From NCBI GenBank assembly GCA_027262695.1, contig GCA_027262695.1_4722.1: a stretch of DNA of 64,000 nucleotides; one strand, written 5' to 3'. The translations under genes and the position numbers were made by a program. Positions 1 to 64,000 of the stretch are shown here, one piece after another (within the stretch, counting starts at the first letter, position 1; the number at the start of each line of letters is the position of its first letter). The DNA is from a phage. The notes under the pieces were generated by a model. That model did not search any database and was not told where the DNA came from. It worked only from the letters and a program-made list of their open reading frames with translations.

Positions 1-1451
1 AAATCAAACAAAGCTGGAAAGACGAATTACTTGCATTAGTTAACAGCAAAAACAGTTTACAACTGACATTAGACGACGTAAAGTTTGAATTAACCGAACC
101 GGTAAGCGAAGTGCCCGGAACGGTCGTTGTTACAATCAAACCGAACGATAATAGTCGCTACTTTAACGAGCAGTCTCTGACCTACGTCCGTCGAGACATT
201 GCTAAAAACTTCACCGGGATTCCGTTACGGGTTATCGTTAAGCAAGATACCGCTGTAAGGGATATCATCAATACGATTGCTGAACGTTACGGATTGGTAT
301 TTGACACAACCGTCGACTTCCTCGAATCAGAGCTGAATAAACAAATTACTTTCGCAGACACCGGTATTAAAGACGTTACTGTTCCGGTTGCAAACACGTC
401 TTATGTTTGGGCTGGTAATCTTCAGTTCAATATTGCGAACGATACGTTAAGCTTGATTACTATCATCAAGAAAACCAATCTTACGAATCTGGTTTATCTG
501 GATGGTGTTGAAGCTGACACATCGGGGTCGTTACTGTTAGCCACCACAGCACTTGTTAACGATAGCGTAAATAAGCCGATGGTTGAAAACGAAGATATCG
601 TCGATGAATTCTACAACGTTCTTAATGCTCTAGCCAAATATGGTGACATAACTGGCGATGAATTAAATGCCGCCTTACATGCGTACGATGCAGCAGAAAA
701 CAGGAATAAAACCACGGTAATAACTCTTGGTGATATCCAGTGTGTTGCAACAGAAAAAGACGATTGGGAAATTGGACGTTTACGCGGTCAGATGGTTCTC
801 GCGCTCAAATCCGATAAACAACCTGAGCGCGAGAACACGTTAAGGTTGTTTACGAATGGCGGTGACGTCTCACTAACGTTAAACACAATGAAAGATATCA
901 GTATCGATTGGGGTGATGGGAATAAAGTAACGTTGGATGCTGAAGAAAGATACGCGCACCACACATACGCCGACAATAACCAGTACCAAATCGAAATTGT
1001 GTCTCGTACGGACCCAGATGTGCTGCGACCAAATTATATTTCTGGGAGTGAGATAACCGAAGTAATTCACTGGGCTACTACTTCAACAATAGCTCTGAAT
1101 TTTGTTGGATGCGATAATTTAGCGACTGTTCCAGATGAGATCCCAACTTCGTGGACAACGTTGGACAGCATGTTTGAAAGTTGTACGAATTTGAATGATC
1201 CGTCTATCTCTAACTGGAATACAAGTAACATCACATCAATGAATGGTATGTTCGGCGGATGCACTAAATTTAACCAACCTTTAGCTGCCTGGGATGTCAG
1301 CTCAGTAACTGACATTGGTGGTATGTTTGTCGGATGTGACAGTTTTAACCAAGATTTAAGTGGGTGGCGATTACCGTCAGGAGTAAACCACACCAATTAC
1401 GATGATGGTGCTTTCTCGTGGCAGACGGAACATAAACCGACATTCCAGTAA
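1..1451 (+). CDS. BspA-type leucine-rich repeat (DUF285-like) protein, 5'-partial; possible adhesin or fibre component
   Basis: Frame is open from nt 3 to the stop at 1449-1451 with no upstream stop, so the gene starts before the window; the ORF track's GTG at 111 is probably internal. C-terminus carries tandem repeats 'SMFESCTNLNDPSISNWNTSNITSMNGMFGGCTKFNQPLAAWDVSSVTDIGGMFVGCDSFNQDLSGW' typical of the BspA/DUF285 family. Confidence 0.6.
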   Translation, partial: IKQSWKDELLALVNSKNSLQLTLDDVKFELTEPVSEVPGTVVVTIKPNDNSRYFNEQSLTYVRRDIAKNFTGIPLRVIVKQDTAVRDIINTIAERYGLVFDTTVDFLESELNKQITFADTGIKDVTVPVANTSYVWAGNLQFNIANDTLSLITIIKKTNLTNLVYLDGVEADTSGSLLLATTALVNDSVNKPMVENEDIVDEFYNVLNALAKYGDITGDELNAALHAYDAAENRNKTTVITLGDIQCVATEKDDWEIGRLRGQMVLALKSDKQPERENTLRLFTNGGDVSLTLNTMKDISIDWGDGNKVTLDAEERYAHHTYADNNQYQIEIVSRTDPDVLRPNYISGSEITEVIHWATTSTIALNFVGCDNLATVPDEIPTSWTTLDSMFESCTNLNDPSISNWNTSNITSMNGMFGGCTKFNQPLAAWDVSSVTDIGGMFVGCDSFNQDLSGWRLPSGVNHTNYDDGAFSWQTEHKPTFQ

Positions 1452-1470
1452 AAAAAAATAGTTAGCATAA

Positions 1471-1504
1471 CTTCCTCCCTACCCATAACGGGCGGGGAGG
1501 AAGG
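1471..1504. terminator. Bidirectional intrinsic terminator hairpin between convergent genes
   Basis: Stem CTTCCTCCC / GGGAGGAAG flanked by an A9 run upstream (T-run on minus strand) and TTTAT downstream; lies between the plus-strand stop at 1451 and the minus-strand gene end at 1521. Confidence 0.6.
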
Positions 1505-1520
1505 TTTATGTGGTTATGAC

Positions 1521-1859
1521 TTAGAACCAGAGTTCTTTCATGAAGTAGGCTTCCATATCGTAAATAAGCCACTCATCTGGGATTTCTAAAGGATCGTCTT
1601 CGGTTAAGGTGAGCATGTGCAGGGCGAACGCACGCTTAATATCTTCCAACAGCTTATCATCACCGTAACCTTCGGGTAGTTTACGGTCAACCAGCTGGGT
1701 TTGTTTATAGACATCGCGGAACGCTTCAGGATTATGTTTATCCATCGGGAATTGTTCAGCAGCCTGAACCATCGAAAGCGTCCAGCTTACAACATTGTAA
1801 CGCTCACCGTTAATTTCACTGAACTTATCATCGATTAAACAGATTTGTTGTATATTCAT
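1521..1859 (-). CDS. hypothetical protein (112 aa)
   Basis: ORF on the dominant coding strand; ATGA start/stop overlap with the upstream gene suggests translational coupling. No recognisable motif. Confidence 0.5.
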   Translation of the reverse strand: MNIQQICLIDDKFSEINGERYNVVSWTLSMVQAAEQFPMDKHNPEAFRDVYKQTQLVDRKLPEGYGDDKLLEDIKRAFALHMLTLTEDDPLEIPDEWLIYDMEAYFMKELWF

Positions 1860-2749
1860 ACATTTTCTCCATTCTTATCTTGGCCGCAATCACACTCTTC
1901 GGTGTCTTTCTTACTTAAACGTAAGACACCGAGTGCGGCATGCTTGAGTTCTTGCAAAGCGCTTTTCAGCTGACCTTCTTCATCGAAATCAAAATACTTC
2001 TCGTTGTAGCTTAATGCTGGAATCATATTTACGAGAGGTTCGATGGCAGGCATCAGCATCTCAATCACAACCTTAGGATCAACGAAACGTTCGAACCCTT
2101 CAGGAAGTTTACTGGTGATAACTTTGTCGTTCTTGATGAAGAATTTATTCTTGAACAGATCGTCAAGGATAGCATTCTCTTCATCGGTACGTTCAGCGTA
2201 AGGCCGATCGATCATCTGTACGAAAACACCGTTAAGGGCTTCAGGCATTGCGGGGTTCTCACGAAGGTTAAACCCTGCTGGGATTTCGATATCGATCTTC
2301 GCCCAGTCGATAACCTGATGGTCTCGCGTATAGATGACGTCAACCTCCCACGCCAAGCCATCGGTACCTTCTACGGTATAACGTGTTTTAGCTTGACCTT
2401 CTGGTGCCATACGCTCGATAGCATCGAACATCTCGACCGGAATTTCCACTTCGCTTTCCATGGCATCCCCTGGACCGCGATAAACCTTCGTGGTCATGAA
2501 GTACTTCGGTTCTTCGTTGTCGATCTGGATTGCTCGAGCACGTACCTGGCCTTTAACACCACCCACCGACGTGTTATCGTACAACCACTGGTGTTGCACC
2601 ATGTGTTCAATTTTCGTGGCGTTCTGACGTAGGATATCTACACCGTCTTCAGCCAGTTTACCAAAGAAGACCAGCTCACGTTCCTGCTGTGTCTCTCCGC
2701 TCAACATCATTAAATTGGCGATTTGTCTCACGCCTTTTACTTTCGACAT
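1856..2749 (-). CDS. hypothetical protein (297 aa)
   Basis: Long ORF on the minus strand, tightly packed with neighbours; no recognisable motif. Confidence 0.55.
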   Translation of the reverse strand: MSKVKGVRQIANLMMLSGETQQERELVFFGKLAEDGVDILRQNATKIEHMVQHQWLYDNTSVGGVKGQVRARAIQIDNEEPKYFMTTKVYRGPGDAMESEVEIPVEMFDAIERMAPEGQAKTRYTVEGTDGLAWEVDVIYTRDHQVIDWAKIDIEIPAGFNLRENPAMPEALNGVFVQMIDRPYAERTDEENAILDDLFKNKFFIKNDKVITSKLPEGFERFVDPKVVIEMLMPAIEPLVNMIPALSYNEKYFDFDEEGQLKSALQELKHAALGVLRLSKKDTEECDCGQDKNGENV

Positions 2750-2797
2750 ACATGCTCCGGTTACAAGGGCTTCATCGGAAGCCCTTCTGCTTTAATA

Positions 2798-5059
2798 TTA
2801 CAATTCGAAATCTTCATCGATAACGCGTTGGGTTAGCACCTTGTCGCTGAAGAACTCCACCTTACGTTGATGGTATTTCCGATGTGCTTCAATCGACGTA
2901 CACACCAGATACCAGAACGTGGGTGTCATACCCTCGAACTTCCCTTTCAGCTGACGTAGTCGACCTAACACCTGAATGTTACCAGTTCTCGACCCCATCG
3001 CTAACGTCATGAACGTCATCACCAAGTCAGGAAGATCGATTCCTGTACCAGCCGATTTCACCGTTGTCACACTGATATCATTATCCAGTAACACCATGAA
3101 ATCTTCTTCAGCGGTATAAGGACCTATCTCCAACTCAGGGATACGTTCACTTAAGTAATGCGATAACGACTTGCACATATCAACGGTTGCACAATACACC
3201 AACATCTTCATGCCTTCCTGATATTGGTTCATGAAACCTTTGATAATAACCGTATAGATAAAGTTGAAATAGGCGAGTTTGAGTTGCTTATTCTTCATGA
3301 TAGACTGTTCGAATACCGTGTGAGAATAAGAACCTCCAAAGCCTTTGTATCGGACTTTATCCGTACTGCGTAGTCGATACGTCACCGCATTTACCGCGAT
3401 GTATTTCTTGTATTCACATTTCGCATAACGTGCTTCTTTCGGATACATCAAATACAGCATCCGCTCGATGAACGGATCGTCAGACACCGCCGTTGCCGAC
3501 AGATAAATGATTTCCGGAATATTCGCGTAACACTTCACTTTGAACAAGAAATGCAGAGCTTCGTGACATTCATCGTGGATTAACAATCCAATGCCTGTTT
3601 TCTCCCAGAACTCGACTGGATGGAAAACATAAGGTGCGACACAGTTGTTCTTTTCATAATCGGTTATATAACGCTGAAACATGTTCAGTGAGAATAACGC
3701 AATTTTGAAATCCAACTCACCTTGTTCTACCAGCGTCTGAAATTCCAACATGCTGTAACGAGGAATGTCGGGATGCGGTGGGTCAGACTGGGCTGTACCA
3801 CGTATCTCGATAACATCACCTGGTTCCATACCGAAGAAACTTAGCAGTGAGCTACGCCATCCAGGCATGTACCTCGGTGACAGAATGATGCCCGTCCGTA
3901 CACCACGTCGGAAGGTGATCTCCTGCGACATTGCGGTGTTGTGCGTGACGATATGGTCTTTAATAACATAAAGGCTTTCGTCGTTGTCCACCGTGATGCA
4001 ACGTGCCTTCGCTTTCACCGTCGGCACGATGCCGCCAATCGCTAAACCAGGAAGCGTGTTAACGGGAAGATCATCTGGAATCTCAATGCCGTCAGGAATA
4101 AGCTTAAGCAAATCGGAATGGTAAATTAATGTCTCCATCGTGTAACTATTGATGGGGCATTTATACGCGATTCCCCCTAACCGATAAGCCAACTCCCAGA
4201 CCTCGGTCATTATCTGCGAATCGGTGGTTCTGACCGCAAGGTGAGCCCACCCTTCTTCAACACGCAGTACGCAACGATCTTTGATGAGTTCTCTGAAACG
4301 ATCAAGACCCACGAGTTCTTTCGGTTCGTAAAGTCGGATTCTTACCGGACGAGATCGTGACGATCTGTCATTAAGACGTTCCATGATTTCACTCGTGCTG
4401 AGCACCTTGTCAGGATCCGTGCATTGCCAGAGATGATCACCACACGCTTCAACCATTCGTCCATCTTCAAAGAAGACAGCGTAAAGCTGAATATCGTCAT
4501 GATCAAAGATAGCAGTTACGTTCGTCGGTAAACCATCCGCGCCGATGACCTCATCACCCACCTGGAGCTCACCAATCGGCTTCCAACCGCTTGGAACCTT
4601 AACGGGTGTATGGAGAGCCAATGCTTTCCCAGACCCCGTGCCTGCGGTGTTTAGGCTCATTCTGAAAGGGGTATCCTTACCCCCATCCATGTACTCCAAC
4701 CATTCTTGCTGATCTTCACGCCACGGAAACTTCCAGTTCTTCACAAACTCCACTTCCTTACCTGGAACCGGATCGTGGTAAACGATTTCCAACCACTCCT
4801 TTCGAATTCCTCGAGAAAAGATAAAATCCAAAAACGACTTCAGCTGTTCACGAAGTAAGTAGACCTCGCTATAATCGCTTCTTGCTGCGGCGTAGGTGTT
4901 GATGGTATCGGTGACCATTCTCCGTGTACGAGGGTCGCGTCGTTTCCGTAGATGCAAACAACGGTCTCGAAGGTAATGGCCAATCAAATGGGCAAATCGA
5001 AGTCCGTATCCGCTCAGCTTCATGCCATGCGAGAAGACGTCGATACGAGCTAACTTCAT
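2798..5059 (-). CDS. SF2 DExH-box helicase precursor containing an intein
   Basis: Walker A 'AGTGSGK' followed after a 229 aa insertion by 'T'; motif II 'LLIHDECHEA', motif III 'LSAT', motif VI-like 'QVLGRLRQ'. The Arg-rich N-terminal 47 aa look non-coding-like, so the true start may be the internal Met near 4918. Confidence 0.75.
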   Translation of the reverse strand: MKLARIDVFSHGMKLSGYGLRFAHLIGHYLRDRCLHLRKRRDPRTRRMVTDTINTYAAARSDYSEVYLLREQLKSFLDFIFSRGIRKEWLEIVYHDPVPGKEVEFVKNWKFPWREDQQEWLEYMDGGKDTPFRMSLNTAGTGSGKALALHTPVKVPSGWKPIGELQVGDEVIGADGLPTNVTAIFDHDDIQLYAVFFEDGRMVEACGDHLWQCTDPDKVLSTSEIMERLNDRSSRSRPVRIRLYEPKELVGLDRFRELIKDRCVLRVEEGWAHLAVRTTDSQIMTEVWELAYRLGGIAYKCPINSYTMETLIYHSDLLKLIPDGIEIPDDLPVNTLPGLAIGGIVPTVKAKARCITVDNDESLYVIKDHIVTHNTAMSQEITFRRGVRTGIILSPRYMPGWRSSLLSFFGMEPGDVIEIRGTAQSDPPHPDIPRYSMLEFQTLVEQGELDFKIALFSLNMFQRYITDYEKNNCVAPYVFHPVEFWEKTGIGLLIHDECHEALHFLFKVKCYANIPEIIYLSATAVSDDPFIERMLYLMYPKEARYAKCEYKKYIAVNAVTYRLRSTDKVRYKGFGGSYSHTVFEQSIMKNKQLKLAYFNFIYTVIIKGFMNQYQEGMKMLVYCATVDMCKSLSHYLSERIPELEIGPYTAEEDFMVLLDNDISVTTVKSAGTGIDLPDLVMTFMTLAMGSRTGNIQVLGRLRQLKGKFEGMTPTFWYLVCTSIEAHRKYHQRKVEFFSDKVLTQRVIDEDFEL
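3938..4624 (-). mobile_element. Intein (229 aa, class-3-like: Ala1, block B Trp, block F Cys, block G Thr-His-Asn, +1 Thr) in the helicase P-loop
   Basis: Insertion lies exactly between Lys and Thr of GSGK|T. N-terminal block A-like 'ALALHTPV...GEL', block B-like 'EACGDHLW', block F-like 'ARCITVDNDESLYV', C-terminal 'IVTHN' then Thr. Removing it restores a canonical 'GTGSGKT' P-loop. No endonuclease-sized domain is evident. Confidence 0.6.
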
Positions 5060-7095
5060 AACGTGATTACATCCTCCGGTTTAGGTTCTTTACGCGGTAG
5101 AAGCATGTAGTCGATCGGATGATCTGGCTTCATGGTTGGGATATAACTGTTCGGGTTTTGGAACGCATCCAGTTGCTCTTGGTGAGCGAACTTCATACTC
5201 AAGGAGCGCATGTTCATGTTCTTCTTGAAGGTACTGAAATAACGAGTCGTTCCCTGTTTCGGCATGCGGTAATCTTTCGTGTGTGGTGAACGAATCATAC
5301 TCGCGTAGAGAATAACGTCCAGATGCGATAGATTCATTCGTAAACGTTGCGCACACAGACGATGCCAATAATACAGTACGTTGGCTACTTCTTCTGGTGT
5401 CGCTTCATCTTCCGAAAGGAATCCTGCACTGAACGAACCTTTCCCGAATTTGAATTCACGTTCGATTTCTTTTGCGTATTCCATCATGTTTTTATGGATG
5501 AGTGGCATCTGGAATAGCGTCCGTGAATTGTCCCAATGTTTCAAGTCGAAGATCACAATCCCGTCTGCTGTTACTTCCCAGCTATGGCGTTTGAGATAAC
5601 GGATAAACGCTTTGCTTGGTACAACAGGACGTCCACAGAAATCGAAATTGACTTTGAGTTTACGGTAGCTCTCATCTTTCCTGTCGTAAATCTCCATATC
5701 GCAAAGCGTCATGTTGAACAGACGTTGCGGGATAAGCGAACTGATCTCTTCCGCTTCAGCTACATCGTACAACATGTTCGCCAGACCGAGTTTCATCTTA
5801 ATCAGCACGTGTTTGCCTTTCAGCTCACGGGCTAATTTGATGTCGTTCATGTTCTGGCTGTAACGAAGGATATGTTGATATTCCGGCGGGATTGGTGACG
5901 TAGACACGGTGGACGAACCATCGTGATGTTTGGTCGAAAGAATGTTCTGGGTAACCTGTTGTGAACCTGTACGTGCTGAGCAGTCTCCGATGTTGTCGGT
6001 CAATGCAAAGTTATGGCTTAATTCACCATAGCACGTTGTACAGACACCAGCAGGATCAGAATGATGACAGTAACAAACGGAACGCATGTTCACAATGGTA
6101 CCGATCAATTCTTTCATGTGAGGCTGTATCGACAACAGCGAACCATCTTCACGTAAGATGAATCGACCGTGGAAACCTTTAAGATCGGTTTCATCACGTA
6201 TCGGCATCGGAATGGTTTCTCTGCTTCCACAGTCACCAGGGTGCAGACGCTGTACAACCGCCGTTGCGATTTGCAGCTCACGTCCGAAATATTCTGACTT
6301 CTTAATCTGCTCCTTGTTGAACAACAATGATTTTGCCGCAGAGCGACTTTCTTTCAAACTGTCTGGAAGCGAGATCAAGCCTGCTGCATACGACCGCATC
6401 ACTGGGTCACGGAAGATCTCCGAGTTGATATCGGTTAAGAAGCCACGCATCCCAATACACTGCAATACCTGTCCGATCGATACGTGTTCGGTTCTTACCG
6501 CACGTGCGATAGGGTTGGCATGCAATGTTTTATCGGTACTTAAAACTTTTGTTAGTTTCTTGTATGCGCTCTCAATACCTTCGCGGGTGGGTTCCGCTTC
6601 AGCGATGATTTTCTTCACTTCGGGATGTACGGTAATCTGATAAAAATCATCCGCACAGATGGTCGTTACGTATTCCTCCAACGCATACGTAAAGAAGTTA
6701 TAAACGTGGTTAAACATATCGAACAACGCTTTCCAGAGAACCTCACGATTCTCTTGCGGATACGCATACATGCATTGACGATAGGCTGCGCTTTGTAATG
6801 CAACGGAAGAACCTGCCGTAAACTTGCGTTTATCCACCAGGTTCTCTTTCGTTAACGGTGTCTCAGGATACATGCGATGTAAAGACCAATGCATGTAGCT
6901 AAAGAAAATGCGTCGCGCACGCAATTCATGAACACCATCGTCCATCTCGATATACACACGGTCATTAGGCTGTGCCCACTCGAACACCTCATCAACCGGC
7001 CAATGCATAAGCTCTCGCGCCCGTACACGGCGTTTCGTGGTGATCGTCTGTACTGTATTCATTATTTTTACTTTCCGATTAAGTGGTTTTATCAT
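5056..7095 (-). CDS. Multisubunit RNA polymerase beta-prime subunit, C-terminal fragment
   Basis: 'GMRG' (cf. E. coli beta-prime QLAGMRGLM); zinc-site-like 'RSVCYCHHSDPAGVCTTCYG' (cf. RSVVSCDTDFGVCAHCYG); trigger-loop-like 'GDCSARTGSQQVTQNILSTKHHDG'. Alternative start at Met12 (7060-7062). Confidence 0.7.
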   Translation of the reverse strand: MIKPLNRKVKIMNTVQTITTKRRVRARELMHWPVDEVFEWAQPNDRVYIEMDDGVHELRARRIFFSYMHWSLHRMYPETPLTKENLVDKRKFTAGSSVALQSAAYRQCMYAYPQENREVLWKALFDMFNHVYNFFTYALEEYVTTICADDFYQITVHPEVKKIIAEAEPTREGIESAYKKLTKVLSTDKTLHANPIARAVRTEHVSIGQVLQCIGMRGFLTDINSEIFRDPVMRSYAAGLISLPDSLKESRSAAKSLLFNKEQIKKSEYFGRELQIATAVVQRLHPGDCGSRETIPMPIRDETDLKGFHGRFILREDGSLLSIQPHMKELIGTIVNMRSVCYCHHSDPAGVCTTCYGELSHNFALTDNIGDCSARTGSQQVTQNILSTKHHDGSSTVSTSPIPPEYQHILRYSQNMNDIKLARELKGKHVLIKMKLGLANMLYDVAEAEEISSLIPQRLFNMTLCDMEIYDRKDESYRKLKVNFDFCGRPVVPSKAFIRYLKRHSWEVTADGIVIFDLKHWDNSRTLFQMPLIHKNMMEYAKEIEREFKFGKGSFSAGFLSEDEATPEEVANVLYYWHRLCAQRLRMNLSHLDVILYASMIRSPHTKDYRMPKQGTTRYFSTFKKNMNMRSLSMKFAHQEQLDAFQNPNSYIPTMKPDHPIDYMLLPRKEPKPEDVITL

Positions 7096-7170
7096 ACAGT
7101 GTATTCATTCCGTTGGAATTTACTCCGGGAGTCCCTTCCCTTAGGTTATATAGGTGTTAATATATCTCGG

Positions 7171-7656
7171 TTATCCTGCTTTCTTCTGAAGGCTATAAGG
7201 ATCCATCGCATCGGAGCGGTCGGCAACGATGGTAAGAATGAAGCCTTTTATCTGTCTCACTTCGGTAACCCGGAGTCCCCTATCGTTACGATAAACATTT
7301 TCTTCGCCGACCAGTTTTGGTCGAATAACATAAACCCCATCAACGAACGGAAACGTTGAATACGGATAAATACCAATACGAATAATATTCGGATGATCAC
7401 CTCGAGGGTCACGTCCAAACACATCAACTCTACCGTAAATCGTGCCGTCCGCACCTTCCACTTCAATAAGGTCGTTGCGAATATCCTGAAACAGTTGTTC
7501 TAAGGTCTCTGCGGGATATGTATAAGCGACGCCTAATGCAACATCCTCAATGGTCTTAACGCTAAATCCGTTAAGCCAAATAATCCGATCATCTGTCCAT
7601 GTTTCTTCATACGCTGTTAATCCGTCGCCGTATATGTTGGCGTGTGCTATCTCCAT
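7171..7656 (-). CDS. hypothetical protein (161 aa)
   Basis: ORF on the dominant strand; no recognisable motif. Confidence 0.5.
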   Translation of the reverse strand: MEIAHANIYGDGLTAYEETWTDDRIIWLNGFSVKTIEDVALGVAYTYPAETLEQLFQDIRNDLIEVEGADGTIYGRVDVFGRDPRGDHPNIIRIGIYPYSTFPFVDGVYVIRPKLVGEENVYRNDRGLRVTEVRQIKGFILTIVADRSDAMDPYSLQKKAG

Positions 7657-7768
7657 AATCTCATTTCCTCTTCTCTGTTAGGATAAATGACATGCTGGAT
7701 AACGTTGCCTTTGCATATATTGCTTTATTTCCGTCAGAAATAACGGAAAATAAAAACAACGGCATAAA

Positions 7769-7799
7769 CCCCTCCCACCACCACATGGGAGAGGGAGGG
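7769..7799 (-). terminator. Intrinsic terminator hairpin (CCCCTCCC / GGGAGGG)
   Basis: GC-rich inverted repeat just downstream of the minus-strand gene ending at 7806, with an A-rich tract at lower coordinates on the plus strand (U-run for the minus transcript). Confidence 0.5.
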
Positions 7800-7805
7800 T
7801 GTATG

Positions 7806-8168
7806 TTATTCTACATTATCTTCTACGGCTTCGGATTCATCCGCTTCTGCGAAGCTTTCCTGAACCGCAGTGGTATCCCAGTTCGCTGCGTAATCAGCCA
7901 TGGCTTCGCGCAGCGCTTCTTCACCCGCATCACCAGCCAGGTCAAGTACAACCAACCCTTGTGCGACGTTCTGCGCTACGGTATCGATAACCGTTGCATC
8001 CTCTTCAAAGCTACGTACCGGTTCAATGGTACCAACATCAACAGCGTAGTTCGTGGTTGCGGTAAGGACAGCAACCTGTAATGCGTTGCTGTCTTCGTCA
8101 TGAAGTGCTGCTTCAATACCGATTGGACGGGCCAGTTCTTGCAGTGTCAATTTACGAATTAAGTTCAT
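7806..8168 (-). CDS. small highly acidic protein (120 aa)
   Basis: Asp/Glu-rich throughout, e.g. 'EADESEAVEDNVE' at the C-terminus; no catalytic motif. Confidence 0.5.
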   Translation of the reverse strand: MNLIRKLTLQELARPIGIEAALHDEDSNALQVAVLTATTNYAVDVGTIEPVRSFEEDATVIDTVAQNVAQGLVVLDLAGDAGEEALREAMADYAANWDTTAVQESFAEADESEAVEDNVE

Positions 8169-8191
8169 TATGTCTTTTCCTCAGGTGAATG

Positions 8192-8620
8192 TTAGCAATC
8201 GTTTAAAACTTTTTCGATACGATGGTTGACAAGCTCATTGAACGACTCTTCTGCTTGTTCGATAATTTCATCAACGTCAATATCTAATCGTTGGGGTTGG
8301 ATGACGTGCTCTTTCATGGTTTCCAGCCAGTATTCGGCTTTAATCATGACGTTAACAACATGTTCAACCTGACTGCGTAGGTCGATAATCTGGCAATCAG
8401 GATTATTAATATCGATGACGTGTCCGTGGTGGTTGATAAACCCAAGCTTATTCGATGCTTTTACGGCATCGCGAGTAAGTTCTTGCAGGATTAACGCATT
8501 TACGTAATTCACTGCGACGGAACGATTTTCTTTATCACTCATACCAGGGATCCTCTTTAAGTGTTCACATTCTAGTGTTAAGCAGTTAAAATAAACCGTT
8601 CCTTTAATCAGCATAAACAT
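8192..8620 (-). CDS. hypothetical protein (142 aa)
   Basis: ORF on the dominant strand; terminator-like hairpin downstream. Confidence 0.5.
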   Translation of the reverse strand: MFMLIKGTVYFNCLTLECEHLKRIPGMSDKENRSVAVNYVNALILQELTRDAVKASNKLGFINHHGHVIDINNPDCQIIDLRSQVEHVVNVMIKAEYWLETMKEHVIQPQRLDIDVDEIIEQAEESFNELVNHRIEKVLNDC

Positions 8621-8649
8621 CCTCCTCCCACCACACGGGCAGGAGGAGG
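8621..8649 (-). terminator. Intrinsic terminator hairpin (CCTCCTCC / GGAGGAGG)
   Basis: GC-rich inverted repeat immediately downstream of the minus-strand gene ending at 8661. Confidence 0.5.
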
Positions 8650-8660
8650 CGTAATATGCA

Positions 8661-9098
8661 TCAGAAAGGAGTACGGTTCTTATATTCGAATAGTGTCTGG
8701 AGGACGCATCGCGTTAACGCGTTTTGTAATTCGATACGTCCTTGTTCCCCTAACAGATCCAACACCATCATCCCTTTTGCTGTTTTCTCTGCCACTTCTT
8801 CACAAATCCGTAAATTGTACACATCATCGTCGTCAAGCTCCTTACGACGGTCAGAGCTGAAACGCATCAGCTCACCTTGACTATCACGAACATCAGCGAA
8901 TGCTTCATAGGCTGCATCAATGTTCGCAGAACGCGTCAAACCCTCCGCTTCGCGCCATTCTCGGTATGTACCATCAAGCGTTTGTTCCTCGCCTGAGGTT
9001 GTTGATTCACTGTTGGTGGTTGGGCGAATTAAATGGGGTGTTATCATCGCTATTACGCTATCGTAATGCTCCATCGTATACCTCGTTAGCTTTCGCAA
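8661..9098 (-). CDS. hypothetical protein (145 aa)
   Basis: ORF on the dominant strand; overlaps the upstream gene end by 13 nt. Confidence 0.5.
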   Translation of the reverse strand: MRKLTRYTMEHYDSVIAMITPHLIRPTTNSESTTSGEEQTLDGTYREWREAEGLTRSANIDAAYEAFADVRDSQGELMRFSSDRRKELDDDDVYNLRICEEVAEKTAKGMMVLDLLGEQGRIELQNALTRCVLQTLFEYKNRTPF

Positions 9099-11254
9099 TC
9101 ATCAGCATCGATGATCTGACCACCAGCAACGTTCAACTGATGATACAGAATCCTCAACGCACGGTTACCCCCAATGGGATACTTCTCGAAGTTGGTCGCA
9201 ATCGGAATCGCAGAGGGTTTGTCGGTTGCATAGATGCTTTCCGTGATGCTATCCACCTGTTTCGGGTTGTTCGCGTAATCCATGAATACGCTTGCGAACC
9301 ATCCACCGGCAAAGGCGGTGACTTCGCGATGCTCGGATTCACCACAATAACGTGTCGGTTGCTCTTTACCCGGCGAACTGTACTTATCACTGTTGCTGAG
9401 TTTCGACGGCAAACCGTGTGCTTGCAGTTTAGGAATACCCACCGCAGACCAATCGTTCGCTGTCTTCTCCAACATCATGATGTATGTATCACCAATCGCA
9501 ATATCGTTCTTGGTGGTTCGCCATTGGCCAGAACGTCCACGATAGCGTACTGGACCTTTCTTCAACGGGAACTCTCGGATTAGGTTCTCCATACGTTCCG
9601 AACCTGCTGCGATACTGTCTGTCGGAATATAGACTTCCGTACCGTGGCGTTGTACGTAACGGAGATGATCCCATTTATCTTCGTCTGTGATACAGTGCTT
9701 CTCAACAACCTGTTCCACAAACTCAGGACTAACAATATAGTAGTAACGCATCAATGTGTTCCATGCGGTTTCCAGATCGCCTGCATCCATTACTGGTTTC
9801 AGTTCACGCATAATCTGATCACCAACACCGTTGATATAAGGTGCGTTAACACGGCTTAAACTCATCCTTTTAATTACCGTGCTGTCGTCGAACATAAAGT
9901 CCGCGACATTCCCCCATTGGTCTACGGGCATCTCGTCATCTTCCATGATATCCGTTACGACGAATTTATCACCTGCCATACCGGTAAATTTAAATCCGAT
10001 ACCCGGGACTACATCGTAGGTATACGTGATAGTCACACGCCAGTCGTCAAGATTCTCCTTACGGTAATCACGGGTTGGCAACACATGACGTAGCTGACCG
10101 TTCGGATTGCGAATATCGATACCGTGCTCAGCATCAGCGAGGTTCAACCACCACATCACCGTCTGATGATGTCTGATGGGTGTACCAGCACGTTCACGTT
10201 CGTATTTACGCACCGCATCCTGAATACGGGTATACAGCAGACCGATGGCGTTCTCATATTTCAGGAATTGACGATACGGCGGACGCATCTTCTCTTCCAT
10301 CATAATCGCACGCTCACGGGCTTGACGTCCAGAACGACGATGGCGATCACTAACCACATCGATATCCGTCACACGCGCATTCGGTTCTGCGTAGGTAAGG
10401 TCATCGTAAACGTAGTCGACACGCTGCAGGTTGCAGGTCATCATGTCGACGACGCTCAGAATCGGATCGATTTCACGGGTTGCTGCTAACAGACCATCTT
10501 TACGAATACGTTCACCGTTCTCCGGGATTGCCTGATAGACCTCATCGTCGCCGTAGAGATTAATCGGATACCTCGACTTACCTGACGTGATCGTCCGTTT
10601 CTCGATACCGGTACTGGTGAAGTGTTTCAGTACGCCACGACGGGCAACACCCCCATCCTCAATACATTGATAGAAACTCCCAAAACACACCTTGCAATCA
10701 CGTCCGTAGCCCCACTCACGCGTTTCTTGATTGATCGCCGGGCTTTCCATCAAACGAGAGTATCGAGGTACGATCTGGCCTCGACGAAGGGAATGGAACA
10801 AATTGGTGGGTCGAAAACGGAAACCGTACTGCTGATGCATGATGTGATGCTCGGGCACTTCAAGCAAGCGCAGCTCATGGCGGTTACCATCTTCTTGGTT
10901 TTCATACAGCACGTAATGCATCGTGTTTGTCTTGATGCTATTCGCGGTATGCCCAGGTTGAAAACGTGGGATGATATCTATGACGCGAGATTCAACGGGG
11001 AATTCTACCGACCATGTATTCTGACCATACTGGTATTCAATCCCCGTCGTTAATCGGGACGGCTTCGCATCTTTGATAACCAACGCTTGGCTAAGATGTC
11101 CACCAAACATCGCAGCGCGCTGTGCTGAGTTATAATGCAATAGCCCGTTAAGTCCAGTCCCTACACCCGTATACTCCTGTTTAATGGGAATGATTTTACC
11201 TTCAGCGATTGCCTGCTTCACAGATTCATAAAGAGGTTTTTCTTTATAATGCAT
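9086..11254 (-). CDS. Multisubunit RNA polymerase beta subunit, C-terminal fragment
   Basis: 'NSAQRAAMFGGHLSQALV' (cf. [16 protein letters not shown]), 'KFTGMAGDKFVVTDIMEDDEMPVDQWGNVADFMFD' (cf. [36 protein letters not shown]), 'RYCGESEHREVTAFAGG' (cf. RFGEMEVWALEAYGA). Start trimmed to the ATG at 11252-11254, preceded by a GGAAG RBS; the track start at 11419 would overlap a divergent plus-strand gene. Confidence 0.7.
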   Translation of the reverse strand: MHYKEKPLYESVKQAIAEGKIIPIKQEYTGVGTGLNGLLHYNSAQRAAMFGGHLSQALVIKDAKPSRLTTGIEYQYGQNTWSVEFPVESRVIDIIPRFQPGHTANSIKTNTMHYVLYENQEDGNRHELRLLEVPEHHIMHQQYGFRFRPTNLFHSLRRGQIVPRYSRLMESPAINQETREWGYGRDCKVCFGSFYQCIEDGGVARRGVLKHFTSTGIEKRTITSGKSRYPINLYGDDEVYQAIPENGERIRKDGLLAATREIDPILSVVDMMTCNLQRVDYVYDDLTYAEPNARVTDIDVVSDRHRRSGRQARERAIMMEEKMRPPYRQFLKYENAIGLLYTRIQDAVRKYERERAGTPIRHHQTVMWWLNLADAEHGIDIRNPNGQLRHVLPTRDYRKENLDDWRVTITYTYDVVPGIGFKFTGMAGDKFVVTDIMEDDEMPVDQWGNVADFMFDDSTVIKRMSLSRVNAPYINGVGDQIMRELKPVMDAGDLETAWNTLMRYYYIVSPEFVEQVVEKHCITDEDKWDHLRYVQRHGTEVYIPTDSIAAGSERMENLIREFPLKKGPVRYRGRSGQWRTTKNDIAIGDTYIMMLEKTANDWSAVGIPKLQAHGLPSKLSNSDKYSSPGKEQPTRYCGESEHREVTAFAGGWFASVFMDYANNPKQVDSITESIYATDKPSAIPIATNFEKYPIGGNRALRILYHQLNVAGGQIIDADDCES

Positions 11255-11285
11255 AGGACTTCCTATTATCGAATTGAGGTACGTC

Positions 11286-11639
11286 ATGTCTAATACGCCC
11301 CTGAACGACTTCCTTAAAACAAACCCAGAAGACCTCATCCACAACCTTGATTTCAGGAACGTTGTTGAGATGCATCTGGAATATTTCAAAAATGCCGGTT
11401 TGGTTTCTACGATAGACATACCACCCGAACGCGCCTACGAATTCGATGGTAACTTTTATGGATTATGTCGGGTTATGCTTGGCGAAGGCAGTGAACCTAT
11501 GCACTGGGTTACCCTAAGAATCAACGGTTATCGTGATCCTACGGAATACACCGCCGATGTCCTAACGATGAAGATTGTCGATTCAAGCGCCATCAACACG
11601 TTAAAACAGCAATATCGCACAATCCACTACAGCGCTTAA
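11286..11639 (+). CDS. hypothetical protein (117 aa)
   Basis: Plus-strand ORF with a GAGGT RBS and its own downstream hairpin terminator at 11645-11673; divergent from the RNAP beta gene. Confidence 0.45.
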   Translation: MSNTPLNDFLKTNPEDLIHNLDFRNVVEMHLEYFKNAGLVSTIDIPPERAYEFDGNFYGLCRVMLGEGSEPMHWVTLRINGYRDPTEYTADVLTMKIVDSSAINTLKQQYRTIHYSA

Positions 11640-11644
11640 GATAA

Positions 11645-11673
11645 CCCTCCCACGGCGTAAAGCGGCGGGAGGG
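11645..11673. terminator. Bidirectional terminator hairpin (CCCTCCC / GGGAGGG)
   Basis: Inverted repeat followed by a T-rich tract; sits between the plus-strand gene end at 11639 and the minus-strand gene end at 11706. Confidence 0.55.
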
Positions 11674-11705
11674 CATTTATGCCGTCGTTCGATGCCTTTA
11701 GTGCA

Positions 11706-12986
11706 TCAGAAGCGATTGACGGGACGACCTGTCCACGCGTTCAGGATAGTGTTACGTTCCATCTCAGCGCGACGACGCAGCCCGTTCGGCGTCTGCGGTG
11801 CTGGTGGCATCCCCCATCCTGCAGGTTGCGCACCCATGCCTGGCCAAGCCCCAGTATTGAACATCGTACCGTTACGTTCCGCTACACGGTTCATCAGCAT
11901 ATCGAACGTACTATTACCTCCTGGTTGGTTAGCACCTCCTTCCCACGGATTAGGTTGAACCGGCGCGGTCTTACCTAACAGGTTATCGATGACATTACCT
12001 GATGCAGTAGGACGTGGTTGCATACCTTCATGTGCGGCGGCTGATGGATTTGGCTTAACCGTAGGTTGCGGTCGACTGTTGAGCGTTACACCCATGTTGT
12101 ATTTCGCTGGAGGAATCTGTCCGCGATGCTGATTAATCGGTTCAAAGTCCTCAACCCAGGTAACGTCGCAATACCCATTCTCTTTACCGTCGTACTTATC
12201 ACCAAACAGTTTGATGAGGTTATTCAACGGCTCCATCAGCTTAGCGAAGCTGTGGATAAGGCAATCGAAATACGGTGCATGCGGATCGCTTGACCCAGCG
12301 TTATACGTTTCACTGACTTCGCTTGCGTGCGGGATAACATACTCAACCAGGTTTCTCAGCATGTTAAGATCTTTCTTGGAGATCTCAACACCACACCAGT
12401 ACGTTTTCTTATCTTTCGTGCTGATGTGTTCTTCTTCCATGAACGGGAAAGTAACAACGGCAACACGGGTCATCTTCTTACCCATGTAGGTTGCACCAGT
12501 ACGACGAAGATAGATTTTAGACAGCGTATACGGTGTATCACGTTTCAGCCAAACGGTAACCAGTTTACCCAGGGTCGTTAACGTCTTATCGCTGGCGTCC
12601 GCAAGGATGTTGAAGAACTCTTTCTGCTTCGGACCGAAACGTTTTGCTTCTTTCGGGTTGATCGCGGTTTCAACCATCCAAATCAGCATGGAGCACAGCG
12701 TAGCGTTAAAACGGACAACCATCGCACGACGCAGGAACTGCAGCACTTCCGATTCGCCGTTCATCACGTCTTCACTTAACGGATGGAACAGCACACGTTC
12801 GGCAAGATGGCTTCCTGTACGCACTTCGGTAACCGGCATCAGCAACGGCATGCTTTCCACGGTAGCGGCAACTGCAACAACCTTACCATCACCATCTGTA
12901 AAGCGGTACTCTAACTCATGAGCATCGTTTTCAAAATAGTTAACGCTTTGTAGCGCTTTACGATAAGCTTCAATAAGCTTCGACAT
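11706..12986 (-). CDS. hypothetical protein (426 aa) with a Pro/Gly/Asn-rich low-complexity C-terminus
   Basis: Long ORF; C-terminal about 100 aa are compositionally biased. Confidence 0.55.
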   Translation of the reverse strand: MSKLIEAYRKALQSVNYFENDAHELEYRFTDGDGKVVAVAATVESMPLLMPVTEVRTGSHLAERVLFHPLSEDVMNGESEVLQFLRRAMVVRFNATLCSMLIWMVETAINPKEAKRFGPKQKEFFNILADASDKTLTTLGKLVTVWLKRDTPYTLSKIYLRRTGATYMGKKMTRVAVVTFPFMEEEHISTKDKKTYWCGVEISKKDLNMLRNLVEYVIPHASEVSETYNAGSSDPHAPYFDCLIHSFAKLMEPLNNLIKLFGDKYDGKENGYCDVTWVEDFEPINQHRGQIPPAKYNMGVTLNSRPQPTVKPNPSAAAHEGMQPRPTASGNVIDNLLGKTAPVQPNPWEGGANQPGGNSTFDMLMNRVAERNGTMFNTGAWPGMGAQPAGWGMPPAPQTPNGLRRRAEMERNTILNAWTGRPVNRF

Positions 12987-13004
12987 ATTGTATTTCCTTT
13001 TCTT

Positions 13005-13025
13005 TTACGACAATGGTCCCCCATG
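13005..13025 (-). terminator. Hairpin GGTCCCC-catgaca-GGGGACC
   Basis: Perfect 7 bp stem between two minus-strand genes. Confidence 0.45.
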
Positions 13026-13041
13026 ACAGGGGACCTATGGA

Positions 13042-14628
13042 TTAGAAGTTGCCTTTGGTGGTTACAGCATCAACCAGGTTGAACAAATCGATGCTCAGCT
13101 TATACACTTCCTGCTGGCTACGGTTGAGCAGCGGGCTATAAGCAGAAGGGTTGATGTTCGGCATGGTGTATGGAATCGGGGCAGAGCCATCAACGCTGAT
13201 CTTGAACTGGCTATCCAGGAACAGGTTAATTGCGCCACTTACCATAACCGCATTCGGGTTGTTCCCTAACATCGACGGTAAGATGTTGATGATCATATCG
13301 GAACGCATCTGCTCAGCAGCGCGGTTACAGTCGTAGCCTTTAATGAACGGTACCGCATCGGTAACCGCAACCGCCCACTGACCTGGCATGATACCCAGCT
13401 CTGGGTGACCGTGGTTGTCCGCAATGAAACGGAACGATTCCAGCATGCGGTACGTCATCGCCGCAGGCATCATGGACGCCAGCGAGGAGCAATAGATCGT
13501 TGGATAATCGATCACATCCCAGCTTTGGCTATCCGTTGGCATCCAACCGAATTCGGTGGTTGCTGATGTACCGCGACGGGCTTCCACATACGGGAACAGC
13601 GTCAGGACATCACGGATATGTTCACCGAAATGCCGTTTCATTTCACCCCAGCTCAGGCTACCGTTAAACGAAAAGCCCTCATCACGCATGATCTCATTGA
13701 ACATCGTGTGCGCAACCAGCGGTTGTTCACGGACGTATTGAGAAGCCTCAACGTAAACATCCTCGTTGTTGGCCTCGCCGGGATGAGAACCTAGCTCGAA
13801 GGTCTGACGAACGGTGCCCACGCTATCGAACGCTTTCTTCAGATAGATGGTTGGGATATTTGTATCGATGCTGGCGGGTTTTACCTTCTCTGTTGCAAAA
13901 CACAGCGCAGCATCCATCCCACGAACAACCGGTTCCTGTTGTGGTCGGTATGTTGAGTGGTTCACGACGTCCGCATACATCGGGTCGAACTGTTGCATCA
14001 CGTTCTGCATCGAAGGATCCATGAACTGATTGTCCATACCACCATTACCGAGCCAACGTGCAGTCGATGCGTAGGTCAGCGTATCCTGCACACGGGTACT
14101 GAACTGAACGTCGTTGTTCATTGGGTCATACGCCCCGGTAAGCAGATGGATAGCATCTTGAGGAGCTGCACGTACAACCTGTTTACCGAACATATCAACG
14201 GTGGTTGTTTCCAGCACGATAATGACGTTGGTGAAGAAGAACTGCAATTCGTTCGGCAGATCCTGTACGCGGGTTGTGTATGCATCCAACGGAACAGAAT
14301 AATCGGTGTATCCAGACACGTAATGAACACGTTTGCTTCCTGGAGCTAACGCAACCGATTCTTCTGCTGCCATCATGAAATGGAAACGACGGGTACCCCA
14401 ACCATTAGCAATCTCTGAAACCCCTTCCGGCTGTGCGGTTTGCTCTAACATCCCGGCAGCCAGTTTATTGATCGCTGATGGTGTTGTCGCGGTGCCGAAT
14501 CGCGTTGTGTTAATAAACTCTTCCAGGCTATGCATGCTGTCAGCGTGGAACTGAATTGGACGACGGTGCACATTGTTGTATGGTGCGGTTTCAACCATCA
14601 GGATTTCACGAACATTCATCGATACCAT
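13042..14628 (-). CDS. hypothetical protein (528 aa)
   Basis: Long ORF; start lies 1 nt from the stop of the upstream gene (coupled). Confidence 0.55.
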   Translation of the reverse strand: MVSMNVREILMVETAPYNNVHRRPIQFHADSMHSLEEFINTTRFGTATTPSAINKLAAGMLEQTAQPEGVSEIANGWGTRRFHFMMAAEESVALAPGSKRVHYVSGYTDYSVPLDAYTTRVQDLPNELQFFFTNVIIVLETTTVDMFGKQVVRAAPQDAIHLLTGAYDPMNNDVQFSTRVQDTLTYASTARWLGNGGMDNQFMDPSMQNVMQQFDPMYADVVNHSTYRPQQEPVVRGMDAALCFATEKVKPASIDTNIPTIYLKKAFDSVGTVRQTFELGSHPGEANNEDVYVEASQYVREQPLVAHTMFNEIMRDEGFSFNGSLSWGEMKRHFGEHIRDVLTLFPYVEARRGTSATTEFGWMPTDSQSWDVIDYPTIYCSSLASMMPAAMTYRMLESFRFIADNHGHPELGIMPGQWAVAVTDAVPFIKGYDCNRAAEQMRSDMIINILPSMLGNNPNAVMVSGAINLFLDSQFKISVDGSAPIPYTMPNINPSAYSPLLNRSQQEVYKLSIDLFNLVDAVTTKGNF

Positions 14629-14629
14629 T

Positions 14630-16216
14630 TTATTTTTTTCCTCTTAAATTTACTACATGTTCATTTAATCGAACAACTAATTGCACAAGCTGCTGACGGA
14701 TATCTGCTGGGCAAAGCATCAATCCTTTACGATCAGCGGGGACTTTCTCAAGGATTTCAGGGCCTGCTGCTGAAACATCCCAATCCCATTCACAAAACGC
14801 ATCGGCTACCATGTTAATACCGACAACCGGTAAAGTTGTACGTTCATCTTCATACATGGCATGCGGATACAATTTATTGACGGTAATAATCTCCTGTGGT
14901 TTTAATTGGTGGATAATCTGATAAACATCATCACGTTTAACCTGGATGCCTACGGTTAATGCGGCCAGTTGAGGGAAACCCCAATGGTCTAACAAGCATG
15001 CCGCAATCGCTAACGCTTTTGCCTGATGCACGGCTTCAATCGGTGCCAGACTTCTCGCCGGAAGATGGCTGTCCAACAACCATTGCGCCAGTGCTCGGCA
15101 TCCGCGATTGATCGGTTTTAACTCAACGGTATCATCATGCTTCGCGTAAGTGTATCCATCGTAACGTTTTGCGATACGCGCATACATGTCTTCAACCTTA
15201 CCGTACGGTGCGGTTTCATCAACGTCGTGTAACACCCGTTCCATCTGGGTAAGATAAGCGATATCAAGAATGAGTACACGTGGTGAACGTTTATCTTTCA
15301 CCATCAGCGCATCAATCACACCTTGGCTATCTTCATCTTGCGCATTCCCTCGCGGAGTTTTCTCACGTATGGGTCCGCTGAAACGACGTTCCGTACAGAG
15401 GTTATTCACATAACTGAAAATCAGCGTCACCAGATGCGTACAACTGACCAACACCCCATCTTTAACGACGGGCTGCACGGCTTGGTCCAAATCACGTACC
15501 GCAAGGCGTCTGACGATGGCTTGCGAACGCAACCAACCCGGCACTTTTTCTGTTGACATGTAATCCACGGTCATCGACAACGTGATCTTTTTATCGCCTG
15601 TCTGTGCACGGATATAGTCTTCCAGTCGGTCATAAGCTGCGATATCATGAATGCGTGTTTTATACATCAGCGACATCGCCACTTCTTCTTTACGTACTGT
15701 CCCGTACGTTTTCCCCGCATCAATCAGGAACTCAGCCCAGATAGGCACCATCAAACGAACGTAAATCGCTAACGCGGTTAACTCAACATAATCGTTTCGT
15801 AAATAGGTTTTCTCTGGGATATCATCCTCGCCTAATGTCGTTTTCATGTCTGGCGGTAATTTTACCCAACCTGGGGTATTACACAACGCCAGAATCTCTT
15901 CGTATACAACGGGTTTGTAGATTTCGCCAACGGCGCGACTCAGCTCCTCCATTTGTTGTTGCGGTGCAATGTAATTATCCATCGCTTCACGTGCTTTAAC
16001 GAACCCTTCAAAGATATCATCGGTTCGACGTGGGTTCTTTTGCTCTATCCAGGCAAGATACTTGTTAATCTCTCGCATCTGATTGCTGGCCATATCCCCA
16101 TCGATCTTGATATAACCTTGGCCTGAAAATTCCACGGTCCGTCCATCACGATGTTTGATAAGATAATGGTCTAGCTTTTCTTTGCCTTGCGTCGTAATGA
16201 CGGGCACAATGTGCAT
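14630..16216 (-). CDS. hypothetical protein (528 aa)
   Basis: Long ORF with an AAAAGAGG RBS and the conserved 11-mer about 50 nt upstream. Confidence 0.55.
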   Translation of the reverse strand: MHIVPVITTQGKEKLDHYLIKHRDGRTVEFSGQGYIKIDGDMASNQMREINKYLAWIEQKNPRRTDDIFEGFVKAREAMDNYIAPQQQMEELSRAVGEIYKPVVYEEILALCNTPGWVKLPPDMKTTLGEDDIPEKTYLRNDYVELTALAIYVRLMVPIWAEFLIDAGKTYGTVRKEEVAMSLMYKTRIHDIAAYDRLEDYIRAQTGDKKITLSMTVDYMSTEKVPGWLRSQAIVRRLAVRDLDQAVQPVVKDGVLVSCTHLVTLIFSYVNNLCTERRFSGPIREKTPRGNAQDEDSQGVIDALMVKDKRSPRVLILDIAYLTQMERVLHDVDETAPYGKVEDMYARIAKRYDGYTYAKHDDTVELKPINRGCRALAQWLLDSHLPARSLAPIEAVHQAKALAIAACLLDHWGFPQLAALTVGIQVKRDDVYQIIHQLKPQEIITVNKLYPHAMYEDERTTLPVVGINMVADAFCEWDWDVSAAGPEILEKVPADRKGLMLCPADIRQQLVQLVVRLNEHVVNLRGKK

Positions 16217-16269
16217 AACAACCTCTTTTCGCGGTTCCCTGTTAAACGTTTTCTATAACGCCATCAAGG

Positions 16270-16280
16270 AGGTAATATAA
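16270..16280 (-). promoter_or_regulatory. Candidate phage promoter element TTATATTACCT (minus-strand sense)
   Basis: Identical 11-mer also at 27417-27427, in both cases 50-70 nt upstream of a minus-strand start codon. Confidence 0.35.
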
Positions 16281-16418
16281 GCGTGAATAATTTTGGATTC
16301 CTGCTGAGTCATCGCTCAGCATGCAAGGCATCCCGCCGAAGCGAGACACCTTGCACTAACGGAAAATACTCGCGTTACCTTCTGAATCGAAGACCCAGAA
16401 TGCGATACTAAAGCATCA

Positions 16419-17207
16419 TTAGAATGCTAAGCCATCAAAGGCGATTGACGGATCATCATCGTCATTTGCGCTAGGCGCGTCCCAACGCGTGTCAGGGGCT
16501 GCTGGAGCCGAACTTGAGGCATTAGAGTTACCGTTGTACTGGCCGTTACCAGCATTACGGTTACCGCCACCGTTGTTATTGTTACGATTGTAGCTGTTGT
16601 TACCATTACTTACGCTACGGCTTTCACCGTCAAAGTTGGTTGCGAGGATGCTTGGTAACACCGCACGATGAATACGTACGAATTCCAGCGCACAAAGCGG
16701 AGAAACAACACCGATCTGCAAAGGTTGTCCAGACTCATCAACCAAAGCGTGGAAACGCGGTGGTTTGAACACGAATTGGATGTTCGGTTTTTGGTATGCG
16801 GTTACCGCGATGTACACCGAACCATCGTCATTCTTACCGACCCACGTTGTGCTCTCGGTAATCTGCTTTTTCTTACCTGGGTTATTGCGATCATCGATAA
16901 CCTTTTCGTTCTTCATCGCAAAGCGTTGACCAGGTTTACCCTTAGCAACCTGCTCAAGGATCGCCAGTAGGTTATAGAACGCGTATGAACTCATGCGTGC
17001 CCAAATGCTTTCAGCACGACCCTGTTGGTCTTTACGTCCTGTATAAACCGTAATACGTGGTTGATTTTTAGCGACGCTAATTTTCAATGATGGAATTGAA
17101 TTACCGCCCTCAACCTTCTCGTCCGCCCACAGTTTCCAGTTGTTGTCGTCATAAGCCGTAGGAATGATATTTCCTTGTGGTTTACTGCCCGAATTCCAAT
17201 TGCTCAT
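16419..17207 (-). CDS. putative ssDNA-binding-like protein with Gly/Asn-rich linker and acidic C-terminal tail
   Basis: Globular N-terminal about 190 aa, then 'NGNNSYNRNNNNGGGNRNAGNGQYNGNSNASSS' and a C-terminal 'NDDDDPSIAFDGLAF'. The architecture resembles bacterial SSB; this is inference from architecture, not from an OB-fold alignment. Confidence 0.3.
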   Translation of the reverse strand: MSNWNSGSKPQGNIIPTAYDDNNWKLWADEKVEGGNSIPSLKISVAKNQPRITVYTGRKDQQGRAESIWARMSSYAFYNLLAILEQVAKGKPGQRFAMKNEKVIDDRNNPGKKKQITESTTWVGKNDDGSVYIAVTAYQKPNIQFVFKPPRFHALVDESGQPLQIGVVSPLCALEFVRIHRAVLPSILATNFDGESRSVSNGNNSYNRNNNNGGGNRNAGNGQYNGNSNASSSAPAAPDTRWDAPSANDDDDPSIAFDGLAF

Positions 17208-17281
17208 TTTCAGCCTCGTTACGTAGTGTGAATCAATTTCTGACTTCAGATGATAGTCAATATTAGTTAAAAATTACAGCC

Positions 17282-18070
17282 TCAACGAAACATGTCTAAC
17301 AGAAAACGTTTCGCAAACGGGTCTCGTAATTGGTTAACGCCGAAGCGGGTACGGTCTTCCGTGGTTAACGGATTCCATTGACTTTGTTTCGCAAGGTCTA
17401 ATAACATCCTTTTTACTTTCACCGGTCCGCTATTGAACTGTACCGCTTGGTCACCGAACGTACCCAGGGTCATTTTCGTAAAGGGGAGGTTCGCAACCTC
17501 TGGACGATCACCCCCCGTCAGTTTGGTTGACCATTGATGTTTTCGTTTCAAAGTTCCGGTATGGCTCTCTACCAAAATAAGTTCACCAAAACCGGTTCTT
17601 GCTAACAGGTCAGAAACATAATGGGTGGTGATATACGACGTCTTGGTTATCGTGGGTAATTTACAATCCATTGATTCGATATTCGGAAACTTCTCTACCG
17701 ACGATAGCAACCCATGGTAAAGTGCTGCAAGCCCTTTTTGTTTTTCGGTATGCGGCTCCTTGTGTATGGCATGCGGATAAACACGCTTGATCGATGCGTA
17801 GGTTGGCGCATAAATCCGTAAACGAATATGCGGGATAACTTCGTTAGCCAGTTGTCGTAATTGCATCAGTTCGTTATGGAAATCGCCGTCAATCATTGAC
17901 ACCGGTAATCGGTGCTGCTCAACATCCTCGTAGCTTTCAACGAAGTTACGTGCTAACGTACGCAGGTTAAAAAGCCAATCCATCGGCGTCTCCGGCTGTT
18001 GCTGTATTGCCGTGAGTGTTACCGACGTCCCTACCGATAACGGATAATCACCTAACGAGCGGGTGTACAT
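17282..18070 (-). CDS. hypothetical protein (262 aa)
   Basis: ORF on the dominant strand. Confidence 0.5.
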   Translation of the reverse strand: MYTRSLGDYPLSVGTSVTLTAIQQQPETPMDWLFNLRTLARNFVESYEDVEQHRLPVSMIDGDFHNELMQLRQLANEVIPHIRLRIYAPTYASIKRVYPHAIHKEPHTEKQKGLAALYHGLLSSVEKFPNIESMDCKLPTITKTSYITTHYVSDLLARTGFGELILVESHTGTLKRKHQWSTKLTGGDRPEVANLPFTKMTLGTFGDQAVQFNSGPVKVKRMLLDLAKQSQWNPLTTEDRTRFGVNQLRDPFAKRFLLDMFR

Positions 18071-18081
18071 ATCACTCCCTC

Positions 18082-19227
18082 TTATAGCGGTAACGTATCA
18101 AGCCATGCAGAAACCTTCAGGGCATCAACGTTCGGATATTTATTGCGTACACGTTCAACCAATAAACGCTTCACGTTGTCTTTTGTCAAGTCTCCACCTT
18201 TCTCGATAACATTGTTAACAAAACTGTTCTTTAATAACGATTGGTTATTTTTGGCATCGGTTTTAATCGACCAAATGAAACCTGGGTATAAAGCAGGAAT
18301 AGAACGGAACGTTTTCGCTGCATCATCTTCCTTATCGCAACGGATTCGGATATGATCCCCTTTTTTCAATGAAGCAAGTTCCCGTTCCAAAACCCGTACG
18401 ATTTCATCGCCAACAAGACCATGCAATTTTATCGTCTTGTAGACATCGGCTTTCTTGTTCTCAACGAACTCCCATTGGTCATTGAACGATTCGGTTAATG
18501 CGTATCGAAGATAACCTTTCGGACCTTCTTCTCCATGCGCAAGACGTCCGAACGAACCTCCCACCATGATACGCCCTTTCTGCGACTGTAAGTGAATATG
18601 TCCACTTACAATCCATCCTTGCGTTTTCTCCACCATCGCATTATACGCATCGCTACTATGCACACACGTTGCTTTTAACGCTTCTGGTGGTAGCTGATAT
18701 TCAAACGCACCATGCATCAGAATAAAGTCAGGTGATCCTTTCTCGTCAATGAGTTTGTTCACTGCTGCTAACGTGACGTCTGGGTCATGGCTGTAGTTAT
18801 CAGGAAGATAAAGCACTTTCAACCCGAAGTCTTCATCGACCATGCAGAGATCGTCATAGTAACGAACTTTCGCACCGATTTCCATGACTTCATTCTGTTC
18901 CACAAACCACTGGCTTTGCTTCTGATCGTGTAAGTTGGTGCCCTCAAGAAAGATCAACGTAATATCGTGTTTTCTTGCGTATCTTAACAGCCAGGTACCC
19001 CAGGCACGAACAGCAACCACATCGCTTGTTACAAAGGTCGTAATACGGTCGAAGACATCACCACTGAATGTAATCACGTCGAGTAACGCCGGGTCCTCTT
19101 TCGTGATGTAATAACGCAGCTGGCTAATCAGGTTTACCGTTGGCGTTTGACGATGGATAAAATGAATATCCGATAAATTGATTCCTCGTAATACCCCAGG
19201 CGTTTTATTTCGGCTGAAGTCTCGCAT
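18082..19227 (-). CDS. Mre11/SbcD-like metallophosphoesterase nuclease
   Basis: Calcineurin-like phosphoesterase motifs in canonical order: 'LSDIHF', 'GDVFDR', 'GTNLHD', 'MHGAFE', 'GHIH'. Confidence 0.65.
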   Translation of the reverse strand: MRDFSRNKTPGVLRGINLSDIHFIHRQTPTVNLISQLRYYITKEDPALLDVITFSGDVFDRITTFVTSDVVAVRAWGTWLLRYARKHDITLIFLEGTNLHDQKQSQWFVEQNEVMEIGAKVRYYDDLCMVDEDFGLKVLYLPDNYSHDPDVTLAAVNKLIDEKGSPDFILMHGAFEYQLPPEALKATCVHSSDAYNAMVEKTQGWIVSGHIHLQSQKGRIMVGGSFGRLAHGEEGPKGYLRYALTESFNDQWEFVENKKADVYKTIKLHGLVGDEIVRVLERELASLKKGDHIRIRCDKEDDAAKTFRSIPALYPGFIWSIKTDAKNNQSLLKNSFVNNVIEKGGDLTKDNVKRLLVERVRNKYPNVDALKVSAWLDTLPL

Positions 19228-20003
19228 TAGAATTCCTCTAAATCGTTGCTGCTGATCGTCCCGGTTGTCGACGGAATATTGCTACGACCTGCTGTTGTCG
19301 AAGCCGGTGCGGCCAGGTTCAGTCCGTTCAATAACCCACGCTCTTTTACCGTACGACGTGAGCCGTCACGAACATCATAAAGAGGTACGTTATAATGGTC
19401 GAAAATCCGAAGCCATTGTACGTAATCCGCAACCACATGTTCTTTGCTCTCGTTCGGTGCAAAACGATCGAGTTGGTGGTCAACGTAAGCTTTTGCGCTT
19501 TCAGGATTGAAATTGTACTGTCGGCGGGCCTTGTCCACCATCGCAAGAAAACAGGTGTTAGGGTCGCGGTTGATATACGAACGCGTTCTGATGAAAATCG
19601 CTGGGACCGTAAACAGAACCTTGTTGTTATTTCCATCAGCAACAATGTTAACAGCACGGTGTGGCTGACCGGCGATTTTACACCAGTCATGAACGATGGT
19701 GCTATTACTCAGCATCTCTGCGTATTCAGGGTCCTGCGAAAACATGCCTGCGAACGGATGCAGGAAATGTCTCACGAACAACGATTCAGGCAGGATGTTG
19801 GGACGCGTCATCTCCTGTAACCCTTTTCGTAGAAGCTCGCTGTTGTCGACTAACTCCTGCCATATGTCCGGTCGTGTTTTCGGAATCGAAGGATCCTGAG
19901 CGCGACGGATACGTTCTTCCTCGTTTACAACCACTACCCCAGCCGGATACCCTAGTAAATCCGTTCCTTCGTTAACGTTGCTGTTAGTTTGGCGCGCCTT
20001 CAT
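19227..20003 (-). CDS. hypothetical protein (258 aa)
   Basis: ORF on the dominant strand. Confidence 0.5.
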   Translation of the reverse strand: MKARQTNSNVNEGTDLLGYPAGVVVVNEEERIRRAQDPSIPKTRPDIWQELVDNSELLRKGLQEMTRPNILPESLFVRHFLHPFAGMFSQDPEYAEMLSNSTIVHDWCKIAGQPHRAVNIVADGNNNKVLFTVPAIFIRTRSYINRDPNTCFLAMVDKARRQYNFNPESAKAYVDHQLDRFAPNESKEHVVADYVQWLRIFDHYNVPLYDVRDGSRRTVKERGLLNGLNLAAPASTTAGRSNIPSTTGTISSNDLEEF

Positions 20004-20391
20004 TTACTTCCTCCTGCCATTTAACAAAGTTACCGCGTTCAGATCGCAAAACACCGCTTAAATCGTACGACATGCCTTTCTCTGTGACAATCCCTCCAAT
20101 CTGGAGATCGACACGTTCCGTCGTTGAATCAATATACTTAACACGGACTTTTAGTTCCACGCGATCATAATACCGCATTAAATAGTCGTACAACATTCGA
20201 TACGTCGCATCTTCTAATTTAGGTGCGCTGTATTGCGATGTTGCAATCAGGTACGGTAATGAAACGATGGAACCTTGGTAACAATACGATTGGGAGTAGT
20301 TCGATATTGCAAAATTGGTCATGAGTCCATCTAGCTTCTTACCTGACGCTGTTAAAAAGCTTGATAGTCCTGGTAATGGATTCGACGCCAT
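19984..20391 (-). CDS. hypothetical protein (about 135 aa)
   Basis: Start trimmed to the internal ATG at 20389-20391, preceded by GAGGAG; the track start at 20619 would overlap the upstream gene by about 215 nt. Confidence 0.45.
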   Translation of the reverse strand: MASNPLPGLSSFLTASGKKLDGLMTNFAISNYSQSYCYQGSIVSLPYLIATSQYSAPKLEDATYRMLYDYLMRYYDRVELKVRVKYIDSTTERVDLQIGGIVTEKGMSYDLSGVLRSERGNFVKWQEEVNEGAPN

Positions 20392-20404
20392 GAGGAACTC
20401 CTCG

Positions 20405-20857
20405 TTATTTTCGGTTGAGCGCTGCCAGCGTTTCGTAATCAGGCATGTGCCCCAATTGAAGATCAACAGGAACAGATGTTTGTGCCGCTGGTCCGTGGAA
20501 TATTCGTTTATGCATATCGATATACCCGCATTCCAAACAAACAACATCAGCCAATTCCGACGGGTGATGTGGCGGGTCAATCCGTAAACGTTTATAATAT
20601 TCCAACTGCCACCAGGCATGGAAATAGTTGTTGTATGCTGCTGACTTCTGGTTCGCGCATTTAAGTCCGTAAAGCACCCAAAGCTCAGCCATGAATTTCT
20701 TCATGTTTTCAATCGCGGGTACATCAGGTTTCATCACGGTAGAAATAAAAAGCAACGGTGAGTTATTATCACCAAAACAACCTTGTAGTGTATTACCAAA
20801 ACGTTCAATATCCAGGCAAAGATACTCGCTTGATTTACCCTCAAAATGAACCGTCAT
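20405..20857 (-). CDS. hypothetical protein (150 aa)
   Basis: ORF on the dominant strand. Confidence 0.5.
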   Translation of the reverse strand: MTVHFEGKSSEYLCLDIERFGNTLQGCFGDNNSPLLFISTVMKPDVPAIENMKKFMAELWVLYGLKCANQKSAAYNNYFHAWWQLEYYKRLRIDPPHHPSELADVVCLECGYIDMHKRIFHGPAAQTSVPVDLQLGHMPDYETLAALNRK

Positions 20858-20981
20858 CGATATCTCCCATTAAAAACGTTTTCTATTTCATAGAGTGCTG
20901 GAAATTCGTAGAAAATTACAAAAAGAAAAAGAAGGGCGCGGCCCCTCCCCACCCGAGGGCAGGGAGAAACCGCAGATATAA

Positions 20982-21446
20982 TTAGACCAGCGCCGCGATA
21001 ACGTCGTTGACGTTGCGGCCGCGTAATTCAGCCGCTAAGCGAATCACTTCATCCAGGGAACGCGTTGTACGAATCTTGGCCACTTTCCAATTTTCAGGAT
21101 ACTGTTCGAAGTTCAGCAGCCAGGTCATGACTTTCGCTTGTTCCACACCGTTCAGCTTGATGGTCGTACGCGGATTGGCTTTAAACCACTTCTTGCTTAA
21201 CTGTGCCATACGGCGAACAGGGTAAGCATAAGCGCGAGTCCAGTCTTTGGACAGATTGTCGAGTAATTCACGATAGCTGCTGTCGTAGTCTTTGTTAATA
21301 CGACGTAACAGCCAGTTGGCGGTCATCTGGTAGAGTTTATCGTCTTCACGTAAACGCATACCTGCCATCGCTAAATAAACAATAAGGCCCGCACCCATAA
21401 TCAGAGACAGGATAAACAGAATTTGAGTTTCTTGAGCTAATGTCAT
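20982..21446 (-). CDS. putative membrane protein with one N-terminal transmembrane helix
   Basis: Start trimmed to the Met at 21444-21446 (GAGGAT RBS); hydrophobic segment 'ILFILSLIMGAGLIVYLAMAG'. Confidence 0.45.
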   Translation of the reverse strand: MTLAQETQILFILSLIMGAGLIVYLAMAGMRLREDDKLYQMTANWLLRRINKDYDSSYRELLDNLSKDWTRAYAYPVRRMAQLSKKWFKANPRTTIKLNGVEQAKVMTWLLNFEQYPENWKVAKIRTTRSLDEVIRLAAELRGRNVNDVIAALV

Positions 21447-21573
21447 TTTACTATCCTCGGATTTATTAGGATTTGATTTCCAATATAAGGACAACGCCTT
21501 ATACAGTCGATTGATGTTGTACATCGCATCTGTGATGTATCACAGAAGTAATATAGCCGTGAAAATTATTGTA

Positions 21574-22413
21574 TTAACGTGTTCTCCTGTCACGATGGGT
21601 ATATGACTGTAATCCGATGTCCATATGCGGTAACGTCAATGTTTGCCAGATCTGTTGTGCGTAGCGATCGAGTGTATAGTCGTTGGTAACGCAGTCAACC
21701 GGTTCAATGAGATGCGTCGTGTATTGACTTTTCTCTGAAAACGGATCAACGTTAGCAGTATCTCCTAGTCCGCTTTTCACCGTGAAAACAAGACGAGTAA
21801 CCACCATCGCTTTACGTTGTTGCTCGTTATAACGAAGGCCACGATAAATCGCATAGCTCGCGCCTTTCAGGCTTCGGGTATAACGAAGGTCAGACGTCGT
21901 CCCGCCAATTTGATGCAACATCCAGTCTAATGTATCCCGCCAGTATTTATCATCCGTGTCAGGTACCTCGATACCGTAACGGGTAGGAAGCAGATCCAAA
22001 AGCAGTTTGTAGAGTCCACGACGCAAACCGTGTTCTTCTGTTTCTGATAATGTGTTTCCTCCAACATAACGAGAAATACGTGTTCGTAAATACGCACGAA
22101 TAAACATGCACGTCATTACTGTTTTCGAGTGGCTGGTGATGTCTTCAAAAGTATCAACACTGAAACTCGTTTCGATCAATCGTCCGTTAAAGTACAATGC
22201 AGCTACATACATCGCGCTACTGCTGTCTCGGTCGATGTTCAAACGACCGCAGATATTGGCTGCGTCGTTCATGGTAAATTCGAGTTTGTCGTGTTCAATA
22301 TGGTAGATAATATCTTCTTGGGTTGCCAGGCTCGCAATACGACGATAGCCTGGAGTAGTACGTTTAACGCTCATAATGGTCCTCGATTTCAATTTTAGGA
22401 TTACAGACGGCAT
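21574..22413 (-). CDS. hypothetical protein (279 aa)
   Basis: ORF on the dominant strand. Confidence 0.5.
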   Translation of the reverse strand: MPSVILKLKSRTIMSVKRTTPGYRRIASLATQEDIIYHIEHDKLEFTMNDAANICGRLNIDRDSSSAMYVAALYFNGRLIETSFSVDTFEDITSHSKTVMTCMFIRAYLRTRISRYVGGNTLSETEEHGLRRGLYKLLLDLLPTRYGIEVPDTDDKYWRDTLDWMLHQIGGTTSDLRYTRSLKGASYAIYRGLRYNEQQRKAMVVTRLVFTVKSGLGDTANVDPFSEKSQYTTHLIEPVDCVTNDYTLDRYAQQIWQTLTLPHMDIGLQSYTHRDRRTR

Positions 22414-22425
22414 AAACCCTCCCCG

Positions 22426-22452
22426 CGCTATGCAGGGAGGGTAGCCATTGGT
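22426..22452 (-). terminator. Hairpin ACCCTCCCC / GGGAGGGT
   Basis: GC-rich inverted repeat between minus-strand genes. Confidence 0.4.
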
Positions 22453-22464
22453 TGTCTTCGCCGG

Positions 22465-23103
22465 TTAGCCTAATTTACCTCCGGCGATGTTCGTGAAGTC
22501 TTCACCATCAGGGACCTGCAACAGAATACGTGCCATGTCCCAGTTGGTCAATGTGATTGCTTTATCATCGATACTCAGTTCTGGTAGGTCGAGCTCATGA
22601 TCATCGAACTCGTAGGAAATGCTCCATGTTTCATCAGTTTTAGGATCAGTTATCAGCACACCGTCTGTTACACGCATGTAATCAGGGTGCAGCTCATTAC
22701 TGAACGTGCTGAACGGATCGGTGTAACATTCAGCATAACCCTCGATCTGCTGACGCTGTGCCTTCGTACGTAACTCAGGACACGCCATGATCAGCTGTCG
22801 GGAAATGCCGTTCGCCGCTCGGAAATCTTCCACGGTGATACACGGCATCACCACGTCGTCATGGAAGATATTCTCCGACTGTCTCAACAAGGTCTTACGA
22901 AGTTCAGTATAGTTGATCTGATTGAACGTATCGAATGTTGCTAACGATTCCGCGTAAAAATGCTTTACGTGTTCGTTTGCGCCACCGAGACTGTTCATCA
23001 GCTTATGACCATACTCCATAAAGCTTTTATCGAGCCCAGTATTCATTTCTCCGAACCGTAGTGCACGATAGCTGTCTCGTCCACCTGTAAATATTTGCGC
23101 CAT
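22465..23103 (-). CDS. possible RNAP beta subunit C-terminal piece (GEME-like motif) / hypothetical protein
   Basis: N-terminus 'FTGGRDSYRALRFGEMNTGLDKSFMEYGH' resembles beta 'FGGQRFGEMEVWALEAYGA'. Strong AAAGGAGG RBS; directly downstream of the beta-prime N-terminal gene. Confidence 0.35.
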   Translation of the reverse strand: MAQIFTGGRDSYRALRFGEMNTGLDKSFMEYGHKLMNSLGGANEHVKHFYAESLATFDTFNQINYTELRKTLLRQSENIFHDDVVMPCITVEDFRAANGISRQLIMACPELRTKAQRQQIEGYAECYTDPFSTFSNELHPDYMRVTDGVLITDPKTDETWSISYEFDDHELDLPELSIDDKAITLTNWDMARILLQVPDGEDFTNIAGGKLG

Positions 23104-23118
23104 TACAGGCGTCCTCCT

Positions 23119-23356
23119 TTAGCATTGGTTATTGATTGCTTCTATTTCATCGATATACGGTTCTACGTCATCGCCCTCCACGAATTCGTTGAACCAACAG
23201 TCAATCGTTGAGATAACCGGTGACTGATGTTCACATTTCTTAGATACCTTAAACGGAACGTTGTTATCCATCATACCGAGTTCGGGTCGGAATCGCCCGA
23301 AATGTTTCGCAGTCCAAATGTCTGGGACGATATGGTTGTTCATAGCGTCTCCGTCG
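23119..23356 (-). CDS. RNAP beta-prime N-terminal subunit, downstream exon (boundary approximate)
   Basis: The frame upstream of the annotated Met reads 'SDGDAMNNHIVPDIW...GMMDNNVPF', matching beta-prime 'DGDQMAVHVPL...LMMSTNNILSP' immediately after NADFDGD. The 5' boundary depends on the 3' splice site (candidates 23356-23370). Confidence 0.55.
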
Positions 23357-24248
23357 CTGTTTGTCGACTATATCTTCATCTTCATTGCGAAGAGACTCTC
23401 GTTTGGGTTTGTGTTTAACAAAGCCTACTCTACTCAACATCGCGTCTTTCGATAGTCTGTGAGCACACATCTTAACGAATATTCGTGGGTTCCTACAGAC
23501 AGGTGAATATTCTTGTTGAGATGCTTCGCTGCGGATTATTCCCGTCCTACCTCTTTTACCATACCCAGTTCATTACGCTGGCCCTCATCGATGTCACCAT
23601 GATGAGTTGGTGTGTAGTCCGATTACAGAAACTTCCCGTCAATTAGAGAGTTTTAACTATGCTCCTGTTACCAGGAACCAGATCCCGACGGTATCAATAA
23701 ATCAACGTAAGTTATTGATTTAATTGAAAAAACTGAAATCTGCATTATCTTAATCTTCGATATGGTTCGCTAAGCCATATCCGCACATACGTGCAGCTTA
23801 CGTCTTTCACGTAAGAAGAGACTATATCTTTCACCCTCAGCTTTACCTGTTAGGGGCTCCCATTTCGGCGGTCGTTTGACCGGTGGTTTCCCACGCCGCT
23901 TGGCCCTAACGCCCGTGAGCGATAGTCGTTGAGCACATCTCCGTTCTGGAGACTTCGCTGCGGATTCCTCAATCCTTACTGCTTTTACCGTACCTGAATG
24001 ATTAGTTCAGCCCCACGCTCTGTTCCCAGGCATGGTTGGTGAGCAAGGCTCTAAGTAGGTTCCCGCTATTAGAGAGTTCCTCGTGACAGCATTACTGTGT
24101 CACTGGGCCTAATGACCCTTTCAAGATCATCACGCTTAACCCGATGGTGTTATCCTGCGGGTCGCGTTTAACCTTGGTGATTTCAAGACATTGGTTACTG
24201 CTACGGTCAAGTGATGGATTTCGAACAAAGCCACACACAATCCCATCG
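23357..24248 (-). ncRNA. Two tandem ORF-less group I intron cores inside the beta-prime N-terminal gene (boundaries approximate)
   Basis: Minus-strand elements for core 1: P AATAGCGGGAA (24060-24070), Q AATCCGCAGC (23957-23966), R GCTCAACGACTATC (23921-23934), S AAGATATAGTC (23820-23830). Core 2: P AATTGACGGGAAG (23632-23644), Q AATCCGCAGC (23528-23537), R GCTCACAGACTATC (23451-23464), S AAGATATAGTC (23366-23376). Stops in all frames; no ORF over 70 aa. Confidence 0.65.
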
Positions 24249-25357
24249 AACGGTGTATCAGCAATAAGCTCGTCATGCAGCTCGCTCATCATCGGATGAT
24301 AATTGCGGACATGCTCTGCAACGAACGCACGGGCTGCTCTTGGTGAATAACCACGATGGAATAACTTGGATTGGATATGTTCTTTATTGGTTAGTGTAAA
24401 TGGTGCGTACGGAAAATGCAGATGATAATAACGATGGTTTGCTGTTATCGAACTGATGACCGTACGTGTGGTGAATGGATGTAATGTACCTAATATGTTC
24501 TTACGTGTGATCCCTTTCTTCTTACCAATGAACTCATCGAAAATCGCCGAGTGATACTGCAACAGCTTCAATTGCACTTTCGCCATCCAGTTTTCTTTCT
24601 TTCTGGCGCTTAGTGGCGTGGTTGGATGATAGATGCTATTCAATGTTCCGATGGCGTCTATCGCACCTTCCATTTTGCTGTCAGCGTAACGTCCTGTTGG
24701 CGTGTTCTCGATCACGAACATCATGGCTGCAGGAAAGCTGATGTACTGACTGAAGAATTTATCCCGATGAATACGGATGAATTCGCGTAGCGTATCAACC
24801 TTCTCCATGTTCTTCGGTCCACGTAGTGTGGGTCCTTTATACAAGATCTCCATGATACGATCGAAGTTCTGTATAAAGCTATTTATACCGCGTCGTATTC
24901 CGAATACATCGAATTGCTGTTCCAGATAGTTCTTAAGTTCGATCGGTCGTTTTACGTTCGGACGGTAACTGGCATCAATGAGCCACGTCATCGTTTCAAA
25001 GCTTTTGATATTCAACTCGCTTGCCAGCACGAGATGGACCAACGGGTTAATGAACGCATCGATACCTTCCGGTACGCGCGCCCAGACCGTTGAACGAATC
25101 TCTTGTTCTGCTGGATAAGTGACAACCGTTTTACAGTTCGGGCACACCGTCCCTAATAACTCACCGCGATTATAGAAACCACAACCGCATTGCGGGGTGA
25201 TATCCAAGGTATCGCTCGAGTAAACACGGGTGATGAAACTGTTTAATTTCTTCTTCTCTTCCACGACCTTCGTATCATAATCGTTCAACAATATCGGCGT
25301 AAAAGGAAGTTCTGCGAGCTGTCTATCGAAACTGACGATATCGAGCATGATGGCCAT
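24249..25357 (-). CDS. RNAP beta-prime N-terminal subunit, upstream exon (3' boundary approximate)
   Basis: Zinc ribbon 'CGCGFYNRGELLGTVCPNC' matches the spacing of E. coli beta-prime 'CLCGKYKRLKHRGVICEKC'; 'HPMMSELHDELIAD' resembles 'HPLVCAAYNAD'. The ORF reads on into the intron ('TPFDGIVCG...') to a stop at 24092. Confidence 0.6.
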
Positions 25358-25399
25358 GGGGTATCTCCTGCAAATGAAAAAGAACGTTAGGACGTATAA

Positions 25400-25424
25400 G
25401 GGAGGGAGGTTGCCCTCCCTCCCG
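25400..25424 (-). terminator. Hairpin GGGAGGGAGG / CCTCCCTCCC
   Basis: 10 bp GC-rich stem directly downstream of the 632 aa gene, followed on the minus strand by a T-rich tract. Confidence 0.55.
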
Positions 25425-25449
25425 TCAGTTTACATCGAACGTTCTTCCA

Positions 25450-27348
25450 TTAGAACAGGTTGAATGCCCCGCCCATGCCGTTACCGCCCACATTCGGACG
25501 ATCGTTACGTGCGTAGATGTTGCCGCTGATGGTACCCAGACCGCGAGCACGTGCTGCCATGTTACCACGAACAGCGGTGCCTGCCAGATGCTGGATGTTC
25601 TCAGGACGGATGGTGAAGCCTGCTTCAGCAGCCGCTTCAATCAGTGCCTGCAACGCCAGCGGATCGAAATCATAACGCATCGCCCAGCCGGTTTGTTCCC
25701 AGCTACCAGACAGAACGCGGTCGATGATTTCGTGACGAGCAACCACACGCTGAGACATCGACATATCGGTACGGTCGAAGCTGTCTTCCCAAGCTTCTAC
25801 GGTATCCGGGTTGGTGATGTTCATCATGTACAGATCGTCCATATCACGAATATCGTGACGGTTACCGTCCTGGTGGTTGTAGTGACCCAGCGGGATACGG
25901 TTACCGGTCGCGTAGACCAGCGGTGAGCCGTACGGATATTTCTTGCTGAAGCAACCCAGGGTAACATCATCGAACGCACGGAAGAGGGCTTTGTAGCCTT
26001 CGGAGTATTCCTGTACGTCCCCTTCAACATTACCCGAGAAGATCTTCTCAGCCGCCGGGATCATACGCAGCAGCCAGCTGTACTCGCCTTCTTCTGGTAC
26101 ATCGATAGAGATCAGCAGAGACGGATACAGAACCTGTTGCAGGAACTTGTAAATCTGCTCGTTGGTTTGCGTAGACAGATCCAGCGGTGCAGTCACTTCA
26201 GGATCCAGCACCATCGCCAGAGCACCTGGGTTATGCGGACCAATACCACGAGCCGCGTTGCTGATTAAAGACTGTGCCCATGCCATGCCGCTGTTCAGCG
26301 TAGCGATGGTACCAATCAGACCCAGCACGAAGCTGTTCGGCGTGAACGCATCCAGTTCCAGCGGATACATGCTGGTCATTACGTAGCGCGGCTGGTACTG
26401 AACAGTTGGCGGTACCGGATAACCGTTAACCAGAACAGGACCTTGCTGGAAGGTCGGGTTCTGCGGGCTGTAGGTCAGATCGATATAACCGGTGGATGCA
26501 ACCAGACGCTGCTGGCTATCGTAATCGCCCATCGCTTGACGGATGCGGTTAGAGATAGTTACAGTAATGTCGGAGCGTACCGGGTTACCCGCGATATCAC
26601 TGTCCTGCATGCCGCTGGTGTTATACTGAACGCTGCTGATCGGCTGGTCGCTTGCCATCATACCCAGGTTGAACTGAGGCAGGCCCAGTCTGTCAGCAAA
26701 ACGCATTTCGGTTGCCGTCTGGATCGCGTTATCTGCTGCAGACAGCAGGGTGGTTGCCAGATGCGCAGATTCAGCAGTGATTTCATTGGTCACAACAGCC
26801 AGACCAGCGATACGTACCGTACCGTTGGCTTTACCACCGATAGCCGCATACATCGCTGCCATGACTTCGTTGATGAACGTGCCGTTCAGGTTATCCACCC
26901 AAGTACATGGTACCAGGATGTTACCGTGAGGACCACGTTCTTCACGACGTGGCAGCGGAGCCAGGCCAGCAACCAGCGGAAGGACGTAACCGAAGAAGTG
27001 GTTATGATCGCCCACTTTTACACCGCTCATCACAACCAGGGTCGGATACGGTACGCTGTACTGGTTCGGGTCAACCGCAACAAAGATGAAGTCGTCTTTG
27101 AACTGGGTATCTTCCAGATATTTCTCCATCAGACGACGGAGATTCAGTACCTGCTCGGAGCCGGTATTACGGCTGATACGACGGCTCAGTGTACGGTTGA
27201 TCGTACGCATCGTATGAGTTACTTTAGGACGGTCAGCAAAATCTGCAGCGGTTTCGACCGCTTCGTTAGCGCGCTGCGCCGCGCGGGTTTCAGCTACGCG
27301 GATGTCTACGTTATCGTTACCGTTATTGTTACGTACGTCTAAGCCCAT
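25450..27348 (-). CDS. chmA: candidate chimallin (phage nucleus shell protein) / abundant 632 aa protein
   Basis: The 632 aa size matches known chimallins; the gene lies immediately upstream of the beta-prime N-terminal gene (the gp54-gp55 arrangement of phiKZ as I recall it) and within about 8 kb of PhuZ. It has an AAGAGGA RBS and the conserved 11-mer upstream. No alignment was performed. Confidence 0.45.
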   Translation of the reverse strand: MGLDVRNNNGNDNVDIRVAETRAAQRANEAVETAADFADRPKVTHTMRTINRTLSRRISRNTGSEQVLNLRRLMEKYLEDTQFKDDFIFVAVDPNQYSVPYPTLVVMSGVKVGDHNHFFGYVLPLVAGLAPLPRREERGPHGNILVPCTWVDNLNGTFINEVMAAMYAAIGGKANGTVRIAGLAVVTNEITAESAHLATTLLSAADNAIQTATEMRFADRLGLPQFNLGMMASDQPISSVQYNTSGMQDSDIAGNPVRSDITVTISNRIRQAMGDYDSQQRLVASTGYIDLTYSPQNPTFQQGPVLVNGYPVPPTVQYQPRYVMTSMYPLELDAFTPNSFVLGLIGTIATLNSGMAWAQSLISNAARGIGPHNPGALAMVLDPEVTAPLDLSTQTNEQIYKFLQQVLYPSLLISIDVPEEGEYSWLLRMIPAAEKIFSGNVEGDVQEYSEGYKALFRAFDDVTLGCFSKKYPYGSPLVYATGNRIPLGHYNHQDGNRHDIRDMDDLYMMNITNPDTVEAWEDSFDRTDMSMSQRVVARHEIIDRVLSGSWEQTGWAMRYDFDPLALQALIEAAAEAGFTIRPENIQHLAGTAVRGNMAARARGLGTISGNIYARNDRPNVGGNGMGGAFNLF

Positions 27349-27416
27349 TTGGGAATCCTCTTTTTCTTAACTTTTAAATGACGTCATTGAATCAGCTTTT
27401 TCTCGCTCATTCACCT

Positions 27417-27427
27417 AGGTAATATAA
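27417..27427 (-). promoter_or_regulatory. Candidate phage promoter element TTATATTACCT (minus-strand sense)
   Basis: About 70 nt upstream of the 632 aa gene start at 27348, inside a 238 bp AT-rich divergent intergenic region; identical 11-mer at 16270-16280. Confidence 0.35.
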
Positions 27428-27586
27428 CCCTGAAATTTTTTTCAATATTGGTGTAACCGTATTGAACGATATAAACCCCCAGGTGAATGCTGCCGAGAAG
27501 CAACATTCTATCTACATATAATCAGGATATGTCTGTAAACTTTTACTTCTCGTCATATCCGTTTACTATCTTCTTACGGAGTTCGT

Positions 27587-28681
27587 ATGTTTCGTGTTTT
27601 AAATAACCTCCCGCGAACATCATCGGGTGTGCAACCCATCCCTCAGAAAGACTACCTAATACGCGAAGTGCAAAGAAACCTACAGACAATCCAGAACCAC
27701 TACCAAGGGTTTACCTTCGCGGTTCAGAGCGATCACATCCTTGCATTGCTGCTCGCACAGCTCCCTATGAGATACGACATCTCAGTACAAACTTACTACG
27801 ACATGATCGCTGACCTTACACCAGAATTGGGGAATCGCGTTAAACTAACAACAGCGCGATACGCGGGTAAGTTATTTAACGGTGCGTTCTATCCGGGATT
27901 GCATGAAGCGATCATTGCAACCAGTGAAAGCCGTCTTATATCGCGTGACGTTCTCGATAACTGGCGTAACTGGTCTCCGGTCAGAATCGTGACACACCCC
28001 TACGCGAATCTTCGCTATATCCCTCTACATCGAAAACCGGTTGAAGAAGGACGGGGTTTTGCGGTCATCATGATCGATGTACCTTTATTAGCGTTGCAGT
28101 ATCGCATGTGGTCATTAGTCATGGGTCACAACGTCGATGGTAAATGGGTGGTTAAAGAACCTGTTACAAGTTTCATTGCCAGTTTTCCTTTGGTCAATGC
28201 ATTATACACACACAACGACGTGGCTATCCGCAATCGTTGCTTATGGGTACCTCCGGCTAAGAATCCGCTCAAGTCACCGATTTACGTCAACGATCTGGAT
28301 AACGTTTTCAGTCAAGTGGTGCTGACCGTCCAACATCAGCTATTACGAAGAAAACGTAGTTACACCGATATGTTGAAACAGATACCGAGTTTATACGAGG
28401 ATCAATTTCAAGCAACACGCATGGGTTACACCATCGATCTTCGACAAACACGGTGGGCAAGGGATCTCGGATGTTTGTCTTTATGGCAACAGCTTGTTAC
28501 CTTGCAAAACGTTTCAGAAAGCGTCGGCTTCAGTAGTCAAACCGACAACGACTTATATCGTGCAGCCGATCGAAGTCTAAAAGAAGGGAATTGGGAATCG
28601 TCTCCTTTACCCGGTGATCTACGACGCGAGGTTATCGCACAGGTTGCTGATCTTTTAAAAATACTTCCCGCTGGTGCATAA
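27587..28681 (+). CDS. hypothetical protein (364 aa)
   Basis: Plus-strand ORF with an ACGGAG RBS, divergent from the 632 aa gene; bidirectional hairpin downstream. Confidence 0.5.
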   Translation: MFRVLNNLPRTSSGVQPIPQKDYLIREVQRNLQTIQNHYQGFTFAVQSDHILALLLAQLPMRYDISVQTYYDMIADLTPELGNRVKLTTARYAGKLFNGAFYPGLHEAIIATSESRLISRDVLDNWRNWSPVRIVTHPYANLRYIPLHRKPVEEGRGFAVIMIDVPLLALQYRMWSLVMGHNVDGKWVVKEPVTSFIASFPLVNALYTHNDVAIRNRCLWVPPAKNPLKSPIYVNDLDNVFSQVVLTVQHQLLRRKRSYTDMLKQIPSLYEDQFQATRMGYTIDLRQTRWARDLGCLSLWQQLVTLQNVSESVGFSSQTDNDLYRAADRSLKEGNWESSPLPGDLRREVIAQVADLLKILPAGA

Positions 28682-28683
28682 TC

Positions 28684-28716
28684 CCCTCCTCCTTCCCTGA
28701 TGGGTTGGAGGAGGGT
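28684..28716. terminator. Bidirectional terminator hairpin (CCCTCCTCC / GGAGGAGGG)
   Basis: Between the convergent gene ends at 28681 (+) and 28721 (-). Confidence 0.55.
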
Positions 28717-28720
28717 TATG

Positions 28721-30874
28721 TTACTCTGCGGTTTCTTTTTTCGGTTGGTAGCTTGCAGCGATATCTTGGGCTAACAGTGTGTTGTTCTTATTCGAAATGA
28801 AAATACCGTAACTTTCCATTAATGCGTAATACGAGCGAACGAGTGTAGAAATCAATCGACGAATATCCATACCTTGGATGAAAATATCGGGAAGCCCAGA
28901 GGCTTCGATCACCGGTAATGGTATCGTTAAATTGCTTATCGTTTTCTTATCGTTACGTACAATCCAATCACGGAAACGTTGTTGTAACCCTTTATCCTCC
29001 CAGGAATCAATCCAATCATTAAGAAGCGTTTTGTTCTTCGTTGCCAATGGTACACGAACCCCAACATAAGGCGGTTCAGGGCAATGGCCGTACGATTGCG
29101 CAAACACCTCTTCCCACATGTCGTACGACTGCTTGGTAACCGCAACATGTGGTTTTACTTTAACGCGTGTTAAGAAATCAGGATCGCCGCGTTTCATCGA
29201 TTCCACGATTTCGTTTTCTAACGCGATGATATCATCAAGTACTAATCTGATACTGATCTTCTCGTTACGTAACAGTTTATCCATGATACCGCACATCATG
29301 CGCTCAACACGTTGTACGATCATTTTTGGTGCTGATGCGTCACGCATAACGGGACCTTTCAATTCCAGTTTCGGCGGATTGATTGGAACCCCTTCACGCA
29401 TGGTCATGTAACCGTAATAGTTTTTACCCATTGAAGTCAACGACAGAATCAAGAACATATACTCGTTCTTCATTTCCATCACGTACATATGCTCTTTCGC
29501 GACGCCGATATTACCCGAACACATTGCCATCAGATGAACCGTAATCTGCGTAACCAGGTAGATAAGCGTATTCGCTAAGCGCGTTGAAATCGGATTGATC
29601 TCCATGTTGCCAAACCGCCACTGAACCCACTCCTGACAGGTAAATACCGTTGAGTCGGTATCGGACAACACACCCACTTCACGGATGGCTGACGGAAACG
29701 CATAAACACCCGCGGGTTGGTTCTCGGTGCGCCAGAACGCCATAATCAGGTCAGCGTAACTCTGGATACGTTGTAACATTAATTTTGTCGTGGCAGCGGT
29801 AAGACGATAACCCAGTTCGTTGCCTTTTTCTAACGCAACGTAAATCGCTTCACCATTTAAGAACTCGGTACACTGTGCTGTAATCCAGGCAACCGTGTTA
29901 TTATCCATGGAGGCGATAATGGCTTTCGCCTCTTCCATCGTTTCAACAGGTTCGGTGGCCAATTCACATAACGAATCAAGGAAACCACAAACAAACTCAG
30001 GATTCAGTTCACGCAACGAATACAAGTTGTTACTATACATGTAACAGGCGCGTTCCAACGGCGTTAAACCGTTAATCAACTCCTGAATAACCAGTTCTTT
30101 TTCCGGGTCGAAAATATAGCGATGCAGGCATTTTGATACATTAGCCCAAACCTCTTCCGGTGTAGGGTAATGTAGCTGGTATTTTACCATCACCTGCTCA
30201 ATGGCTTTACGATCGCTGTTACGGACAATGCTTACGATATTTTCAATCGCGATATCACAATCGTAATAATGAAAATTACCCGCCAGGAACCGCTCGTTAT
30301 TCGCATTCGCCGAACCGGAAGCGCATCGGCATGTCGTGGTTAAACTCGGATGTGCGATCGGGTTATAAAACGGATTGAATTTAGATGCCTGTGTTCCCGA
30401 CAAACTGTTGTTGTCTAACTTGGTGTTAGTCTGTCGTTTATCATGCAGTTCCGCTTCGTCTTTACGTCCATGTGCTTGTGCAATAGACATTTGTTTCTTT
30501 TGTTTCTTACGCAACTTACCGTTTTCAACCGCGAAGTCGCTTAACACACTGGAACGTGTTTCACGTGGATAACAGTTCGCCCATACCGGGGTAATGATTA
30601 AATTATTTTCTTTGATATCGTTGATATACTGACTGAACTTAATAACTTCTTTTTCTCGGTTTCCTTCGGTACGTTGTGTTAAAACAAGACAGTCAGGATC
30701 AACCATCCCGTGTGCACCACCTGGCTTGATAGTATCAAGTACGAACCGTAATGCTTCTTGTTGAGAAATACCACGCATGCGCATTAAGAACAGGGTATAA
30801 TCCTGCACCGCTTCTTTGGTCATATCCAACGTACGACCGTATCCGTTTTCATCGTAAAAGAACGGATTTTCCAT
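28721..30874 (-). CDS. putative divergent family-B-like DNA polymerase (catalytic region)
   Basis: 'GVLSDTDSTVF' resembles pol B motif C (YGDTDS), followed about 70 aa later by 'SMGKNYYGY' (KxY-like). Motif A and B assignments ('YSNNLYSL', 'KLMLQRIQSYA') are weak; the motif A-like segment lacks the catalytic Asp. Confidence 0.3.
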   Translation of the reverse strand: MENPFFYDENGYGRTLDMTKEAVQDYTLFLMRMRGISQQEALRFVLDTIKPGGAHGMVDPDCLVLTQRTEGNREKEVIKFSQYINDIKENNLIITPVWANCYPRETRSSVLSDFAVENGKLRKKQKKQMSIAQAHGRKDEAELHDKRQTNTKLDNNSLSGTQASKFNPFYNPIAHPSLTTTCRCASGSANANNERFLAGNFHYYDCDIAIENIVSIVRNSDRKAIEQVMVKYQLHYPTPEEVWANVSKCLHRYIFDPEKELVIQELINGLTPLERACYMYSNNLYSLRELNPEFVCGFLDSLCELATEPVETMEEAKAIIASMDNNTVAWITAQCTEFLNGEAIYVALEKGNELGYRLTAATTKLMLQRIQSYADLIMAFWRTENQPAGVYAFPSAIREVGVLSDTDSTVFTCQEWVQWRFGNMEINPISTRLANTLIYLVTQITVHLMAMCSGNIGVAKEHMYVMEMKNEYMFLILSLTSMGKNYYGYMTMREGVPINPPKLELKGPVMRDASAPKMIVQRVERMMCGIMDKLLRNEKISIRLVLDDIIALENEIVESMKRGDPDFLTRVKVKPHVAVTKQSYDMWEEVFAQSYGHCPEPPYVGVRVPLATKNKTLLNDWIDSWEDKGLQQRFRDWIVRNDKKTISNLTIPLPVIEASGLPDIFIQGMDIRRLISTLVRSYYALMESYGIFISNKNNTLLAQDIAASYQPKKETAE

Positions 30875-31185
30875 AAACCCTCCAAAAGTCGTATAGCCTA
30901 TCTACATCATCTCGTATATCTGTTAAAAAAGAAAGACGGCATAAAAAAGAACCGATCCAGCCGAAGCCAGATCGGTTGAAAGGATAATTAATAACAGGGA
31001 AATGAAAGTGTGACTGAAAGATATCGATGATGTTCGTGAAATAAGATCTTCTCGTCTACAGTGATGCCAGATCAGAGGGAGGTTGTAAACGAGAGACGGT
31101 TCACTAAAGGAGTAACAAACGCGAACCTATCTTATTTCACCGATGGCGCTAACCACTCAAAATATATAGTACCATATGTAAAAGT

Positions 31186-31599
31186 TTACTGATTAATCAA
31201 GTCGTTAGCAACGATCTTGGTGTAACCTGCTTGATTAAGAATCTGATTAATTTTCGTCACATCGGTTGCATCATCAATAACGATGCTGGGTTTATAAATC
31301 AACGTCTTGGTAACAACGATCGTACTCTCCTTAATCCAGGGAATCCCTAGGATCACATACTCGCCATCAGCGGTGATGACCTCAACGTAGTTATATTTCG
31401 TTGGATCATTCGGAACGCTAGACGGAAGCCGGGAATAGATCTGCTGATGGATAGCGTCAACATCACGGCCGTTACGTACAGCGGTACGGTAGTTGTATAC
31501 CGCACTAATTTCCACTCCGTTGAAGTTAACCCCAAGTTCTGAGGCGTACACATCAAAACTCACAACAGAGCCAATCTTTTCTAAATCAGAAGCTGGCAT
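31186..31599 (-). CDS. hypothetical protein (137 aa)
   Basis: ORF on the dominant strand. Confidence 0.45.
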   Translation of the reverse strand: MPASDLEKIGSVVSFDVYASELGVNFNGVEISAVYNYRTAVRNGRDVDAIHQQIYSRLPSSVPNDPTKYNYVEVITADGEYVILGIPWIKESTIVVTKTLIYKPSIVIDDATDVTKINQILNQAGYTKIVANDLINQ

Positions 31600-31610
31600 A
31601 ATAGCATCCT

Positions 31611-32009
31611 TTATTCAAAAATGTATTCATATCCGAACGTTGTCGCTGACCAAACTCGGATAGATGATAATGTTCCGCCACGATAAAACGTTTTTGTAAA
31701 CTCCATATCCTGGACAACACGATAGTAAACACGTGCGATGATACGTACGACAAGATTTCGTGATAACGATCTCTCTTCGCAGTATTCGTCGATAAAGTCA
31801 TCGTCGATATCCGATAAGACAACATCTGCGATTTCTTGCAGGAGATTCCTCATCAGCATCTGCTTTCCTTCGATACCCCATCCAGACAAACAGTAATCGT
31901 CTTCTGCCTGACTGTAGATGTCATAGACCGCCTGTTCAAGCAGTTGCTCAAGATAGTGATCATCGCGTTTTATAACGTGGCGACGGCGCTCAGAGGCGTA
32001 TTTTTCCAT
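31611..32009 (-). CDS. hypothetical protein (132 aa)
   Basis: ORF on the dominant strand. Confidence 0.45.
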   Translation of the reverse strand: MEKYASERRRHVIKRDDHYLEQLLEQAVYDIYSQAEDDYCLSGWGIEGKQMLMRNLLQEIADVVLSDIDDDFIDEYCEERSLSRNLVVRIIARVYYRVVQDMEFTKTFYRGGTLSSIRVWSATTFGYEYIFE

Positions 32010-32452
32010 CCTGTGTTTCTCTTGTTAGGCGTATGTATTAACGACGCCACCGTCTTTTCTGGATCATCCCATAATGCGCGACGAAAACTGGACACCACCA
32101 TAACGGTAGGATAGATCTGTACGACCTCCCAACCGTAACGATGCGCATTCGTCGTGCGCCCAACATTGAACAAACACAATTGATTTAAGAAACAGAGCTG
32201 CATCTTCGTAAACAACAGCGTGTCTTCACGTTTCACGTAACCGAGGATGTAGGCGTTCTCGAACGCTTCACGTGCTAAGACAGGACGGTTAAGATAACGT
32301 AGCGACAACACCAACAACGCAGTGATACGCAACGGATCTTCGGGTCCTTTTAAATCATTCAGCTCGTTCTGCAACCAATCCGGAATCGCCACCGTTAGGC
32401 GATAGGTGTCTGTTCCACGGTCAACCACATTTAATGTTGAAAAAGGCAACAT
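31970..32452 (-). CDS. hypothetical protein (160 aa)
   Basis: ORF on the dominant strand; short overlaps with neighbours. Confidence 0.45.
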   Translation of the reverse strand: MLPFSTLNVVDRGTDTYRLTVAIPDWLQNELNDLKGPEDPLRITALLVLSLRYLNRPVLAREAFENAYILGYVKREDTLLFTKMQLCFLNQLCLFNVGRTTNAHRYGWEVVQIYPTVMVVSSFRRALWDDPEKTVASLIHTPNKRNTGWKNTPLSAVATL

Positions 32453-32933
32453 ACCCGTGAATTCCTTCTAACTCGAGGTCGTTCTCGTCGGTTTTCGGTA
32501 AAAGTCCGTTAGCTGCCAGCATCCTTGTCATCGCGCCATCGAAGCACGGGAAGATAAGGTTAATAGTTTCATTAATCGCATCAACGTAGCTATACACCGC
32601 TTCGAAGTAATCGCCGTCATGATCGATACTCACCAGATCTTGACATAGGTCTTCGGCAATCGTTTCATATACCGGCGGATACCACGAATGAAACGGTCGC
32701 TGCATACGTAACGACCAATACTCATACGTCGTATACTGAAGCACGTCATAGGCTGATACGTTAATGCAGTCAAAGAAAGCATACGTGTCCATGTGTTGGT
32801 ACAACATCGCCAACACGGTTTCCAAACACACAGCTATCCGCACGCCATCATCTTTCCCGTTAAGGAAATTCGGTTTCTGCCGGTAACGCACGAATGCCGA
32901 TAGCCTTGATTGTACTATTCCACCACCAACCAT
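32421..32933 (-). CDS. hypothetical protein (about 170 aa)
   Basis: Start trimmed to the internal Met at 32931-32933 to avoid a 130 nt overlap with the upstream gene. Confidence 0.4.
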   Translation of the reverse strand: MVGGGIVQSRLSAFVRYRQKPNFLNGKDDGVRIAVCLETVLAMLYQHMDTYAFFDCINVSAYDVLQYTTYEYWSLRMQRPFHSWYPPVYETIAEDLCQDLVSIDHDGDYFEAVYSYVDAINETINLIFPCFDGAMTRMLAANGLLPKTDENDLELEGIHGYVAFFNIKCG

Positions 32934-33472
32934 AATGTCATACTCGTATCTAACGTGAAATTGAAATGCCACCAATCTTCCACGCGTGGAATCCAGGTGC
33001 GGAGGATCTGATGAACCTCGCTTCGCATCACGGACAACCGACAACGGAAATCAAACTTCTCATCACGGCCGTAGTCTTCATGCAGGAAAACTTCATCCAA
33101 AACAAACTCAAGTTGTGTATCGACATCACGACCCGAGATATTTCGTTTGTACAGATAAAGTTCAATCGTGTCATAAAGCAACGTATGGATATCGTAATTG
33201 CCATTCGGTGAGAAATAAGGTAAGCGCTCATCGAACATCAAAAACAGATATTCACTGTAGTTTAAGAACGGGATGATGTACCGACGTCCTGTCTGTGGTG
33301 CGCGAATATGTATCGAAACCTGACCTGGACGCGGAATCGCCGACGGTTTAGCATCGTCTCTCTGAAATTGCTCTAAAGATCGCAACAAAGGTGGCCGCAT
33401 TGTAACTCTCCAACGCCCAATTGTAAGGCCCTTCCAACATATGTTCCCATACGTGAATAAACTCACTACCAA
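32915..33472 (-). CDS. hypothetical protein (185 aa)
   Basis: ORF on the dominant strand. Confidence 0.45.
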   Translation of the reverse strand: MVVSLFTYGNICWKGLTIGRWRVTMRPPLLRSLEQFQRDDAKPSAIPRPGQVSIHIRAPQTGRRYIIPFLNYSEYLFLMFDERLPYFSPNGNYDIHTLLYDTIELYLYKRNISGRDVDTQLEFVLDEVFLHEDYGRDEKFDFRCRLSVMRSEVHQILRTWIPRVEDWWHFNFTLDTSMTLWLVVE

Positions 33473-33977
33473 AAACCGGTTCTAACGTCATCGTAAGATG
33501 CGTAAGTTCAGAAGCTGCAGCGTGATACGCGTCCACGTGTCTTTCCATCGAAGGTTCGTCTTCGTTGAAAATCCGCTCGGTATCACCAGCGCATTCAATA
33601 AGTTCGGTAATGAGATCGATCCAGGTTTCGTGGCATGTCAGCGTTTCCTGTTCTCGACTTTGTATGCCGATGTCGGCGTGTACGCTGGACTCGAACCGGT
33701 CGAAAAGGACCCGAAGAACGTGCACCTTGTCGATGTATTTCACCGTTATCCAGGAAAGCGGTTGCCATCGACTCAGCATCCATCCGGTGCTCGGGAACCC
33801 CAAACTCATATAGTACGGGTTGCACGGGGCCAAGGACGGAACGGCGTTGTTTGTAGCGTTCCTTAACGGCGAGGCCTTGTTTAACATAAATGGGTTCATT
33901 GGCGAGTTCTGCGGCTTTTCGTTTTGCGTGGGCCAATCGAAGTTCTTCCAATTGTCCAAGCCATTCAAATTGTTCAT
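33348..33977 (-). CDS. hypothetical protein (start uncertain)
   Basis: Overlaps the 3' end of the next ORF by about 380 nt in another frame; its N-terminal part looks non-coding-like, so the true start is probably internal. Confidence 0.35.
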   Translation of the reverse strand: MNNLNGLDNWKNFDWPTQNEKPQNSPMNPFMLNKASPLRNATNNAVPSLAPCNPYYMSLGFPSTGWMLSRWQPLSWITVKYIDKVHVLRVLFDRFESSVHADIGIQSREQETLTCHETWIDLITELIECAGDTERIFNEDEPSMERHVDAYHAAASELTHLTMTLEPVFGSEFIHVWEHMLEGPYNWALESYNAATFVAIFRAISERRC

Positions 33978-34572
33978 CTGTTAGCTCCTGGGGACGTTCA
34001 ACAACCACGCCCGATGGGCAGACATTGATCGTAATGTTAATTGATGGCATCGCCATCACGCGAGGATGACTGTTGCGCATCCGAACAACGTGTTGACCTG
34101 CATTCTTACGATCGACATGAAATTCTGTTTCCTTAAAGTCAAAGGCTTGTACAGGAACAGGTTTCCTTTTACGTTTCGGAACGCGGCCAAGATCGACGAT
34201 GAAAATGTAATCACAAACACGCTCGACCCCATAAACACGATTTTCAGACCAACTCTTACCGAATACATTCGGATGGTAATACGACAAATACTCGGTTACC
34301 ATTCCCTGGACAAGATCGAAGTCTTCTCGAAATTCAGGTTGGTACCAAATCGGACCGAGGATTTCTGCAAACGCTTCATGTCGATAGCGGCAATCATGCC
34401 GTGTCCAGGGCATTCTCTGATTAAGATCGAAATCCACCAACAATTCGGTTAATTGCAGTTTTGCCTTCGGAGAAAGCTGGCGTTGATGATGCAAACTCAG
34501 GCAATCGATAAGCGGTAACGAAACCCACGACGCTAACGTATACAAATCGATCCTGGCTAATCTCTTGGTCAT
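33595..34572 (-). CDS. hypothetical protein (3' end uncertain)
   Basis: The Arg-rich C-terminal tail 'RPVRVQRTRRHRHTKSRTG' looks like out-of-frame read-through; possible frameshift or true overlap with the downstream ORF. Confidence 0.4.
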   Translation of the reverse strand: MTKRLARIDLYTLASWVSLPLIDCLSLHHQRQLSPKAKLQLTELLVDFDLNQRMPWTRHDCRYRHEAFAEILGPIWYQPEFREDFDLVQGMVTEYLSYYHPNVFGKSWSENRVYGVERVCDYIFIVDLGRVPKRKRKPVPVQAFDFKETEFHVDRKNAGQHVVRMRNSHPRVMAMPSINITINVCPSGVVVERPQELTDEQFEWLGQLEELRLAHAKRKAAELANEPIYVKQGLAVKERYKQRRSVLGPVQPVLYEFGVPEHRMDAESMATAFLDNGEIHRQGARSSGPFRPVRVQRTRRHRHTKSRTGNADMPRNLDRSHYRTY

Positions 34573-34663
34573 ACTCTTTTCCTAAGTCCCCATTGTTTAT
34601 ACACACGATATCTGGGAATAGTTAAAATATACGGCGTAAAACGAAACAGGAGAGTTTCTCGCG

Positions 34664-34984
34664 CTATTTTCTTCCTCTTTTGATACAACCGATACCCCTT
34701 TCATTTAAAGCCCCCCAGGCGCGGTTTATTTCATCTTCTGTTGCTCGCGTATCTCGCGGAACCACCATCACGCAGTCTTCTATCGGCCAATGCGTCGGTC
34801 GAGGATCAGCAAATAAATCGTCCCACTCAAACGTCCATTTCCTCTTCGAACGGTTATAGTAAAGCGTGAGGTACGTACGCGTATACGCTGGGTAGCCTTG
34901 TAACACGGCGAAGTCTTTTCGATCCTGATGTGCTTGATTCCATTCGTTAAAACGGTTTCTTATTCTTGTCCACCATTTTCCCAT
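34664..34984 (-). CDS. hypothetical protein (106 aa)
   Basis: ORF on the dominant strand. Confidence 0.45.
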   Translation of the reverse strand: MGKWWTRIRNRFNEWNQAHQDRKDFAVLQGYPAYTRTYLTLYYNRSKRKWTFEWDDLFADPRPTHWPIEDCVMVVPRDTRATEDEINRAWGALNERGIGCIKRGRK

Positions 34985-35041
34985 AAACTCTCCTACACGG
35001 CATAAAAGCCTGCCCCGAAGGACAGGCTCATCATGATACTT

Positions 35042-35239
35042 TTAACCTTCCATCTTCAATGAGGGATGGTTGACGATATGTGCATGTTTGGTTGGGTCGT
35101 ACGACTGATAAGGGAAATAGCCATGCCATTGACGGCCTTGACATTTCGTACACAGGAACTGACCATCACGGCGTTGATGCTCGTAGGCCAGTTCAGTGCT
35201 ATCAACGTGACCGCAACGTTCGCAGATAAACAGCGACAT
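35042..35239 (-). CDS. small zinc-ribbon protein (65 aa)
   Basis: Two CxxC pairs: 'CERCGH ... CTKCQG'. Confidence 0.45.
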   Translation of the reverse strand: MSLFICERCGHVDSTELAYEHQRRDGQFLCTKCQGRQWHGYFPYQSYDPTKHAHIVNHPSLKMEG

Positions 35240-35255
35240 AGCGCATCTCCATGGA

Positions 35256-36236
35256 TTAGAAAAGCAAGAAACCGCTGTTCTTCGCTTCCGCTACGGTTTC
35301 ATCACCCACCTTCGGTGCTTGTTGACGTGCGTTACGATGTTCAACAAAACGTTTTGCTTCGTCCGCGATTTGTTTGATAATACCCCCTAAACGATCGGTG
35401 CTTAATACGAACGATGTCGCTTCACGAATCGGGCTGCTTTCCGGCACAAAACCATCACAGCTATAAATAGCATTAACACCCATGACTTTCGTCGCGTCTT
35501 TCGGATACAACGTACAGAAAGCAATCGGGCTATCATGCTCTTTGGTCCACTCGTATCCCATGAACGTGTTCAATTCGGTGATGGTCGGTTCCAAACCGGT
35601 AACACGAGGATGGTTTAAGAAGTTCTCCAGATCAGCGCTATCCAAGCGACGGTTCTCACCAGAGAACAACACACAGAGTTGGCTGATAACGATCTGGACA
35701 TCCAGGTTAACGTCTTGCTCTGATTTTCCGTTTTCGCCATTCATGTGGTAGCTGACAATCACAGGACGTTTCAACCCTTCTGCGGCTGCCATCAGTCCTT
35801 TGAACGTACGGTCAGCATTGATGGTCTGACGTTCATCGTCAAAGGAGGCAACGATACAGCAAACAACACGCTCACCGCGTTCCAGCAGGTTAGCGACCAG
35901 CGCAGGGCCTGCAACGGAACCCGAACCACCGCTTAAGCTGAAGACGACGATGTTGAATTTACCTGGCGTATGCTTATTAAGAATACCTGGGATTTGTGAG
36001 CAGATCAGTTCAGCATTCTCATCGCGTTTCTTACCGGAACCATCAAGCTCGCGGCCTGCTGCATCTTTAAAGATGTAAATGTGATCATCGTCCAGTGCGC
36101 TATCACGTAGGTTAGCACGGCTGGTATCAACATACGTCATGCTGTGTAATCCTTTCGCGACTTCGCCTTCAAATGCTGAGCCGATTTCGCCACCACAACC
36201 ACCAACCGCCCAAATATGTACTTGGTTCTCTTGCAT
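35256..36236 (-). CDS. phuZ: PhuZ-like phage tubulin
   Basis: Tubulin-type GTP-binding loops 'AVGGCGGEIG' and 'FSLSGGSGSVAGP' (cf. PhuZ 'YSLGGGSGSVLGP'); 326 aa matches PhuZ size; AGGAG RBS. Confidence 0.75.
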   Translation of the reverse strand: MQENQVHIWAVGGCGGEIGSAFEGEVAKGLHSMTYVDTSRANLRDSALDDDHIYIFKDAAGRELDGSGKKRDENAELICSQIPGILNKHTPGKFNIVVFSLSGGSGSVAGPALVANLLERGERVVCCIVASFDDERQTINADRTFKGLMAAAEGLKRPVIVSYHMNGENGKSEQDVNLDVQIVISQLCVLFSGENRRLDSADLENFLNHPRVTGLEPTITELNTFMGYEWTKEHDSPIAFCTLYPKDATKVMGVNAIYSCDGFVPESSPIREATSFVLSTDRLGGIIKQIADEAKRFVEHRNARQQAPKVGDETVAEAKNSGFLLF

Positions 36237-36300
36237 GTGAACTCCTAACTTGATATGTATTTAACGCACAATGAATCTTTCTTTACTAAAGGGGTGACCC

Positions 36301-37143
36301 ATGGGTGCTATTGACTACAGTGTCGATCGTATCTGCCGTACAATACCGGCAGATATTCTACAGTATTGCTATATCGATCGTTACGATTGGCGTAACCGCT
36401 ATCCGCGTTCCGTTGAAGATATCATTACCGATTGGGTAATCCGTAAACGGGTTATCGGGGACATCGACATCTACGGGGGACTACAAACCGTTATCCCTCT
36501 TGATGATGCAGGCGTTACGATTGAAGAAGTCACCATTAACTGTTATGTTTTCCATATTCCGCTGGAAGCGACACAGGGACGTTACATCACGTCAGCCTTG
36601 TCGATTATCTCCGGAAGCGTGAATAACTACGGAATCAACTATAACGGTCAATGGGGGGCGTTCAACCAAACCCAGTTCCAACGTCAACTTTGCGGATGGA
36701 ACCCCGCAAGCAACGCATTGCAACAAGGAATGAATGCATTCGGTCCTGTGAACATCCTCAGTACCGCTAACGTTGACATCATCGCACCTAACACCATCAT
36801 GGTGAACAACGTCACACCGGTTCAATTCCCGTTGAGCTTACGCTGTTTCCTTGCCCATGATCCAGAACTAACCAACCTCAGCATGGAAGTCTGGAACGAC
36901 TTTTACAAGCTCTGTTTATACGCCACACAAAGTGACATCTATAACAGAACCGTTATTCGTCTCGATCGTGGTGTTACCGCACAAGGTCAAGAAGTCGGTG
37001 CATTCAAGGAATACATCGATCGCTTCGCTGATGCGGAAAACACCTACCAGGAATTCCTGAACGAGACGTGGGCAGGCGTTGCTGCATGGAACGACCCACA
37101 AACGAAACGTCGGGCAATACGTCTGCAAACCGGTTACTTCTAA
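36301..37143 (+). CDS. hypothetical protein (280 aa)
   Basis: Plus-strand ORF divergent from phuZ, with an RBS-like AAAGGGG upstream. Confidence 0.5.
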   Translation: MGAIDYSVDRICRTIPADILQYCYIDRYDWRNRYPRSVEDIITDWVIRKRVIGDIDIYGGLQTVIPLDDAGVTIEEVTINCYVFHIPLEATQGRYITSALSIISGSVNNYGINYNGQWGAFNQTQFQRQLCGWNPASNALQQGMNAFGPVNILSTANVDIIAPNTIMVNNVTPVQFPLSLRCFLAHDPELTNLSMEVWNDFYKLCLYATQSDIYNRTVIRLDRGVTAQGQEVGAFKEYIDRFADAENTYQEFLNETWAGVAAWNDPQTKRRAIRLQTGYF

Positions 37144-37146
37144 AGA

Positions 37147-37668
37147 CTATGCCGCCTTTTCCAACAATGTTGGTTGAGGCGGTTGTTGTTTGAAAACCAC
37201 CATCATATCAGCAAACATCGCAGCCACAGTCCCTACGGACGTCGCTAACTGAATGCTCAATTCGACATCAGGTGGAAGACAATCAAAATGAACACCGTAT
37301 TGCGTATGTGTCTGTTCAACAACGATACGGGGAACGATCTTGCTCTTAACCGCATCGGTCATGAACAAACGTAAGAACGTTTCACCGTCTTCGCTATCCG
37401 TAAAGCGATACGCGTTACCAGAAAACTCGACGCTTGGCGTAACGATAAACTGCACGCGATCGTCAGTCGGATGGATATTTAGCCACCGTGCAACATCGTC
37501 CGTGTTAACGTTACGCATACTCAGCACGGTATACGCAAACAACGTATCATGGTGTTTAGAATAATGCAGTACATAAGCCGCATCTTTCTTTTTGTGAACC
37601 CCTTCATTGTATTCTATTGTCGTGTAGCCTGATTTATATAGCTTTACTTGCGGTTTCTCGCTCATCAT
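37147..37668 (-). CDS. hypothetical protein (about 173 aa)
   Basis: Start trimmed to the Met at 37666-37668, which forms an ATGA overlap with the stop of the upstream gene. Confidence 0.45.
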   Translation of the reverse strand: MMSEKPQVKLYKSGYTTIEYNEGVHKKKDAAYVLHYSKHHDTLFAYTVLSMRNVNTDDVARWLNIHPTDDRVQFIVTPSVEFSGNAYRFTDSEDGETFLRLFMTDAVKSKIVPRIVVEQTHTQYGVHFDCLPPDVELSIQLATSVGTVAAMFADMMVVFKQQPPQPTLLEKAA

Positions 37669-37964
37669 AACAACCCTTCCCGTTTCATCGCAGAACGCAT
37701 ACTTGCGTAAAGCGCATTCTTCATTGCACCTGGACGTAACGGATAACAAATCTCATATCGACGTCCTTGTTTTACAGCGATCTTTCTTCCATTCAAAAAC
37801 AACGTTCCATTATCCAGCAAGAGCTCACCTTGCAATACCATGAGCCCTGCCTTAACATGCCGTCCTTCTTCTTTGGTTAACACTTTGTAGCCGTGTTTAT
37901 CCAATAACCACAACTCGTAAATACCGTGCGCAGCCTTTGGCGTTACTTTCTTTTTCGTCGTCAT
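37665..37964 (-). CDS. hypothetical protein (99 aa)
   Basis: ORF on the dominant strand. Confidence 0.45.
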   Translation of the reverse strand: MTTKKKVTPKAAHGIYELWLLDKHGYKVLTKEEGRHVKAGLMVLQGELLLDNGTLFLNGRKIAVKQGRRYEICYPLRPGAMKNALYASMRSAMKREGLL

Positions 37965-37976
37965 GATCGATCCTCC

Positions 37977-38357
37977 TTAAACTCCTTGTCGGATCATCAC
38001 CAACCGGAGCATATTGTATTCCAACGTGGCGCTTTCTAATTCGAATTCATATCGATACCAGAAATTCGGCTCCAATTGGTTTACAATACAACAACGCACC
38101 TTCGTTTGCACCTTCCTTGACAGCTCACGTAAGAAACGGGTTACCTCCGGTTTGAAGTAATACGCCAAACCTAACTGATCGGAATAAAACAGGCCGCTAT
38201 CATTCGCAGCCTGCAGGATAACATATTCGACCATCAGATGACGTACATTCGGTTCAGGTACCGACGAACATAACGCAAGATCCAACACATCAACGATCGG
38301 ACCAACGTACACGGCAGCACGGTATTCACGAATAACATCAACGTTATCCATGGCCAC
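37977..38357 (-). CDS. hypothetical protein (126 aa)
   Basis: ORF on the dominant strand. Confidence 0.45.
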   Translation of the reverse strand: MAMDNVDVIREYRAAVYVGPIVDVLDLALCSSVPEPNVRHLMVEYVILQAANDSGLFYSDQLGLAYYFKPEVTRFLRELSRKVQTKVRCCIVNQLEPNFWYRYEFELESATLEYNMLRLVMIRQGV

Positions 38358-38364
38358 CTACTGA

Positions 38365-39189
38365 TTAGTTGTTGTTTTCCGATAAGCTGATATAGTTAAA
38401 CGTACGATCGCGTAAACAGGCATAGCGCGGTAATGCGCTAAGGATGATCATCTTCAGCTGCATCGCAAGCGATGTGCGTTCTTCATCGGTCGCATCATCC
38501 CCCCATTTACCCGGTTTAACCTGGATGGGTTCCTGAGGATCCTGCGGAAAGATAAAACTCAACAGCAGGTAATCCGTGCGGAATTCCCATACCTCCCGTC
38601 CATCGCTATTGGTTTCTTTACGCAACGTGAACGGCTGACGCTCCGTGGTAGGATCCAACATCAGTGGACGACCACGAACAACCTCAAGTTTACGTGGGCT
38701 GACGAACGTTGTTCGTTCTGGAAGATGCTTTTCAACCTCGTCGGTATCTAACAAGAACAAAATGATATCATCAAAATGCTCGGGTGCGAACGTGTGTATT
38801 GGCTCACCGTCGGTGTAGGAACAGATCGCCTGGAGTATGGGTGTTTTATCCGAGAAGCTCTGGCATGACCCGCGCGTGATCGGTAAGGTATTCCAAAGAT
38901 GTTCTGTAGACAACTCCACCGGCACCAACGGCTGATCATCGATGAACACCACGCAGGTCATCCCAACAGGAATATGTCCGTCGTTATTCGGTTCGAAGAC
39001 CAAGCGAAGTTTACCGGTGATCAATGCTAACTCATCCGGCAGTAAACGATTCGCTGAACGCGCCAAACGGAATCCGGTTGCTTGGTGATACGGTTCGGGT
39101 TTATAACCACGGACAATAAGGGAAACCTCCGCAAGTTCGATGCTTACGAAGGCGTTTTTGATGTCCTTATTGTTCATCGTTAACGTCAT
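38365..39189 (-). CDS. hypothetical protein (274 aa)
   Basis: ORF on the dominant strand. Confidence 0.5.
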   Translation of the reverse strand: MTLTMNNKDIKNAFVSIELAEVSLIVRGYKPEPYHQATGFRLARSANRLLPDELALITGKLRLVFEPNNDGHIPVGMTCVVFIDDQPLVPVELSTEHLWNTLPITRGSCQSFSDKTPILQAICSYTDGEPIHTFAPEHFDDIILFLLDTDEVEKHLPERTTFVSPRKLEVVRGRPLMLDPTTERQPFTLRKETNSDGREVWEFRTDYLLLSFIFPQDPQEPIQVKPGKWGDDATDEERTSLAMQLKMIILSALPRYACLRDRTFNYISLSENNN

Positions 39190-40204
39190 TGTTCATTTTC
39201 TCCGTTGCAACAAATCGTTCAAGTTCATTCAGTAAACGTGCTTTTAACGTCGCATCCACGTCTGGTGCATGTTTATCACGGTACCATTCTGTTCCGTTGT
39301 ACTGTAAACTTACATGCCATGTGCCTAATGGACTATCTTCTGCCGCTGCGATGAAGTTCTTAACACCGGTTTTGGTTGGATACTTCATGATCGGCACGGC
39401 TTTATCTGGATCCATCAGTGTAAGATCCTGGAAGTTATAATCCAGAAGCGTCAACATGCGTTGCTTGCGTAATAACACCCCGCATTGCAGGATGGTAAAA
39501 TCGATTCCCCAGAAACGAAGTTTACCTCCTACGCCTATTGGCGTATGCCCACGATAAACCGCAAGATAGATTTCCCCTTTATCGGTTTCTTTGTTGTAGC
39601 CTGCGATGAATGCCGCGGTGATCAACGGTTGATCGCCTTTCGCTAAAAAAGCGGGATGGCTACGATACAACCAATCGCTACGGATCAAATCGGTAACCTG
39701 ACCTAAACGTGCGGTTGGTACCATCGTTGATCCTAAAGTTTCATCAACAGGAATCTGATAATACTCGAACAGAACCCCATCGATTTCTTCGGTTGCATAA
39801 GGCGTACGCTCTGGATCGTTAAGCACCTTACGAAGTTTCTCATCGATTTCGTTTACACGATCGTCATGCGCTTTCTCACGGCTTCCAACAACGAAAGCAA
39901 CCAGATTGCGTACACTTACGAAGACGTCATCTTTTTCGGTCTCGGTAAGATCTTCCGCATCAGGCATCGTTGTCCAGTGCAAAGGACCTTCTACCACCTT
40001 AAGCCACTTATCTTCACGTTCAGGATAAACAAACGGTTTATGAACAGGAACATCCGTGTGTTGAACACGTAACAGTAAATTGCATAACGGAGGTAATGTT
40101 TTCTCTAACGGTGGAACAATACCTGATGTAACAGCAATGACATAACGGTTAAGAACAAGAGAAGCGGAATAGGTAATGTTATCTAATCCTGGTAATTGAT
40201 CCAT
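39167..40204 (-). CDS. hypothetical protein (345 aa)
   Basis: ORF on the dominant strand; a 340 bp AT-rich non-coding region lies upstream. Confidence 0.5.
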   Translation of the reverse strand: MDQLPGLDNITYSASLVLNRYVIAVTSGIVPPLEKTLPPLCNLLLRVQHTDVPVHKPFVYPEREDKWLKVVEGPLHWTTMPDAEDLTETEKDDVFVSVRNLVAFVVGSREKAHDDRVNEIDEKLRKVLNDPERTPYATEEIDGVLFEYYQIPVDETLGSTMVPTARLGQVTDLIRSDWLYRSHPAFLAKGDQPLITAAFIAGYNKETDKGEIYLAVYRGHTPIGVGGKLRFWGIDFTILQCGVLLRKQRMLTLLDYNFQDLTLMDPDKAVPIMKYPTKTGVKNFIAAAEDSPLGTWHVSLQYNGTEWYRDKHAPDVDATLKARLLNELERFVATEKMNNDVNDEQ

Positions 40205-40541
40205 GATAGAAATCCTTATTGGTTTTGATCTGTTGTTTAATTAACATATTAAGTTTTAAAGAGGTTATGTTTTACGTCATATTCGATGTTTGTATTGATG
40301 AATTAGAATACTTGTATTTTTAAGCGAGTATAATAATAGTAATAAACCTAAATTAATCTCTGTTACTTACTGTTCTATCTAAAGATAGTAAACTGATATA
40401 ATGCTCCCCACCACCCCATTCTCCCAAGTAATACTGGCCTACCGGCCCTCTCCTTTTTAGGGAGAGAGGTAAGCAACCAGTATTGCTCAAATGAATAAGC
40501 AAAGCTGTAGAGATTTACTGCCGCTTTACCTCTCTTATCTA

Positions 40542-40892
40542 TCAACACCCTATCTCTGCATAAACCTTCAATGCTTCGAATGCATCTCCCTTCTTTGTCA
40601 TCGTCTTGTACAGACGTGATTGAGCAATGATTTTTACCCATTGCTTAGGATCATGAAAATTCACGTTTTCAAAATGAGGTGTGTGATCATCATTGAATTT
40701 GATGTACCCTAAAAGCAATCCGGTATGAGAACCTCGACGGAGTTCGATATGGGGTTTGAAGAAGATACGATTGTCTGGTGGATACCAGCTTACCGTGTAG
40801 TAATGGTTTCCCGAAACAACGATTTCATGAACCTGTTTTGTTTCGTCATCGATAACCGCGTTCACGCAAGGAATCATTAATTTTTGAAGCAT
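40542..40892 (-). CDS. hypothetical protein (116 aa)
   Basis: ORF on the dominant strand. Confidence 0.45.
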   Translation of the reverse strand: MLQKLMIPCVNAVIDDETKQVHEIVVSGNHYYTVSWYPPDNRIFFKPHIELRRGSHTGLLLGYIKFNDDHTPHFENVNFHDPKQWVKIIAQSRLYKTMTKKGDAFEALKVYAEIGC

Positions 40893-41476
40893 GGGACATA
40901 AACCTCCATCAACATCGCATAAAGCGCACCAAGCCCGTGTAGGACTCGGTTAGGGGCAAAGGTAGGTGTATAGCAGACTTGTTCAGTGGGCGCTTGCTGA
41001 CGCAGATCGAGAGGATCCCCGTTGATAAGCATTTGCAGAAGGTCGGTGTCGTCCTGTAAGGTATCTTCATCGATATATGCATCAACACAGAGCAGTCGAT
41101 GTAACTGTTCGGGTTTAATTGAAATGCCGACAACCATGCAGTTGTTGTAGGTCGCGTTGTCCAGAAAGAAGTGAATAACCCCTGCCTGCGGATCGCCGCT
41201 GTAATGTAGCCATTGAGTAAAACCCGCCGACATCATCCACAACGGGTTATGTTGCAATGCGCCGACAACACGGGTTTCGAATTCCAAACCGAACTTCTGG
41301 AAGATCGCGCCCATCTGGAAACGATCTTCATCCAAACGGTAACGGAAGATACAGGCATCAGAGCCTGTTGAGTTATCATACACCGAAAGATACCCACGAT
41401 GGATTTCCACGGTAACGTTGTTATCATTAAGCGTAGCGCTTGCGACGCCGTTAGCAAAGGTTGGTACAAAGCTCAT
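40877..41476 (-). CDS. hypothetical protein (199 aa)
   Basis: ORF on the dominant strand. Confidence 0.5.
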   Translation of the reverse strand: MSFVPTFANGVASATLNDNNVTVEIHRGYLSVYDNSTGSDACIFRYRLDEDRFQMGAIFQKFGLEFETRVVGALQHNPLWMMSAGFTQWLHYSGDPQAGVIHFFLDNATYNNCMVVGISIKPEQLHRLLCVDAYIDEDTLQDDTDLLQMLINGDPLDLRQQAPTEQVCYTPTFAPNRVLHGLGALYAMLMEVYVPCFKN

Positions 41477-42051
41477 CTTGTAATCCTTAATTTACCTGAA
41501 TGAATGATTGTTGTTGGGTCGACGACGCGACCGTATTTCGCGTTACGTAGTACACGATGCCCAAAGAAGTCAGCGGTTTCTAACACAACCGTATAACAAC
41601 CCAGTTGATGTTGGTGCCCCCAAAACCGCTCAATGGGAATCCAGCATGGTGTCATGCCTTTATGTCGCCAATCGGTAACGCAACCAAATTCAGCAAACTG
41701 CTCAGTAAACCACTCGTCGATATCGGTATCCGTAAAGAGAAAGACATGATCTCTAACCAGATAAGCGAATCCAGGATAAAAAAGCTGCGGGTCGTCAGCG
41801 TCACGAAGATAGACACGAAGTTTATCTAACGTGCCCTCGATAACGATCGTATCGGGTAATCCTGGCGGTGTGAATCGAAGTTGGAAATTATCCTCGTTTG
41901 CTGAAGCGTTAACCAAATACCCCAATTGAAGAGGTCGATGCAATTCGAAGAGATTGAACGTTAGTGCATATTCGATATACTCTAATCCTATATTCATGTT
42001 TGACCTATGTGGTATGGATGACATTACGTTGCCTTCCGCGGATATAATCAT
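41473..42051 (-). CDS. hypothetical protein (192 aa)
   Basis: ORF on the dominant strand; ATGA coupling with the downstream gene. Confidence 0.5.
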   Translation of the reverse strand: MIISAEGNVMSSIPHRSNMNIGLEYIEYALTFNLFELHRPLQLGYLVNASANEDNFQLRFTPPGLPDTIVIEGTLDKLRVYLRDADDPQLFYPGFAYLVRDHVFLFTDTDIDEWFTEQFAEFGCVTDWRHKGMTPCWIPIERFWGHQHQLGCYTVVLETADFFGHRVLRNAKYGRVVDPTTIIHSGKLRITR

Positions 42052-42135
42052 GAAGGTAATGTAGGTTTATTTTAATCTCCATTTCGCGATGATATGACAG
42101 TCTTTATTACGTTTACCATCTGAGGGAGCATGCTC

Positions 42136-43374
42136 ATGTCTTCTATTTTACAGGTGTTTAATGCGCATGCGGAAGGCATTGACATCGACGAGTATTTTGT
42201 TAATCAGGTTATCCGTTACGCAACACGCTTCCGTACGCAAGACCAAGAACACATGCGTTTTTTCGGTGGGGTTTTATTAGGCGTACAGAAAATCCGATTC
42301 ACAACAAGACATAACGATATGTGGTTTTCCGACGTCTTGATGATGGATGAAGAAAGCTTACGACGCGATTTAAGTAAACTACCTTTTTACAACACGCAAA
42401 CCAACCGTGTTGCGTCAAACGCGTTTAACCTTAGCTGCTGTTGGTTGCTTCATGCGATTTTCCACAGCAAACAGATCAAAAAAGAAAAGGTTCGTGAAGC
42501 CGGGATGCTTGCAGCAATGCAAGTCCTTCATTATAAATTCATTTGTGGCCTGGTGGCACGCCGTTATCCGTACAACGCTGATCCAGCGATTGCTATTAAG
42601 GCGTATGATGAGTTGACCCTCAAATCAGGCATCAAGCGCATGAACAGCTGGAACGAGTATATCGATGAACGCTGTAATGCCATCATTGCGCGTAACAGTA
42701 CCCACTTCAGTCGTTGGTCGACCTTAGAACCGGATAGCGTTGCTGAGCGTTTCGTACGTGACGTGAATACGGGGATTCGTAAAGTGATCAACCGTATCAC
42801 CGACACCTATTACGCGATGTATGAAGAAGGTAAGAAAATCGGCACGTCATCACAAACCGTAGAATTAGATGACGGTCTCGCTGTTCGCGACATTAAACGT
42901 AACGAAACCACCTACCGGCAATACCTGTTCGAAATCGCTTATGACCGAACAAGTTTCGTTAAACGCGAACTAATGGTGGTTATCCTCGACGTGCATCATA
43001 CAACCAACCTCCTGTCTCTTGAACGCGCATTAAGCTATATCAGCGCTAATGTAGAACGTCCAACGAAAGACGGAAAACAGGTCTCTCAAATGCTGCGGCT
43101 TGTAATGGAACATGCGATCGAATACATCATCTTGAATAAAGTCGATATGCGTGACTTAACGTTCTTATTCTACATGCGTAACGTCTACACGTCTAACCGT
43201 ACCAGCAACCCGAAACTGTTAGAACTTCGTAAGATCGGCTCTGAAGTCATTAAGAAAGCAACCAACGCAAGAAACGATGCTGAAGCAGCAGCAACCCGCA
43301 CCGGGGTCTTTCTGTATATCCTGCTTCGTGTGTTTAGTCGCAACTATTACGTTCGTCGTGCGATGTCACGGTAA
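42136..43374 (+). CDS. hypothetical protein (about 412 aa)
   Basis: Plus-strand ORF; the second ATG (42136) has better spacing from the GAGGGAG RBS than the track start at 42130. Confidence 0.5.
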   Translation: MSSILQVFNAHAEGIDIDEYFVNQVIRYATRFRTQDQEHMRFFGGVLLGVQKIRFTTRHNDMWFSDVLMMDEESLRRDLSKLPFYNTQTNRVASNAFNLSCCWLLHAIFHSKQIKKEKVREAGMLAAMQVLHYKFICGLVARRYPYNADPAIAIKAYDELTLKSGIKRMNSWNEYIDERCNAIIARNSTHFSRWSTLEPDSVAERFVRDVNTGIRKVINRITDTYYAMYEEGKKIGTSSQTVELDDGLAVRDIKRNETTYRQYLFEIAYDRTSFVKRELMVVILDVHHTTNLLSLERALSYISANVERPTKDGKQVSQMLRLVMEHAIEYIILNKVDMRDLTFLFYMRNVYTSNRTSNPKLLELRKIGSEVIKKATNARNDAEAAATRTGVFLYILLRVFSRNYYVRRAMSR

Positions 43375-43562
43375 AGTTTTACTGCCGTTGGTTATTATTT
43401 GAAGCATAGGGCTTCACCCAGGAGTACCATCCCTTTAAGCCATTTATCCTCTCCTGGTTAACTGTCGTTCTCTCACAGTGCTCGACAGACCAAAAATGCT
43501 CAGGCCCCATAGTCCTCCTCTGGGAATGGAACCCAGAGGAGGCTATGTTTATTATGCTGTCG

Positions 43563-43883
43563 TTAAAACTCAATTCGACCTTTTGTGGTAAATAATACAC
43601 CTCTTTGCCAACAGAAAAGATCCTCCGATTGCGCACATACACGAATACCCGCATCGAACAAATGTTTTGTTCTGGCGCTTAAACAATCTGAATCTTCTAC
43701 GTACAACAGAAGACGTTGACATTTATTCTGAATGCGTTCAACAAGAATGTTCTTATCGCTTAAAATAGAATGCGCGTTATCCGTTAAGTTATCGTCTGTT
43801 TCCAGCTGTTTAACAAGTTTGATTAAAATACGTAATTGCTCGAGTGTGTCATGATCAAGTGAATCGCCCATGGCGTACCTCAA
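43563..43883 (-). CDS. hypothetical protein (106 aa)
   Basis: GAGGT RBS; flanked by hairpins at 43914-43941 and 43514-43542. Confidence 0.4.
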   Translation of the reverse strand: MRYAMGDSLDHDTLEQLRILIKLVKQLETDDNLTDNAHSILSDKNILVERIQNKCQRLLLYVEDSDCLSARTKHLFDAGIRVCAQSEDLFCWQRGVLFTTKGRIEF

Positions 43884-43913
43884 CGTTATACGTCGTTCGT
43901 ATTATAATACTTA

Positions 43914-43941
43914 GACTCCCCATCGGAATTAACGGGGAGTC
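43914..43941 (-). terminator. Hairpin GACTCCCC / GGGGAGTC downstream of the terminase gene
   Basis: 8 bp perfect stem 13 nt downstream of the terminase stop. Confidence 0.5.
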
Positions 43942-43953
43942 TGCAAATCGTGC

Positions 43954-46185
43954 TTAGAAAAAACCTCCCGGACGGTATTGTCCCATCGTCATCCACGCGT
44001 TACGAGAAATATTCCGTTCGTTTGAGGAGCGGCTTATTTGACGATACGTGTTCGCGCGTTCTTCCCTTGCTTTCGTGATCATCGCGTCAATAGAAACAGA
44101 CGCTGAATCCTCCCCACGTATCTTCCCTTTATACGTAAGAAGCTCTGCCTCCAAACGATCCAAAATGAGGCCGTTGGTTTCGGTTTTGAGCAGCTCATAG
44201 ATTTCAGCAACACGTTGACGTAACTTCGCCTGCTGTTGGTTCAGATACGCTTCGTAGGGGTCTATTTCACCGGTCACCGATGCCGGTAAACGACTCATGA
44301 CTTTAAGGGGATCGATACCATAATGGATCTGTTTCTTAGCACGCTTAATGAACCACATCGCCAACATCCACGCAAAGGTCATGTCATCATGCATTCCATC
44401 TTGGTGGTCAACACGTCCGTCTTTAATCACCAGTCCGAGAATCTCAGAACACAGCATCTTGTCGCGTAATTGTCCACGCGTTTCTACAATACCTTCCATC
44501 AAGATGTCGGAATATAATTCCATACGTTTGCGCGCATCCGTGGTGAAACCCAGATGCTTCTTACGTTGTGCGTACCAGCTTTCATCACGCATGCTTAACG
44601 GTAATTTCAAGTCTTCAAACATCGCCGGGTTGTCAGCATGTCTGTCCACAATGGTGTTATAGACACGTTTGAATACATCGATACCCGCTTGTCTTAGGAA
44701 CTCCTCGATCGCGTCTAACAGCATAATCGCACTGCTTTTACGTTCAGGAATCAACGTCACATTTTTATATCGCATCAGGAAGTTCGCTATCCAGCGCGCA
44801 AATGAAAGCAAGCTTAACTTATTAAAACGACCTGTCGCCACAACCTCTGCTGTTTCCACGTCAACCATGACCAGACCGATAGCATCTCGACCAATCGCAT
44901 CACTGGTATCCAAACCCGCAACCACCTTATTGTTCTGCATGTAGGTTTCGATCTGACCTCGAGGGATATACCAGTTAACGCAGTAGCCTTCAGGTGAAAT
45001 CTCAATGTGGTCGATTTCACGTTGTCCCGCCATGATCATTTCAACCATCTCAGCGGTTAACGGGCTTTCTGCTGAACCGTTGGTCCAGATGTTCATGTAG
45101 TCGCGGTCTTTCTGGAGTTTGTCACCTTCCGTTTCGTTCATGGTTTTCGCTAACCATTCATCACTGAATCCCAGCTGGGCATGGTTCCATTGCGCACCAA
45201 TCCTGACGGTCGCCTTGCTAAGTTCGCACGGTACATTGTTCAATACCGTTTGATGTAAATGTTTTTCGTTACGGCAATCAAAGAAACTTTCAGAGAACGG
45301 CGCTGAACGCATGAAAACTTCATACGCCCATTTTCCTTCACGTTTATCCAATTCCCCAGCCGTTGTTGTGTAGATGATACTGGTTAAGTCACCGTTACTT
45401 AACGCTTCATCACGTGCCGCACCCATCGCACCGATACCGGCAGGAACAATGATTTCAATGTATTTCGTAAACGCGGTTTCGTCGCTATGGAATATCGGGG
45501 TGGTTAGACCACGGCCGATGTTCGTGGCTTGTTTCTTATCCGATCGCGGAATCTTCACCGAAAGCTTGTTCTTAAAACGCGTGTAGGTGACGTTTTCTTT
45601 GTTCGATGAGTCACGGCTATCCAGCGTCCAGAGATACGCCGGTAACAGATCACGGATACTACGCACGTCTTCTACTGTTTTCGTACGCGCATCACCGTCT
45701 TTTGTTAGCTGGATGACTTCGGTGTTACGACTGCGTACATACGTCAGATAGCAAAACAAACCTAACATGGTCATGGATTTACCAGTCTGACGTATCTGTA
45801 TCTGATACCAGTTCGTTCGTGTGAATATCCCCCACAGCATCGGAATATTACCGCGGTTAGCACGGAATGAGATTTTGTTGTCACCCGCTTTTGCTGGGAC
45901 ACGCATCACTTCACGGAAGAAGTACCATGGATTGAGGTAACATTCTGCACTGATCATCTGAATCTGTTCAGACGTCAAATTCGGCGCATGAGGATCCACA
46001 CCAATCAATCTTGGATTCAACAACGCCATGAAGAACGCGGAGTTACGAACGCCGAATTCACGACGGTATAAAATCGCTAAATCACGCCAACTTGTGTTTG
46101 TTGTTTCCCAGTGCGGAACCGCTTGAGGAAAATAATCCCAATCCTCCTCAAACAGAATGATTTTCTTCGGATCAACAATCGACAT
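43954..46185 (-). CDS. terL: terminase large subunit
   Basis: Walker A-like 'IRQTGKS', RNase H-like nuclease region 'VVAGLDTSDAIGRDAIGLVMVD', and C-terminal 'HQDGMHDDMTFAWMLAMW' typical of terminase nuclease domains. Confidence 0.7.
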   Translation of the reverse strand: MSIVDPKKIILFEEDWDYFPQAVPHWETTNTSWRDLAILYRREFGVRNSAFFMALLNPRLIGVDPHAPNLTSEQIQMISAECYLNPWYFFREVMRVPAKAGDNKISFRANRGNIPMLWGIFTRTNWYQIQIRQTGKSMTMLGLFCYLTYVRSRNTEVIQLTKDGDARTKTVEDVRSIRDLLPAYLWTLDSRDSSNKENVTYTRFKNKLSVKIPRSDKKQATNIGRGLTTPIFHSDETAFTKYIEIIVPAGIGAMGAARDEALSNGDLTSIIYTTTAGELDKREGKWAYEVFMRSAPFSESFFDCRNEKHLHQTVLNNVPCELSKATVRIGAQWNHAQLGFSDEWLAKTMNETEGDKLQKDRDYMNIWTNGSAESPLTAEMVEMIMAGQREIDHIEISPEGYCVNWYIPRGQIETYMQNNKVVAGLDTSDAIGRDAIGLVMVDVETAEVVATGRFNKLSLLSFARWIANFLMRYKNVTLIPERKSSAIMLLDAIEEFLRQAGIDVFKRVYNTIVDRHADNPAMFEDLKLPLSMRDESWYAQRKKHLGFTTDARKRMELYSDILMEGIVETRGQLRDKMLCSEILGLVIKDGRVDHQDGMHDDMTFAWMLAMWFIKRAKKQIHYGIDPLKVMSRLPASVTGEIDPYEAYLNQQQAKLRQRVAEIYELLKTETNGLILDRLEAELLTYKGKIRGEDSASVSIDAMITKAREERANTYRQISRSSNERNISRNAWMTMGQYRPGGFF

Positions 46186-46196
46186 ATAAACTCCTC

Positions 46197-46223
46197 CGAT
46201 GGAGGGTGCTCGGCACCCTCCAT
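46197..46223 (-). terminator. Hairpin GATGGAGGGTGC / GCACCCTCCATC
   Basis: 12 bp perfect inverted repeat between the gene ending at 46236 and the terminase start. Confidence 0.5.
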
Positions 46224-46235
46224 CGTTGTATTACC

Positions 46236-47975
46236 TTATGCGACTTTACTAATAACGACGGCAGTGATACCGAGATGGAGGTCAACGCCGTTCTGTACTT
46301 TAATCCAGCGGATATACAGGTTAGCGTTATCCTGTCCCGTACCACCTGGGACGTTATTGTTCTTATTCCATTGTGAGATTTCGAAACGTTTCTGCACGTT
46401 AGGGCCAACCATGATTTCAAAGTGGGTTGGTTCTGGTGCTTTCGATTCCGTCTTCTCAAGATAAAGCGGATGGGTTGAGTAGTAAAGCTGATTCAACCAT
46501 TCACCCAGGTCTGAGTGTTTGTTCGTCAAGTCAACGTACGCGTTACCGGCAACGTCGTAAGAGAACAACGCTTTCGTATTACGGCCGTATACATCCGTTG
46601 TTGTTGGGGTGGTCTGCGAACTGAAGGTAACTGTCCAGTAATCACCGGATGTTGCCGAACCGGCTTGCAGCAACGTCATGCGAATCGTCTGTGTATGACG
46701 TACACGTTTGTAAACGGTAGGGTCGACTTCATCCAGCCAGATGTTGTACGCAAACTCTTGAGGTTGTCCGTATTTCTTCGGACTGAACTCAGGACTGTTC
46801 AACGCTAATTGGACTTTGTCGGTAACGTTGTAATACCGTTCACGGTCAACGTTATACAGCCAGAACACCAGCTCGTAACCCACAGCGTCAGATACCCATT
46901 GCGGATAACAGAACAGCTTAACGCTATACGCGCCCTTCGCTTCTTTCGAAACGACGGTGTATGGAACACTGATGTGTTTCACTGCACCTGGTAATGCGTA
47001 GGAGGTATCTTCATCATCATCCAGGTAGTAGTGCAGCGCCAGTGGGTGTTTGCTGTTAATGACCTGAGACGTGAAGACGTTAAGGCCATCCAACACAACC
47101 TTGTTCCCGGTAACAGGCCAGTACTTGATAGAACCGTCGCTGTACGTGACTTCTGCCTGAAGGTCGACGGAGTCCAAGTTGACGTTGATTGGTAGCTCAA
47201 GGAGTTTGGAATCGCTGCTGCTAAGCCAGGTCGATTTCAGTCGTACTCCGTCTTCCAGGATGTACTTAATACCTTGGTCTGGTGTACGGACATAATCAGT
47301 AATACGAACGATCATGCGTTTCATCGACAACGGTTGTGGACCATCACCGTAACCGACCACCATCACTTGTTCGAAGTCTTCTACAGGTTTAATGCAGTAG
47401 CCTTCACGGGGTGCCCAGATGGCTTTGTTCGTTCCGTCTTTATAAGCGATAAGCTGACAGGGAATAAAATCGCTGATCTTATTACCGCTATTATCATACA
47501 TCGCACTGATGATTTCGCCGTTGGCGCTGATATCAGAACCACGGAAGACCGCAATACGTCGAATATCCGAACCGTGTAGATGGAAACGACGGTCGATGTT
47601 CATCGTTGCTGGAATAGTGTTCGTATTAATCAATACCCGCCAGGTATCGTACGACCAGGTTGGGTCGATCCCTTCAAAGGTTGTTGTTTCATCACCTTTG
47701 CCATCGAAGGGCGCTGACAATTGACCAATGAGCTTAAGGGTACTCAGTTTCGTTCTGTCATCAACAGCGATAACCCGATACACCGCGTTGGTGTCCCAGT
47801 CTTCAACTTTATCATCCACGTTAGGAACATAAAGCTTCCAGTCTTCTTCAACACCATTGTAGATCTCTTTATACGCATATGTGGTATAGCGTCTGTCGAG
47901 ATCCTGAATAGCGAGTTTATCCGGATGCTGTTGTGCGTAAAGCACCGGATTGGTAATCTCTCTTCCCATTATCAC
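46236..47975 (-). CDS. hypothetical protein (579 aa), possibly virion-associated
   Basis: Large ORF directly upstream of the terminase gene; no motif recognised. Confidence 0.5.
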   Translation of the reverse strand: MIMGREITNPVLYAQQHPDKLAIQDLDRRYTTYAYKEIYNGVEEDWKLYVPNVDDKVEDWDTNAVYRVIAVDDRTKLSTLKLIGQLSAPFDGKGDETTTFEGIDPTWSYDTWRVLINTNTIPATMNIDRRFHLHGSDIRRIAVFRGSDISANGEIISAMYDNSGNKISDFIPCQLIAYKDGTNKAIWAPREGYCIKPVEDFEQVMVVGYGDGPQPLSMKRMIVRITDYVRTPDQGIKYILEDGVRLKSTWLSSSDSKLLELPINVNLDSVDLQAEVTYSDGSIKYWPVTGNKVVLDGLNVFTSQVINSKHPLALHYYLDDDEDTSYALPGAVKHISVPYTVVSKEAKGAYSVKLFCYPQWVSDAVGYELVFWLYNVDRERYYNVTDKVQLALNSPEFSPKKYGQPQEFAYNIWLDEVDPTVYKRVRHTQTIRMTLLQAGSATSGDYWTVTFSSQTTPTTTDVYGRNTKALFSYDVAGNAYVDLTNKHSDLGEWLNQLYYSTHPLYLEKTESKAPEPTHFEIMVGPNVQKRFEISQWNKNNNVPGGTGQDNANLYIRWIKVQNGVDLHLGITAVVISKVA

Positions 47976-50566
47976 TCACCTTTGATTGTGTAAAACTTCG
48001 TGAAGTCCACGCGATCTTTCAAGAACTCACGACTGACACGTTCTAAGAACCGCAACTGTTTAACTGTGACTTCAAGCGGTGTCCAACTGTCGTGTGGATG
48101 AATAGAAACCATCCGCCAATCGTAATTGCGTAACGCAGGATCGTAATCATAGAACCATTTATACGGTTTCATGAAATCCATCAACTTAACGTCCTGCATA
48201 TCGGGATCGGGATCGATAACACCGTTGATAAGATCGTACGTTACCGCCATCAGCGTTGGACTGATCAGCTGATATTTGTTTTCGATCGTGACCGGCGTAT
48301 CGTACTGCACGCGAGGGAAATACAAGGACATATAGTCTTCAACGCGTTTGTCGGTTTCAAGACTCTTATCACGCAGGTAATACGTGTCTGTATTAACCAG
48401 ACCACGGATGGGGGCAATAACACGGTAAATCGCATAAGGCAATCCATCATTGACTTTGATGGTTGCTGGGTATTGGGTATCTTCAGCCAACACCACTTCG
48501 CTGCGATCCCAAATCCGACCACCGGCAACGATACGAACAACATGATCGTCACGAACGTTGAACACATCATCGTAAGACAGCTGACCATGCATCGTCCAAC
48601 CGGTGTCATACACGGTTTCACCGGTTAAGTCCGTACGTGGGAAACCCGTGCATCTTATCGTGACCGTATGTGTATTCCCTTCACCGAAATAACGCTTCGC
48701 ATTGATGACGATCGTTGGCCATTTTACGATATAGTCGATATCGCGTACCAGACTGTAGCTCTTAGTAGCTTTTTCGTCACCTAACCAGACTTCGATTTGA
48801 CCGGGTTCGAACGGCAGCGGGTATTCGATATCGATACCCGTAGTAACGTCCAACCACACGGTATGGTTACGATGTTGTATGGTGGTCTTGTAGGCCAAGA
48901 AGTAGGTGTCGAACAATACCAACCCGGTTTGTTTTCTTCCATCCAACGACCACTTAATCACACCGTTCTCTTCCGTTACCACAGAAGCATCATCGGTAAC
49001 ATCTTTCCATGTGTTTGCGACAGGTTGCCCATTACGAAGATTGACGCTATAGCAGCGATAACTTGCCCATTCACGAACAGGTACATCAGCAACACCCTTC
49101 ACGTAATCAAGCGTTCTTCCACCGACACCTGAACGACCCTCAACATACGACGTTGTTGGGTATTGTGGATAGAAATGTCGTCCAGCAGGATGTTGGGTGA
49201 TCCCTAACAAAAGGCCATTGCTATCATACTCGAAGAACGTTGCATTTGCACGCAACCCCCATGGGACTTCAGCAGCAGGCGTACCCATATCGTCGGTAAC
49301 ACGTTGTGGGCTATCCGCAACCAGTTTCGCCATCGCGTTATACCCGTAAGCAGAAGTCACCATGTCGATCGTGATATTGCTTTCCTTATTACGCATGATG
49401 CGTGTATAGTTGCTGGCTTCAAGTGTGCGTGCAAAGAACTCGGGTATATTCGCGTTCTGTTCTAACATCGCACCGATAATGACGTCGTCTGGAAGTTTAT
49501 ACAACTCGTGGATGCGATTATGTTCGAAGGTCAAATGCGTTTTCAAGCCGCTATCACGGACAATAACTTCCAACGTTAAATCGCGAAGTGATTCAGCCCC
49601 ATCAACACGTTCAACGAAATAGCTGACGTAATCAACAGGAATCCCGTAATCACGATGCGTAAGCATGCGGATACTATTTTCCTGGTTGGTGTGGTAGTAA
49701 CGTCCTTTTCCGTTAGGGCCTTTCACGTAAATATCGACATCATCACGATACTGAATCTTAATATCTTTCTCATCTTTCGGTGGATGAATCAGATACTTCA
49801 CTTTCTTGTCCAGATCGCTGTTATACGTTTTAAGGTCTTCGACACGGAAACTGTAACGATGGACAACCGTACCGTCGTAAACGACCTGAATGCTATCACC
49901 GATCTTAAAACTTGACGGCGGAATGTCTTCAACCGCTTCACCATTGATGCTGCAGTGCGTCCAGCCGATACCGGTTTCCTGGATCTTTTTACGCCATGCG
50001 TATAGCTGACGTTGCCACTGCAGAACCTGTGTGGAACTCGTCACGATACCGCCCAGGATATGCACTTCACGACCCGTCGGTTTTGTATACGCTGGATAAC
50101 CTTCAGCGAAGTCTGCGTTGAGATAGGTACGCCAGTAATAATCACCAACACCAAGATCGGCGATATTCGGTTGATCCAGTACGCAGATCAACATCGTTTC
50201 ATTTTCCAGGTTACCGGTCCACGTCAGTGTTAACGGGAATTCTTTACCGTCTTCGGTATAGATGTTGTAATAAGACCCTTTCACTTCGCAGAACTTGCTC
50301 AGTTCTCGCCACCATAACCGACCCGCCCCGACATTAAAATCCTCCCCCATATGGCGTCCGATAACAAACACATGGAACGTATTGGTATCATCAGGAAGAT
50401 TGAAGGTTCGATGCCAAGCGGTAAAATTTTTTACAGCGCCGGTTTTTCCGGTGATACGACGCATCTTGATACGATGCTGGTTGTCCATTAACGGACGGCA
50501 GTTCACGTTCAGCGCAGCATGATTGATCAAGTATTGCGCGGTAGGATTAGAAGCGTTCAACACCAC
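47972..50566 (-). CDS. hypothetical protein (864 aa), possibly virion-associated
   Basis: Large ORF, ATGA-coupled to the downstream gene. Confidence 0.55.
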   Translation of the reverse strand: MVLNASNPTAQYLINHAALNVNCRPLMDNQHRIKMRRITGKTGAVKNFTAWHRTFNLPDDTNTFHVFVIGRHMGEDFNVGAGRLWWRELSKFCEVKGSYYNIYTEDGKEFPLTLTWTGNLENETMLICVLDQPNIADLGVGDYYWRTYLNADFAEGYPAYTKPTGREVHILGGIVTSSTQVLQWQRQLYAWRKKIQETGIGWTHCSINGEAVEDIPPSSFKIGDSIQVVYDGTVVHRYSFRVEDLKTYNSDLDKKVKYLIHPPKDEKDIKIQYRDDVDIYVKGPNGKGRYYHTNQENSIRMLTHRDYGIPVDYVSYFVERVDGAESLRDLTLEVIVRDSGLKTHLTFEHNRIHELYKLPDDVIIGAMLEQNANIPEFFARTLEASNYTRIMRNKESNITIDMVTSAYGYNAMAKLVADSPQRVTDDMGTPAAEVPWGLRANATFFEYDSNGLLLGITQHPAGRHFYPQYPTTSYVEGRSGVGGRTLDYVKGVADVPVREWASYRCYSVNLRNGQPVANTWKDVTDDASVVTEENGVIKWSLDGRKQTGLVLFDTYFLAYKTTIQHRNHTVWLDVTTGIDIEYPLPFEPGQIEVWLGDEKATKSYSLVRDIDYIVKWPTIVINAKRYFGEGNTHTVTIRCTGFPRTDLTGETVYDTGWTMHGQLSYDDVFNVRDDHVVRIVAGGRIWDRSEVVLAEDTQYPATIKVNDGLPYAIYRVIAPIRGLVNTDTYYLRDKSLETDKRVEDYMSLYFPRVQYDTPVTIENKYQLISPTLMAVTYDLINGVIDPDPDMQDVKLMDFMKPYKWFYDYDPALRNYDWRMVSIHPHDSWTPLEVTVKQLRFLERVSREFLKDRVDFTKFYTIKGE

Positions 50567-51539
50567 GGCATGCCTCCAGGAGGTATTTCATGTTGGCTTG
50601 GAAGTCGTTGACGTCACGCGCCATGCGACGCTGATCCGCCATGAGACGAGCCAACACGGTATCACGATAACCACGGTCGTGGTCAGCAGCAGAGCATAAA
50701 AGAATAAATGTTGGCGGATGCTCTAAAGCGATCCCGGCAACTTCTTTACTGTACCCCCCAACCCAACTGTAGGCGGTAATCTCAAACAACAGCGCTTGCG
50801 TTAACGTGTTCAAACGTGGGCTGATATTGCTTTCTTTTAATGCGGTAACAAAAGCCGCCATGTTAGGGATAAAGCCCAGGTTCTCGGTAACGATTCCGAT
50901 GCTCGCAAAGTCGTAACGAAGCGTTGTCTGGATGGTGCGTACCATCGTGAGTCTTTCATTATTTGTAAGGCTATCTTTAAATAAGCAAAGATAGTACCAC
51001 GCTGTTATGATGGCAACATCACGACGTTGTTGGAGATCCAGACCTAAACGTTGAGTAATTTGTCCGCTGATCCAATCGCAGAAGACACGCATTGGGATAG
51101 GACCAAGGCGTTCAAAAGGACGTGTGCCCAAGGATTCCCATCCTACCTGAAGATACGCACGTGATTGAAGAAAGTTATATTCACGTTCGTTAACGACGGT
51201 AGTACGCGATCCTGGGCGTGAAGTGTCAGTTGGTGTGCGGGCATAGGCACGCTGGTCGATGACGACGCGTTGCCCATCCATCACCGTTTTAATCACCAGC
51301 GGATGACCGAAGGAAGGAATATCGTCTAACGTGTTTTTGTTACCGATAACTTCTAAGACGGGGGTGTTTACACCATTTTCTTCTCCGGGTGCGCTTAACA
51401 ACCCACCGACATAAGCAACCTCGATGGCGGTGCGAATACGGTCAATCCCTTTGAGTTTTGTTCCAACAGTTGTGTCGTAAGGAGAGATGAACATAGATAA
51501 TTCCTTTATTACGGCATAGTAAGAAAACGGGTTACGCAC
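50547..51539 (-). CDS. hypothetical protein (330 aa)
   Basis: ORF on the dominant strand; divergent from the plus-strand sheath-like gene. Confidence 0.5.
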   Translation of the reverse strand: MRNPFSYYAVIKELSMFISPYDTTVGTKLKGIDRIRTAIEVAYVGGLLSAPGEENGVNTPVLEVIGNKNTLDDIPSFGHPLVIKTVMDGQRVVIDQRAYARTPTDTSRPGSRTTVVNEREYNFLQSRAYLQVGWESLGTRPFERLGPIPMRVFCDWISGQITQRLGLDLQQRRDVAIITAWYYLCLFKDSLTNNERLTMVRTIQTTLRYDFASIGIVTENLGFIPNMAAFVTALKESNISPRLNTLTQALLFEITAYSWVGGYSKEVAGIALEHPPTFILLCSAADHDRGYRDTVLARLMADQRRMARDVNDFQANMKYLLEACRGVERF

Positions 51540-51640
51540 ACAGATTTAAGCATAATGGTAATATTTTACGTAATGCCTATGACATTGTGTCACGTGTGCA
51601 ATTATGTCATACAATTTCCTTAATTTAAGGAGAGTTATAA

Positions 51641-53718
51641 TGAGGCTCAAAAACAGTACGCCTCGCGCGATTTTCACGGGCTTTAAAGAGGGTCTCACTA
51701 CGGATCCGGTAACCGCCCCTGAGATCACGCCCATTCACCTCCCGTATGTATACATTCAGGGTGGTCGTGGTAAAGAGGATACCTTGCTTTTAACAGGGGA
51801 CGCCCTGTCCACCGTTTACGGTGACGAAATGTTGAATTACCGTAGTAAGTATGCTTCTCCTGCAACACTGATTGCACGTCAAGCGGCTTCAACCGGTAGC
51901 GCAATTTTCACCAAACGTTTGGTATCACCCGATGCAAAATACGCACGTATTCGTATCGGCGTAGAAGTGGTTGACGATGTTCTTCCGGTATGGCAACGTA
52001 ACCCCGACGGTTCCTATAAAAAGGATCAGGACGGCAACCGTATTCAGGACGGCGACAAAGTCACCAATAAAATCAAAATGCGTTGGGTCGTTAACCACGA
52101 CAAAGACGCTGACTCACCGCATGAATTCGGTAAAGATGAAGCCACTATCGGATCAATGACCGCAACCGCGGACGACGCTCAGAGTAACTACTATCCGATT
52201 CTGGATGGTCTGGTAAGCTGGCGCGGTGAGGAAGGTAACAATATCGGTCTGCGTTTAGAAGCGCCGACCGCATTGAGCAGCAATCCGACCCGTACCGACA
52301 TCATCGAACGCATCGGTGCATTCCTGTACCGCATCCAGTTCGTTGAACGTAAGTCTGCACGTACTGCGCCGACGGTCATCCGTACCATCAGCGGTATGGA
52401 GCAAGAAACGTTCGCATTGCAGACAGGTGTTATCCATCCGGACGACGAGACCGATCTGTCCTTTGATAAAGTCGTTGTTGATGCCTACGAGTACAATGAA
52501 ACGGGGAATACCCCGATCTTTGCACCGATGGATCAACTCCACATTTATCAGAAGAATATCGACGAGCTGACTAAGCGTCTGTATGATGCTGAGAAAGCGG
52601 AAGCCGGAAACCATCTGCTGACCGACGTGGAATTCGTTGAAGGTCAGATGAACATCCTTACCGGTGTTGACTATAACGGTATTCCGTACTACGCGGTGGA
52701 AGTCCTGGATGCAGACGAAGGCGGCGTTATCTTTGATGGCAGCAGCACCTTCTACGCGATCGACGGTAGCGATGGCACCGTTGACTGGGATACCTTCGAT
52801 GCGTTAGCGCAACAGCAGTTCGCGTCGTTCGGTAACATGGGTGAAGACCTGGAAGACATGGCGTATTATCCGTTCTCTATCGTGTACGACATTGGTTACA
52901 AAGTCGATACGAAGAAAGCAATGGCTAATGTCTTGTCCCTGCGTCCAGACGTCATGATCATTGCGTCAACCCATACCTGGAAAGGTGTGGAACTGAACGT
53001 CGACGAAGAAAGCTCCATGGGTGCAATGCTACGTAACTATTACCGCCTGCATCCAGAAAGCGTGCTTTACAACACCCCAGCGTGTCGTGCTGCTGTGTTC
53101 ATGCAGTACGGTGAAAGCATCGAAGCGCCGAGCTTAGGTAAAGTTCCATTAACCATGGAAGTGGCTAACAAGCTGGCAACCTACATGGGTGCTTCCGATG
53201 GGGTTATTCGTGGAACCCGCATCGATAACAACCCTGGTAACGTTGTCACAACGATGCGTAAAATCAACAAGACGTATCGTAACGCAACGGTTCGCGATCG
53301 TGATTGGGAAAACGGTTTGAACTATGTTCAGACTTATAACCGTAATTCCAACTTCTTCCCAGCGTGGGGCACGATATACAACAACGACCGTTCGGTATGG
53401 CGTTCGTTGATCAACGTGATCATCGGTTGCGATCTGACTCGCGTGTGCTATCGTCTCTGGGCAGAAACCACCGGTACAACAGGAATGGATGAAACCCTGT
53501 TCCTGAAACTGATGGGCGAACGCTTCCTGGAATACACCACGGGTCGTTATAACGACCACGTGACTGTTAAGGGACGTTTCTACCTGGATAAAGAAGACGG
53601 TTATAACGGCTTCAGCTATCATGGTGATATTAGCCTGATCGGTGATCCGGGTATGACCGTGGGTACGTTTACCATCACCGGGCTGCGTCGTAACACCGAA
53701 GCAGCTGAAGCGGCGTAA
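51641..53718 (+). CDS. candidate contractile tail sheath protein
   Basis: About 692 aa from the ATG at 51641, preceded by TAAGGAGAG; the track start at 51604 lacks an RBS. Size and the immediately following tube-sized gene fit the phiKZ sheath/tube pair as I recall it; no sequence motif was verified. Confidence 0.4.
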
Positions 53719-53733
53719 TGAGAGGAGTCCATA

Positions 53734-54624
53734 ATGCGTCCTGATAATACCCTACTCGGTGAACAGGGTGTTGGTGCTCTTAGCAACGCGGCTATGGTCG
53801 ATATTCGTGCAGGTGCCCAAAACGGGTACATCAGCAATATCGGTACGTACGTTGCTAACGCCAACTACATTCCGAACCAAATGTTCTGCCTCCTGCTGGA
53901 GGCACCACGTGGTTTCAACTACCTGCCTAACCCGGATGTCCAGATCGGCTATCTGAAAGCGCTGGTAGAAGAAGTTGCGCATTCGATTACCGGTCTGCAA
54001 CGTGGACTGGAAGTTGAATTCGTTAGCGTCCCGGTTTCTGGTTCCGGTGAAATCCAGGAAGAAGTCTCTGACGTTAAACGTCCTCGCTCTAACCCGACCT
54101 TCGGGATCTATGAGAAAGAAGGTCGTTCCGTTAGTTACTTCCTGGAACAATGGATCACGTATTTGTTGATGGATCCGGATGCCAAATACCCGATGTTGTC
54201 GTCTATCGTATCCACCGGTGGTCCAACCGACCTGCTGGCGGATTATCGTAGCGCAACAATGCTGTTCGTTGAGCCAGACCGTCAACACAAGAAAGTGGTT
54301 AACGCCTGGCTGTGCACGAACATGATGCCTCACGGTACCGGTGACTGGACATCACGTCGTAATAAGAACGACGCACCGAACGTTGTAGAACTGAGTATTC
54401 AGTTCACCGCGTTAACGCAGACCAACTACGGCGTGCGTGCATTTGCACAACGTCTGCTGGATAAGATGAACCTGCTCAAAGTTAACCCGGATTTCCGTCC
54501 GGCTTACTTAAGCGATATCGATCCGGCTGTTGCTGCACAGAAGGTGGGTTATACCTTCGACTTTGATAACAACGATACCTTCGAGGTACCGAGCGCTTAT
54601 CAAAACGTAACACCTCGCGTGTAA
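53734..54624 (+). CDS. candidate tail tube protein
   Basis: 296 aa ORF 15 nt after the sheath-like gene, with a GAGAGGAG RBS; followed by a strong bidirectional terminator. Confidence 0.35.
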   Translation: MRPDNTLLGEQGVGALSNAAMVDIRAGAQNGYISNIGTYVANANYIPNQMFCLLLEAPRGFNYLPNPDVQIGYLKALVEEVAHSITGLQRGLEVEFVSVPVSGSGEIQEEVSDVKRPRSNPTFGIYEKEGRSVSYFLEQWITYLLMDPDAKYPMLSSIVSTGGPTDLLADYRSATMLFVEPDRQHKKVVNAWLCTNMMPHGTGDWTSRRNKNDAPNVVELSIQFTALTQTNYGVRAFAQRLLDKMNLLKVNPDFRPAYLSDIDPAVAAQKVGYTFDFDNNDTFEVPSAYQNVTPRV

Positions 54625-54645
54625 CGTAAAAAAAAAAAATATTAC

Positions 54646-54683
54646 ATCCTCCTTCCCTAGCCATCAGGCCGGGGAAGGAGGAT
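54646..54683. terminator. Bidirectional terminator hairpin (ATCCTCCTTCCC / GGGAAGGAGGAT)
   Basis: 12 bp stem flanked by an A11 run and a T-rich tract, between convergent gene ends. Confidence 0.6.
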
Positions 54684-54693
54684 TATGGTTTAT

Positions 54694-55233
54694 TTACTGT
54701 TGGTTCTTAGCTTCACGAATGAAAATGACATCAGGGTATTCTTGGGATTCAATGAATTCAGGATTACGATAACGACGAATATGACGCATCGTCGTACAGG
54801 CAAGTTTGTAAAGGTGTTCCTCCTCACGTTGGGTTAACAACATCAATTGCGCATCAGGGATCACAAAAGGAAGCCTCTCATTCACGTATTCTCGCAGATC
54901 ATCGAGATCGTCATGATGTATCCCCTCTGAGAGTTTGTAGAGCGCTTCTAATAGCTCCAAACCACCGAACTGGTAGCTTCCTATTGTTGTTTTAAACAAT
55001 GCGCCAGAACGCGTGGTGGATGCCCTATCGGCAACATCGTACTGTTCTAGCATATAACCATAAACCATGCTGCGTTTATCTAGCGTATCCTTAACGAGAT
55101 TACGCCATCGTTCTAACCTTTCGAGTGCCTTGTCGATAGAATAGACGATCATACCGTGCTCATCTAACTCTTCGGCGATACCCAGAAGTTCTGTATCGTT
55201 AGGTTTTGCAGCACCGATAAGAAAAACGCTCAT
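54694..55233 (-). CDS. hypothetical protein (179 aa)
   Basis: ORF on the dominant strand. Confidence 0.5.
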   Translation of the reverse strand: MSVFLIGAAKPNDTELLGIAEELDEHGMIVYSIDKALERLERWRNLVKDTLDKRSMVYGYMLEQYDVADRASTTRSGALFKTTIGSYQFGGLELLEALYKLSEGIHHDDLDDLREYVNERLPFVIPDAQLMLLTQREEEHLYKLACTTMRHIRRYRNPEFIESQEYPDVIFIREAKNQQ

Positions 55234-55646
55234 TACTCAAACTCCTTATTCCAAAACTCGATTAATGAATCGAGCTGTTCCTTACTGGTTATCTCACCCC
55301 CTCTAACAAAATGGAATCGTTCTTGGATTGCGATCTTTTCAAGAATGTCGGTGAGTAAGTGACGGTGACAGAAACTCCCTGCCGGACAGTAACACCCTAA
55401 CACAACAACTGGATGGGAAAATAACGCCAGCCATGACGGGGTGTTTTCAACGAAGCTTTTACGCATCATCGCGTAAAAGCCTGCTGTGTATTCATCCTCG
55501 GTTAACGTTTTTGATTTGATTCCGGTAACAAGCTCCCATGAGGGTGCAAAAAGCGGGTTACCTGTTTTCACCGTCGTGTCCAGTAGGAACGCTCGTGTGT
55601 CTGAAAGCCAACGGTATTTGGCTAATTGAAGGGTATATAAAAACAC
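55233..55646 (-). CDS. hypothetical protein (137 aa)
   Basis: ORF on the dominant strand. Confidence 0.5.
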   Translation of the reverse strand: MFLYTLQLAKYRWLSDTRAFLLDTTVKTGNPLFAPSWELVTGIKSKTLTEDEYTAGFYAMMRKSFVENTPSWLALFSHPVVVLGCYCPAGSFCHRHLLTDILEKIAIQERFHFVRGGEITSKEQLDSLIEFWNKEFE

Positions 55647-55752
55647 AGCGCTAACCCCAAAGGATAAAAATAAAACCGTAACATAGCCACCACCGCAACC
55701 CCATGACAGGGCTACGGTGGGGTTTATACAGAGAGACGAGTTAAATTACAAA

Positions 55753-56232
55753 TTAGCCTTTCAGCAGCTCAGCGGCATATGCACTGATGTTATCGCGAAT
55801 ATGCTTAACCTGAGTTGTTGGGAAGGATTTCTTATACGCGGTAGTCAGACGTCCGTAAACCTGTTTCTTCTCGTTAGAACCGAAACCAACTTCAGCGCTA
55901 CGTTGAACGGTTGCTGATACAACGTCTTTACCCAGCGGCAGCGTAACAGAAACAACGTCAACCTGCTTGTTGTCTGCCATGAACTGCGCACCAACGCGAC
56001 CTACTGCCAGACCATGAGCCAGACCGATGTCTGTTGTCAGTTTCTGTGCTTTTTCCAGGATTTCTTTTTCTTCTGGTGTTACCAGCGTACCAATGAAATC
56101 ACTGCCCAGCTTCTGGCTACCTGATTCGTCCAGTTTGAGACCAGCAGCGATTTTATCAGAAAGAGCCTGAACTTCCGGACGTACGTTAGAAGTGGTTTCA
56201 GTCGCTACGGTGGTTTCTACAGCTTCAGACAT
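55753..56232 (-). CDS. hypothetical protein (about 159 aa)
   Basis: Start trimmed to the Met at 56230-56232, preceded by GGAG. Confidence 0.45.
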   Translation of the reverse strand: MSEAVETTVATETTSNVRPEVQALSDKIAAGLKLDESGSQKLGSDFIGTLVTPEEKEILEKAQKLTTDIGLAHGLAVGRVGAQFMADNKQVDVVSVTLPLGKDVVSATVQRSAEVGFGSNEKKQVYGRLTTAYKKSFPTTQVKHIRDNISAYAAELLKG

Positions 56233-56367
56233 GTTAATACTCCAATTAGTTTTTCGATCGATCAAAAGGATAAAATCAGAAGATTCATTTCTTCATAGGG
56301 AAAACACAAGTCGGTTAAGGTTTACTTCTCAAACTCCTTGCGTTCTATCAGTTAGGTAATATAGACC

Positions 56368-57165
56368 TCAACTTTTTTCCAATAATGTCGCAACGGAACG
56401 GGCGAATCGGATAACCTTGTAGTTGCGTGTCTGTGTGACATCTTCCCCATCGCTGTCCTCTTCGGACGGATCTTCCCACGTGAACTCTTGTTCCTCCGCT
56501 TTCTGGAGGTAACGATACAACTGCACCATACTGCGGGCTGTCGGAGAGATCGCTTGAAGTTCAGTTAAGTCATCTTCCGTCAACAACACGTGCGGTGAAC
56601 GCAGCGGTTCCATCGTGGTATTGCATAACAGACGAATCAGAAGATCCACGCATGGAATAATCGAACCTGGTGACGCGATTTCAGGATGCAGCGTATACTG
56701 CCAATATACGGTGTTGTAATACGTCAATACCGCAGGTAACGACGGGTGTTCCATTACACGTGCGATTTGCTGTCTTACGATAGAAGCGCGATCATTCAGA
56801 ACATCAAGCGTGATCTGTTGTGGTTCCATCACCGCCATTGAAATGCCGTATGCGTCAGCCACGCCCAGGATTTCATGAAGGGACTGACGTTCTTCTTCAA
56901 CAGATGTTGTTCCAACGGCTTTACGTCCAGCCAGCTCAATAAGCATGGGTGTAACGGTCTCTTTAACCGCGTTAAAAGAAGCCTGGTAAGCATGCTTGTG
57001 GAGATACAACGTCCAGGCTAATGCACGTTCTGCCGTATGCAGAAGATCAACATAAGACAGATCTTGATAACAAGGTCCGTATACGCTTACGGCAAGCTTG
57101 GTGGCTTTCTCGGATGCAGCCATAATAGCATCTGGTGATTTAGGCATATCGCGTTCTTCTTGCAT
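56368..57165 (-). CDS. hypothetical protein (265 aa)
   Basis: ORF on the dominant strand. Confidence 0.5.
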   Translation of the reverse strand: MQEERDMPKSPDAIMAASEKATKLAVSVYGPCYQDLSYVDLLHTAERALAWTLYLHKHAYQASFNAVKETVTPMLIELAGRKAVGTTSVEEERQSLHEILGVADAYGISMAVMEPQQITLDVLNDRASIVRQQIARVMEHPSLPAVLTYYNTVYWQYTLHPEIASPGSIIPCVDLLIRLLCNTTMEPLRSPHVLLTEDDLTELQAISPTARSMVQLYRYLQKAEEQEFTWEDPSEEDSDGEDVTQTRNYKVIRFARSVATLLEKS

Positions 57166-57449
57166 CTTTTTAATTCCTACTCAACAAAAGGTTCATGTTC
57201 GACATCACGTGTCATGTATCCGTAGAATAATGAGTCCTGGTAAGCTTTTACATCAAAAGGCGGCATAAAAAGTACCTCCTCACCCACAAGGGGCAAGGAG
57301 GTTCGTCCATCACGACGGAAGGACGTTATGTGACGCGGTGTCCATAACGGCCCTGGTAGCAGGCATTAAAGATAACAAAAAGGATGTAAGTTGAGCTAAA
57401 CCACCTAAATACGGTAACGATGACTTCCGTACACAATATACTGCAACAC

Positions 57450-58259
57450 TTACCACTGATTAAAGCTTCCTGCTTTAACGACGTCGCAACGCAGATGGTT
57501 ACGTAATTGATCCAGGAAGACAACCGGGCTATCGCCGGATAGCATGGTCAGGGCGTGCTGCCCACCGGAACGAACAACCAGCTCATCAACCATCGGTGCG
57601 GTAATCGGAAGATCGTACGCATCCATGATGGCTTTAGCTTCCTGTTCGAGGTCTTTCTGGAAGCCTTCCATCGTCGGAGAGTCGTATTTGGTTGCAAACT
57701 CGATCCCAGGTAAGTTGACATAATCGTACGTCATAACGCGGGTCATTACACGACGTCGCTCACGTTGCCAAATCTGAGGATCGGTTAACGCACGTACTGA
57801 AAAACACACGTTCACCAACGGCGTTTCAAAGTCTTTACGTAACGCATCGCCATACGGACCACAAGGAATAACATCCCCCATCACCATCACGACAGGACGA
57901 CCGCGACGATCGCGTCCCGATTCCTCTAACCAAATCTTAGAAAAGCAATGGCTTACCTTGGTTTCTTCGATTCGTAACGCACGCTGTAAAAAACTGGTTG
58001 CGTCCTGCCCAACTTCTGGTTTCGGATGACCGTACTCACCTTTCAATGAACGGTTACGTGCGTTCGTTTGCAACAAGCTGTTTTCTAAGAACAGCGGTTT
58101 CGAACGTTCAAGTTCGTAATATTCTTCGGTATTGTTAAAGCAGTTAAATCCGCCTATGACACAGGTGTAGGCACCGTCGGCGTTAGGACGGATAATGCCT
58201 TTCTTATTCACACCAAGATAACTGGTGCAAACAAGATTACTAATTGGTGGTTGCATCAT
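57450..58259 (-). CDS. hypothetical protein (269 aa)
   Basis: ORF on the dominant strand. Confidence 0.5.
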   Translation of the reverse strand: MMQPPISNLVCTSYLGVNKKGIIRPNADGAYTCVIGGFNCFNNTEEYYELERSKPLFLENSLLQTNARNRSLKGEYGHPKPEVGQDATSFLQRALRIEETKVSHCFSKIWLEESGRDRRGRPVVMVMGDVIPCGPYGDALRKDFETPLVNVCFSVRALTDPQIWQRERRRVMTRVMTYDYVNLPGIEFATKYDSPTMEGFQKDLEQEAKAIMDAYDLPITAPMVDELVVRSGGQHALTMLSGDSPVVFLDQLRNHLRCDVVKAGSFNQW

Positions 58260-58292
58260 AACCCCTTAATAAGCAACTAAATGAAAACACGA

Positions 58293-59024
58293 TTACCACG
58301 CATACGATCCAGCGCTTTGATGTCCTAAAAGGACTAACGCATCATCTTTAGCAGCCAGGTATTTATCCATTGTAATTTTCGTTACCGACACATTGGAAAA
58401 ATCCATAACCCCCAATCGATGATCGTAATGGTTAATTTGCATTCGGTAATACCCTTTCTTTACAACCAGGAACTCACCTTGACGCAACCATAACGGAACA
58501 TCATCGACTTCCGCATGAATGTAGAACACAGGACACTCTGTCGATACGGAGCTGTCTTTTCCGTCTTTGTCCTTGATCTTACCTTTGGGTATAGCCGCAA
58601 TAAAACATTCGCCAATACGCTTGGTGTGATAACCTTCCGGGTATCGTGGGTCGTGAAATAACCAATGTTCGTCACTGATATCAACATCAGATAACAGCGT
58701 ACGATGAGGACGTAATGCAAGATCGAATGGAACCCGATAGATGACATACCCGCCCAACCAGTGCGCGAGATTACCACCGGAATAGTACTGCTTAATGGCG
58801 GTGCTATAACCGTATATGCAACCCATCAGGCTGCTGGATACACAAATCCGTGGAAATGAACCATCCTCCATTCTCAAGGTACGCTGAGGAATACGAGGTG
58901 TCATCGTTTTCAATTCGGTATCGGTGCTGATGTGTAATAAGCCGAACGGTAACGTTCTGCTGGGTACCCACGCACAGCGTTCCATAATTGCTCTTGGGAC
59001 AATTGTCTCGATAGCCGATAACAT
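58293..59024 (-). CDS. hypothetical protein (243 aa)
   Basis: ORF on the dominant strand. Confidence 0.5.
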   Translation of the reverse strand: MLSAIETIVPRAIMERCAWVPSRTLPFGLLHISTDTELKTMTPRIPQRTLRMEDGSFPRICVSSSLMGCIYGYSTAIKQYYSGGNLAHWLGGYVIYRVPFDLALRPHRTLLSDVDISDEHWLFHDPRYPEGYHTKRIGECFIAAIPKGKIKDKDGKDSSVSTECPVFYIHAEVDDVPLWLRQGEFLVVKKGYYRMQINHYDHRLGVMDFSNVSVTKITMDKYLAAKDDALVLLGHQSAGSYAW

Positions 59025-59025
59025 A

Positions 59026-59736
59026 TTACCCCCTCAGAATCGCTTCTGTTTCGCTGATCGTATCCGCAGGATAAACCAAACTACTGTCGATGGCGTTATT
59101 GACGTAACCACCCATTAAGTTGGTGATGGTGTTTGTACCGCTATCGATGATGTTTCGTAATCCGATATCGATGGCTTTTAACGTACTGCGTTCCTCATCA
59201 GAAAGCAAACGCCAGGCTCGACGACGGTCGTTGGGATCACGCGTGGTGATAGACGCCAGAACAGAATAAATGCTGCTGTCTGCGTTCAGCTTAACCCCAG
59301 CTAATTTTGCAGAGGTATACAACAACTGATATTTCTCTTTCTCGGTGTACCACCATGGCACCTTACCGAGTGTATAGATCTCGTTATACATCAACCAAGG
59401 AAAAGAGTTGCGCATAACAACATCGGTCGATACCAACACGGTATCACCTGGAAGAAAGACAAATTCATAAAACGGTTGACCATCCATGGTAATCTCACGG
59501 ATGTCGGACGGGTCGATATGGAGCTGGGTCAATGCGTGGCTGACACCATACTGACCATCGGGAAGAATAATCGGGCAGCACGCACAAACCCGGTTCTCAC
59601 TCCCGATGATAGATAAACCCAATCCCTCGTAACGGACGGGTGTCAGAATCGAACACCCGCCACGAGTAACAACAGATTTATCTTCTTGTATGTCCCAGTC
59701 CGCAAGCACCGCAGCACCGTTGCGGACAAGCGCCAT
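59026..59736 (-). CDS. hypothetical protein (236 aa)
   Basis: ORF on the dominant strand. Confidence 0.5.
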   Translation of the reverse strand: MALVRNGAAVLADWDIQEDKSVVTRGGCSILTPVRYEGLGLSIIGSENRVCACCPIILPDGQYGVSHALTQLHIDPSDIREITMDGQPFYEFVFLPGDTVLVSTDVVMRNSFPWLMYNEIYTLGKVPWWYTEKEKYQLLYTSAKLAGVKLNADSSIYSVLASITTRDPNDRRRAWRLLSDEERSTLKAIDIGLRNIIDSGTNTITNLMGGYVNNAIDSSLVYPADTISETEAILRG

Positions 59737-61257
59737 TTACACCTCGCTAATCTGGATAACGTAAAGCTGCTGGGCCACGTAATCGGTGGTCAGATGCATC
59801 GTTGCGATCGTTGCAGCTTCGAAAACGGTAAGCTCCGGACGTTCGCGCATGATCAAATCGATCTCGTCGATCAAACGGTTAACGCCCTGGGCGTCTTCAT
59901 GATGCATGACTTTGACGTATAGCGTACGGAAGTATTGCTGGAAGTTAGCCACGTCGGTATCGGTCAGATTAGCCACTTCACCACGCACGATTTCCAACAC
60001 TTTCTTACGGGTGTCTTCATCAAGGTCTACCGTAATCAAATCAGCAAATACGCCTTGCAGCGCCAACGCGTATGCGCGTAAGCGGTTTGCAGCTTGCTGG
60101 CTGGCTTTCATGTTAATATAATTACGATAGTGCTGCATGAAGCCTGCACCGTTCGCTAACAGTTCATCTTTGCTGATGAGTTCACGTTCCAACAGAACCG
60201 CTGCGGTTAATGCTTCTGGTGATCCACCTTCTTGCAGATAACTCATGTAGACGTCAGCATTCACGAAGATCGTCATCGTTGATGCATCTTCGGCGCGTTG
60301 AATCTGAGACACGGATGGCGCAGAAAGAATCAGTTCGCCACGCTCCATACGCAGGATACGATCACGACCAATACGTGCCATCCCGTTGATCGCTGCACTA
60401 CGGGCCTGTTGCATCTTCGCACGATAGTTCTCGAGCATCATGTCGTTACCGTCCTGGATATCTTCCAGTAGGTTAACCGCCCACATATAGCAGAGGAAAG
60501 CCGGTGTTGCAGCAGCACGTGAACCCTGGAAGGCGACGTTGTCGCTATCTGGATACGTGATCAGGAAAACGTTGTTGGTAGCGGACGCCGAACCACGGAA
60601 GAAATGATTGTAAATATCTTCCAGTGCTTGATCGCTCATTCCTTCGGTCGCTTGCTGTACGAAACGATCCAGGTTTTCATTACCGGTATACAACAAATTG
60701 CGGAGTTTGTCGCCGGTGATATAAGCCAGCTTCTCGGTTGGGGTAAATTCATTGTTAACATCGATCAGGCCGTTAAGGTTATACTCGCCCACCAACGCCT
60801 GATATTCTTCAGAGTTATAAAACTCAGGATAGTAACTCAAACTTACTGTCGGGATCAGTTTAGGTGCCAGGATGATCGCGTCGATGCGTTTCTCCAGTTC
60901 CGGGTACAAGGCACGGCATTTCGGCAGGATGGTATTACGTGCCAGCTCTTTGGCATACACCACCTTTTCCACCACGTCTTGAACTGCGGTCTGTAGAACT
61001 TCATCATGGATATAAACCTCGCGTTCACCAGCAGGTCGTACGGCACCGTCCTCGGTTTCATCAAGGGTTTCAGCGACCATCACACGCTCAGCACTCAGCT
61101 GTACTAACGCATCAGCATCTTCTGGCGGTTGGTTCCAATGCATGGTTTCACAAACCGCAGCAAGCGGGGTACCTGGAATTGCTGCAACGATTTGATTGCG
61201 TTTAATAAACCCTTCAACGATCGGCTCAACAGCATAAACGGTTTTATTGGTAATCAT
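59737..61257 (-). CDS. hypothetical protein (506 aa)
   Basis: ORF on the dominant strand. Confidence 0.5.
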   Translation of the reverse strand: MITNKTVYAVEPIVEGFIKRNQIVAAIPGTPLAAVCETMHWNQPPEDADALVQLSAERVMVAETLDETEDGAVRPAGEREVYIHDEVLQTAVQDVVEKVVYAKELARNTILPKCRALYPELEKRIDAIILAPKLIPTVSLSYYPEFYNSEEYQALVGEYNLNGLIDVNNEFTPTEKLAYITGDKLRNLLYTGNENLDRFVQQATEGMSDQALEDIYNHFFRGSASATNNVFLITYPDSDNVAFQGSRAAATPAFLCYMWAVNLLEDIQDGNDMMLENYRAKMQQARSAAINGMARIGRDRILRMERGELILSAPSVSQIQRAEDASTMTIFVNADVYMSYLQEGGSPEALTAAVLLERELISKDELLANGAGFMQHYRNYINMKASQQAANRLRAYALALQGVFADLITVDLDEDTRKKVLEIVRGEVANLTDTDVANFQQYFRTLYVKVMHHEDAQGVNRLIDEIDLIMRERPELTVFEAATIATMHLTTDYVAQQLYVIQISEV

Positions 61258-61490
61258 TACTGCGCTCCCTCCAACGCGTTATTACGTACCGGCTCTTTGG
61301 TTTCCAGACGGCTGTTCAAGCGCGCAGCAACCGCATCTTCCAATCCCAACGGCATAACCTTTTTATTCACATCAGGATCCGCTGCATCGTTACCGACGGT
61401 CTGACGGACGACCTCAGCAACCAACGTTACCGCGTTCGTCAGCGCAACAAAGCTCGCTGCCCGAGCCGTATTAAGTTGTTCTTGGTTCAT
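61257..61490 (-). CDS. hypothetical protein (77 aa)
   Basis: Small ORF, ATGA-coupled to the downstream gene. Confidence 0.4.
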   Translation of the reverse strand: MNQEQLNTARAASFVALTNAVTLVAEVVRQTVGNDAADPDVNKKVMPLGLEDAVAARLNSRLETKEPVRNNALEGAQ

Positions 61491-61524
61491 TCACTTTTCC
61501 TTTACCACGTTCAGCGAAATAAAT

Positions 61525-61550
61525 GAGCAGGGGCATAACGCCCCTTGCTC
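61525..61550 (-). terminator. Hairpin GAGCAGGGGC / GCCCCTTGCTC
   Basis: Immediately downstream of the beta gene stop at 61551, followed on the minus strand by a T-rich tract. Confidence 0.5.
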
Positions 61551-62696
61551 TTATTTGGCTTCGTTAAAATAAATATCAACGGCACGTTCCGTTGCGTAGA
61601 GAAGACCCAGATTCACGGTCCCTACCACTTCCGGTGAACCGATGATACGGTTAGCGATACTGGTGCCACTGAAGATAGCATCAAGGGTGTGCCCGTCTTC
61701 GGTTTTGTTCACACCATGACCCACGGAAGAGACAACGGATTTTGCCTGTGCTGCGAAGGTACCTTTATCCCCCATTCCCGCACCCAGGTCGTAACGCATG
61801 AAAATACGGATGGCGATCTGGTTCTCGCCTAACGGATTACCGTCTATTCTCACGTTACTGTTGTTGATGCGTCCCGTTGTTGCTTCGTTGAGTTTCAGTT
61901 CCTTAACGCGTTTAGCTCGCGCTTTATCCGCTTCACCCACAAGTGCTGCCATGGTTTCACTCATGTCTTCAATCTGGGCACGATACAACACATCGATCTG
62001 TACGACTTCACCATGCACGTCAGCCCGTGGGTTATACTGACTCATACGGCGTAACGCTTCAACCGCTTCCTGACTTTCATCGCTCAGATCGGTCGCAATC
62101 GGTTCTTCCAGTGTTGCCAGGATCGTCCGAGGTTCAACATGATCGCCGATTTTCACCAAACCACGAATGTTGAGATGAGCGTCAACAATGAGCGTACGAC
62201 TCTTAATCGATGGTGTTACGAGACGATCAGCGAGATTGTCGAAGATATACGAACTGTCCTCGTGCGTTTCTGGAATATCCAAAATACCAACCAAAGACAG
62301 AACGCCTGCGCGCCAAACCACCTGACCTGGGTTCCACCAATCCCGTTTGAAATAAAGACGATGGAATACCACTACATCCTGATCCTTAACGCGATCACCA
62401 ACTTTATAATCGGTAATGAGATCGTGAGGATAATACTTACCTGGTCCTTTCCCGATTATCGTACCGAGTTGGAAAACCTCTTCCCCTAATTCTGGATCGT
62501 CGTATTGTATCGTAAGCGCTGTTTTGGTGACCTTCTTCACAACACCATCGCCTTGAGCAGCTGCTGCGAAGAGTTTACCAACACGATGCGCGATAACAGT
62601 CTCACCACCTGTACGCCATGGTTGTACGTCGTAACCTTCAGCAGCTATCATGCGGTTGTGCTGTATACCTATAAATACGAGACGCTTTGGCGAAAT
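61551..62696 (-). CDS. RNAP beta subunit fragment, downstream exon (5' boundary approximate)
   Basis: The frame opened upstream of the annotated Met reads 'RLVFIGIQHNRMIAAEGYDVQPW' (cf. beta '[25 protein letters not shown]'); also 'HEDSSYIF' (cf. NFEDSI) and 'GAGMGDKGTFAAQA' (cf. [13 protein letters not shown]). Confidence 0.55.
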   Translation of the reverse strand: MSPKRLVFIGIQHNRMIAAEGYDVQPWRTGGETVIAHRVGKLFAAAAQGDGVVKKVTKTALTIQYDDPELGEEVFQLGTIIGKGPGKYYPHDLITDYKVGDRVKDQDVVVFHRLYFKRDWWNPGQVVWRAGVLSLVGILDIPETHEDSSYIFDNLADRLVTPSIKSRTLIVDAHLNIRGLVKIGDHVEPRTILATLEEPIATDLSDESQEAVEALRRMSQYNPRADVHGEVVQIDVLYRAQIEDMSETMAALVGEADKARAKRVKELKLNEATTGRINNSNVRIDGNPLGENQIAIRIFMRYDLGAGMGDKGTFAAQAKSVVSSVGHGVNKTEDGHTLDAIFSGTSIANRIIGSPEVVGTVNLGLLYATERAVDIYFNEAK

Positions 62697-63208
62697 CCAG
62701 CAAAATACAATTACTGTGCGTCTAGATTGTTCAGATAAGGTCGTTAATCTTATCCCGGTGGTGATGATAGGTGCATCACCAACCCGCTTGCGCTCTCACG
62801 CAAGAGCAGACTATATCACATCTCGTTTCAAACGGTGCTTCTTCAGCGCCTCAACGAGAGTTCACTTCTTCCCAGCGCATCCAGCGCCATTCTCTTATCC
62901 AAGGAGAATGCCTCACTCGAGGGGTACAGGGGGATGAATCCCTTAGTCGTTGAACCGTCACCCTAGAACGTTTCACAACGATCCTTAGGCGATTGGCTGC
63001 GGATTGTCCTTAAGCTATTATCTGTTTTATAACCATACCGTCTTTCTTTTCAGAATCCGTTTTGGTCGATAACAGCGATGGATGTCTTCGCAATTCAGTG
63101 AATCTCATCTACATGTCGCCATATAGACGGACCCTGCTATTAAAAGCGTTAATCATCTCTGTCGGCAGCAGGTACTGCAAGTGCCGATGTACTCATTATT
63201 GACGAGCT
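62697..63208 (-). ncRNA. ORF-less group I intron in the RNAP beta gene (boundaries approximate)
   Basis: Minus-strand P AATAGCAGGGT (63131-63141), Q AATCCGCAGC (62996-63005), R GGTTCAACGACTAAGG (62941-62956), S GATATAGTC (62809-62817), then three P9-like hairpins (CTTGCG/CGCAAG, GGTGATG/CATCACC, GATAAG/CTTATC). It separates two in-frame beta segments. Confidence 0.6.
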
Positions 63209-64000
63209 ACCATCCGTTTTCTCGTCGTAAGGTTTTGTTTCACCGTATACAGACACGATGTTTGCGTTAGGTGCAAGATAAGCAGAGATACCTACATCGC
63301 CACTGTCCTTCGTACCTTCAGATACCACACCGATGTCTGACTTGTCGTATTCACGATCGCGTGCGCGTCGAAGCGATGTTTTCGAACGACCCCCGATACC
63401 GGTCATCGTTGCTTCTTCACCCTGCTTGATATCCAACATCGGGTTGGTTTCATCGATGACAATAGAAGCACTGTCGTCAAGGATTTGGTTCCAAACGCTC
63501 ACCGGACTGATTGAGATCTTCTGTCGGTTGCCTTGGCTGCTGTTCTCGTTTTGACGAATAGCACCAACCAGATCCTTATACACCAACTCAGCGAACTTAT
63601 CGTACGTTTTGAAGCGCTGGTAGTTCACATCGTTCGTGTTCGGTGCCCAATCATCCAGAAGCAGTTCAACAGCACGTAATAACAACATGGCGAAATCAGT
63701 CGGTTCACCCATGTTCTGCAATAATGTACGACTTACCGGGTCGACGAAAAGACGCTCCATGAGTTCAAGTTCGCGAAGATGACGAACCTTAAGACCTGCA
63801 CCATCGACAACGTTAAAATAGATATCCCGATTGTCAAAAGCGCCGCGAGCGTAACCGATGTAATTACGGTATTCGTTAAATCCACCCAACAACAATGTCG
63901 TCATTCGATCATCTTTACTGAAGATCAAACTTTCATCGTCGAAGCTTACCGCGAATTCATCCGATGCTAAGCCCATACGAGAACCACGAACTACCGTACG
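63209..64000 (-). CDS. RNAP beta subunit fragment, upstream exon (5'-partial; continues beyond the window)
   Basis: 'GIGGRSKTSLRRARDREYDKSDIGVVSEGTKDSGDVGISAYLAPNANIVSVYGETKPYDEKTDG' aligns with E. coli beta '[64 protein letters not shown]'. The frame is open to nt 64000; after 'KTDG' it runs into the intron and stops at 63149. Confidence 0.6.

Follow-up and report, generated by a model that had tools for sequence, protein, structure and literature searches.

A Goslar-like phage gp161 orthologue that joins a conserved DUF7941 module to a divergent C-terminal half with DUF285 repeats

The closest described relative of the protein analysed here is gp161 of phage Goslar. Cryo-EM and quantitative proteomics of the Goslar virion identified gp161 as one of ten proteins containing DUF7941, a domain said to be exclusive to chimalliviruses (bioRxiv 10.64898/2026.04.21.720040). 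LC-MS/MS of CsCl-purified virions detected about 111 copies of gp161 (range 74–174) through 27 peptides covering 54% of the protein, one of them from the repeat region (bioRxiv 10.64898/2026.04.21.720040). The same preprint describes gp161, gp86 and gp92 as proteins in which an N-terminal DUF7941 precedes domains of the carbohydrate-binding, glycosidase or LRR/beta-helix kind. It also reports that gp22, which is a bare DUF7941 module, assembles into filaments in negative stain when purified, and that the PhiKZ DUF7941 protein gp127 was partly modelled at the outer peripheral baseplate. Its authors proposed a model, called speculative by themselves, in which a 'cloud' of head-to-tail DUF7941 filaments extends from the baseplate and bears host-recognition domains; the Goslar cryo-EM maps contained density for no DUF7941 protein (bioRxiv 10.64898/2026.04.21.720040). 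No other relevant paper mentioning DUF7941 was found in the literature searched. Earlier work (Goslar, 2026 preprint) already covers the family, its architecture and its association with the virion; the new element here is the sequence evidence for what appears to be a two-allele, cassette-like C-terminal half.

The repeats at the C-terminus of gp161 belong to a type found widely among bacteria, algae, giant viruses and jumbo phages. DUF285, TIGR02167 and PARCEL denote one and the same repeat, described as horizontally mobile among very diverse microbes, and the name PARCEL refers to palindromic coding DNA whose antisense strand encodes a similar repeat (PMC2996958). The giant virus AaV is rich in DUF285 and packages two DUF285 proteins in its particles (PMC7507832). 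A DUF285 surface protein of Lactococcus lactis modestly promotes adhesion to mucin and to bare polystyrene; the same protein also contains MucBP and Big_3 domains, which are a possible cause of this adhesion (PMC5071367). Within the literature searched, the L. lactis adhesion is the only functional datum on a DUF285 protein. We know of no receptor or ligand for any DUF285 domain.

Identity and extent of the gene

The window, which is the whole 64-kb stretch of phage DNA analysed, can be assigned by sequence similarity to a Goslar-like chimallivirus, that is, a nucleus-forming E. coli jumbo phage. Its first 3 kb show 88% nucleotide identity to Goslarvirus goslar (vB_EcoM_Goslar) over 70% of their length, and no match to them beyond Goslar was found among 50,697 phage records. 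Complete E. coli genomes gave no match to this phage. The protein encoded at the left edge of the window is 61% identical in amino acids to Goslar gp161 (YP_009820846.1, HOV27_gp161), and its gene is located between the gene for the SNF2-like helicase gp160 and gp162–gp165, an order conserved in four relatives including Goslar. The three closer relatives with the same neighbourhood come from an E. coli assembly, a metagenome and a read-archive assembly. The gene is near-certainly the gp161 orthologue, with a DUF7941, beta-sandwich and DUF285/LRR architecture. It shares with Goslar gp161 the genomic slot, the DUF7941 + beta-sandwich + DUF285 architecture and the length (about 484 versus 483 amino acids), whereas the C-terminal ~300 residues of Goslar gp161 represent the other allele type and are ~37% identical to those of the window protein.

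The initial annotation described a 5'-truncated gene that is open to the edge of the window and lacks its N-terminus. Translation confirmed the open edge, since frame 3 of the + strand runs without a stop from base 3 to the TAA (482 codons), and the check for an upstream in-frame stop found none inside the window. The truncation is literally correct, yet trivial, as the orthologue starts and the alignment with gp161 indicate that two residues are absent. Every retrieved database orthologue (480–485 amino acids) starts with MK[L/I]KQSWK, and residue 1 of the window protein aligns with residue 3 of gp161. In Goslar, an AGGA-type ribosome-binding site lies ahead of the start codon. Because the orthologues start in this way and the window opens at the second base of codon 2, the part of the gene lying off the window amounts to the ATG and the first base of codon 2 (~4 nt, residues "MK"). 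Judged from these comparisons, the gene is in practice complete. The features of the locus are listed in Table 1. The hairpin beyond the stop codon is a possible bidirectional terminator; a simple terminator scan called no canonical intrinsic terminator 3' of the gene, and no T-run directly follows the hairpin stem.

Table 1. Coordinates of the gp161-type gene, its predicted domains and the adjoining hairpin (window positions)
Feature	Position	Strand	Basis and remarks
Goslar gp161 orthologue CDS	1..1451	+	In frame from base 3, TAA 1449-1451, 482 of about 484 codons
DUF7941 N-terminal globular domain (residues 1-183)	3..551	+	PF25613, PHROG, near-invariance; proposed docking module for DUF7941 filaments
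Divergent C-terminal region (candidate cassette)	540..1451	+	Nucleotide identity to Goslar 44-59% versus 88-95% on both sides
DUF7941 linker and C-terminal part (residues 184-253)	552..761	+	Coil, helices 200-212 and 218-230, first strands; divergent region begins
Beta-sandwich domain (about residues 237-336) with DWGDGN...H-x-Y motif	711..1010	+	AF2 model, conserved motif
Four DUF285/PARCEL repeats, ~25 residues each (residues 367-470)	1101..1412	+	LRR-type solenoid in the model; putative ligand-binding surface
GC-rich hairpin	1465..1511		Fold -29.7 kcal/mol, z = -3.9; 69-nt gap before convergent gene 1521-1859(-)

Domain architecture and the repeat family

The first ~250 residues are DUF7941, a module absent from the initial annotation that links the protein to the virion. 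PF25613 (DUF7941) matches residues 3–253 along profile positions 6–253 of 276 (E 2.1e-25, 90.2 bits versus a cutoff of 27), and two PHROG families annotated as 'virion structural protein' (1037 and 2935) match the N-terminal stretch. The DUF7941 N-terminal domain is common to the window protein, Goslar gp22, gp23, gp86 and gp91–93, and PhiKZ gp126 and gp127. Goslar gp22 and gp23 consist of DUF7941 alone and are found in about 580–2140 copies; the window protein adds DUF285 to this module. In gp86 and gp92, carbohydrate-binding or glycosidase domains take the place of the DUF285 repeats.

A tblastn search of the 64-kb window with the protein returned itself alone, with no paralogue, and the other Goslar DUF7941 genes lie outside the range of the window. 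The N-terminal domain shares 32–39% identity with the N-terminal parts of Goslar gp86, gp91 and gp93, the genes of which are in or adjoining the tail-fibre gene cluster. Other Goslar-like genomes encode a 584-residue DUF7941 + DUF285 protein with more repeats in the gp92/gp93 slot, directly adjoining the gp91 homologue and a tail-fibre gene. Since the same genome also has a 480-residue protein of the gp161 type, DUF7941–DUF285 fusions are recurrent in the tail-associated repertoire of these phages.

The AF2 model of the whole protein is confident only from residue ~180 onwards, and the N-terminal domain has a pLDDT below 50, probably due to its near-invariant alignment. A separate model of residues 184–482 (mean pLDDT 91) predicts a coil, two helices, a beta-sandwich and then a solenoid. 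Across 54 homologues, G304, D305 and G306 do not vary. The middle beta-sandwich may be PKD-like: the Pfam PKD_4 match is below threshold (E 0.07, 13.6 bits versus a cutoff of 27), and the matches of a Foldseek search against BFVD include phage 'PKD domain-containing' proteins. The repeat region is modelled as a curved solenoid of short repeats containing beta-strands, in agreement with the leucine-rich-repeat fold at the superfamily level, and the C-terminal repeats are thus predicted to have an LRR-like fold. Among predicted viral structures, Foldseek found matches in DUF285 and 'BspA family' proteins that are encoded by other jumbo phages, cyanophages and giant algal viruses, and no solved structure matched by sequence with an E-value better than 0.3.

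The C-terminal ~110 residues had been described as tandem leucine-rich repeats of the BspA/DUF285 type. The tandem repeats are correct and far beyond chance, and the proposed Pfam check for DUF285 found PF03382 at residues 385–464 (E 2.6e-25, 89 bits versus a gathering score of 25). The NCBIfam model of the 26-residue PARCEL repeat, TIGR02167, also matches (50.9 bits versus a cutoff of 30); its current NCBIfam title is 'PARCEL repeat-containing surface protein'. Four repeats, each opening with F-x-x-C, were delimited by eye at residues 367–390, 391–416, 417–441 and 442–470 (lengths 24, 26, 25 and 29), and repeats 3 and 4 also form a direct DNA repeat with 75-nt spacing and 71% identity. The peptide quoted in the initial annotation, NWNTSNITSMNGMF...NQDLSGW, is located at residues 404–455 (nt 1212–1367).

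The 'BspA-type' part of the label does not agree with the sequence, as there is no BspA-type LRR model among the five Pfam families found at E<=1. LRR_5 (PF13306), the BspA-type LRR profile, was absent from the whole protein at E<=1 in the Pfam search and from the C-terminal half at E<=0.1, and DUF285 was the only LRR-family model among the matches. The likeness to LRR proteins is one of fold only; it extends to the BspA-like structures 4fs7 and 4h09, of the type of Tannerella BspA, with 14–16% sequence identity in the structural alignments. The name 'BspA family' thus reflects annotation usage and a similarity in fold and does not denote membership of the family.

DUF285/PARCEL surface proteins of Mollicutes, Listeria, marine microbes, giant viruses and jumbo phages have in common with the window protein the tandem pattern F-x-x-C...FNQ-[DP]-[LI]-x-x-W-[DN]-[VT]-S. 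However, the window protein contains only four repeats and neither a signal peptide nor a lipobox, and in contrast to the exported members of this group it has a phage structural module at its N-terminus, as suited to virion assembly rather than export. The reading suggested by the RefSeq name, a bacterial lipoprotein or secreted surface protein, was rejected because the N-terminus is this structural module without a hydrophobic leader. The palindromic organisation of PARCEL DNA with a coding antisense ORF is unsupported at this locus: the 109-residue antisense ORF at 1067–1396(-) has no Pfam match, and a search for inverted repeats in 1000–1451 found only one 18-nt palindrome, which is a weak test with only four diverged repeats.

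The repeats had also been called uncommon in phage genomes. This holds for their raw frequency, since a tblastn search with the repeat region (E<=1e-3) matched 258 places in 44 of the 50,697 phage records, but it misses their recurrence in phages with large genomes. Nearly all 44 matching records are genomes of more than 140 kb, many of them with multiple copies, and they include phages of Aeromonas, Vibrio, Serratia and Erwinia, Pseudomonas phage OBP, Sphingomonas phage PAU and the Lak megaphages. DUF285 repeats are thus rare overall and typical of large phages.

A conserved N-terminal domain and a divergent C-terminal half

Comparison with Goslar divides the gene sharply in two. Residues 1–183 are ~97% identical to the Goslar protein, versus ~37% for residues 184–482. 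In a sliding window, nucleotide identity to Goslar is 88–95% up to ~nt 520, falls at about nt 540–555, remains at 44–59% from ~540 to 1450 and returns to ~91% just past the stop codon; the exteins of the neighbouring helicase are 99% identical in protein. The break lies where the globular N-terminal domain of DUF7941 gives way to the linker. Per-site entropy in 30 orthologues shows the same change, from 0.06–0.23 bits to 0.6–1.4 bits from residue ~181 onwards. Among 56 orthologue representatives, the N-terminal domain is ~95% identical and forms one cluster at >=85% identity, whereas the C-terminal half has a mean identity of 70% with a minimum of 37%. The C-terminal half can be sorted into two types that share less than 50% identity: the Goslar type (n=51) and the window type (n=5; the window protein and P0001–P0004).

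Nei-Gojobori estimates suggest that the two parts of the gene differ in age. The proportion of synonymous differences from Goslar is 0.30 in the N-terminal domain and 0.80, a saturated value, in the C-terminal half. Saturation confined to the C-terminal half implies a history much older than that of the backbone, which in turn argues for the exchange of an allele or module rather than merely fast local evolution. Against close relatives, synonymous divergence is alike in both halves, with a dN/dS of 0.09–0.10 in the N-terminal part and 0.30–0.59 in the C-terminal part; over all comparisons the dN/dS of the N-terminal domain is 0.06–0.10, and it is below 1 everywhere in the protein. Allele exchange appears to fit better than a diversity-generating retroelement or another form of targeted mutagenesis, because the variation spans all ~300 residues and the synonymous sites are saturated. 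Taken together, the sequence comparisons point to a C-terminal half that was exchanged as a cassette and exists as two deep allele types, the window carrying the rarer one.

By analogy with modular receptor-binding proteins, such a pattern would be expected of a constrained attachment domain joined to a distal domain under diversifying pressure. Modular phage receptor-binding proteins and the window protein have in common a conserved N-terminal anchor and a divergent C-terminal part that is apparently exchangeable among close relatives. However, the window protein differs from them in having no tail-fibre or tailspike domain match and no evidence of a trimeric fibre, its gene is outside the tail module, and its attachment is proposed to take place via DUF7941 filaments and not directly at the baseplate.

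In two database clusters, an in-frame change of CAA to TAA after residue 276 ends the protein right after the DUF7941 module, leaving the repeat part as a separate ORF while the gene neighbourhood is retained. These nonsense variants imply that the C-terminal module is dispensable at least in some settings. Together with the horizontal mobility described for PARCEL/DUF285 repeats (PMC2996958), they would accord with a dispensable, horizontally acquired repeat domain of no current function that became fused to a structural module by chance. We regard this as very improbable: the full-length architecture with an open frame is present in more than 100 cluster representatives, no part of the protein reaches a dN/dS of 1, and a peptide from the repeat region is present in Goslar virions.

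Probable virion association and proposed function

Presence in the virion was shown for the Goslar orthologue by the proteomics of the preprint, and by orthology the window protein is probably virion-associated as well. Other chimallivirus DUF7941 proteins were reported to be virion-associated and proposed to form filaments. The suggestion in the initial annotation of a receptor-binding or decoration protein can be divided in two. A virion or receptor-binding role is backed by the orthology with gp161, receptor binding itself being putative. The decoration reading has no support; no density of the Goslar maps was assigned to gp161.

We consider it reasonably probable that the protein docks to the DUF7941 filament and baseplate network via its N-terminal domain and contacts a host surface ligand via its C-terminal module. 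The DUF7941 N-terminal domain (residues 1–183) would serve as an assembly handle that joins the head-to-tail filament network at the peripheral baseplate, and, in our own extension of the published model, the linker and C-terminal part of DUF7941 in one protomer would dock on the N-terminal domain of the next. The N-terminal domain of gp161 may then have stayed unchanged to allow the abundant gp22 and gp23 subunits to grip it, leaving the distal part free to vary. The C-terminal ~300 residues would then be the working end, an adhesin-like part contacting a host surface structure at initial adsorption. Since phages seem to swap the C-terminal half as a cassette, this half probably adjusts their host range. 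We thus infer a location in baseplate filaments, host receptor binding and a role in host range from several lines of evidence. The sharp switch from conserved to variable sequence is what receptor-binding proteins typically show. Paralogy links the N-terminal domain to gp86, gp91 and gp93, and the 584-residue paralogue is located beside a tail-fibre gene. The adhesion of the L. lactis protein and the packaging of DUF285 proteins in AaV particles may serve as precedents. On the other side, the Goslar maps are devoid of DUF7941 density and the filament model is speculative to its own authors, the gene in the window is located among replication and transcription genes and not in a tail module, and in the natural nonsense variants nothing beyond the DUF7941 module is left of the protein.

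Part of this evidence also bears on where in the virion the protein resides. Mass spectrometry cannot separate external virion proteins from internal ones that are packaged or ejected. In one rival explanation, the ~100 copies would be packaged in the capsid and pass into the cell along with the DNA; the LRR-type domain would there bind an intracellular partner of the host or the phage, in the manner of LRR domains in bacterial effectors. We judge such an ejected protein unlikely, as a PhiKZ family member was modelled at the outer baseplate and Goslar gp22 forms filaments, the paralogues cluster with tail-fibre genes, and the extreme, cassette-like variability of the C-terminal part is more typical of surface recognition.

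An external protein could, in turn, act as a general environmental adhesin or decoration that makes the virion stick to mucus, glycans or gut particles, and thereby raise the number of encounters without setting host range. The modest contribution of the L. lactis DUF285 protein to adhesion to mucin and polystyrene (PMC5071367) is consistent with this role, as are the derivation of Goslar-like phages from gut or faecal material and the natural variants that lost the C-terminal module and kept the gene neighbourhood. However, the MucBP and Big_3 domains may account for the adhesion in L. lactis, and it is not obvious how non-specific adhesion would favour two alleles of deep divergence and a raised dN/dS; we therefore assign a low probability to this explanation.

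Within the preferred reading, in which the protein docks to DUF7941 filaments and contacts a host surface ligand, a more specific version can be put forward tentatively. The C-terminal half may be an interchangeable cassette for host range, mounted on a filament-docking handle that stays invariant, and its two anciently diverged alleles, of which that in the window is rare, may aim the DUF7941 'fibre cloud' at different surface ligands.

As a discovery in itself, the finding is modest. Its interest lies in the poorly understood way in which nucleus-forming jumbo phages find their hosts, a field in which the idea of DUF7941 filaments is only months old. The gene in the window appears to be a second, deeply diverged natural allele of gp161, the one Goslar DUF7941 protein with DUF285 repeats. 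The clean recombination boundaries that seem to lie at the domain junction offer a ready-made allele swap for testing whether this protein sets host range, a question that matters for the use of Goslar-like phages against E. coli, Shigella or Salmonella. If the two alleles do act as host-range cassettes, a DUF285/PARCEL domain would, in gp161, have a defined ligand for the first time, and the fibre-cloud model of jumbo-phage adsorption would gain a direct genetic handle.

The gp161 orthologue and its flanks

The predicted start of the gp161 orthologue lies 4 nt before the window (window 1-4), and what is cut off upstream, by comparison with relatives, is an SNF2-like helicase gene together with an intergenic region of ~100 nt. 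Some Goslar-like phages carry an in-frame CAA to TAA nonsense codon directly after residue 276 of this gene, the residue at which the DUF7941 module (a chimallivirus virion-protein module) ends, leaving a DUF7941 protein of 276 aa and a separate DUF285 ORF of 193 aa. The TAA codon could reflect natural truncation or mark a pseudogene, or it could be a stop that is open to suppression.

The hairpin in the gap following the gene is strong, with a folding energy of -29.7 kcal/mol (z -3.9), and an A9 run is located at window 1450-1458. The stem is not directly followed by a T-run, and the hairpin was not called in a consensus terminator scan. The antisense ORF yielded zero matches in a Pfam search, and the composition of the repeats is its most likely origin.

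Features in the window and in Goslar-like relatives
Feature	Location	Strand	Details
Split gp161 orthologue	L007 (Logan SRR6504847 contig) 4001-5452		also in protein cluster P0068 (gp161 orthologues)
SF2 helicase, Goslar gp164 orthologue	window 2798-5059	-	insertion at ~nt 3938-4624
GC-rich hairpin	window 1465-1511		in 69-nt gap separating converging genes, whose ends are at 1451 (+) and 1521 (-)
Antisense ORF, 109 codons	window 1067-1396	-	overlaps DUF285 repeats
Region with 584-aa DUF7941 + DUF285 paralogue	L006 (GCA_961210045.1, 235.9-kb contig) 8001-13348

A putative mini-intein in the SF2 helicase

The SF2 helicase comprises 753 aa in the window versus 524 aa in Goslar gp164. Its 229-residue insert falls exactly inside the Walker A motif, between GTGSGK and T, beginning with ALALHT and ending with IVTHN before the T. 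The exteins on either side, in contrast, share 99% identity with those of Goslar. Searching the insert against Pfam returned zero families at E<=0.01. The same form of the insert is present in three relatives, and a fourth harbors a longer form with a LAGLIDADG_3 match. The insert looks like a mini-intein with Ala at position 1, possibly of the class 3 type.

Occurrence in bacterial assemblies

Draft assemblies of bacteria, carrying the labels E. coli, Shigella, Salmonella and Enterobacter, are the source of the nearest protein relatives, yet megablast of window 1-3000 against 5,426 complete E. coli genomes gave zero matches, which suggests that Goslar-like phages are carried along in isolate sequencing as contaminants or persistent infections.

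Mosaicism of the host-recognition cluster

On L006, a contig of a Goslar-like relative, the slot of Goslar gp92 and gp93 is taken by the 584-aa paralogue, whose neighbours are the DUF7941 protein resembling gp91 and a tail-fibre gene. The product of the latter contains Phage_tail_fib and Peptidase_S74 domains and is 967 aa long, compared with ~1324 aa in Goslar (by the annotated gp90 coordinates). Given both the occupancy of this slot and the difference in tail-fibre length, the entire host-recognition cluster is therefore mosaic among Goslar-like phages.

Follow-up and report, generated by a model that had tools for sequence, protein, structure and literature searches.

Gene-end hairpins followed by a TTATG box, probable transcription terminators of a Goslar-like jumbo phage

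Transcript ends of the kind that concern us here have been described for two Pseudomonas phages. For phiKZ, mapping of RNA 3' ends by ONT-cappable-seq gave 61 terminator regions, reported as predicted intrinsic terminators with a common motif, 5'-BCCYCCCCHWWDGGGRRGGBYTTATKYYGT-3', in which a stem-loop is followed by TTAT (Putzeys et al. 2024, Microlife, PMC10914365). For 201phi2-1, the published description gives a motif A that strongly resembles the phiKZ motif, at 59 of 132 terminators; combined motifs (A/B) produce elongated stems, and 15 terminators are bidirectional (PMC11512511). In a reporter trap, eight motif-bearing 201phi2-1 terminators are described as lowering downstream expression in uninfected P. 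chlororaphis, those with longer stems performing best (PMC11512511). Otherwise, how the polymerases of nucleus-forming jumbo phages stop has barely been studied; these phages transcribe inside a protein shell with unusual RNA polymerases of their own. Our literature search found no description of the motif for Goslar or any enterobacterial chimallivirus, no transcript 3'-end map for Goslar or the present phage, and no in vitro termination study of the non-virion RNA polymerase (nvRNAP).

The DNA analysed here (the window) is a 64,000-nucleotide phage stretch from contig GCA_027262695.1_4722.1. Over bases 1-12000 it shares 87.5% identity with Escherichia phage vB_EcoM_Goslar, and Goslar 145138-209212 is collinear with the whole window at 86–92% identity. 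Window ORFs 5056-7095(-) and 9086-11419(-) gave weak matches to bacterial RNA polymerase beta' and beta, and the homologous Goslar region contains split RNA polymerase genes together with those for the nuclear shell protein, PhuZ tubulin, terminase and tail sheath. The level of Goslar identity, the split beta/beta' ORFs, and the shell protein and PhuZ of the homologous region identify the source as a member of the Chimalliviridae, a nucleus-forming jumbo phage that is a relative of Goslar yet distinct from it. Goslar homology and the split ORFs also indicate that, like phiKZ, it has the two multisubunit RNA polymerases of a chimallivirus, virion and non-virion; the host is E. coli here versus Pseudomonas for phiKZ. 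About 93% of the window is coding, leaving 7% intergenic, and the intergenic fraction of the Goslar genome is 6.5%.

An initial annotation of the window had listed eleven intergenic hairpins with CCTCCC/GGGAGG stems at gene ends. Every one of the eleven sites holds a stable stem-loop, with a core folding energy of about −16 to −30 kcal/mol; the coordinates needed correction at one, given as 22426-22452, where the hairpin lies some 10 nt away at 22416-22442. Two hairpins missed by that first reading, 30950-30977(-) and 35008-35029(-), have non-CCTCC stems and the same box, and 55687-55722(-) is an additional box-bearing site. The sites are as follows.

1466..1510, both strands: predicted bidirectional terminator on which genes 111-1451(+) and 1521-1859(-) converge; hairpin 1471-1503, CTTCCTCCC..GGGAGGAAG, enclosing a CCC/GGG inner stem; a TATG box on each strand, at 1507-1510(+) and 1466-1469(-) (box sequence at 1471, TTATGCTAAC); T9 run further downstream on the minus strand; conserved at Goslar 146607-146639.
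7759..7805, minus (gene) strand: hairpin 7770-7799 (CCCTCCC..GGGAGGG), then GTTTATGCCGT; box on the upstream-gene strand GTTTATGCCGTTG; exact match to the phiKZ 3' half.
8612..8658, minus strand: hairpin 8621-8649, then ATGTTTATGC (box listed as ATGTTTATGCTG); 12 pairs including 2 G-U on the minus strand, dG −21.6 versus −16.9 on the plus strand.
11645..11685, plus strand: hairpin 11645-11673 (CCCTCCC..GGGAGGG) with box CATTTATGCCGT (listed as CATTTATGCCGTCG), after the small gene 11274-11639(+) and facing the end of 11706-12986(-).
22407..22442, minus strand: hairpin 22416-22442 (ACCCTCCC..GGGAGGGT), then TTATGCCGT; box on the upstream-gene strand TTATGCCGTCTG; exact match to the phiKZ 3' half.
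25400..25423, minus strand: atypical hairpin with the purine arm first, GGGAGGGAGG ttgc CCTCCCTCCC, then TTATAC, a box without the G; identical in Goslar.
28677..28720, both strands: bidirectional two-tier hairpin 28684-28715, CCCTCCTCC-TT-CCC-tgat-GGG-TT-GGAGGAGGG, between convergent 27587-28681(+) and 28721-30874(-), with a TATG box on each side; member of the Goslar 32-nt family.
30936..30977, minus strand: generic GC hairpin 30950-30977 with a UUCG loop and a non-CCTCC stem, then CTTTTTTATGCCGT; counterpart at Goslar 176545-176568, annotated there as a putative terminator.
34997..35035, minus strand: hairpin 35008-35029, GAGCCTGTCC-ttcg-GGGCAGGCT, then TTTATGCCGT; counterpart is the Goslar terminator 180588-180607.
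43508..43547, both strands: bidirectional hairpin 43514-43542 (CCTCCTCTGGG..CCCAGAGGAGG) with CTATG on each side, between convergent 42130-43374(+) and 43563-43883(-); a second TATGCTGT further along the plus strand.
46183..46228, minus strand: mixed-arm hairpin 46197-46225 (CGATGGAGGGTGC), upstream of the terminase gene.
54646..54687, both strands: hairpin 54646-54683 with a 12-bp outer stem, ATCCTCCTTCCC..GGGAAGGAGGAT, dG about −30, between convergent 53734-54624(+) and 54694-55233(-); TATG box on the plus side, T12 run on the minus side.
55682..55722, minus strand: hairpin 55687-55722 (CCCCACCGTAGCCC..GGGGTTGCGGTGGTGG), then CTATGTTACGG; fold −26.0 on the minus strand versus −16.1 on the plus strand.
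57260..57302, minus strand: hairpin 57274-57302 (ACCTCCT..AGGAGGT), then ACTTTTTATGCCGCC.
2765..2786, minus strand: generic intergenic hairpin after a gene end, without a TATG box.
13015-13035, 43913-43942 and 61525-61550: further generic hairpins without a box.

A pyrimidine 5' arm, CCYCC(C), paired with a purine 3' arm, (G)GGRGG, was found at nine of the eleven listed sites and at 55687; the exceptions to the arm composition first claimed are 25400, where the purine arm comes first, and 46197, where the arms are mixed. The stems had also been said to be flanked by A/T runs on both sides, which is roughly right for base composition and misses the pattern. Only 1471 (A9) and 54646 (A12) adjoin a true A/T run, in both cases a T run on the minus strand. 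What recurs is a left-hand CATAA and a right-hand TTATG, the plus-strand CATAA being the TTATG box read on the minus strand; the flanks are thus a strand-directed TTATG(CCGT) box, downstream on one or both strands and two-sided mainly at convergent pairs. The box follows the stem on the strand that the preceding gene occupies, in most cases the minus strand. Of 18 tabulated window hairpins, 14 have a TATG no more than 14 nt from the stem on one strand or both. All five gapped convergent junctions of the window (1452-1520, 11640-11705, 28682-28720, 43375-43562 and 54625-54693) carry such a hairpin. At 46197-46225 the TATG that follows is the terminase start codon, with its own GAGGAG ribosome-binding site before it, and this hairpin is probably a plain terminator outside the box-type class.

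The combination of stem and box was searched for throughout the window, and in shuffled sequence, with the composite pattern CCTCC N3-30 GGAGG N0-9 TATG. There were 17 matches, compared with 0.01 in shuffles, located at 10 of the hairpin sites plus a small overlapping match at 46183-46205. All were intergenic in a window that is mostly coding. The recurrence at gene ends is therefore real, and the equal frequency inside genes that the initial annotation had named as speaking against its reading was not seen. Perfect inverted repeats of at least 7 bp numbered 28–31, depending on the maximum loop allowed, where a first-order random model expects about 12; 14 of the 31 fell in the intergenic part. 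In the whole of Goslar, perfect repeats with the pyrimidine arm first made up 30 of 54 intergenic repeats versus 4 of 49 coding ones, a 108-fold difference in density. These repeat counts replaced a sliding RNAfold scan at −15 kcal/mol, whose 335 matches were mostly coding and which was dropped as too unspecific. A MAFFT alignment of ten sites with their flanks was structurally inconsistent; pattern searches and a fixed-length 32-nt subfamily were used instead, and no covariance model was made from the ten sites because of their variable loop lengths. Rfam, at its gathering threshold, placed no family at the hairpins, its only match being a group I intron.

The composite corresponds to the published phiKZ motif. 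Its 3' half, GGGRRGGBYTTATKYYGT (18 nt), occurs with no mismatches at 7759-7776(-) and 22407-22424(-) and with two at 34997-35014(-), where 0.2 matches are expected at two or fewer mismatches. Window and phiKZ share the pyrimidine-first CCYCC stem, the GGRGG 3' arm and a YTTATG-YYGT box directly past the stem, as well as the location: intergenic, 3' of genes on the transcribed strand, two-sided where genes converge. The strict 30-nt consensus with its 4-nt loop, HWWD, was not found in the window; instead 13–16 nt separate the outer arms and contain an inner 3–4 bp stem. We regard that 4-nt loop as a detail of the phiKZ logo and not a defining feature, and call the window form the Goslar-type version, with an outer stem of 8–13 bp that is usually two-tier, in contrast to the tetraloop of phiKZ. 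The same repeat finder applied to phiKZ 1-50000 returned about 14 comparable sites, such as GCCTCCC-TTCG-GGGAGGC-TTTATGTTG. Several tandem phiKZ sites in that interval have a CATA upstream of the stem, which is mostly absent at tandem genes of Goslar (3/30). 201phi2-1 compares closely too, by its published description: a phiKZ-like motif A, elongated A/B stems, bidirectional terminators and activity in the trap. Goslar's 32-nt AA-CCC-GUAA-GGG-AA family (below) is absent from that description of the 201phi2-1 motifs.

A scan of IMG/VR for CCCTCC..GGAGGG..TTATGC gave at least 120 stretches, and about half of the matches listed came from contigs longer than 200 kb. After TTATGC, the matches listed had C at 52%, G at 59% and T at 49%, like the YYGT of phiKZ. 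The assignment of the window hairpins to the phiKZ family rests on sequence features that were tested, beyond mere resemblance. The original suggestion, that the sites are a conserved signal for termination or RNA processing with less variation than generic intrinsic terminators show, is thereby supported.

Canonical intrinsic terminators have in common with these sites a GC-rich hairpin after the gene, stable on the transcribed strand, a U-containing segment, and bidirectional use between convergent genes. They differ in what follows the stem: most window sites have UUAU rather than a run of 5–8 U, and the conserved G and CCGU come next. A run of at least five U within 8 nt past the stem was not found as a rule, T runs being confined to the minus strand near 1471 and 54646. 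The stems differ as well, since they keep to a single polarity and almost to a single sequence family. Hardly any of them are recognised by a consensus terminator scan: in window 1-20000 it found 17 terminators versus 19.8 expected, and of the listed sites only 8621 was recovered. In RefSeq Goslar, three generic terminators are marked in the homologous region, and none of the eleven listed sites.

The hairpins 30950-30977(-) and 35008-35029(-) have unrelated stems with UUCG loops and share TTTATGCCGT; since the same box stands behind these stems, the TTATG(CCGT) box just past the stem is the most constant part of the signal. Genome-wide box counts were made in Goslar, since it is annotated, scoring TATG within 14 nt downstream; the T of TATG begins 1–6 nt past the stem. 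At tandem minus-strand junctions with a hairpin, TATG was on the sense side in 17 of 30 and on the antisense side in 3 of 30, against a background of 2.2%. Of 17 convergent junctions, 14 had a plus-side box, 12 a minus-side box and 11 both. Goslar intergenic DNA contains 18 copies of the extended box TATGCYGT, and a hairpin immediately precedes 15 of these; the 22 copies in coding DNA are near the ~14 estimated for chance. TATG alone, in intergenic DNA outside hairpins, was only about 2-fold enriched, insufficient to call stand-alone promoters. No box was found at 12 of the 30 tandem hairpins, so gene ends are not one single class. Box presence went with stem type (12/14 for CCTCC-type stems versus 5/16 for other stems; Fisher p = 0.004), an association from which we divide Goslar gene ends into two classes, box-type and generic. 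Ordinary T runs are present at some of the generic ends.

Folding is also directional. At 23 of the 30 Goslar tandem sites the sense-strand RNA folds more strongly than the antisense (Wilcoxon p = 0.0045), and in the window the bias is clearest at 8621, 22416, 55687 and 57274, due in part to G-U pairs. Stronger folding of the sense strand points to a function in RNA and not in a DNA cruciform. Since inverted repeats covary equally in DNA and RNA, it is the strand asymmetry of fold and box that carries the RNA-level reading.

All 16 window hairpins compared are kept at the homologous place in Goslar, with substitutions mostly in loops. Goslar has a compensatory one-base insertion on both arms at site 54646, and pairs two positions that are mismatched in the window at site 57274; at 28684 the inner core is inverted between the phages and Goslar has an extra outer stem layer. 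Within Goslar, a 32-nt two-tier hairpin, CCCTCCTCC-AA-CCC-GTAA-GGG-AA-GGAGGAGGG, is present in three identical copies and about ten variants. Across 15 copies of this family 98.3% of pair cells are standard pairs, with both-sided changes in 5 of 12 pairs (14 cells) and one-sided changes in none, a covariation score that no shuffle reached. The changes are nearly all C-G to U-A transitions, keeping both the pairing and the pyrimidine-5'/purine-3' polarity, and the internal AA/AA loops are invariant. The reverse complement of such a hairpin has the identical polarity, so one element can serve both strands.

Multiple copies raise the alternative of a selfish or mobile palindrome of REP or MITE type whose copies came to occupy intergenic DNA, any terminator activity being incidental. 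The identical and near copies of the 32-nt hairpin, some with 13 nt of flank in common, would fit such spread. REP elements of enterobacteria are also short GC-rich imperfect palindromes, intergenic after genes, and REP can stabilise upstream mRNA. The window hairpins part from them in four ways: a transposase is not associated with them, the two phages show no insertion polymorphism, the box is directional, and distant phage genera conserve the element. At about 13% divergence all compared sites are present in both phages, without presence/absence differences. Compensatory transitions indicate selection on structure; the box follows the direction of the neighbouring gene, and the motif is common to very distant relatives (24% protein identity). 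We consider a mobile origin highly improbable.

About as improbable is translational control, by which GGAGG would be a ribosome-binding site masked by the pyrimidine arm, and the ATG of the box would be where the next gene starts. The pyrimidine arm is identical to the anti-Shine-Dalgarno core, CCUCC. An ATG does stand 3–9 nt after GGAGG at nearly every site; it is the annotated start of Goslar gp047, gp111, gp167 and gp183 (RefSeq), and it is in frame with window ORFs 21574-22413 and 8192-8620. Yet the arrangement is found on both strands at convergent junctions with no ORF after it, and at gene ends, among them that of the final gene in a run on one strand. The spacing (3–5 nt) is in many cases too short, most downstream genes begin 25–130 nt further on, and the phiKZ box as given in the published consensus tolerates T for G (K; PMC10914365). 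A Firmicute chromosome, to which the 46% GC of the window and the GGAGG motifs had pointed, and with it Shine-Dalgarno-masking hairpins and RNA thermometers, were considered and dropped, given the Goslar-like phage context and the box on both strands at convergent junctions.

We interpret the hairpins as very probably the gene-end transcription terminators of a Goslar-like chimallivirus, of the type conserved in phiKZ and 201phi2-1. Support comes from the identity with the phiKZ motif, the position after genes, the direction of the box, the conservation and covariation of the stem, and the stronger sense-strand fold. Each terminator would have two parts: a GC-rich RNA hairpin with a nearly all-pyrimidine 5' arm (CCYCC...) and a nearly all-purine 3' arm (...GGRGG), and, from 1–6 nt past the stem, a TTATG(CCGT) box in place of a long U tract. 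RNA 3' ends would lie at or near UUAU, generated by hairpin-driven release. At convergent pairs a single DNA element with a box on both sides would halt polymerases arriving from either side. The targets would be the phage polymerases within the phage nucleus, a compartment presumably poor in host factors. The 201phi2-1 terminators work in uninfected P. chlororaphis, so the host polymerase is stopped as well and no phage factor is strictly needed. Against this reading stand the lack of a canonical U tract at most sites, the 13–16 nt loops with an inner stem in place of the 4-nt phiKZ loop, and the 12 of 30 tandem Goslar hairpins that have no box.

Neither the sequence nor the published 3'-end maps separate termination from RNA processing. 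In the latter case a host or phage endonuclease would cut long transcripts within single-stranded UUAUG, and the hairpin would shield the resulting 3' end against exonucleases or mark the mRNA for export from the phage nucleus. Mapping of 3' ends and reporter traps cannot distinguish cleavage from termination; the stems (dG −20 to −30) are stronger than termination usually needs; and a conserved box with invariant AA/AA internal loops would suit recognition by a protein. A hairpin followed at a fixed short distance by a U-containing tract is, however, the classic geometry of intrinsic termination. The RNA-binding protein ChmC binds near start codons, and the eCLIP study of it gave no motif or hairpin binding. 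Processing is in our judgement unlikely, and termination remains the preferred account.

The box also coincides with the start-site motif of the phiKZ nvRNAP. Late promoters of phiKZ have the consensus TATG, in which the last G is +1 and every position is required in vitro (Yakunina et al. 2015, PMC4666361). The boxes of the window and of Goslar contain this tetranucleotide, and as in the late promoter core it is on the non-template, RNA-like strand (PMC4666361, PMC12809450). The surroundings differ: upstream of late promoters such as p119L the DNA is AT-rich and has no hairpin, whereas TATG in the window is tied to a hairpin, also where no gene follows. Goslar gp039, the homologue of phiKZ gp123 that like gp123 adjoins the major head gene, is only 24% identical to it overall. 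In the beta-lobe pocket that reads TATG, 7 of 14 named residues are identical and two more are conservative aromatic swaps (binomial p = 0.03).

It is accordingly conceivable, though we would sooner doubt it, that these are stop-restart junctions, in which the hairpin ends one transcript and the G of the box is the nvRNAP +1 of the next, or that the TATG pocket causes pausing and release. Such a role is compatible with termination, and both could hold. The shared tetranucleotide with G at +1 and the retained pocket residues argue for it. With TATG 1–6 nt past the stem, a complex holding −3 to +1 would put the RNA 3' end about 4–9 nt from the stem base. The usual release distance in intrinsic termination is close to this. 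At tandem Goslar sites the G of the box is mostly 25–130 nt from the next annotated start codon, and recognition of the non-template strand is known to aid weak terminators in the case of B. subtilis NusG (PMC8060035). Arguing against it, the 11 of 17 convergent junctions with the box on both strands have no gene downstream, and a promoter there would make antisense RNA only. In p119L, the late promoter studied most, the TATG is not preceded by a GC hairpin, and intergenic TATGCYGT, found almost only with a hairpin (15/18), is not a free-standing promoter element. Motif terminators of 201phi2-1 are described as active with the host polymerase alone, so that the phage pocket is not required (PMC11512511), and Chen et al. 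2026 (PMC12809450) describe the transcribing complex as having an incomplete pocket. The start and end mapping papers for phiKZ and 201phi2-1, in their accounts of these motifs, draw no link between terminator box and late promoter (PMC10914365, PMC11512511). The fullest form of the idea, that the TTATG box is the start-site tetranucleotide read by the beta-lobe pocket of nvRNAP, with a pause at UUAU, release, and restart at the G in tandem arrangements, we put forward as speculative and rather doubtful.

The signal itself is of an already described kind, published for the two Pseudomonas phages, and the longer two-tier stem is a local flavour of it. Hairpin and TTATG, box included, have been kept in a distant E. 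coli lineage, distant enough that gp123 and gp039 are so weakly alike. Together with the many uncultivated contigs of jumbo-phage size, this indicates a punctuation mark of the whole family and not a peculiarity of phiKZ. It allows transcription units of Goslar-like genomes to be annotated by a simple rule, flags several start codons inside the box as probably mis-called (those of gp047, gp111, gp167 and gp183), and offers a source of compact bidirectional terminators for work in E. coli. The part that could matter more is the coincidence of TATG with the start-site motif of the polymerase, which gives a concrete hypothesis open to testing in vitro. If it were true, one four-base signal would define both ends of transcription units across the Chimalliviridae, an arrangement resembling the gene-end/gene-start junctions of non-segmented negative-strand RNA viruses.

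The genome of Escherichia phage vB_EcoM_Goslar (Goslar), an annotated relative, repeats a 32-nt two-tier gene-end hairpin, CCCTCCTCC-AA-CCC-GTAA-GGG-AA-GGAGGAGGG. Three copies do not differ at all, and every copy keeps the AA/AA internal loop and the inner CCC/GGG stem unchanged; most of the copies lie at convergent junctions. A stretch of 13 nt in the downstream flank is common to the copies at 27746 and 71990 as well.

Goslar 27746, 32-nt hairpin
Goslar 48107, 32-nt hairpin
Goslar 71990, 32-nt hairpin
Goslar, about ten other places, 32-nt hairpin

The window hairpin of this family at 28684–28715, between convergent genes, was compared with Goslar 174267–174298. The flanks are kept between the two phages, the asymmetric inner cores lie in opposite orientations, and the Goslar hairpin has an extra outer stem layer. 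Within the palindrome, the sequence appears either to have flipped or to have been replaced by another copy.

Some sites, such as aaTATGctgtTATGct, carry the TATG box that follows the stem twice in tandem, with a spacing of about 10 nt.

window 43544–43560 (+), tandem TATG boxes
Goslar 27778–27793, tandem TATG boxes
Goslar 93477–93492, tandem TATG boxes

At the following loci the TTATG box contains an ATG that is either the annotated start codon or the first in-frame ATG of an ORF, and the apparent ribosome-binding site before it is the GGAGG arm of the hairpin.

Goslar 49772, start of gp047
Goslar 117666, start of gp111
Goslar 152272, start of gp167
Goslar 166924, start of gp183
window 22411–22413, box ATG of a minus-strand hairpin
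window 8612–8614, box ATG of a minus-strand hairpin

These are probably mis-called starts, together with one spurious 31-aa gene.

Group I introns were matched at three window loci.

62787–63153 (-), group I intron, Rfam RF00028, 51 bits
23357–23726 (-), second group I intron, Rfam 49.2 bits, slightly below the gathering score of 50 bits
23798–24135 (-), third, weaker group I intron match, Rfam 26.9 bits, E = 1.3e-4

The first splits a large RNA polymerase beta-like gene into ORFs 61551–62651 and 63149–63976. Goslar has no insert there: window positions 62688 and 63152 correspond to its adjacent bases 208361 and 208364. In the region of the other two matches, the window lacks ∼1.4 kb of the homologous Goslar sequence (167846–169282), which includes the HNH endonuclease gene gp186, adjoining an annotated intron.

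Two protein genes also differ from Goslar. The helicase ORF 2798–5059 (-) encodes 753 aa, versus 524 aa for gp164; ∼680 nt (3940–4622) have no Goslar counterpart and gave no Pfam match, and could be an intein, an additional domain or the result of gene fusion. ORF 111–1451 (+), a leucine-rich/PARCEL-repeat surface-protein gene, matches its counterpart gp161 at both ends, and its middle (547–1206), with no nucleotide match to gp161, is a variable segment. Its product is likely a host-interaction protein.

Follow-up and report, generated by a model that had tools for sequence, protein, structure and literature searches.

The class 3 inteins were defined on an intein that interrupts the P-loop of a phage helicase, a phage origin has been proposed for them, and their splicing pathway is known from work on the MP-Be DnaB, Dra Snf2, and Msm DnaBi1 inteins. 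Their signature positions are defined (PMC2807308), and the junction between the P-loop Lys and Thr/Ser of phage helicases and terminases is their usual habitat (PMC2807308; PMC5050341). The element described here, which interrupts a helicase of a giant Escherichia coli phage, resembles the class 3 prototype, MP-Be DnaB of mycobacteriophage Bethlehem, in being phage encoded and located in a helicase P-loop. Both also have a residue 1 that is no nucleophile, a WCT triplet (B:12, F:4, and G:5), a His-Asn end, and Thr+1 (PMC2807308). MP-Be DnaB, however, has 341 aa and a complete LAGLIDADG endonuclease, whereas only one degenerate lobe is found here, and the phage lineage and host differ. The "classic" P-loop inteins of phage terminases (TerL1-a) and of other ATPases occupy the same site, between the Walker A Lys and Thr, with the Thr doubling as the +1 residue (PMC5050341); the terminase is a different host protein family from the helicase of this locus.

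The solved mycobacterial DnaB-b (DnaBi1) class 3 mini-inteins, Msm DnaBi1 (6BS8) and Mch DnaB-1 (6RIX/6RIY), reside in RecA-fold DnaB, whereas the host here is an SF2 DExH helicase. Compared with the mycobacterial DnaBi1 mini-inteins, the element is longer (229 versus 139 to 145 aa), has Thr instead of Ser at +1, and carries a folded LAGLIDADG lobe of ~75 aa between blocks B and F, where those inteins have a short disordered linker; position B:7 is Cys61 here and Asp62 in Msm DnaBi1. Related inteins are found in Pseudomonas phage EL (gp040) and Erwinia phage Rebecca (gp251), whose orthologous helicases are likewise syntenic, beside an RNA polymerase beta subunit gene. Their inteins share the identical site (G-x-G-K, then T), the WCT/THN signature, and 35 to 36% identity. 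The EL intein keeps, as here, only the second endonuclease lobe, but it starts with Met; the Rebecca intein (345 aa) has the two LAGLIDADG motifs, LGDGG and LLDTDG, and could still be capable of homing. Both genes are annotated in their records solely as helicases, with no mention of an intein. InBase presumably lists the PhiEL inteins.

The window analyzed is a stretch of 64,000 nucleotides from a Goslar-like, nucleus-forming jumbo phage of E. coli. Its helicase gene, orthologous to Goslar gp164 ("DNA helicase"), has the RNA polymerase beta subunit gene (5056 to 7095, minus strand) directly upstream. The two helicase genes share 92% nucleotide identity with a 687-bp gap, and the break in the DNA falls precisely at the boundary of the Lys codon AAA and the Thr codon ACN. 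At the protein level, the exteins are 99% identical to the 524-aa Goslar gp164, and a single alignment gap of exactly 229 aa opens between K145 and T375, a result that chance could not remotely explain. The first-pass annotation had placed an insertion at 3938 to 4624, in the helicase Walker A motif; translation of this segment confirmed these coordinates on the minus strand, with a stop-free frame from ALALHTPV through DHIVTHN, TAGTGSGK before it and TAMSQ after it, that is, Walker A GTGSGK, then 229 aa, then T. The insertion is in frame and precise, it occupies a conserved site, and intein-less homologues exist. The insertion, its exact boundaries, and its signature residues are observed here directly (Table 1). 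At least 15 contigs encode the identical 753-aa protein, and four of its occurrences come from four different metagenome samples; its recovery from several samples excludes an assembly artifact.

Table 1. Features of the interrupted helicase gene, in window coordinates
Feature	Position	Strand	Description	Basis
Helicase precursor gene	2798..5059	(-)	753 aa, 86.9 kDa	ORF list
N-extein	4625..5059	(-)	aa 1-145; C-terminal residues GTGSGK (Walker A)	Alignment with Goslar gp164 and DNA junction
Walker A GTGSGK codons	4625-4642	(-)		
Class 3 mini-intein	3938..4624	(-)	229 aa, 25.7 kDa; protein residues 146-374	
Block A	4586..4624	(-)	ALALHTPVKVPSG; non-nucleophilic Ala1 at 4622-4624	
Block B	4421..4462	(-)	GRMVEACGDHLWQC	Positions per PMC2807308
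His64	4433-4435	(-)	B:10	
Trp66	4427-4429	(-)	B:12, "W" of WCT	
LAGLIDADG homing endonuclease remnant	4097..4315	(-)	One alpha-beta-beta-alpha-beta-beta lobe, intein aa ~104-176	
Block F	3962..4009	(-)	KARCITVDNDESLYVI	
Cys209	3998-4000	(-)	F:4, "C" of WCT; predicted initiating nucleophile	
Block G	3935..3958	(-)	DHIVTHN, then T	Junction fixed by Goslar alignment
Asn229	3938-3940	(-)	Last intein residue	
Thr+1	3935-3937	(-)	First C-extein residue, also Walker A Thr	
C-extein	2798..3937	(-)	aa 375-753 and stop codon	
DECH (motif II) codons	3563-3574	(-)	In C-extein	
Empty site in Goslar gp164			…GGGTCTGGTAAA directly followed by ACAGCCATGTCG…	

The proposed identity of the host protein as an SF2 DExH helicase was borne out by its motifs and by the match of the precursor to phrog_16 DNA helicase among the PHROG profiles (E value, 2.5e-24). 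Besides DECH, the C-extein carries SAT (motif III) and QVLGRLRQ (motif VI), and these are joined by GTGSGKT once the protein is spliced. Matches to Pfam ResIII, DEAD, and Helicase_C and to NCBIfam XPB all stay below the cut-offs, indicating that the host protein is a divergent member of SF2 DExH. The helicase is conserved across 289 jumbo-phage records, and it is uninterrupted in 165 phage records.

The splicing blocks follow the class 3 pattern. Block A pairs residue for residue with ALALDTPLPTPSGW of Msm DnaBi1 in the phmmer alignment, and its P11 and G13 never vary in alignment A4. H64 and W66 of block B are invariant in both A4 and A5 (the alignment rebuilt without the EL and Rebecca rows), as is Cys209, which lies in KARCITVDN and pairs with Cys118 in RCVEVDN of 6BS8. 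Position B:7, where class 1 inteins have Thr, is Cys61; the residue there varies and can be dispensed with in MP-Be DnaB (PMC2807308). The intein ends with Thr227 at G:5, the antepenultimate residue and the "T" of WCT, followed by His228 and Asn229, and all three are invariant in A4 and A5. The C-terminal Asn is followed by Thr as the +1 nucleophile, the WCT triplet (Trp at B:12, Cys at F:4, Thr at G:5) is complete, and position 1 is Ala, with no Cys, Ser, or Thr nucleophile. The strings EACGDHLW, ARCITV, and IVTHN-T, from which class 3 had been suggested, are all present in the translation, and this assignment is supported by Ala1, WCT, His-Asn, Thr+1, the Hint prediction, and solved class 3 inteins as the best matches.

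Class 1 is ruled out by Ala at position 1 in place of the Cys, Ser, or Thr that starts the N-S/N-O acyl shift. The element does not fit class 2 (KlbA type) either, with its WCT triplet and Thr at +1; class 2 inteins lack the triplet and typically have Cys+1 (PMC2807308). A route other than that of class 3, such as a class 2-like direct attack by Thr+1 in which Cys209 plays only a supporting role, appears very improbable: although Ala1 is common to class 2 (KlbA) inteins, the complete WCT triplet together with Thr+1 argues against such a route, and the nearest sequence and structural relatives experimentally need the block F Cys (PMC6195587).

Homology and predicted structure point to the same family. 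A phmmer search of PDB chains retrieved the class 3 DnaB inteins 6RIX, 6RIY, and 6BS8 at an E value of 1.3e-13, and both blocks A/B and blocks F/G align with these solved inteins. The AF2 model has a Hint fold at a pLDDT of 95.6, and its best structural matches are all inteins. Profile searches, proposed earlier as a check, do not decide the matter by themselves: the NCBIfam model TIGR01443 intein_Cterm scored 16.2 bits in a borderline pass of its 15.6 cut-off, whereas the Pfam Hint models remained subthreshold (Hom_end_hint, 16.9 bits versus a cut-off of 32.1; Hint_2, 15.1 versus 28.4). The subthreshold Pfam matches would suit an ordinary, lineage-specific helicase insertion domain without a Hint fold, the scenario named in the first-pass annotation as refuting its reading. 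We reject it, leaving it hardly any probability at all, since the insert is absent from a 99%-identical orthologue (Goslar), matches solved inteins by phmmer, and has a confidently predicted Hint fold with inteins as its best structural matches.

A word-indexed protein search with the intein proved too insensitive, returning one relative in part (129 aa at 75% identity, in a Salmonella assembly), and the exhaustive phmmer search yielded 10,086 homologues. From the best 150 of these proteins, 215 inteins were cut; H-x-W is present in 212 of them, the block F Cys in 214, and a THN end in 209. Thr or Ser occupies +1 in 206 of the 215, and 121 lie directly after "GK"; relatives behind a P-loop "GK" would thereby number in the thousands. 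The N-terminal part of the intein also matches PHROG profiles for terminase, primase, and DnaC, a consequence of inteins of this kind in members of those families. No second intein of the same family was found in the 64,000-nt window by tblastn with the intein.

The element is a mini-intein with a homing endonuclease remnant. It had been described as small and as showing no obvious homing endonuclease domain; the size of 229 aa holds, but one degenerate LAGLIDADG lobe is kept. The first (block C) lobe, which is present in the intein of Rebecca, is deleted here, and the motif of the remaining one has decayed to FRELIKDRC, with Arg117 replacing the catalytic Asp; Arg also occupies the catalytic position in the closest relative, P0002, a second Goslar-like helicase. 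An active two-lobe LAGLIDADG endonuclease is rejected on the basis of the single lobe and Arg117. The remnant is folded at high confidence in the predicted structure. The central third of the intein is the surviving second lobe, and with the partner lobe and the catalytic acid lost, autonomous homing should no longer be possible.

P0002, whose intein is 83% identical, served as the reference for dN/dS. In this one pairwise comparison of short segments (36 to 117 codons), the two Hint halves gave nearly equal dN/dS values (N-terminal, 0.067; C-terminal, 0.066), the central lobe a value of 0.32, and the exteins values of 0.01 to 0.04. The splicing halves thus appear to be under strong purifying selection, and low values of ~0.07 in the Hint halves around a relaxed middle are the pattern expected under selection for splicing. 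A decayed, nonsplicing intein pseudogene or a domesticated insertion domain, with the helicase either inactive or working with the 229 aa retained, is therefore decidedly unlikely. Such decay is documented for the class 3-like intein Arsp-FB24 Arth_1007 (PMC3196547), and the clearly degenerate homing endonuclease marks an aging element; against this, the catalytic and WCT residues are all intact and invariant among relatives, the Hint halves are far more constrained than the noncatalytic middle, and the exteins are still under very strong purifying selection. Moreover, the insert parts the Walker A Lys from its Thr, and a P-loop that stayed split should carry a high cost, given that 289 phage records conserve this helicase.

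Base composition gave no sign of a recent foreign origin (GC of 0.47 to 0.51 for the intein and 0.43 to 0.52 for the flanks), and no homing coconversion tract was found at the intein flanks. Sites beside the intein are common to the intein-less Goslar allele and not to the intein-plus P0002. The three alleles (the intein-plus allele described here, Goslar, and P0002) form a recombination mosaic, in which gain and precise loss of the intein are indistinguishable.

Taken as a class 3 mini-intein between the Lys and Thr of the helicase P-loop, the element is very probably self-splicing. We infer splicing from the intact catalytic residues and the constraint on the Hint halves, and the signature residues and homology suggest the class 3 route. 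Translation would give the 86.9-kDa precursor, whose split P-loop should leave it unable to bind ATP; the intein would then fold into the Hint domain and excise itself. By analogy with characterized class 3 inteins, Cys209 would attack the Lys145-Ala146 bond, assisted by His64 and Trp66, to yield a thioester-branched intermediate, from which the N-extein would pass to Thr+1 by transesterification. Cyclization of Asn229, aided by His228, would free the 25.7-kDa intein, and an O-to-N acyl shift would leave a 61.2-kDa helicase with its native GTGSGKT loop restored. The intein would persist because helicase function needs its splicing.

There is also a small chance that the intein is a conditional switch that controls an essential helicase through a Cys disulfide or zinc site, with the LAGLIDADG lobe kept for a new role. 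In Msm DnaBi1, Cys48 and Cys118 form a redox trap (PMC6195587); by analogy, Cys61 (B:7) and Cys68, which would lie close to the nucleophile Cys209, might take part in a reversible disulfide or in zinc binding. The single lobe, confidently folded at a dN/dS of 0.32, may be retained, for example, for DNA binding. With such a switch, the helicase would stay inactive until the infected cell offers conditions that allow splicing.

The element is a genuine class 3 intein and an ordinary addition to a large, well-described family at a classic insertion site. Precomputed Pfam results on the public contigs contain nothing for the 753-aa product, and the curated Pfam models miss the intein; with the intein missed by annotation, the mature helicase is predicted to have 524 aa and not 753. 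Such a compact class 3 scaffold, with its confidently predicted fold and its Thr+1, might appeal to protein engineers. The intein-minus Goslar and the intein-plus source phage, with exteins 99% identical, constitute a natural pair for measuring the cost or benefit of an intein, and the pair also suits studies of how an intein homes or is lost in a nucleus-forming jumbo phage tractable in E. coli. With Goslar-like phages, EL, Rebecca, and many metagenomic orthologues as carriers, the P-loop of the chimallivirus helicase is a recurrent intein site.

The insertion lies in a gene on the minus strand, and the boundaries proposed for it in the first-pass annotation are right: its 229 residues are translated without stops, with ...NTAGTGSGK immediately before them and TAMSQEITF... 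immediately after. Escherichia phage vB_EcoM_Goslar, with which the window shares gene order at 86-92% nucleotide identity (collinear), is a jumbo phage with genes for a nuclear shell protein and for the tubulin PhuZ; its intein-less orthologue gp164 ("DNA helicase," 524 aa) matches the helicase gene as two pieces, with 687 bp skipped. At the protein level the exteins (the host-protein parts flanking the intein) are 99% identical to gp164, the sole gap being the 229 aa that separate K145 from T375, and in the DNA the Lys codon AAA is the last before the break and the Thr codon ACN the first after it; excision in any shifted register fails to reproduce the Goslar sequence, which makes the intein boundaries unambiguous. 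Contigs encoding an identical 753-aa protein number at least 15 and derive from at least four different samples, which rules out an assembly artefact. Once the 229 aa are taken out, the host protein displays Walker A GTGSGKT, motif II DECH, motif III SAT, and motif VI QVLGRLRQ; it matches PHROG family 16 ("DNA helicase") at E 2.5e-24, and its matches to Pfam ResIII, DEAD, and Helicase_C and to NCBIfam XPB are all below cut-offs. This combination identifies it as a divergent SF2 DExH helicase, in agreement with the initial call. The precursor is predicted to weigh 86.9 kDa, and splicing would yield a 61.2-kDa helicase and a 25.7-kDa intein.

Class 3 inteins by definition begin with a residue other than Cys, Ser, or Thr and carry a WCT triplet composed of Trp at B:12 (two residues past the B:10 His), Cys at F:4, and Thr at G:5; their +1 residue is usually Thr or Ser, and most known members interrupt the ATPase P-loop of a helicase-like protein (PMC2807308; PMC5050341). 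The window intein has Ala1, His64-Leu65-Trp66, Cys209 (in KARCITV), Thr227-His228-Asn229, and Thr+1, so that all class 3 features are present. The first-pass annotation had recognized the Trp/Cys/Thr signature but placed the T of the triplet at Thr+1, whereas the defining residue is Thr227 (both are present). Its class 3 call is borne out by a phmmer search against all PDB chains, which retrieved the class 3 DnaB inteins 6RIX and 6RIY (Mycobacterium chimaera) and 6BS8 (M. smegmatis) at E 1e-13, the alignment taking in ALAL-TP-P-GW at the start and RC--VDN--LY/THN at the end. The AlphaFold2 model, for which 27 related inteins formed the input alignment, has a mean pLDDT of 95.6 and a pTM of 0.90 with zero low-confidence segments, and Foldseek ranked class 3 DnaB inteins at the top of the PDB (target-normalised TM-score, 0.81-0.86). 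Every class 3 feature looked for, at the level of sequence or structure, was found; by mechanism and family membership the insert can be assigned to class 3, with splicing through an obligate block F Cys and a branched intermediate at block F predicted. Unlike the solved mycobacterial DnaBi1 inteins, it resides in an SF2 phage helicase, is followed by Thr at +1, carries Cys61 at block B:7, keeps an endonuclease lobe predicted to be folded, and has a different length (229 aa). By analogy with Msm DnaBi1, the M. smegmatis intein (PMC6195587), it might act as a redox/zinc conditional switch of the helicase via Cys209 and Cys61/Cys68, with the retained lobe possibly newly functional, but we consider this very improbable.

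The 345-aa intein of Erwinia phage Rebecca has both LAGLIDADG motifs (AMLGDGGF and LLQGLLDTDGT); aligned to it, the inteins of the window and of Pseudomonas phage EL wholly lack the first lobe and keep the second. In the window intein the motif has degenerated to FRELIKDRC, with Arg117 at the catalytic Asp position; Arg likewise occupies this position in the closest relative, P0002 (a metagenomic Goslar-like helicase of 753 aa), and no acid is conserved in more distant mini-inteins. Missing one lobe and with its motif degenerate, the element is a mini-intein whose remaining endonuclease part is dead, and it is probably incapable of unaided homing. The insert had been described as small and devoid of an obvious homing-endonuclease domain, which holds for its size and for an intact enzyme but not for the one degenerate lobe retained. 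Compared with the class 3 prototype, the MP-Be DnaB intein of mycobacteriophage Bethlehem, half of the endonuclease has been lost. All mutagenesis-sensitive residues of MP-Be DnaB have conservative counterparts (MP-Be Lys319, Cys320, Ile321, Asp324, and Phe330 equal Arg208, Cys209, Ile210, Asp213, and Tyr219). The P0002 intein, inserted at the same site, is 83% identical to that of the window. In one pairwise Nei-Gojobori comparison of the two genes, over short segments, dN/dS was 0.067 and 0.066 for the N- and C-terminal Hint halves, 0.32 for the central LAGLIDADG lobe, and 0.02-0.04 for the exteins. Tightly constrained catalytic halves and a relaxed remnant are the pattern that selection for splicing predicts, and together with the conserved residues they lend indirect support to an intein that still splices. 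The intein of P0002 also marks a second Goslar-like lineage (L009; ENA ERZ16268247 scaffold_7779, 3001-5262). A 129-aa fragment recorded as a Salmonella Enteritidis hypothetical protein on a 454-bp contig (P0001 entry), 75% identical to the central part of the intein, is probably phage DNA within a bacterial assembly.

Group I introns lie elsewhere in the window. One, which splits an RNA polymerase beta-type subunit gene, scores 49.2 bits against Rfam RF00028, just below the gathering score of 50, and shares 92% identity with the annotated Intron_gpI of Goslar; its upstream ORF matches positions 1-414 of phrog_2987 and the 74-aa ORF positions 426-475. The window lacks a Goslar stretch of ~1.4 kb with the HNH endonuclease gp186, which in Goslar separates the intron from the downstream exon, and ~22 nt upstream of the intron is an insertion not in Goslar, overlapped by a weak group I match (RF00028, 26.9 bits, E 2e-4), which may represent a tandem second intron of that gene. 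Another intron (RF00028, 51 bits, above the gathering score) interrupts a different RNA polymerase beta subunit gene; of the two ORFs, one spans phrog_3148 positions 778-1050 and the other 1065-1422. Between flanks of 87-92% identity, a further segment fails to align by blastn with its counterpart in Goslar gp161, a BspA-family leucine-rich-repeat protein; it is a part of a putative surface protein that has been replaced locally or is hypervariable.

Coordinates of the intein, its host gene, and other features of the window
Feature	Position	Strand	Remark
Segment within gp161 counterpart	548-1205		
Helicase precursor ORF	2798-5059	-	753 aa, ORF list
Intein	3938-4624	-	stop-free translation, 229 aa, ALALHTPVKVPSGW...KARCITVDNDESLYVIKDHIVTHN
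ORF downstream of first intron	23119-23343	-	
First group I intron	23357-23726	-	
Insertion relative to Goslar	23749-24116		368 bp
Weak group I intron match	23798-24135	-	
ORF upstream of first intron	24092-25357	-	
ORF flanking second intron	61551-62651	-	
Second group I intron	62787-63153	-	
ORF flanking second intron	63149-63976	-	

A phmmer search run exhaustively against 1.84 billion representative proteins (E<=1e-3) yielded 10,086 matches to the window intein. Among 215 inteins excised, some at approximate boundaries, from the best 150 of these proteins, H-x-W in block B is found in 212, the block F Cys in 214, and the THN ending in 209, and the +1 residue is Thr (154), Ser (52), or Cys (9); position 1 is free of Cys, Ser, and Thr in 199/215 (Ala in 119) and "GK" immediately precedes the intein in 121/215. 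These inteins are uniform, and that of the window lies nested within an entirely class 3 clade. P0023, a 1278-aa ClpA/ClpB-like AAA+ protein from a metagenome library, has both of its Walker A loops interrupted by a class 3 intein of this family (GVGK|AQPL...THN|T), and many other top matches likewise contain two per protein. By tblastn, relatives occur in 551 phage records, ~300 of them mycobacteriophages and many others jumbo phages; a phage origin of class 3 inteins was reportedly proposed by Tori and Perler in 2011, as cited by later papers. Jumbo phage reviews touch on inteins only in general terms, and our literature search found no paper describing the window intein in Goslar-like phages.

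A sliding-window comparison of the window, Goslar, and P0002 alleles gives a recombination mosaic: immediately downstream of the intein the allele closest to the window is that of intein-less Goslar, most of the N-extein of P0002 is nearly identical to that of Goslar, and the bases directly flanking the insertion are common to the window and Goslar, not to both intein-plus alleles. No co-conversion tract is visible in this comparison, and recent gain and precise loss are therefore indistinguishable; nor is the intein set apart by GC content. The syntenic helicases EL gp040 and Rebecca gp251, annotated merely as helicases in public records, each have a gene for an RNA polymerase beta subunit as neighbour, like the helicase of the window, and are interrupted by related inteins at the identical G-x-G-K|T position, the "classic" P-loop site lying between Lys and Thr of Walker A (PMC5050341). 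The phmmer matches also include many metagenomic orthologues showing -LQTGxGK|A...THN|T, and the helicase, present in 289 phage records, is contiguous in 165 of them. Intein insertion thus recurs at the helicase P-loop, where the intein is polymorphic even among phages that are almost identical.

Follow-up and report, generated by a model that had tools for sequence, protein, structure and literature searches.

The nucleus-forming phages (Chimalliviridae) have two multisubunit RNA polymerases (msRNAPs), a published feature that is common to the group. In phiKZ the solved non-virion enzyme (nvRNAP) consists of gp55, gp68, gp71-73, gp74 and gp123 (PDB 7OGP, 7OGR, 8QUE and 9RJS). The subunits of the virion enzyme (vRNAP) were given as gp78, gp196, gp205, gp207 and gp210 in a mass-spectrometry paper on the virion of Escherichia phage Goslar, PhiPA3 gp211/209 has been annotated and published as similar to phiKZ gp178 (the vRNAP beta), and gp273/274 of phage 201phi2-1 was identified by mass spectrometry as a virion protein. 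The vRNAP beta gene of PhiPA3 is moreover interrupted by the mobile group I intron gp210 (Birkholz et al., bioRxiv 10.1101/2023.09.30.560319; Science 2024). A further split beta/beta' msRNAP of a jumbo phage, like the one described below, is the nvRNAP of the AR9/PBS2 type (PDB 7S00); it is much more distant from our proteins than the phiKZ nvRNAP, and the matches to it are weaker, though still significant (beta C with E = 4e-17, beta' C with 5e-14, beta' N with 1e-7). To our knowledge, AR9 is not a chimallin-encoding phage of the Goslar/phiKZ-like lineage.

Here we analysed a 64-kb stretch of phage DNA (hereafter the window), which is colinear with the genome of Goslar at 86-88% nucleotide and 97-100% amino acid identity, encodes chimallin, PhuZ and further chimallivirus genes, and contains no tRNA genes. 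Its source is a close relative of Goslar, an uncultivated Goslar-like chimallivirus, that is, a nucleus-forming jumbo phage of enterobacteria. The best explanation of the data, to which we give a probability of about 95%, is that this phage encodes two separate split msRNAPs, one virion and one non-virion, and that their beta-like proteins are ancient paralogues. Homology, overlap, orthology, intron signatures and purifying selection were computed for this reading, and virion packaging, temporal roles and subunit stoichiometry were taken from the phiKZ and Goslar literature. According to that literature the vRNAP would be packaged in the capsid, enter the cell with the injected DNA and transcribe the early genes, and transcription of the middle and late genes, within the phage nucleus, would fall to the nvRNAP. 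Every polymerase gene and intron described below lies on the minus strand, and Goslar gene numbers were cross-checked through gp246, its chimallin.

Subunits of the two polymerases

Clear orthologues of four of the five phiKZ nvRNAP subunits were found in the window, and these would be the N-terminal half of beta', the sigma-like fifth subunit, the C-terminal half of beta and the C-terminal half of beta'. The division of beta' into N and C pieces and the separate beta C piece are as in phiKZ, and both the DFDGD motif and the lysine pair of beta are retained, at an amino acid identity of only about 30-40%. The C-terminal half of beta' (positions 5056-7095; orthologue of phiKZ gp74 and Goslar gp165) matched PHIKZ074 (7ogp_D) over residues 22-665 against 4-671 with E = 1.2e-85 in a phmmer search of PDB sequences, in which it also matched AR9 7s00_D and bacterial beta' at about 733-976. 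The same protein matched PHROG 3015 (E = 2e-169) and is 96.7% identical to Goslar gp165, with 189 synonymous versus 22 non-synonymous codon differences; the true start of its gene is likely the ATG at 7062, as in Goslar. The C-terminal half of beta (9086-11254, 722 aa; orthologue of phiKZ gp71-73 and Goslar gp171) matched PHIKZ071 (7ogp_C) with E = 5.4e-86 in the phmmer search and is 99.6% identical to Goslar gp171, with 232 synonymous versus 3 non-synonymous differences. The mechanical open reading frame of this gene is longer (9086-11419); the start at 11254 adopted in the first-pass annotation holds, as both Goslar gp171 and a 100%-identical protein from a database (P0007, 722 aa) begin there.

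The fifth, sigma-like subunit (14630-16216; orthologue of phiKZ gp68 and Goslar gp175) had been missed in the first-pass annotation. Residues 23-518 of this reading frame matched PHIKZ068 (7ogp_B and 9rjs_B) with E = 1.2e-27, a match obtained with a concatenated query (positions 977-1472), and the protein is 99.6% identical to Goslar gp175. No homologue of gp123, the N-terminal beta piece of the nvRNAP, was found among the eight window reading frames screened against the PDB, and its gene presumably lies outside the window, gp123 being far from gp55-gp74 in phiKZ. The N-terminal half of beta' is encoded by an interrupted gene (23119-25357), whose product matched PHIKZ055 (7ogp_A, E = 9.4e-60) and whose exon 1 matched PHROG 2987 (E = 1e-113). 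The identities that the first-pass annotation had given to the two beta' fragments thus stand, the fragments at 5056-7095 and 23119-25357 matching the gp74 and gp55 chains of 7OGP, and they are complementary halves of one enzyme, the nvRNAP. The same annotation had held that the assignment of fragments to enzymes was not decidable from sequence; orthology to experimentally characterised subunits does assign them, and the beta' pieces of the vRNAP lie outside the window.

As for the vRNAP, the window would encode about 660 residues from the C-terminal end of the large beta-like subunit and a small gp210-like subunit, in the same synteny as in Goslar, and the counterparts of the remaining subunits (gp78, gp196 and gp205 of Goslar; gp80, gp149 and gp180 of phiKZ) lie outside it. 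The interrupted gene at 61551-64000 is, by its sequence relationships, the orthologue of Goslar gp207 and phiKZ gp178, the vRNAP beta. Its first exon (63152-64000), the 5' part of which extends beyond the window edge, ends in ...ALAVPAADRDD, matched positions 778-1050 of PHROG 3148 (E = 1e-92) and is 89% identical to Goslar gp207 at the nucleotide level. The second exon (61551-62690; PKRLVFIGIQHNRM ... GMGDKGTFAAQAK ... stop) matched positions 1065-1422 of the same family (E = 3e-114) and shows 72 synonymous versus 4 non-synonymous codon differences from Goslar. The predicted spliced product is 98% identical in amino acids to gp207 and about 39% identical (E = 3e-139) to the gp178-type genes of phiKZ-like phages, homologues were present in 310 phage records, and the C-terminus lies about 60 residues beyond the second conserved lysine. 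A phmmer search with the spliced fragment against PDB sequences yielded spurious weak matches only, the copy of the PDB used holding no virion RNAP chain. By extrapolation from Goslar, this gp207-like protein would be packaged in the virion. The orthologue of Goslar gp210, the reported fifth vRNAP subunit (59026-59736), was likewise missed in the first pass; it is 100% identical to gp210 in amino acids, with 50 synonymous and no non-synonymous differences.

With Pfam, neither the window fragment of the virion beta nor full-length Goslar gp207 gave a match even at E = 10, nor did beta' C, beta' N or the helicase, and the non-virion beta gave a sub-threshold match to PF00562 only, a domain carried by its homologues. 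In comparison with Goslar, synonymous differences far outnumber non-synonymous ones in all the polymerase pieces (for example, 232 versus 3, 128 versus 2 and 50 versus 0).

Predicted group I introns in the beta and beta' genes

Two of the polymerase genes are interrupted, as are the gp55-type and other RNAP genes of phiKZ. If these interruptions marked the beta gene at 61551-64000 and the beta' N gene as decaying pseudogenes, the phage would be left with one functional polymerase. The size of the interruptions (several hundred bases) and the in-frame stops at the insertion boundaries are what such decay might produce, and the insertion called intron A below falls under the Rfam gathering score; the structure of the insertions and the condition of the exons nevertheless make this reading very improbable.

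The group I intron of the virion beta gene (62691-63151, 461 nt) has no endonuclease reading frame and follows directly after the DD codons, the equivalents of E. coli RpoB D674-D675. Its score against the group I model RF00028, 51 bits, exceeds the gathering score of 50, and its longest stop-free stretch is 81 aa. The boundaries were placed as given because the intron-less gp207 allele of Goslar shows an exact insertion and because of the rule of U at -1 and G at the 3' end, and removal of the intron restores DRDD-PKRLVF. We found by eye no convincing P1 guide for this intron. An identical break point exists in PhiPA3, 201phi2-1, Haymo and FishSpeaker, and that of EL falls within the same short stretch; in PhiPA3 it is the same vRNAP beta gene that is interrupted, at the same insertion point after two conserved aspartates, the PhiPA3 intron carrying an endonuclease, unlike that of the window. 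Beyond core elements, the window intron shows no extended similarity to known phage introns.

The catalytic motif DFDGD of the beta' N gene is split by two predicted group I introns in tandem, in contrast to the one endonuclease-bearing element of the phiKZ nvRNAP gene. Exon 1 (24115-25357), 99.3% identical in amino acids to Goslar gp247, ends in ...GLSVMILKG and the first base of a Tyr codon, a junction taken from the comparison with Goslar. It is followed by intron A (23749-24114, 366 nt, without a reading frame), which Goslar lacks and which is cleanly inserted; the base at -1 is U, the 3'-terminal base is G, and a P1 (GGGU/GCCC) can be read. Intron A scored 26.9 bits against RF00028 (E = 1.9e-4), under the gathering score, and its core resembles introns of Bacillus and Pseudoalteromonas phages. 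Next comes a 13-nt micro-exon (23736-23748; ATAATGCAGATTT) that was located by comparison with Goslar, encodes the (Y)NADF of the catalytic motif, and differs from the uninterrupted Goslar exon at third codon positions only; it is required if YNADFDGD is to be read in frame. Intron B (23357-23735, 379 nt, without a reading frame) scored 49.2 bits (E = 4e-11), just below the gathering score of 50, and is 92% identical to a Goslar intron core annotated as Intron_gpI, the Goslar counterpart differing in that it also carries the HNH endonuclease gene gp186. Its 5' site was chosen because DFDGD is thereby reconstituted and because the P1 exon and guide covary, with GACUU/GAGUC in Goslar and GAUUU/GGAUC in the window as a compensatory change. 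The P1 proposed by Rfam for this intron was rejected, as the 5' splice site would then follow an in-frame TAA. The last exon (23119-23356) begins C GAC GGA GAC GCT ATG... and completes ...NADF-DGDAMNNHIVP. Under the predicted splicing the coding sequence comprises three exons (1494 nt, 497 aa) and encodes YNADFDGDAM, which matches NADFDGD at 458-464 of E. coli RpoC and DFDGD at 417-421 of phiKZ gp55.

Comparison with alleles that lack the introns supports both A and B. Close relatives of intron A or of the virion-beta intron were not found in the phage collection, which returned short core matches only (among them 31 nt identical to the core of the T4-type td intron, and about 70% identity to Bacillus and Vibrio phage introns). 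The splicing of the three window introns is predicted here from their sequence, and the evidence for it weighs against pseudogene decay: the insertions score 51, 49.2 and 26.9 bits with the group I intron model, each is preceded by U and closes with G, and once they are removed the conserved motifs DFDGD and DDPKR are restored in frame. In intron B, P1 and the exon covary. The flanking exons, with 72 synonymous versus 4 non-synonymous differences, 74 versus 9 and 97 versus 3, are under strong purifying selection. Moreover, an intron occupies the site after the DD codons in PhiPA3, whose intron and endonuclease have been the subject of experiments, in 201phi2-1, for which splice-junction reads have been reported, and in other phages.

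Paralogy of the two beta-like proteins

The presence of two polymerases rests on whether the two beta-like segments cover the same part of beta, as the first-pass annotation had claimed from NMQRQAVP-like and GRHGNKG-like regions in both. The minus-strand reading frames and the motifs are present at 9086-11254 and at 61551-64000. The NMQRQAVP-like stretch NSAQRAAMFGGHLSQALV of the non-virion protein (aa 42-59, nt 11131-11078) and the stretch ALAVPAADRDD | PKRLVFIGIQHNRMIAA of the virion protein (nt 63184-63152 and 62690-62640, joined by predicted splicing) both correspond to E. coli RpoB 673-691, HDDANRALMGANMQRQAVP. The two-lysine, GDK/GNKG-like stretch FKFTGMAGDKFVV of the former (aa 421-433, nt 9994-9956) corresponds to RpoB GDKMAGRHGNKGV, and GAGMGDKGTFAAQAKS of the latter (nt 61784-61737) to RpoB 1063-1075. 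Two conserved lysines, 8 residues apart, are found in both proteins, and those of FK...GDK in the non-virion beta align to RpoB K1065/K1073 and phiKZ K386/K394.

We compared the two families by their profiles. An hhalign alignment of the two (probability 95%, E = 2.8e-8) extends over 357 columns and pairs residues 266-643 of the virion-beta fragment with 26-479 of the non-virion beta. The virion-beta profile, built from a shallow alignment (7 sequences, Neff 2.3; a word-indexed homologue search gave 6 relatives), matched Thermus RpoB with E = 6e-11 and E. coli RpoB in the collinear stretches 512-577, 651-783 and 1039-1103, of which the first and third are individually weak (i-E about 0.04 in a two-sequence search), the strong support coming only from the middle stretch and from the whole-sequence score against Thermus RpoB. 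The non-virion profile mapped on E. coli RpoB 659-837 and 990-1241, and the single non-virion sequence matched RpoB 1063-1241 with E = 0.005 (phmmer against the PDB). Neither beta profile matched RpoC.

These results bear on the possibility that the two segments do not overlap and complement each other as parts of one split beta, in which case the phage would have one polymerase only. These phages as a rule have split beta and beta' genes, and direct BLASTP between the two proteins was not significant (E = 0.28), which might naively hint at different parts of beta. Against this, the profile-profile overlap reaches 357 columns, and both proteins occupy the same RpoB intervals (~651-783 and ~1039-1103), including HDDANR/NMQRQAVP and GDK...GNK. 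Furthermore, the product of 9086-11254 has its orthologue among the chains of the solved nvRNAP, an enzyme complete without a gp178-like chain, and the orthologue of 61551-64000 is a virion protein in Goslar. We regard a single split beta as more improbable still than the decay of the interrupted genes. Nor does a recent duplication or recent capture of a host rpoB fragment, specific to this phage, deserve more than the slightest credence. Nothing specific speaks for it beyond its being a possible route to paralogues, the two proteins have separate sets of orthologues in hundreds of jumbo phages from many host genera, their likeness to one another and to RpoB is revealed by profiles only, and both beta genes are syntenic with Goslar.

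The reading with two distinct split msRNAPs of the phiKZ type, proposed in the first pass, is thus borne out by the overlap of the paralogous beta segments. Because BLASTP between them is not significant, and likeness between them and to bacterial RpoB is seen only via profiles, their divergence is considered ancient. Both proteins would contain the double-psi-barrel core of beta, and each enzyme would then have its own active-site beta half. The split point of beta would also differ between the enzymes, the non-virion beta C beginning just before the HDDANR region (RpoB ~650) and the virion piece crossing that region to end near RpoB ~1130.

Intron polymorphism and significance

In the non-virion beta' gene introns sit at four different sites within 31 nt of the stretch that codes for YNADFDGDAM, and the occupancy of these sites differs among four Goslar-like genomes whose exon-1 proteins are 99% identical. 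Sites 1 and 2 are occupied in the window, site 2 (with an HNH gene) and site 3 in Goslar, sites 1, 2 and 3 in genome L013 (the intron A site with a score of 30.3 bits), and sites 1' and 3 in genome L012. The result is micro-exons of 13 or 18 nt, one of which codes for exactly DFDGDA. The site after the DD codons of the virion beta gene is empty in Goslar, holds an intron without a reading frame in the window and in genome L015, and in genome L014 holds the same intron with a 403-aa NUMOD/HNH-type reading frame. A probable intein was also observed in the P-loop of the helicase.

The possession of two RNA polymerases is already known and ordinary for Chimalliviridae; finding it here changes nothing, the hallmark being published and the window proteins being 97-100% identical to those of the studied phage Goslar. 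The value for annotation lies in the assignment of each RNAP fragment to its enzyme, the addition of the gp68-like and gp210-like subunits, and corrected gene models with the predicted splicing; in the RefSeq record of Goslar, the beta' N gene is missing both its second intron and the 13-nt micro-exon for DGDA.

For the study of mobile introns and of competition between phages, the polymorphic group I introns clustered exactly on a catalytic motif, with micro-exons of 13-18 nt, may be of interest. Mobile group I introns may be contending for the sequences that encode the catalytic centres of the two polymerases, a tentative view to which we give somewhat less than even odds. If, as shown for PhiPA3, the introns act as weapons and immunity between co-infecting phages, this clade would be a natural system for intron-driven interference, and it would also lend itself to the study of correct splicing by several ribozymes around micro-exons that barely supply the P1 and P10 pairings.

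Two beta subunits and two RNA polymerases

The first-pass annotation held that the beta-like genes at 9086-11254 and 61551-64000 are paralogues, and we compared both with bacterial RpoB. A profile of the virion-type beta protein and six homologues matched bacterial RpoB chains in the PDB (E 6e-11 for Thermus), most strongly in the HDDANR/NMQRQAVP region (E. coli 651-783) and with weaker, collinear stretches in the GPGGL region and at GDK...GNKG, which places it at 512-577, 651-783 and 1039-1103 of E. coli RpoB. The profile of the non-virion beta protein with 22 homologues was placed at 659-837 and 990-1241, and RpoC was matched by neither profile. Aligned with each other (95% probability, E 2.8e-8, 357 columns), the profiles paired residues 266-643 of the virion-type fragment with residues 26-479 of the non-virion beta, both motif regions lying inside. 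The segments therefore overlap, on RpoB and on each other, rather than covering separate parts of beta, and the observation of paralogy stands.

All four ORFs listed earlier are present on the minus strand. In the first beta gene the mechanical ORF reaches 11419, and the start previously chosen, 11254, is also that of Goslar gp171 and of P0007, a 722-aa database protein 100% identical to the product of 9086-11254. This protein carries the NSAQRAAMFGGHLSQALV motif at nt 11131-11078 (-) and the FKFTGMAGDKFVV motif at nt 9994-9956 (-). The second gene is interrupted, relative to the uninterrupted Goslar gp207, by 461 bases (63151-62691), the removal of which joins ...ALAVPAADRDD and PKRLVFIGIQHNRMIAA... 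in frame; its downstream part carries the GAGMGDKGTFAAQAKS motif at nt 61784-61737 (-). The suggestion that both proteins share a GRHGNKG-like region needs a minor correction, in that GMGDK in virion beta corresponds to RpoB PGDK (K1065) and the GRHGNK counterpart in the virion protein is FAAQAK (K1073); the two double-psi barrel lysines are kept in both paralogues with a spacing of 8 residues.

The fragments had been considered impossible to assign to one enzyme or the other from sequence, a view that we revise because orthology to characterised enzymes allows the assignment. The non-virion RNA polymerase (nvRNAP) of phiKZ has gp55 and gp74 as beta' pieces, gp71-73 and gp123 as beta pieces and gp68 as a sigma-like fifth subunit, and its virion enzyme (vRNAP) includes gp178, gp149, gp180 and gp80 (PMC8287921). 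The product of 5056-7095 (-) matched gp74 (7ogp_D, E 1.2e-85), that of 9086-11254 (-) gp71-73 (7ogp_C, E 5.4e-86), that of 24092-25357 (-) gp55 (7ogp_A, E 9.4e-60) and that of 14630-16216, missed in the first pass, gp68 (7ogp_B, E 1.2e-27). The two beta' fragments are accordingly complementary halves of one enzyme.

The intron-containing beta gene is, by orthology, a vRNAP gene. The protein predicted after splicing shares 98% identity with Goslar gp207 and ~39% (E 3e-139) with the counterpart in phiKZ-like Pseudomonas phages, and homologues occur in 310 phage records. PhiPA3 gp211/209, annotated as similar to phiKZ gp178, has been described as the gene of the vRNAP beta subunit, and 201phi2-1 gp273/274 was identified by mass spectrometry. 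Five vRNAP subunits, gp78, gp196, gp205, gp207 and gp210, were detected in Goslar virions (2026 preprint, Goslar virion); the gene numbers there are those of RefSeq, in which gp246 is chimallin. As the ORF at 59026-59736 encodes a protein 100% identical to Goslar gp210 and 61551-64000 is gp207-like, two vRNAP subunits are encoded in the window. The beta' genes of the virion enzyme are located beyond it; in Goslar, gp205 is found directly upstream of gp207. Paralogy and orthology together uphold two split, phiKZ-like multisubunit polymerases.

The points at which beta is split differ between the enzymes. The nvRNAP beta C piece starts ~40 residues ahead of the HDDANR-like stretch, and the vRNAP piece runs from far upstream through the HDDANR region to ~60 residues past the second lysine, so that the rest of beta would have to come from another virion subunit. 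Codon differences from Goslar, counted by gene piece as synonymous and non-synonymous, amounted to 232 and 3 in nvRNAP beta C, 128 and 2 in the gp68-like gene, 97 and 3 in exon 1 of nvRNAP beta' N, 189 and 22 in nvRNAP beta' C, 74 and 9 in vRNAP beta exon 1 (the part within the window), 72 and 4 in its exon 2, and 50 and 0 in the gp210-like gene, a synonymous excess that argues against pseudogenes.

Group I introns in the polymerase genes

The insertion at 62691-63151 (-) is a group I intron (51 bits in Rfam, against a gathering score of 50) located directly after two aspartates equivalent to RpoB D674-D675. Local tblastn found the identical homology break in PhiPA3, 201phi2-1, Serratia phage Haymo and Shewanella phage FishSpeaker. 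Pseudomonas phage EL is an approximate match only, since its upstream alignment stops ~15 residues sooner, although the downstream one restarts at this point. The same site was reported for the intron of PhiPA3, the endonuclease of which, gp210, cleaves phiKZ gp178. Comparison of the window (62691-63151, -) with pieces of related genomes (L014 925-2181, L015 and L016) showed the site to be polymorphic in the Goslar clade: Goslar has no intron, the window's intron, in which we found no endonuclease ORF, recurs likewise without an ORF in IMG/VR contig 3300045988_173921 (L015), and in IMG/VR contig 3300011560_000001 (L014) the intron contains a 403-aa ORF with NUMOD1, I-TevI-type and HNH-like domains. 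A run of 31 nt in the window's intron (62728-62758, -) matches without a mismatch the td (thymidylate synthase) group I intron core of numerous T4-like phages infecting E. coli, Shigella and Yersinia, and no longer match turned up. One more group I intron is annotated in Goslar between gp206 and gp207 (L003 4818-5246; 211817-212245), in a part not covered by the window, which stops within its gp207 homologue; gp206 resembles the phiKZ gp179 endonuclease, an arrangement that mirrors phiKZ gp180-gp179-gp178.

The nvRNAP beta' N gene (23119-25357) contains two tandem predicted group I introns (Rfam, 49.2 bits, E 4e-11 and 26.9 bits, E 1.9e-4, both under the gathering score). Comparison with Goslar and the need to restore the catalytic motif define the exon structure on the minus strand: exon 1 runs to 24115 and is separated by intron A (24114-23749) from a micro-exon of 13 nt, ATAATGCAGATTT (23748-23736), after which intron B (23735-23357) precedes the last exon, starting at 23356. 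The predicted spliced product of 497 aa reads ...ILKGYNADFDGDAMNNHIVP.... The exon/guide pairing of intron B shows a compensatory change, GACUU/GAGUC in Goslar versus GAUUU/GGAUC in the window. In Goslar itself, intron B carries the HNH gene gp186 and is followed by a micro-exon of 13 nt, CGACGGTGACGCT (DGDA), and another intron ahead of ATGAAC. Its RefSeq record divides the gene into gp247, gp186 and gp185 with one intron marked; the micro-exon (L002 7202-7214; NC_048170.1 ~168201-168213) and second intron (L002 6848-7201; ~167847-168200) are unannotated, which leaves the DGD of the catalytic motif out of the deposited proteins.

Comparison of the window (23357-24114, -) with Goslar (L002 6848-8646) and two related genomes, L012 (5251-5976) and L013 (5243-6364), revealed four distinct group I insertion sites within 31 nt of the stretch coding for YNADFDGDAM, occupied differently across the four Goslar-like genomes. 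L013 has three introns in a row with two 13-nt micro-exons, the length also found in the window and Goslar, and L012 has two introns around an 18-nt micro-exon, GACTTTGACGGTGATGCC, coding exactly DFDGDA. That phiKZ RNAP genes can carry introns is already known in general terms; a literature search, which was not exhaustive, found no description of this hot-spot.

The source phage and a probable intein

Escherichia phage vB_EcoM_Goslar was the sole megablast match to 5056-11419 (100% coverage, 86% identity), and by blastn the entire window is colinear with the Goslar region at 85-92% identity, broken only by a few clean indels. Chimallin is encoded at 25450-27348 (PF25677, E 1e-25), and synteny with the Goslar annotation places PhuZ, DNA polymerase, terminase, tail sheath and other genes in the window. 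A protein identical to the 9086-11254 product is encoded by a 161-kb metagenome scaffold (ENA ERZ28634109) and also by a 247.7-kb contig. From this colinearity, the chimallivirus genes and the metagenome occurrences we therefore infer an uncultivated Goslar-like chimallivirus as the source, which at ~86-88% nucleotide identity is probably a separate species in the genus of Goslar. The ORF at 16419-17207 (-), adjoining the gp68-like gene, is a homologue of Goslar gp176, named ChmC in the literature, an RNA-binding protein associated with chimallin. In the BspA-like leucine-rich-repeat gene (ORF 111-1451, homologue of Goslar gp161) a stretch of ~660 bp (548-1205, +) has no detectable nucleotide similarity to Goslar between flanks 87-92% identical and is thus a segment that is locally hypervariable or has been replaced.

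The SF2 helicase gene (ORF 2798-5059, Goslar gp164 homologue) carries a 229-aa in-frame insertion (3938-4624, -), absent from Goslar, that is probably an intein. It falls exactly within Walker A (GTGSGK / ALALHTPV...IVTHN / T), begins with Ala, ends in HN followed by Thr, and has Trp, Cys and Thr at the positions of the class 3 intein WCT residues. Hint-domain matches were weak (E 0.007 and 0.03), and unrelated terminase, primase and loader PHROG matches also land on it.

Standing of the two-polymerase set

The two-polymerase set is standard equipment of the Chimalliviridae and already known, and this genome's proteins barely differ from Goslar's; the finding is therefore confirmed rather than new, and of low interest as such. 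Only the polymorphic intron cluster and the probable helicase intein might deserve to be followed up. By analogy with the family, vRNAP would enter with the injected DNA and transcribe early genes, including those of the nvRNAP subunits and chimallin, and nvRNAP would next transcribe later genes within the phage nucleus.
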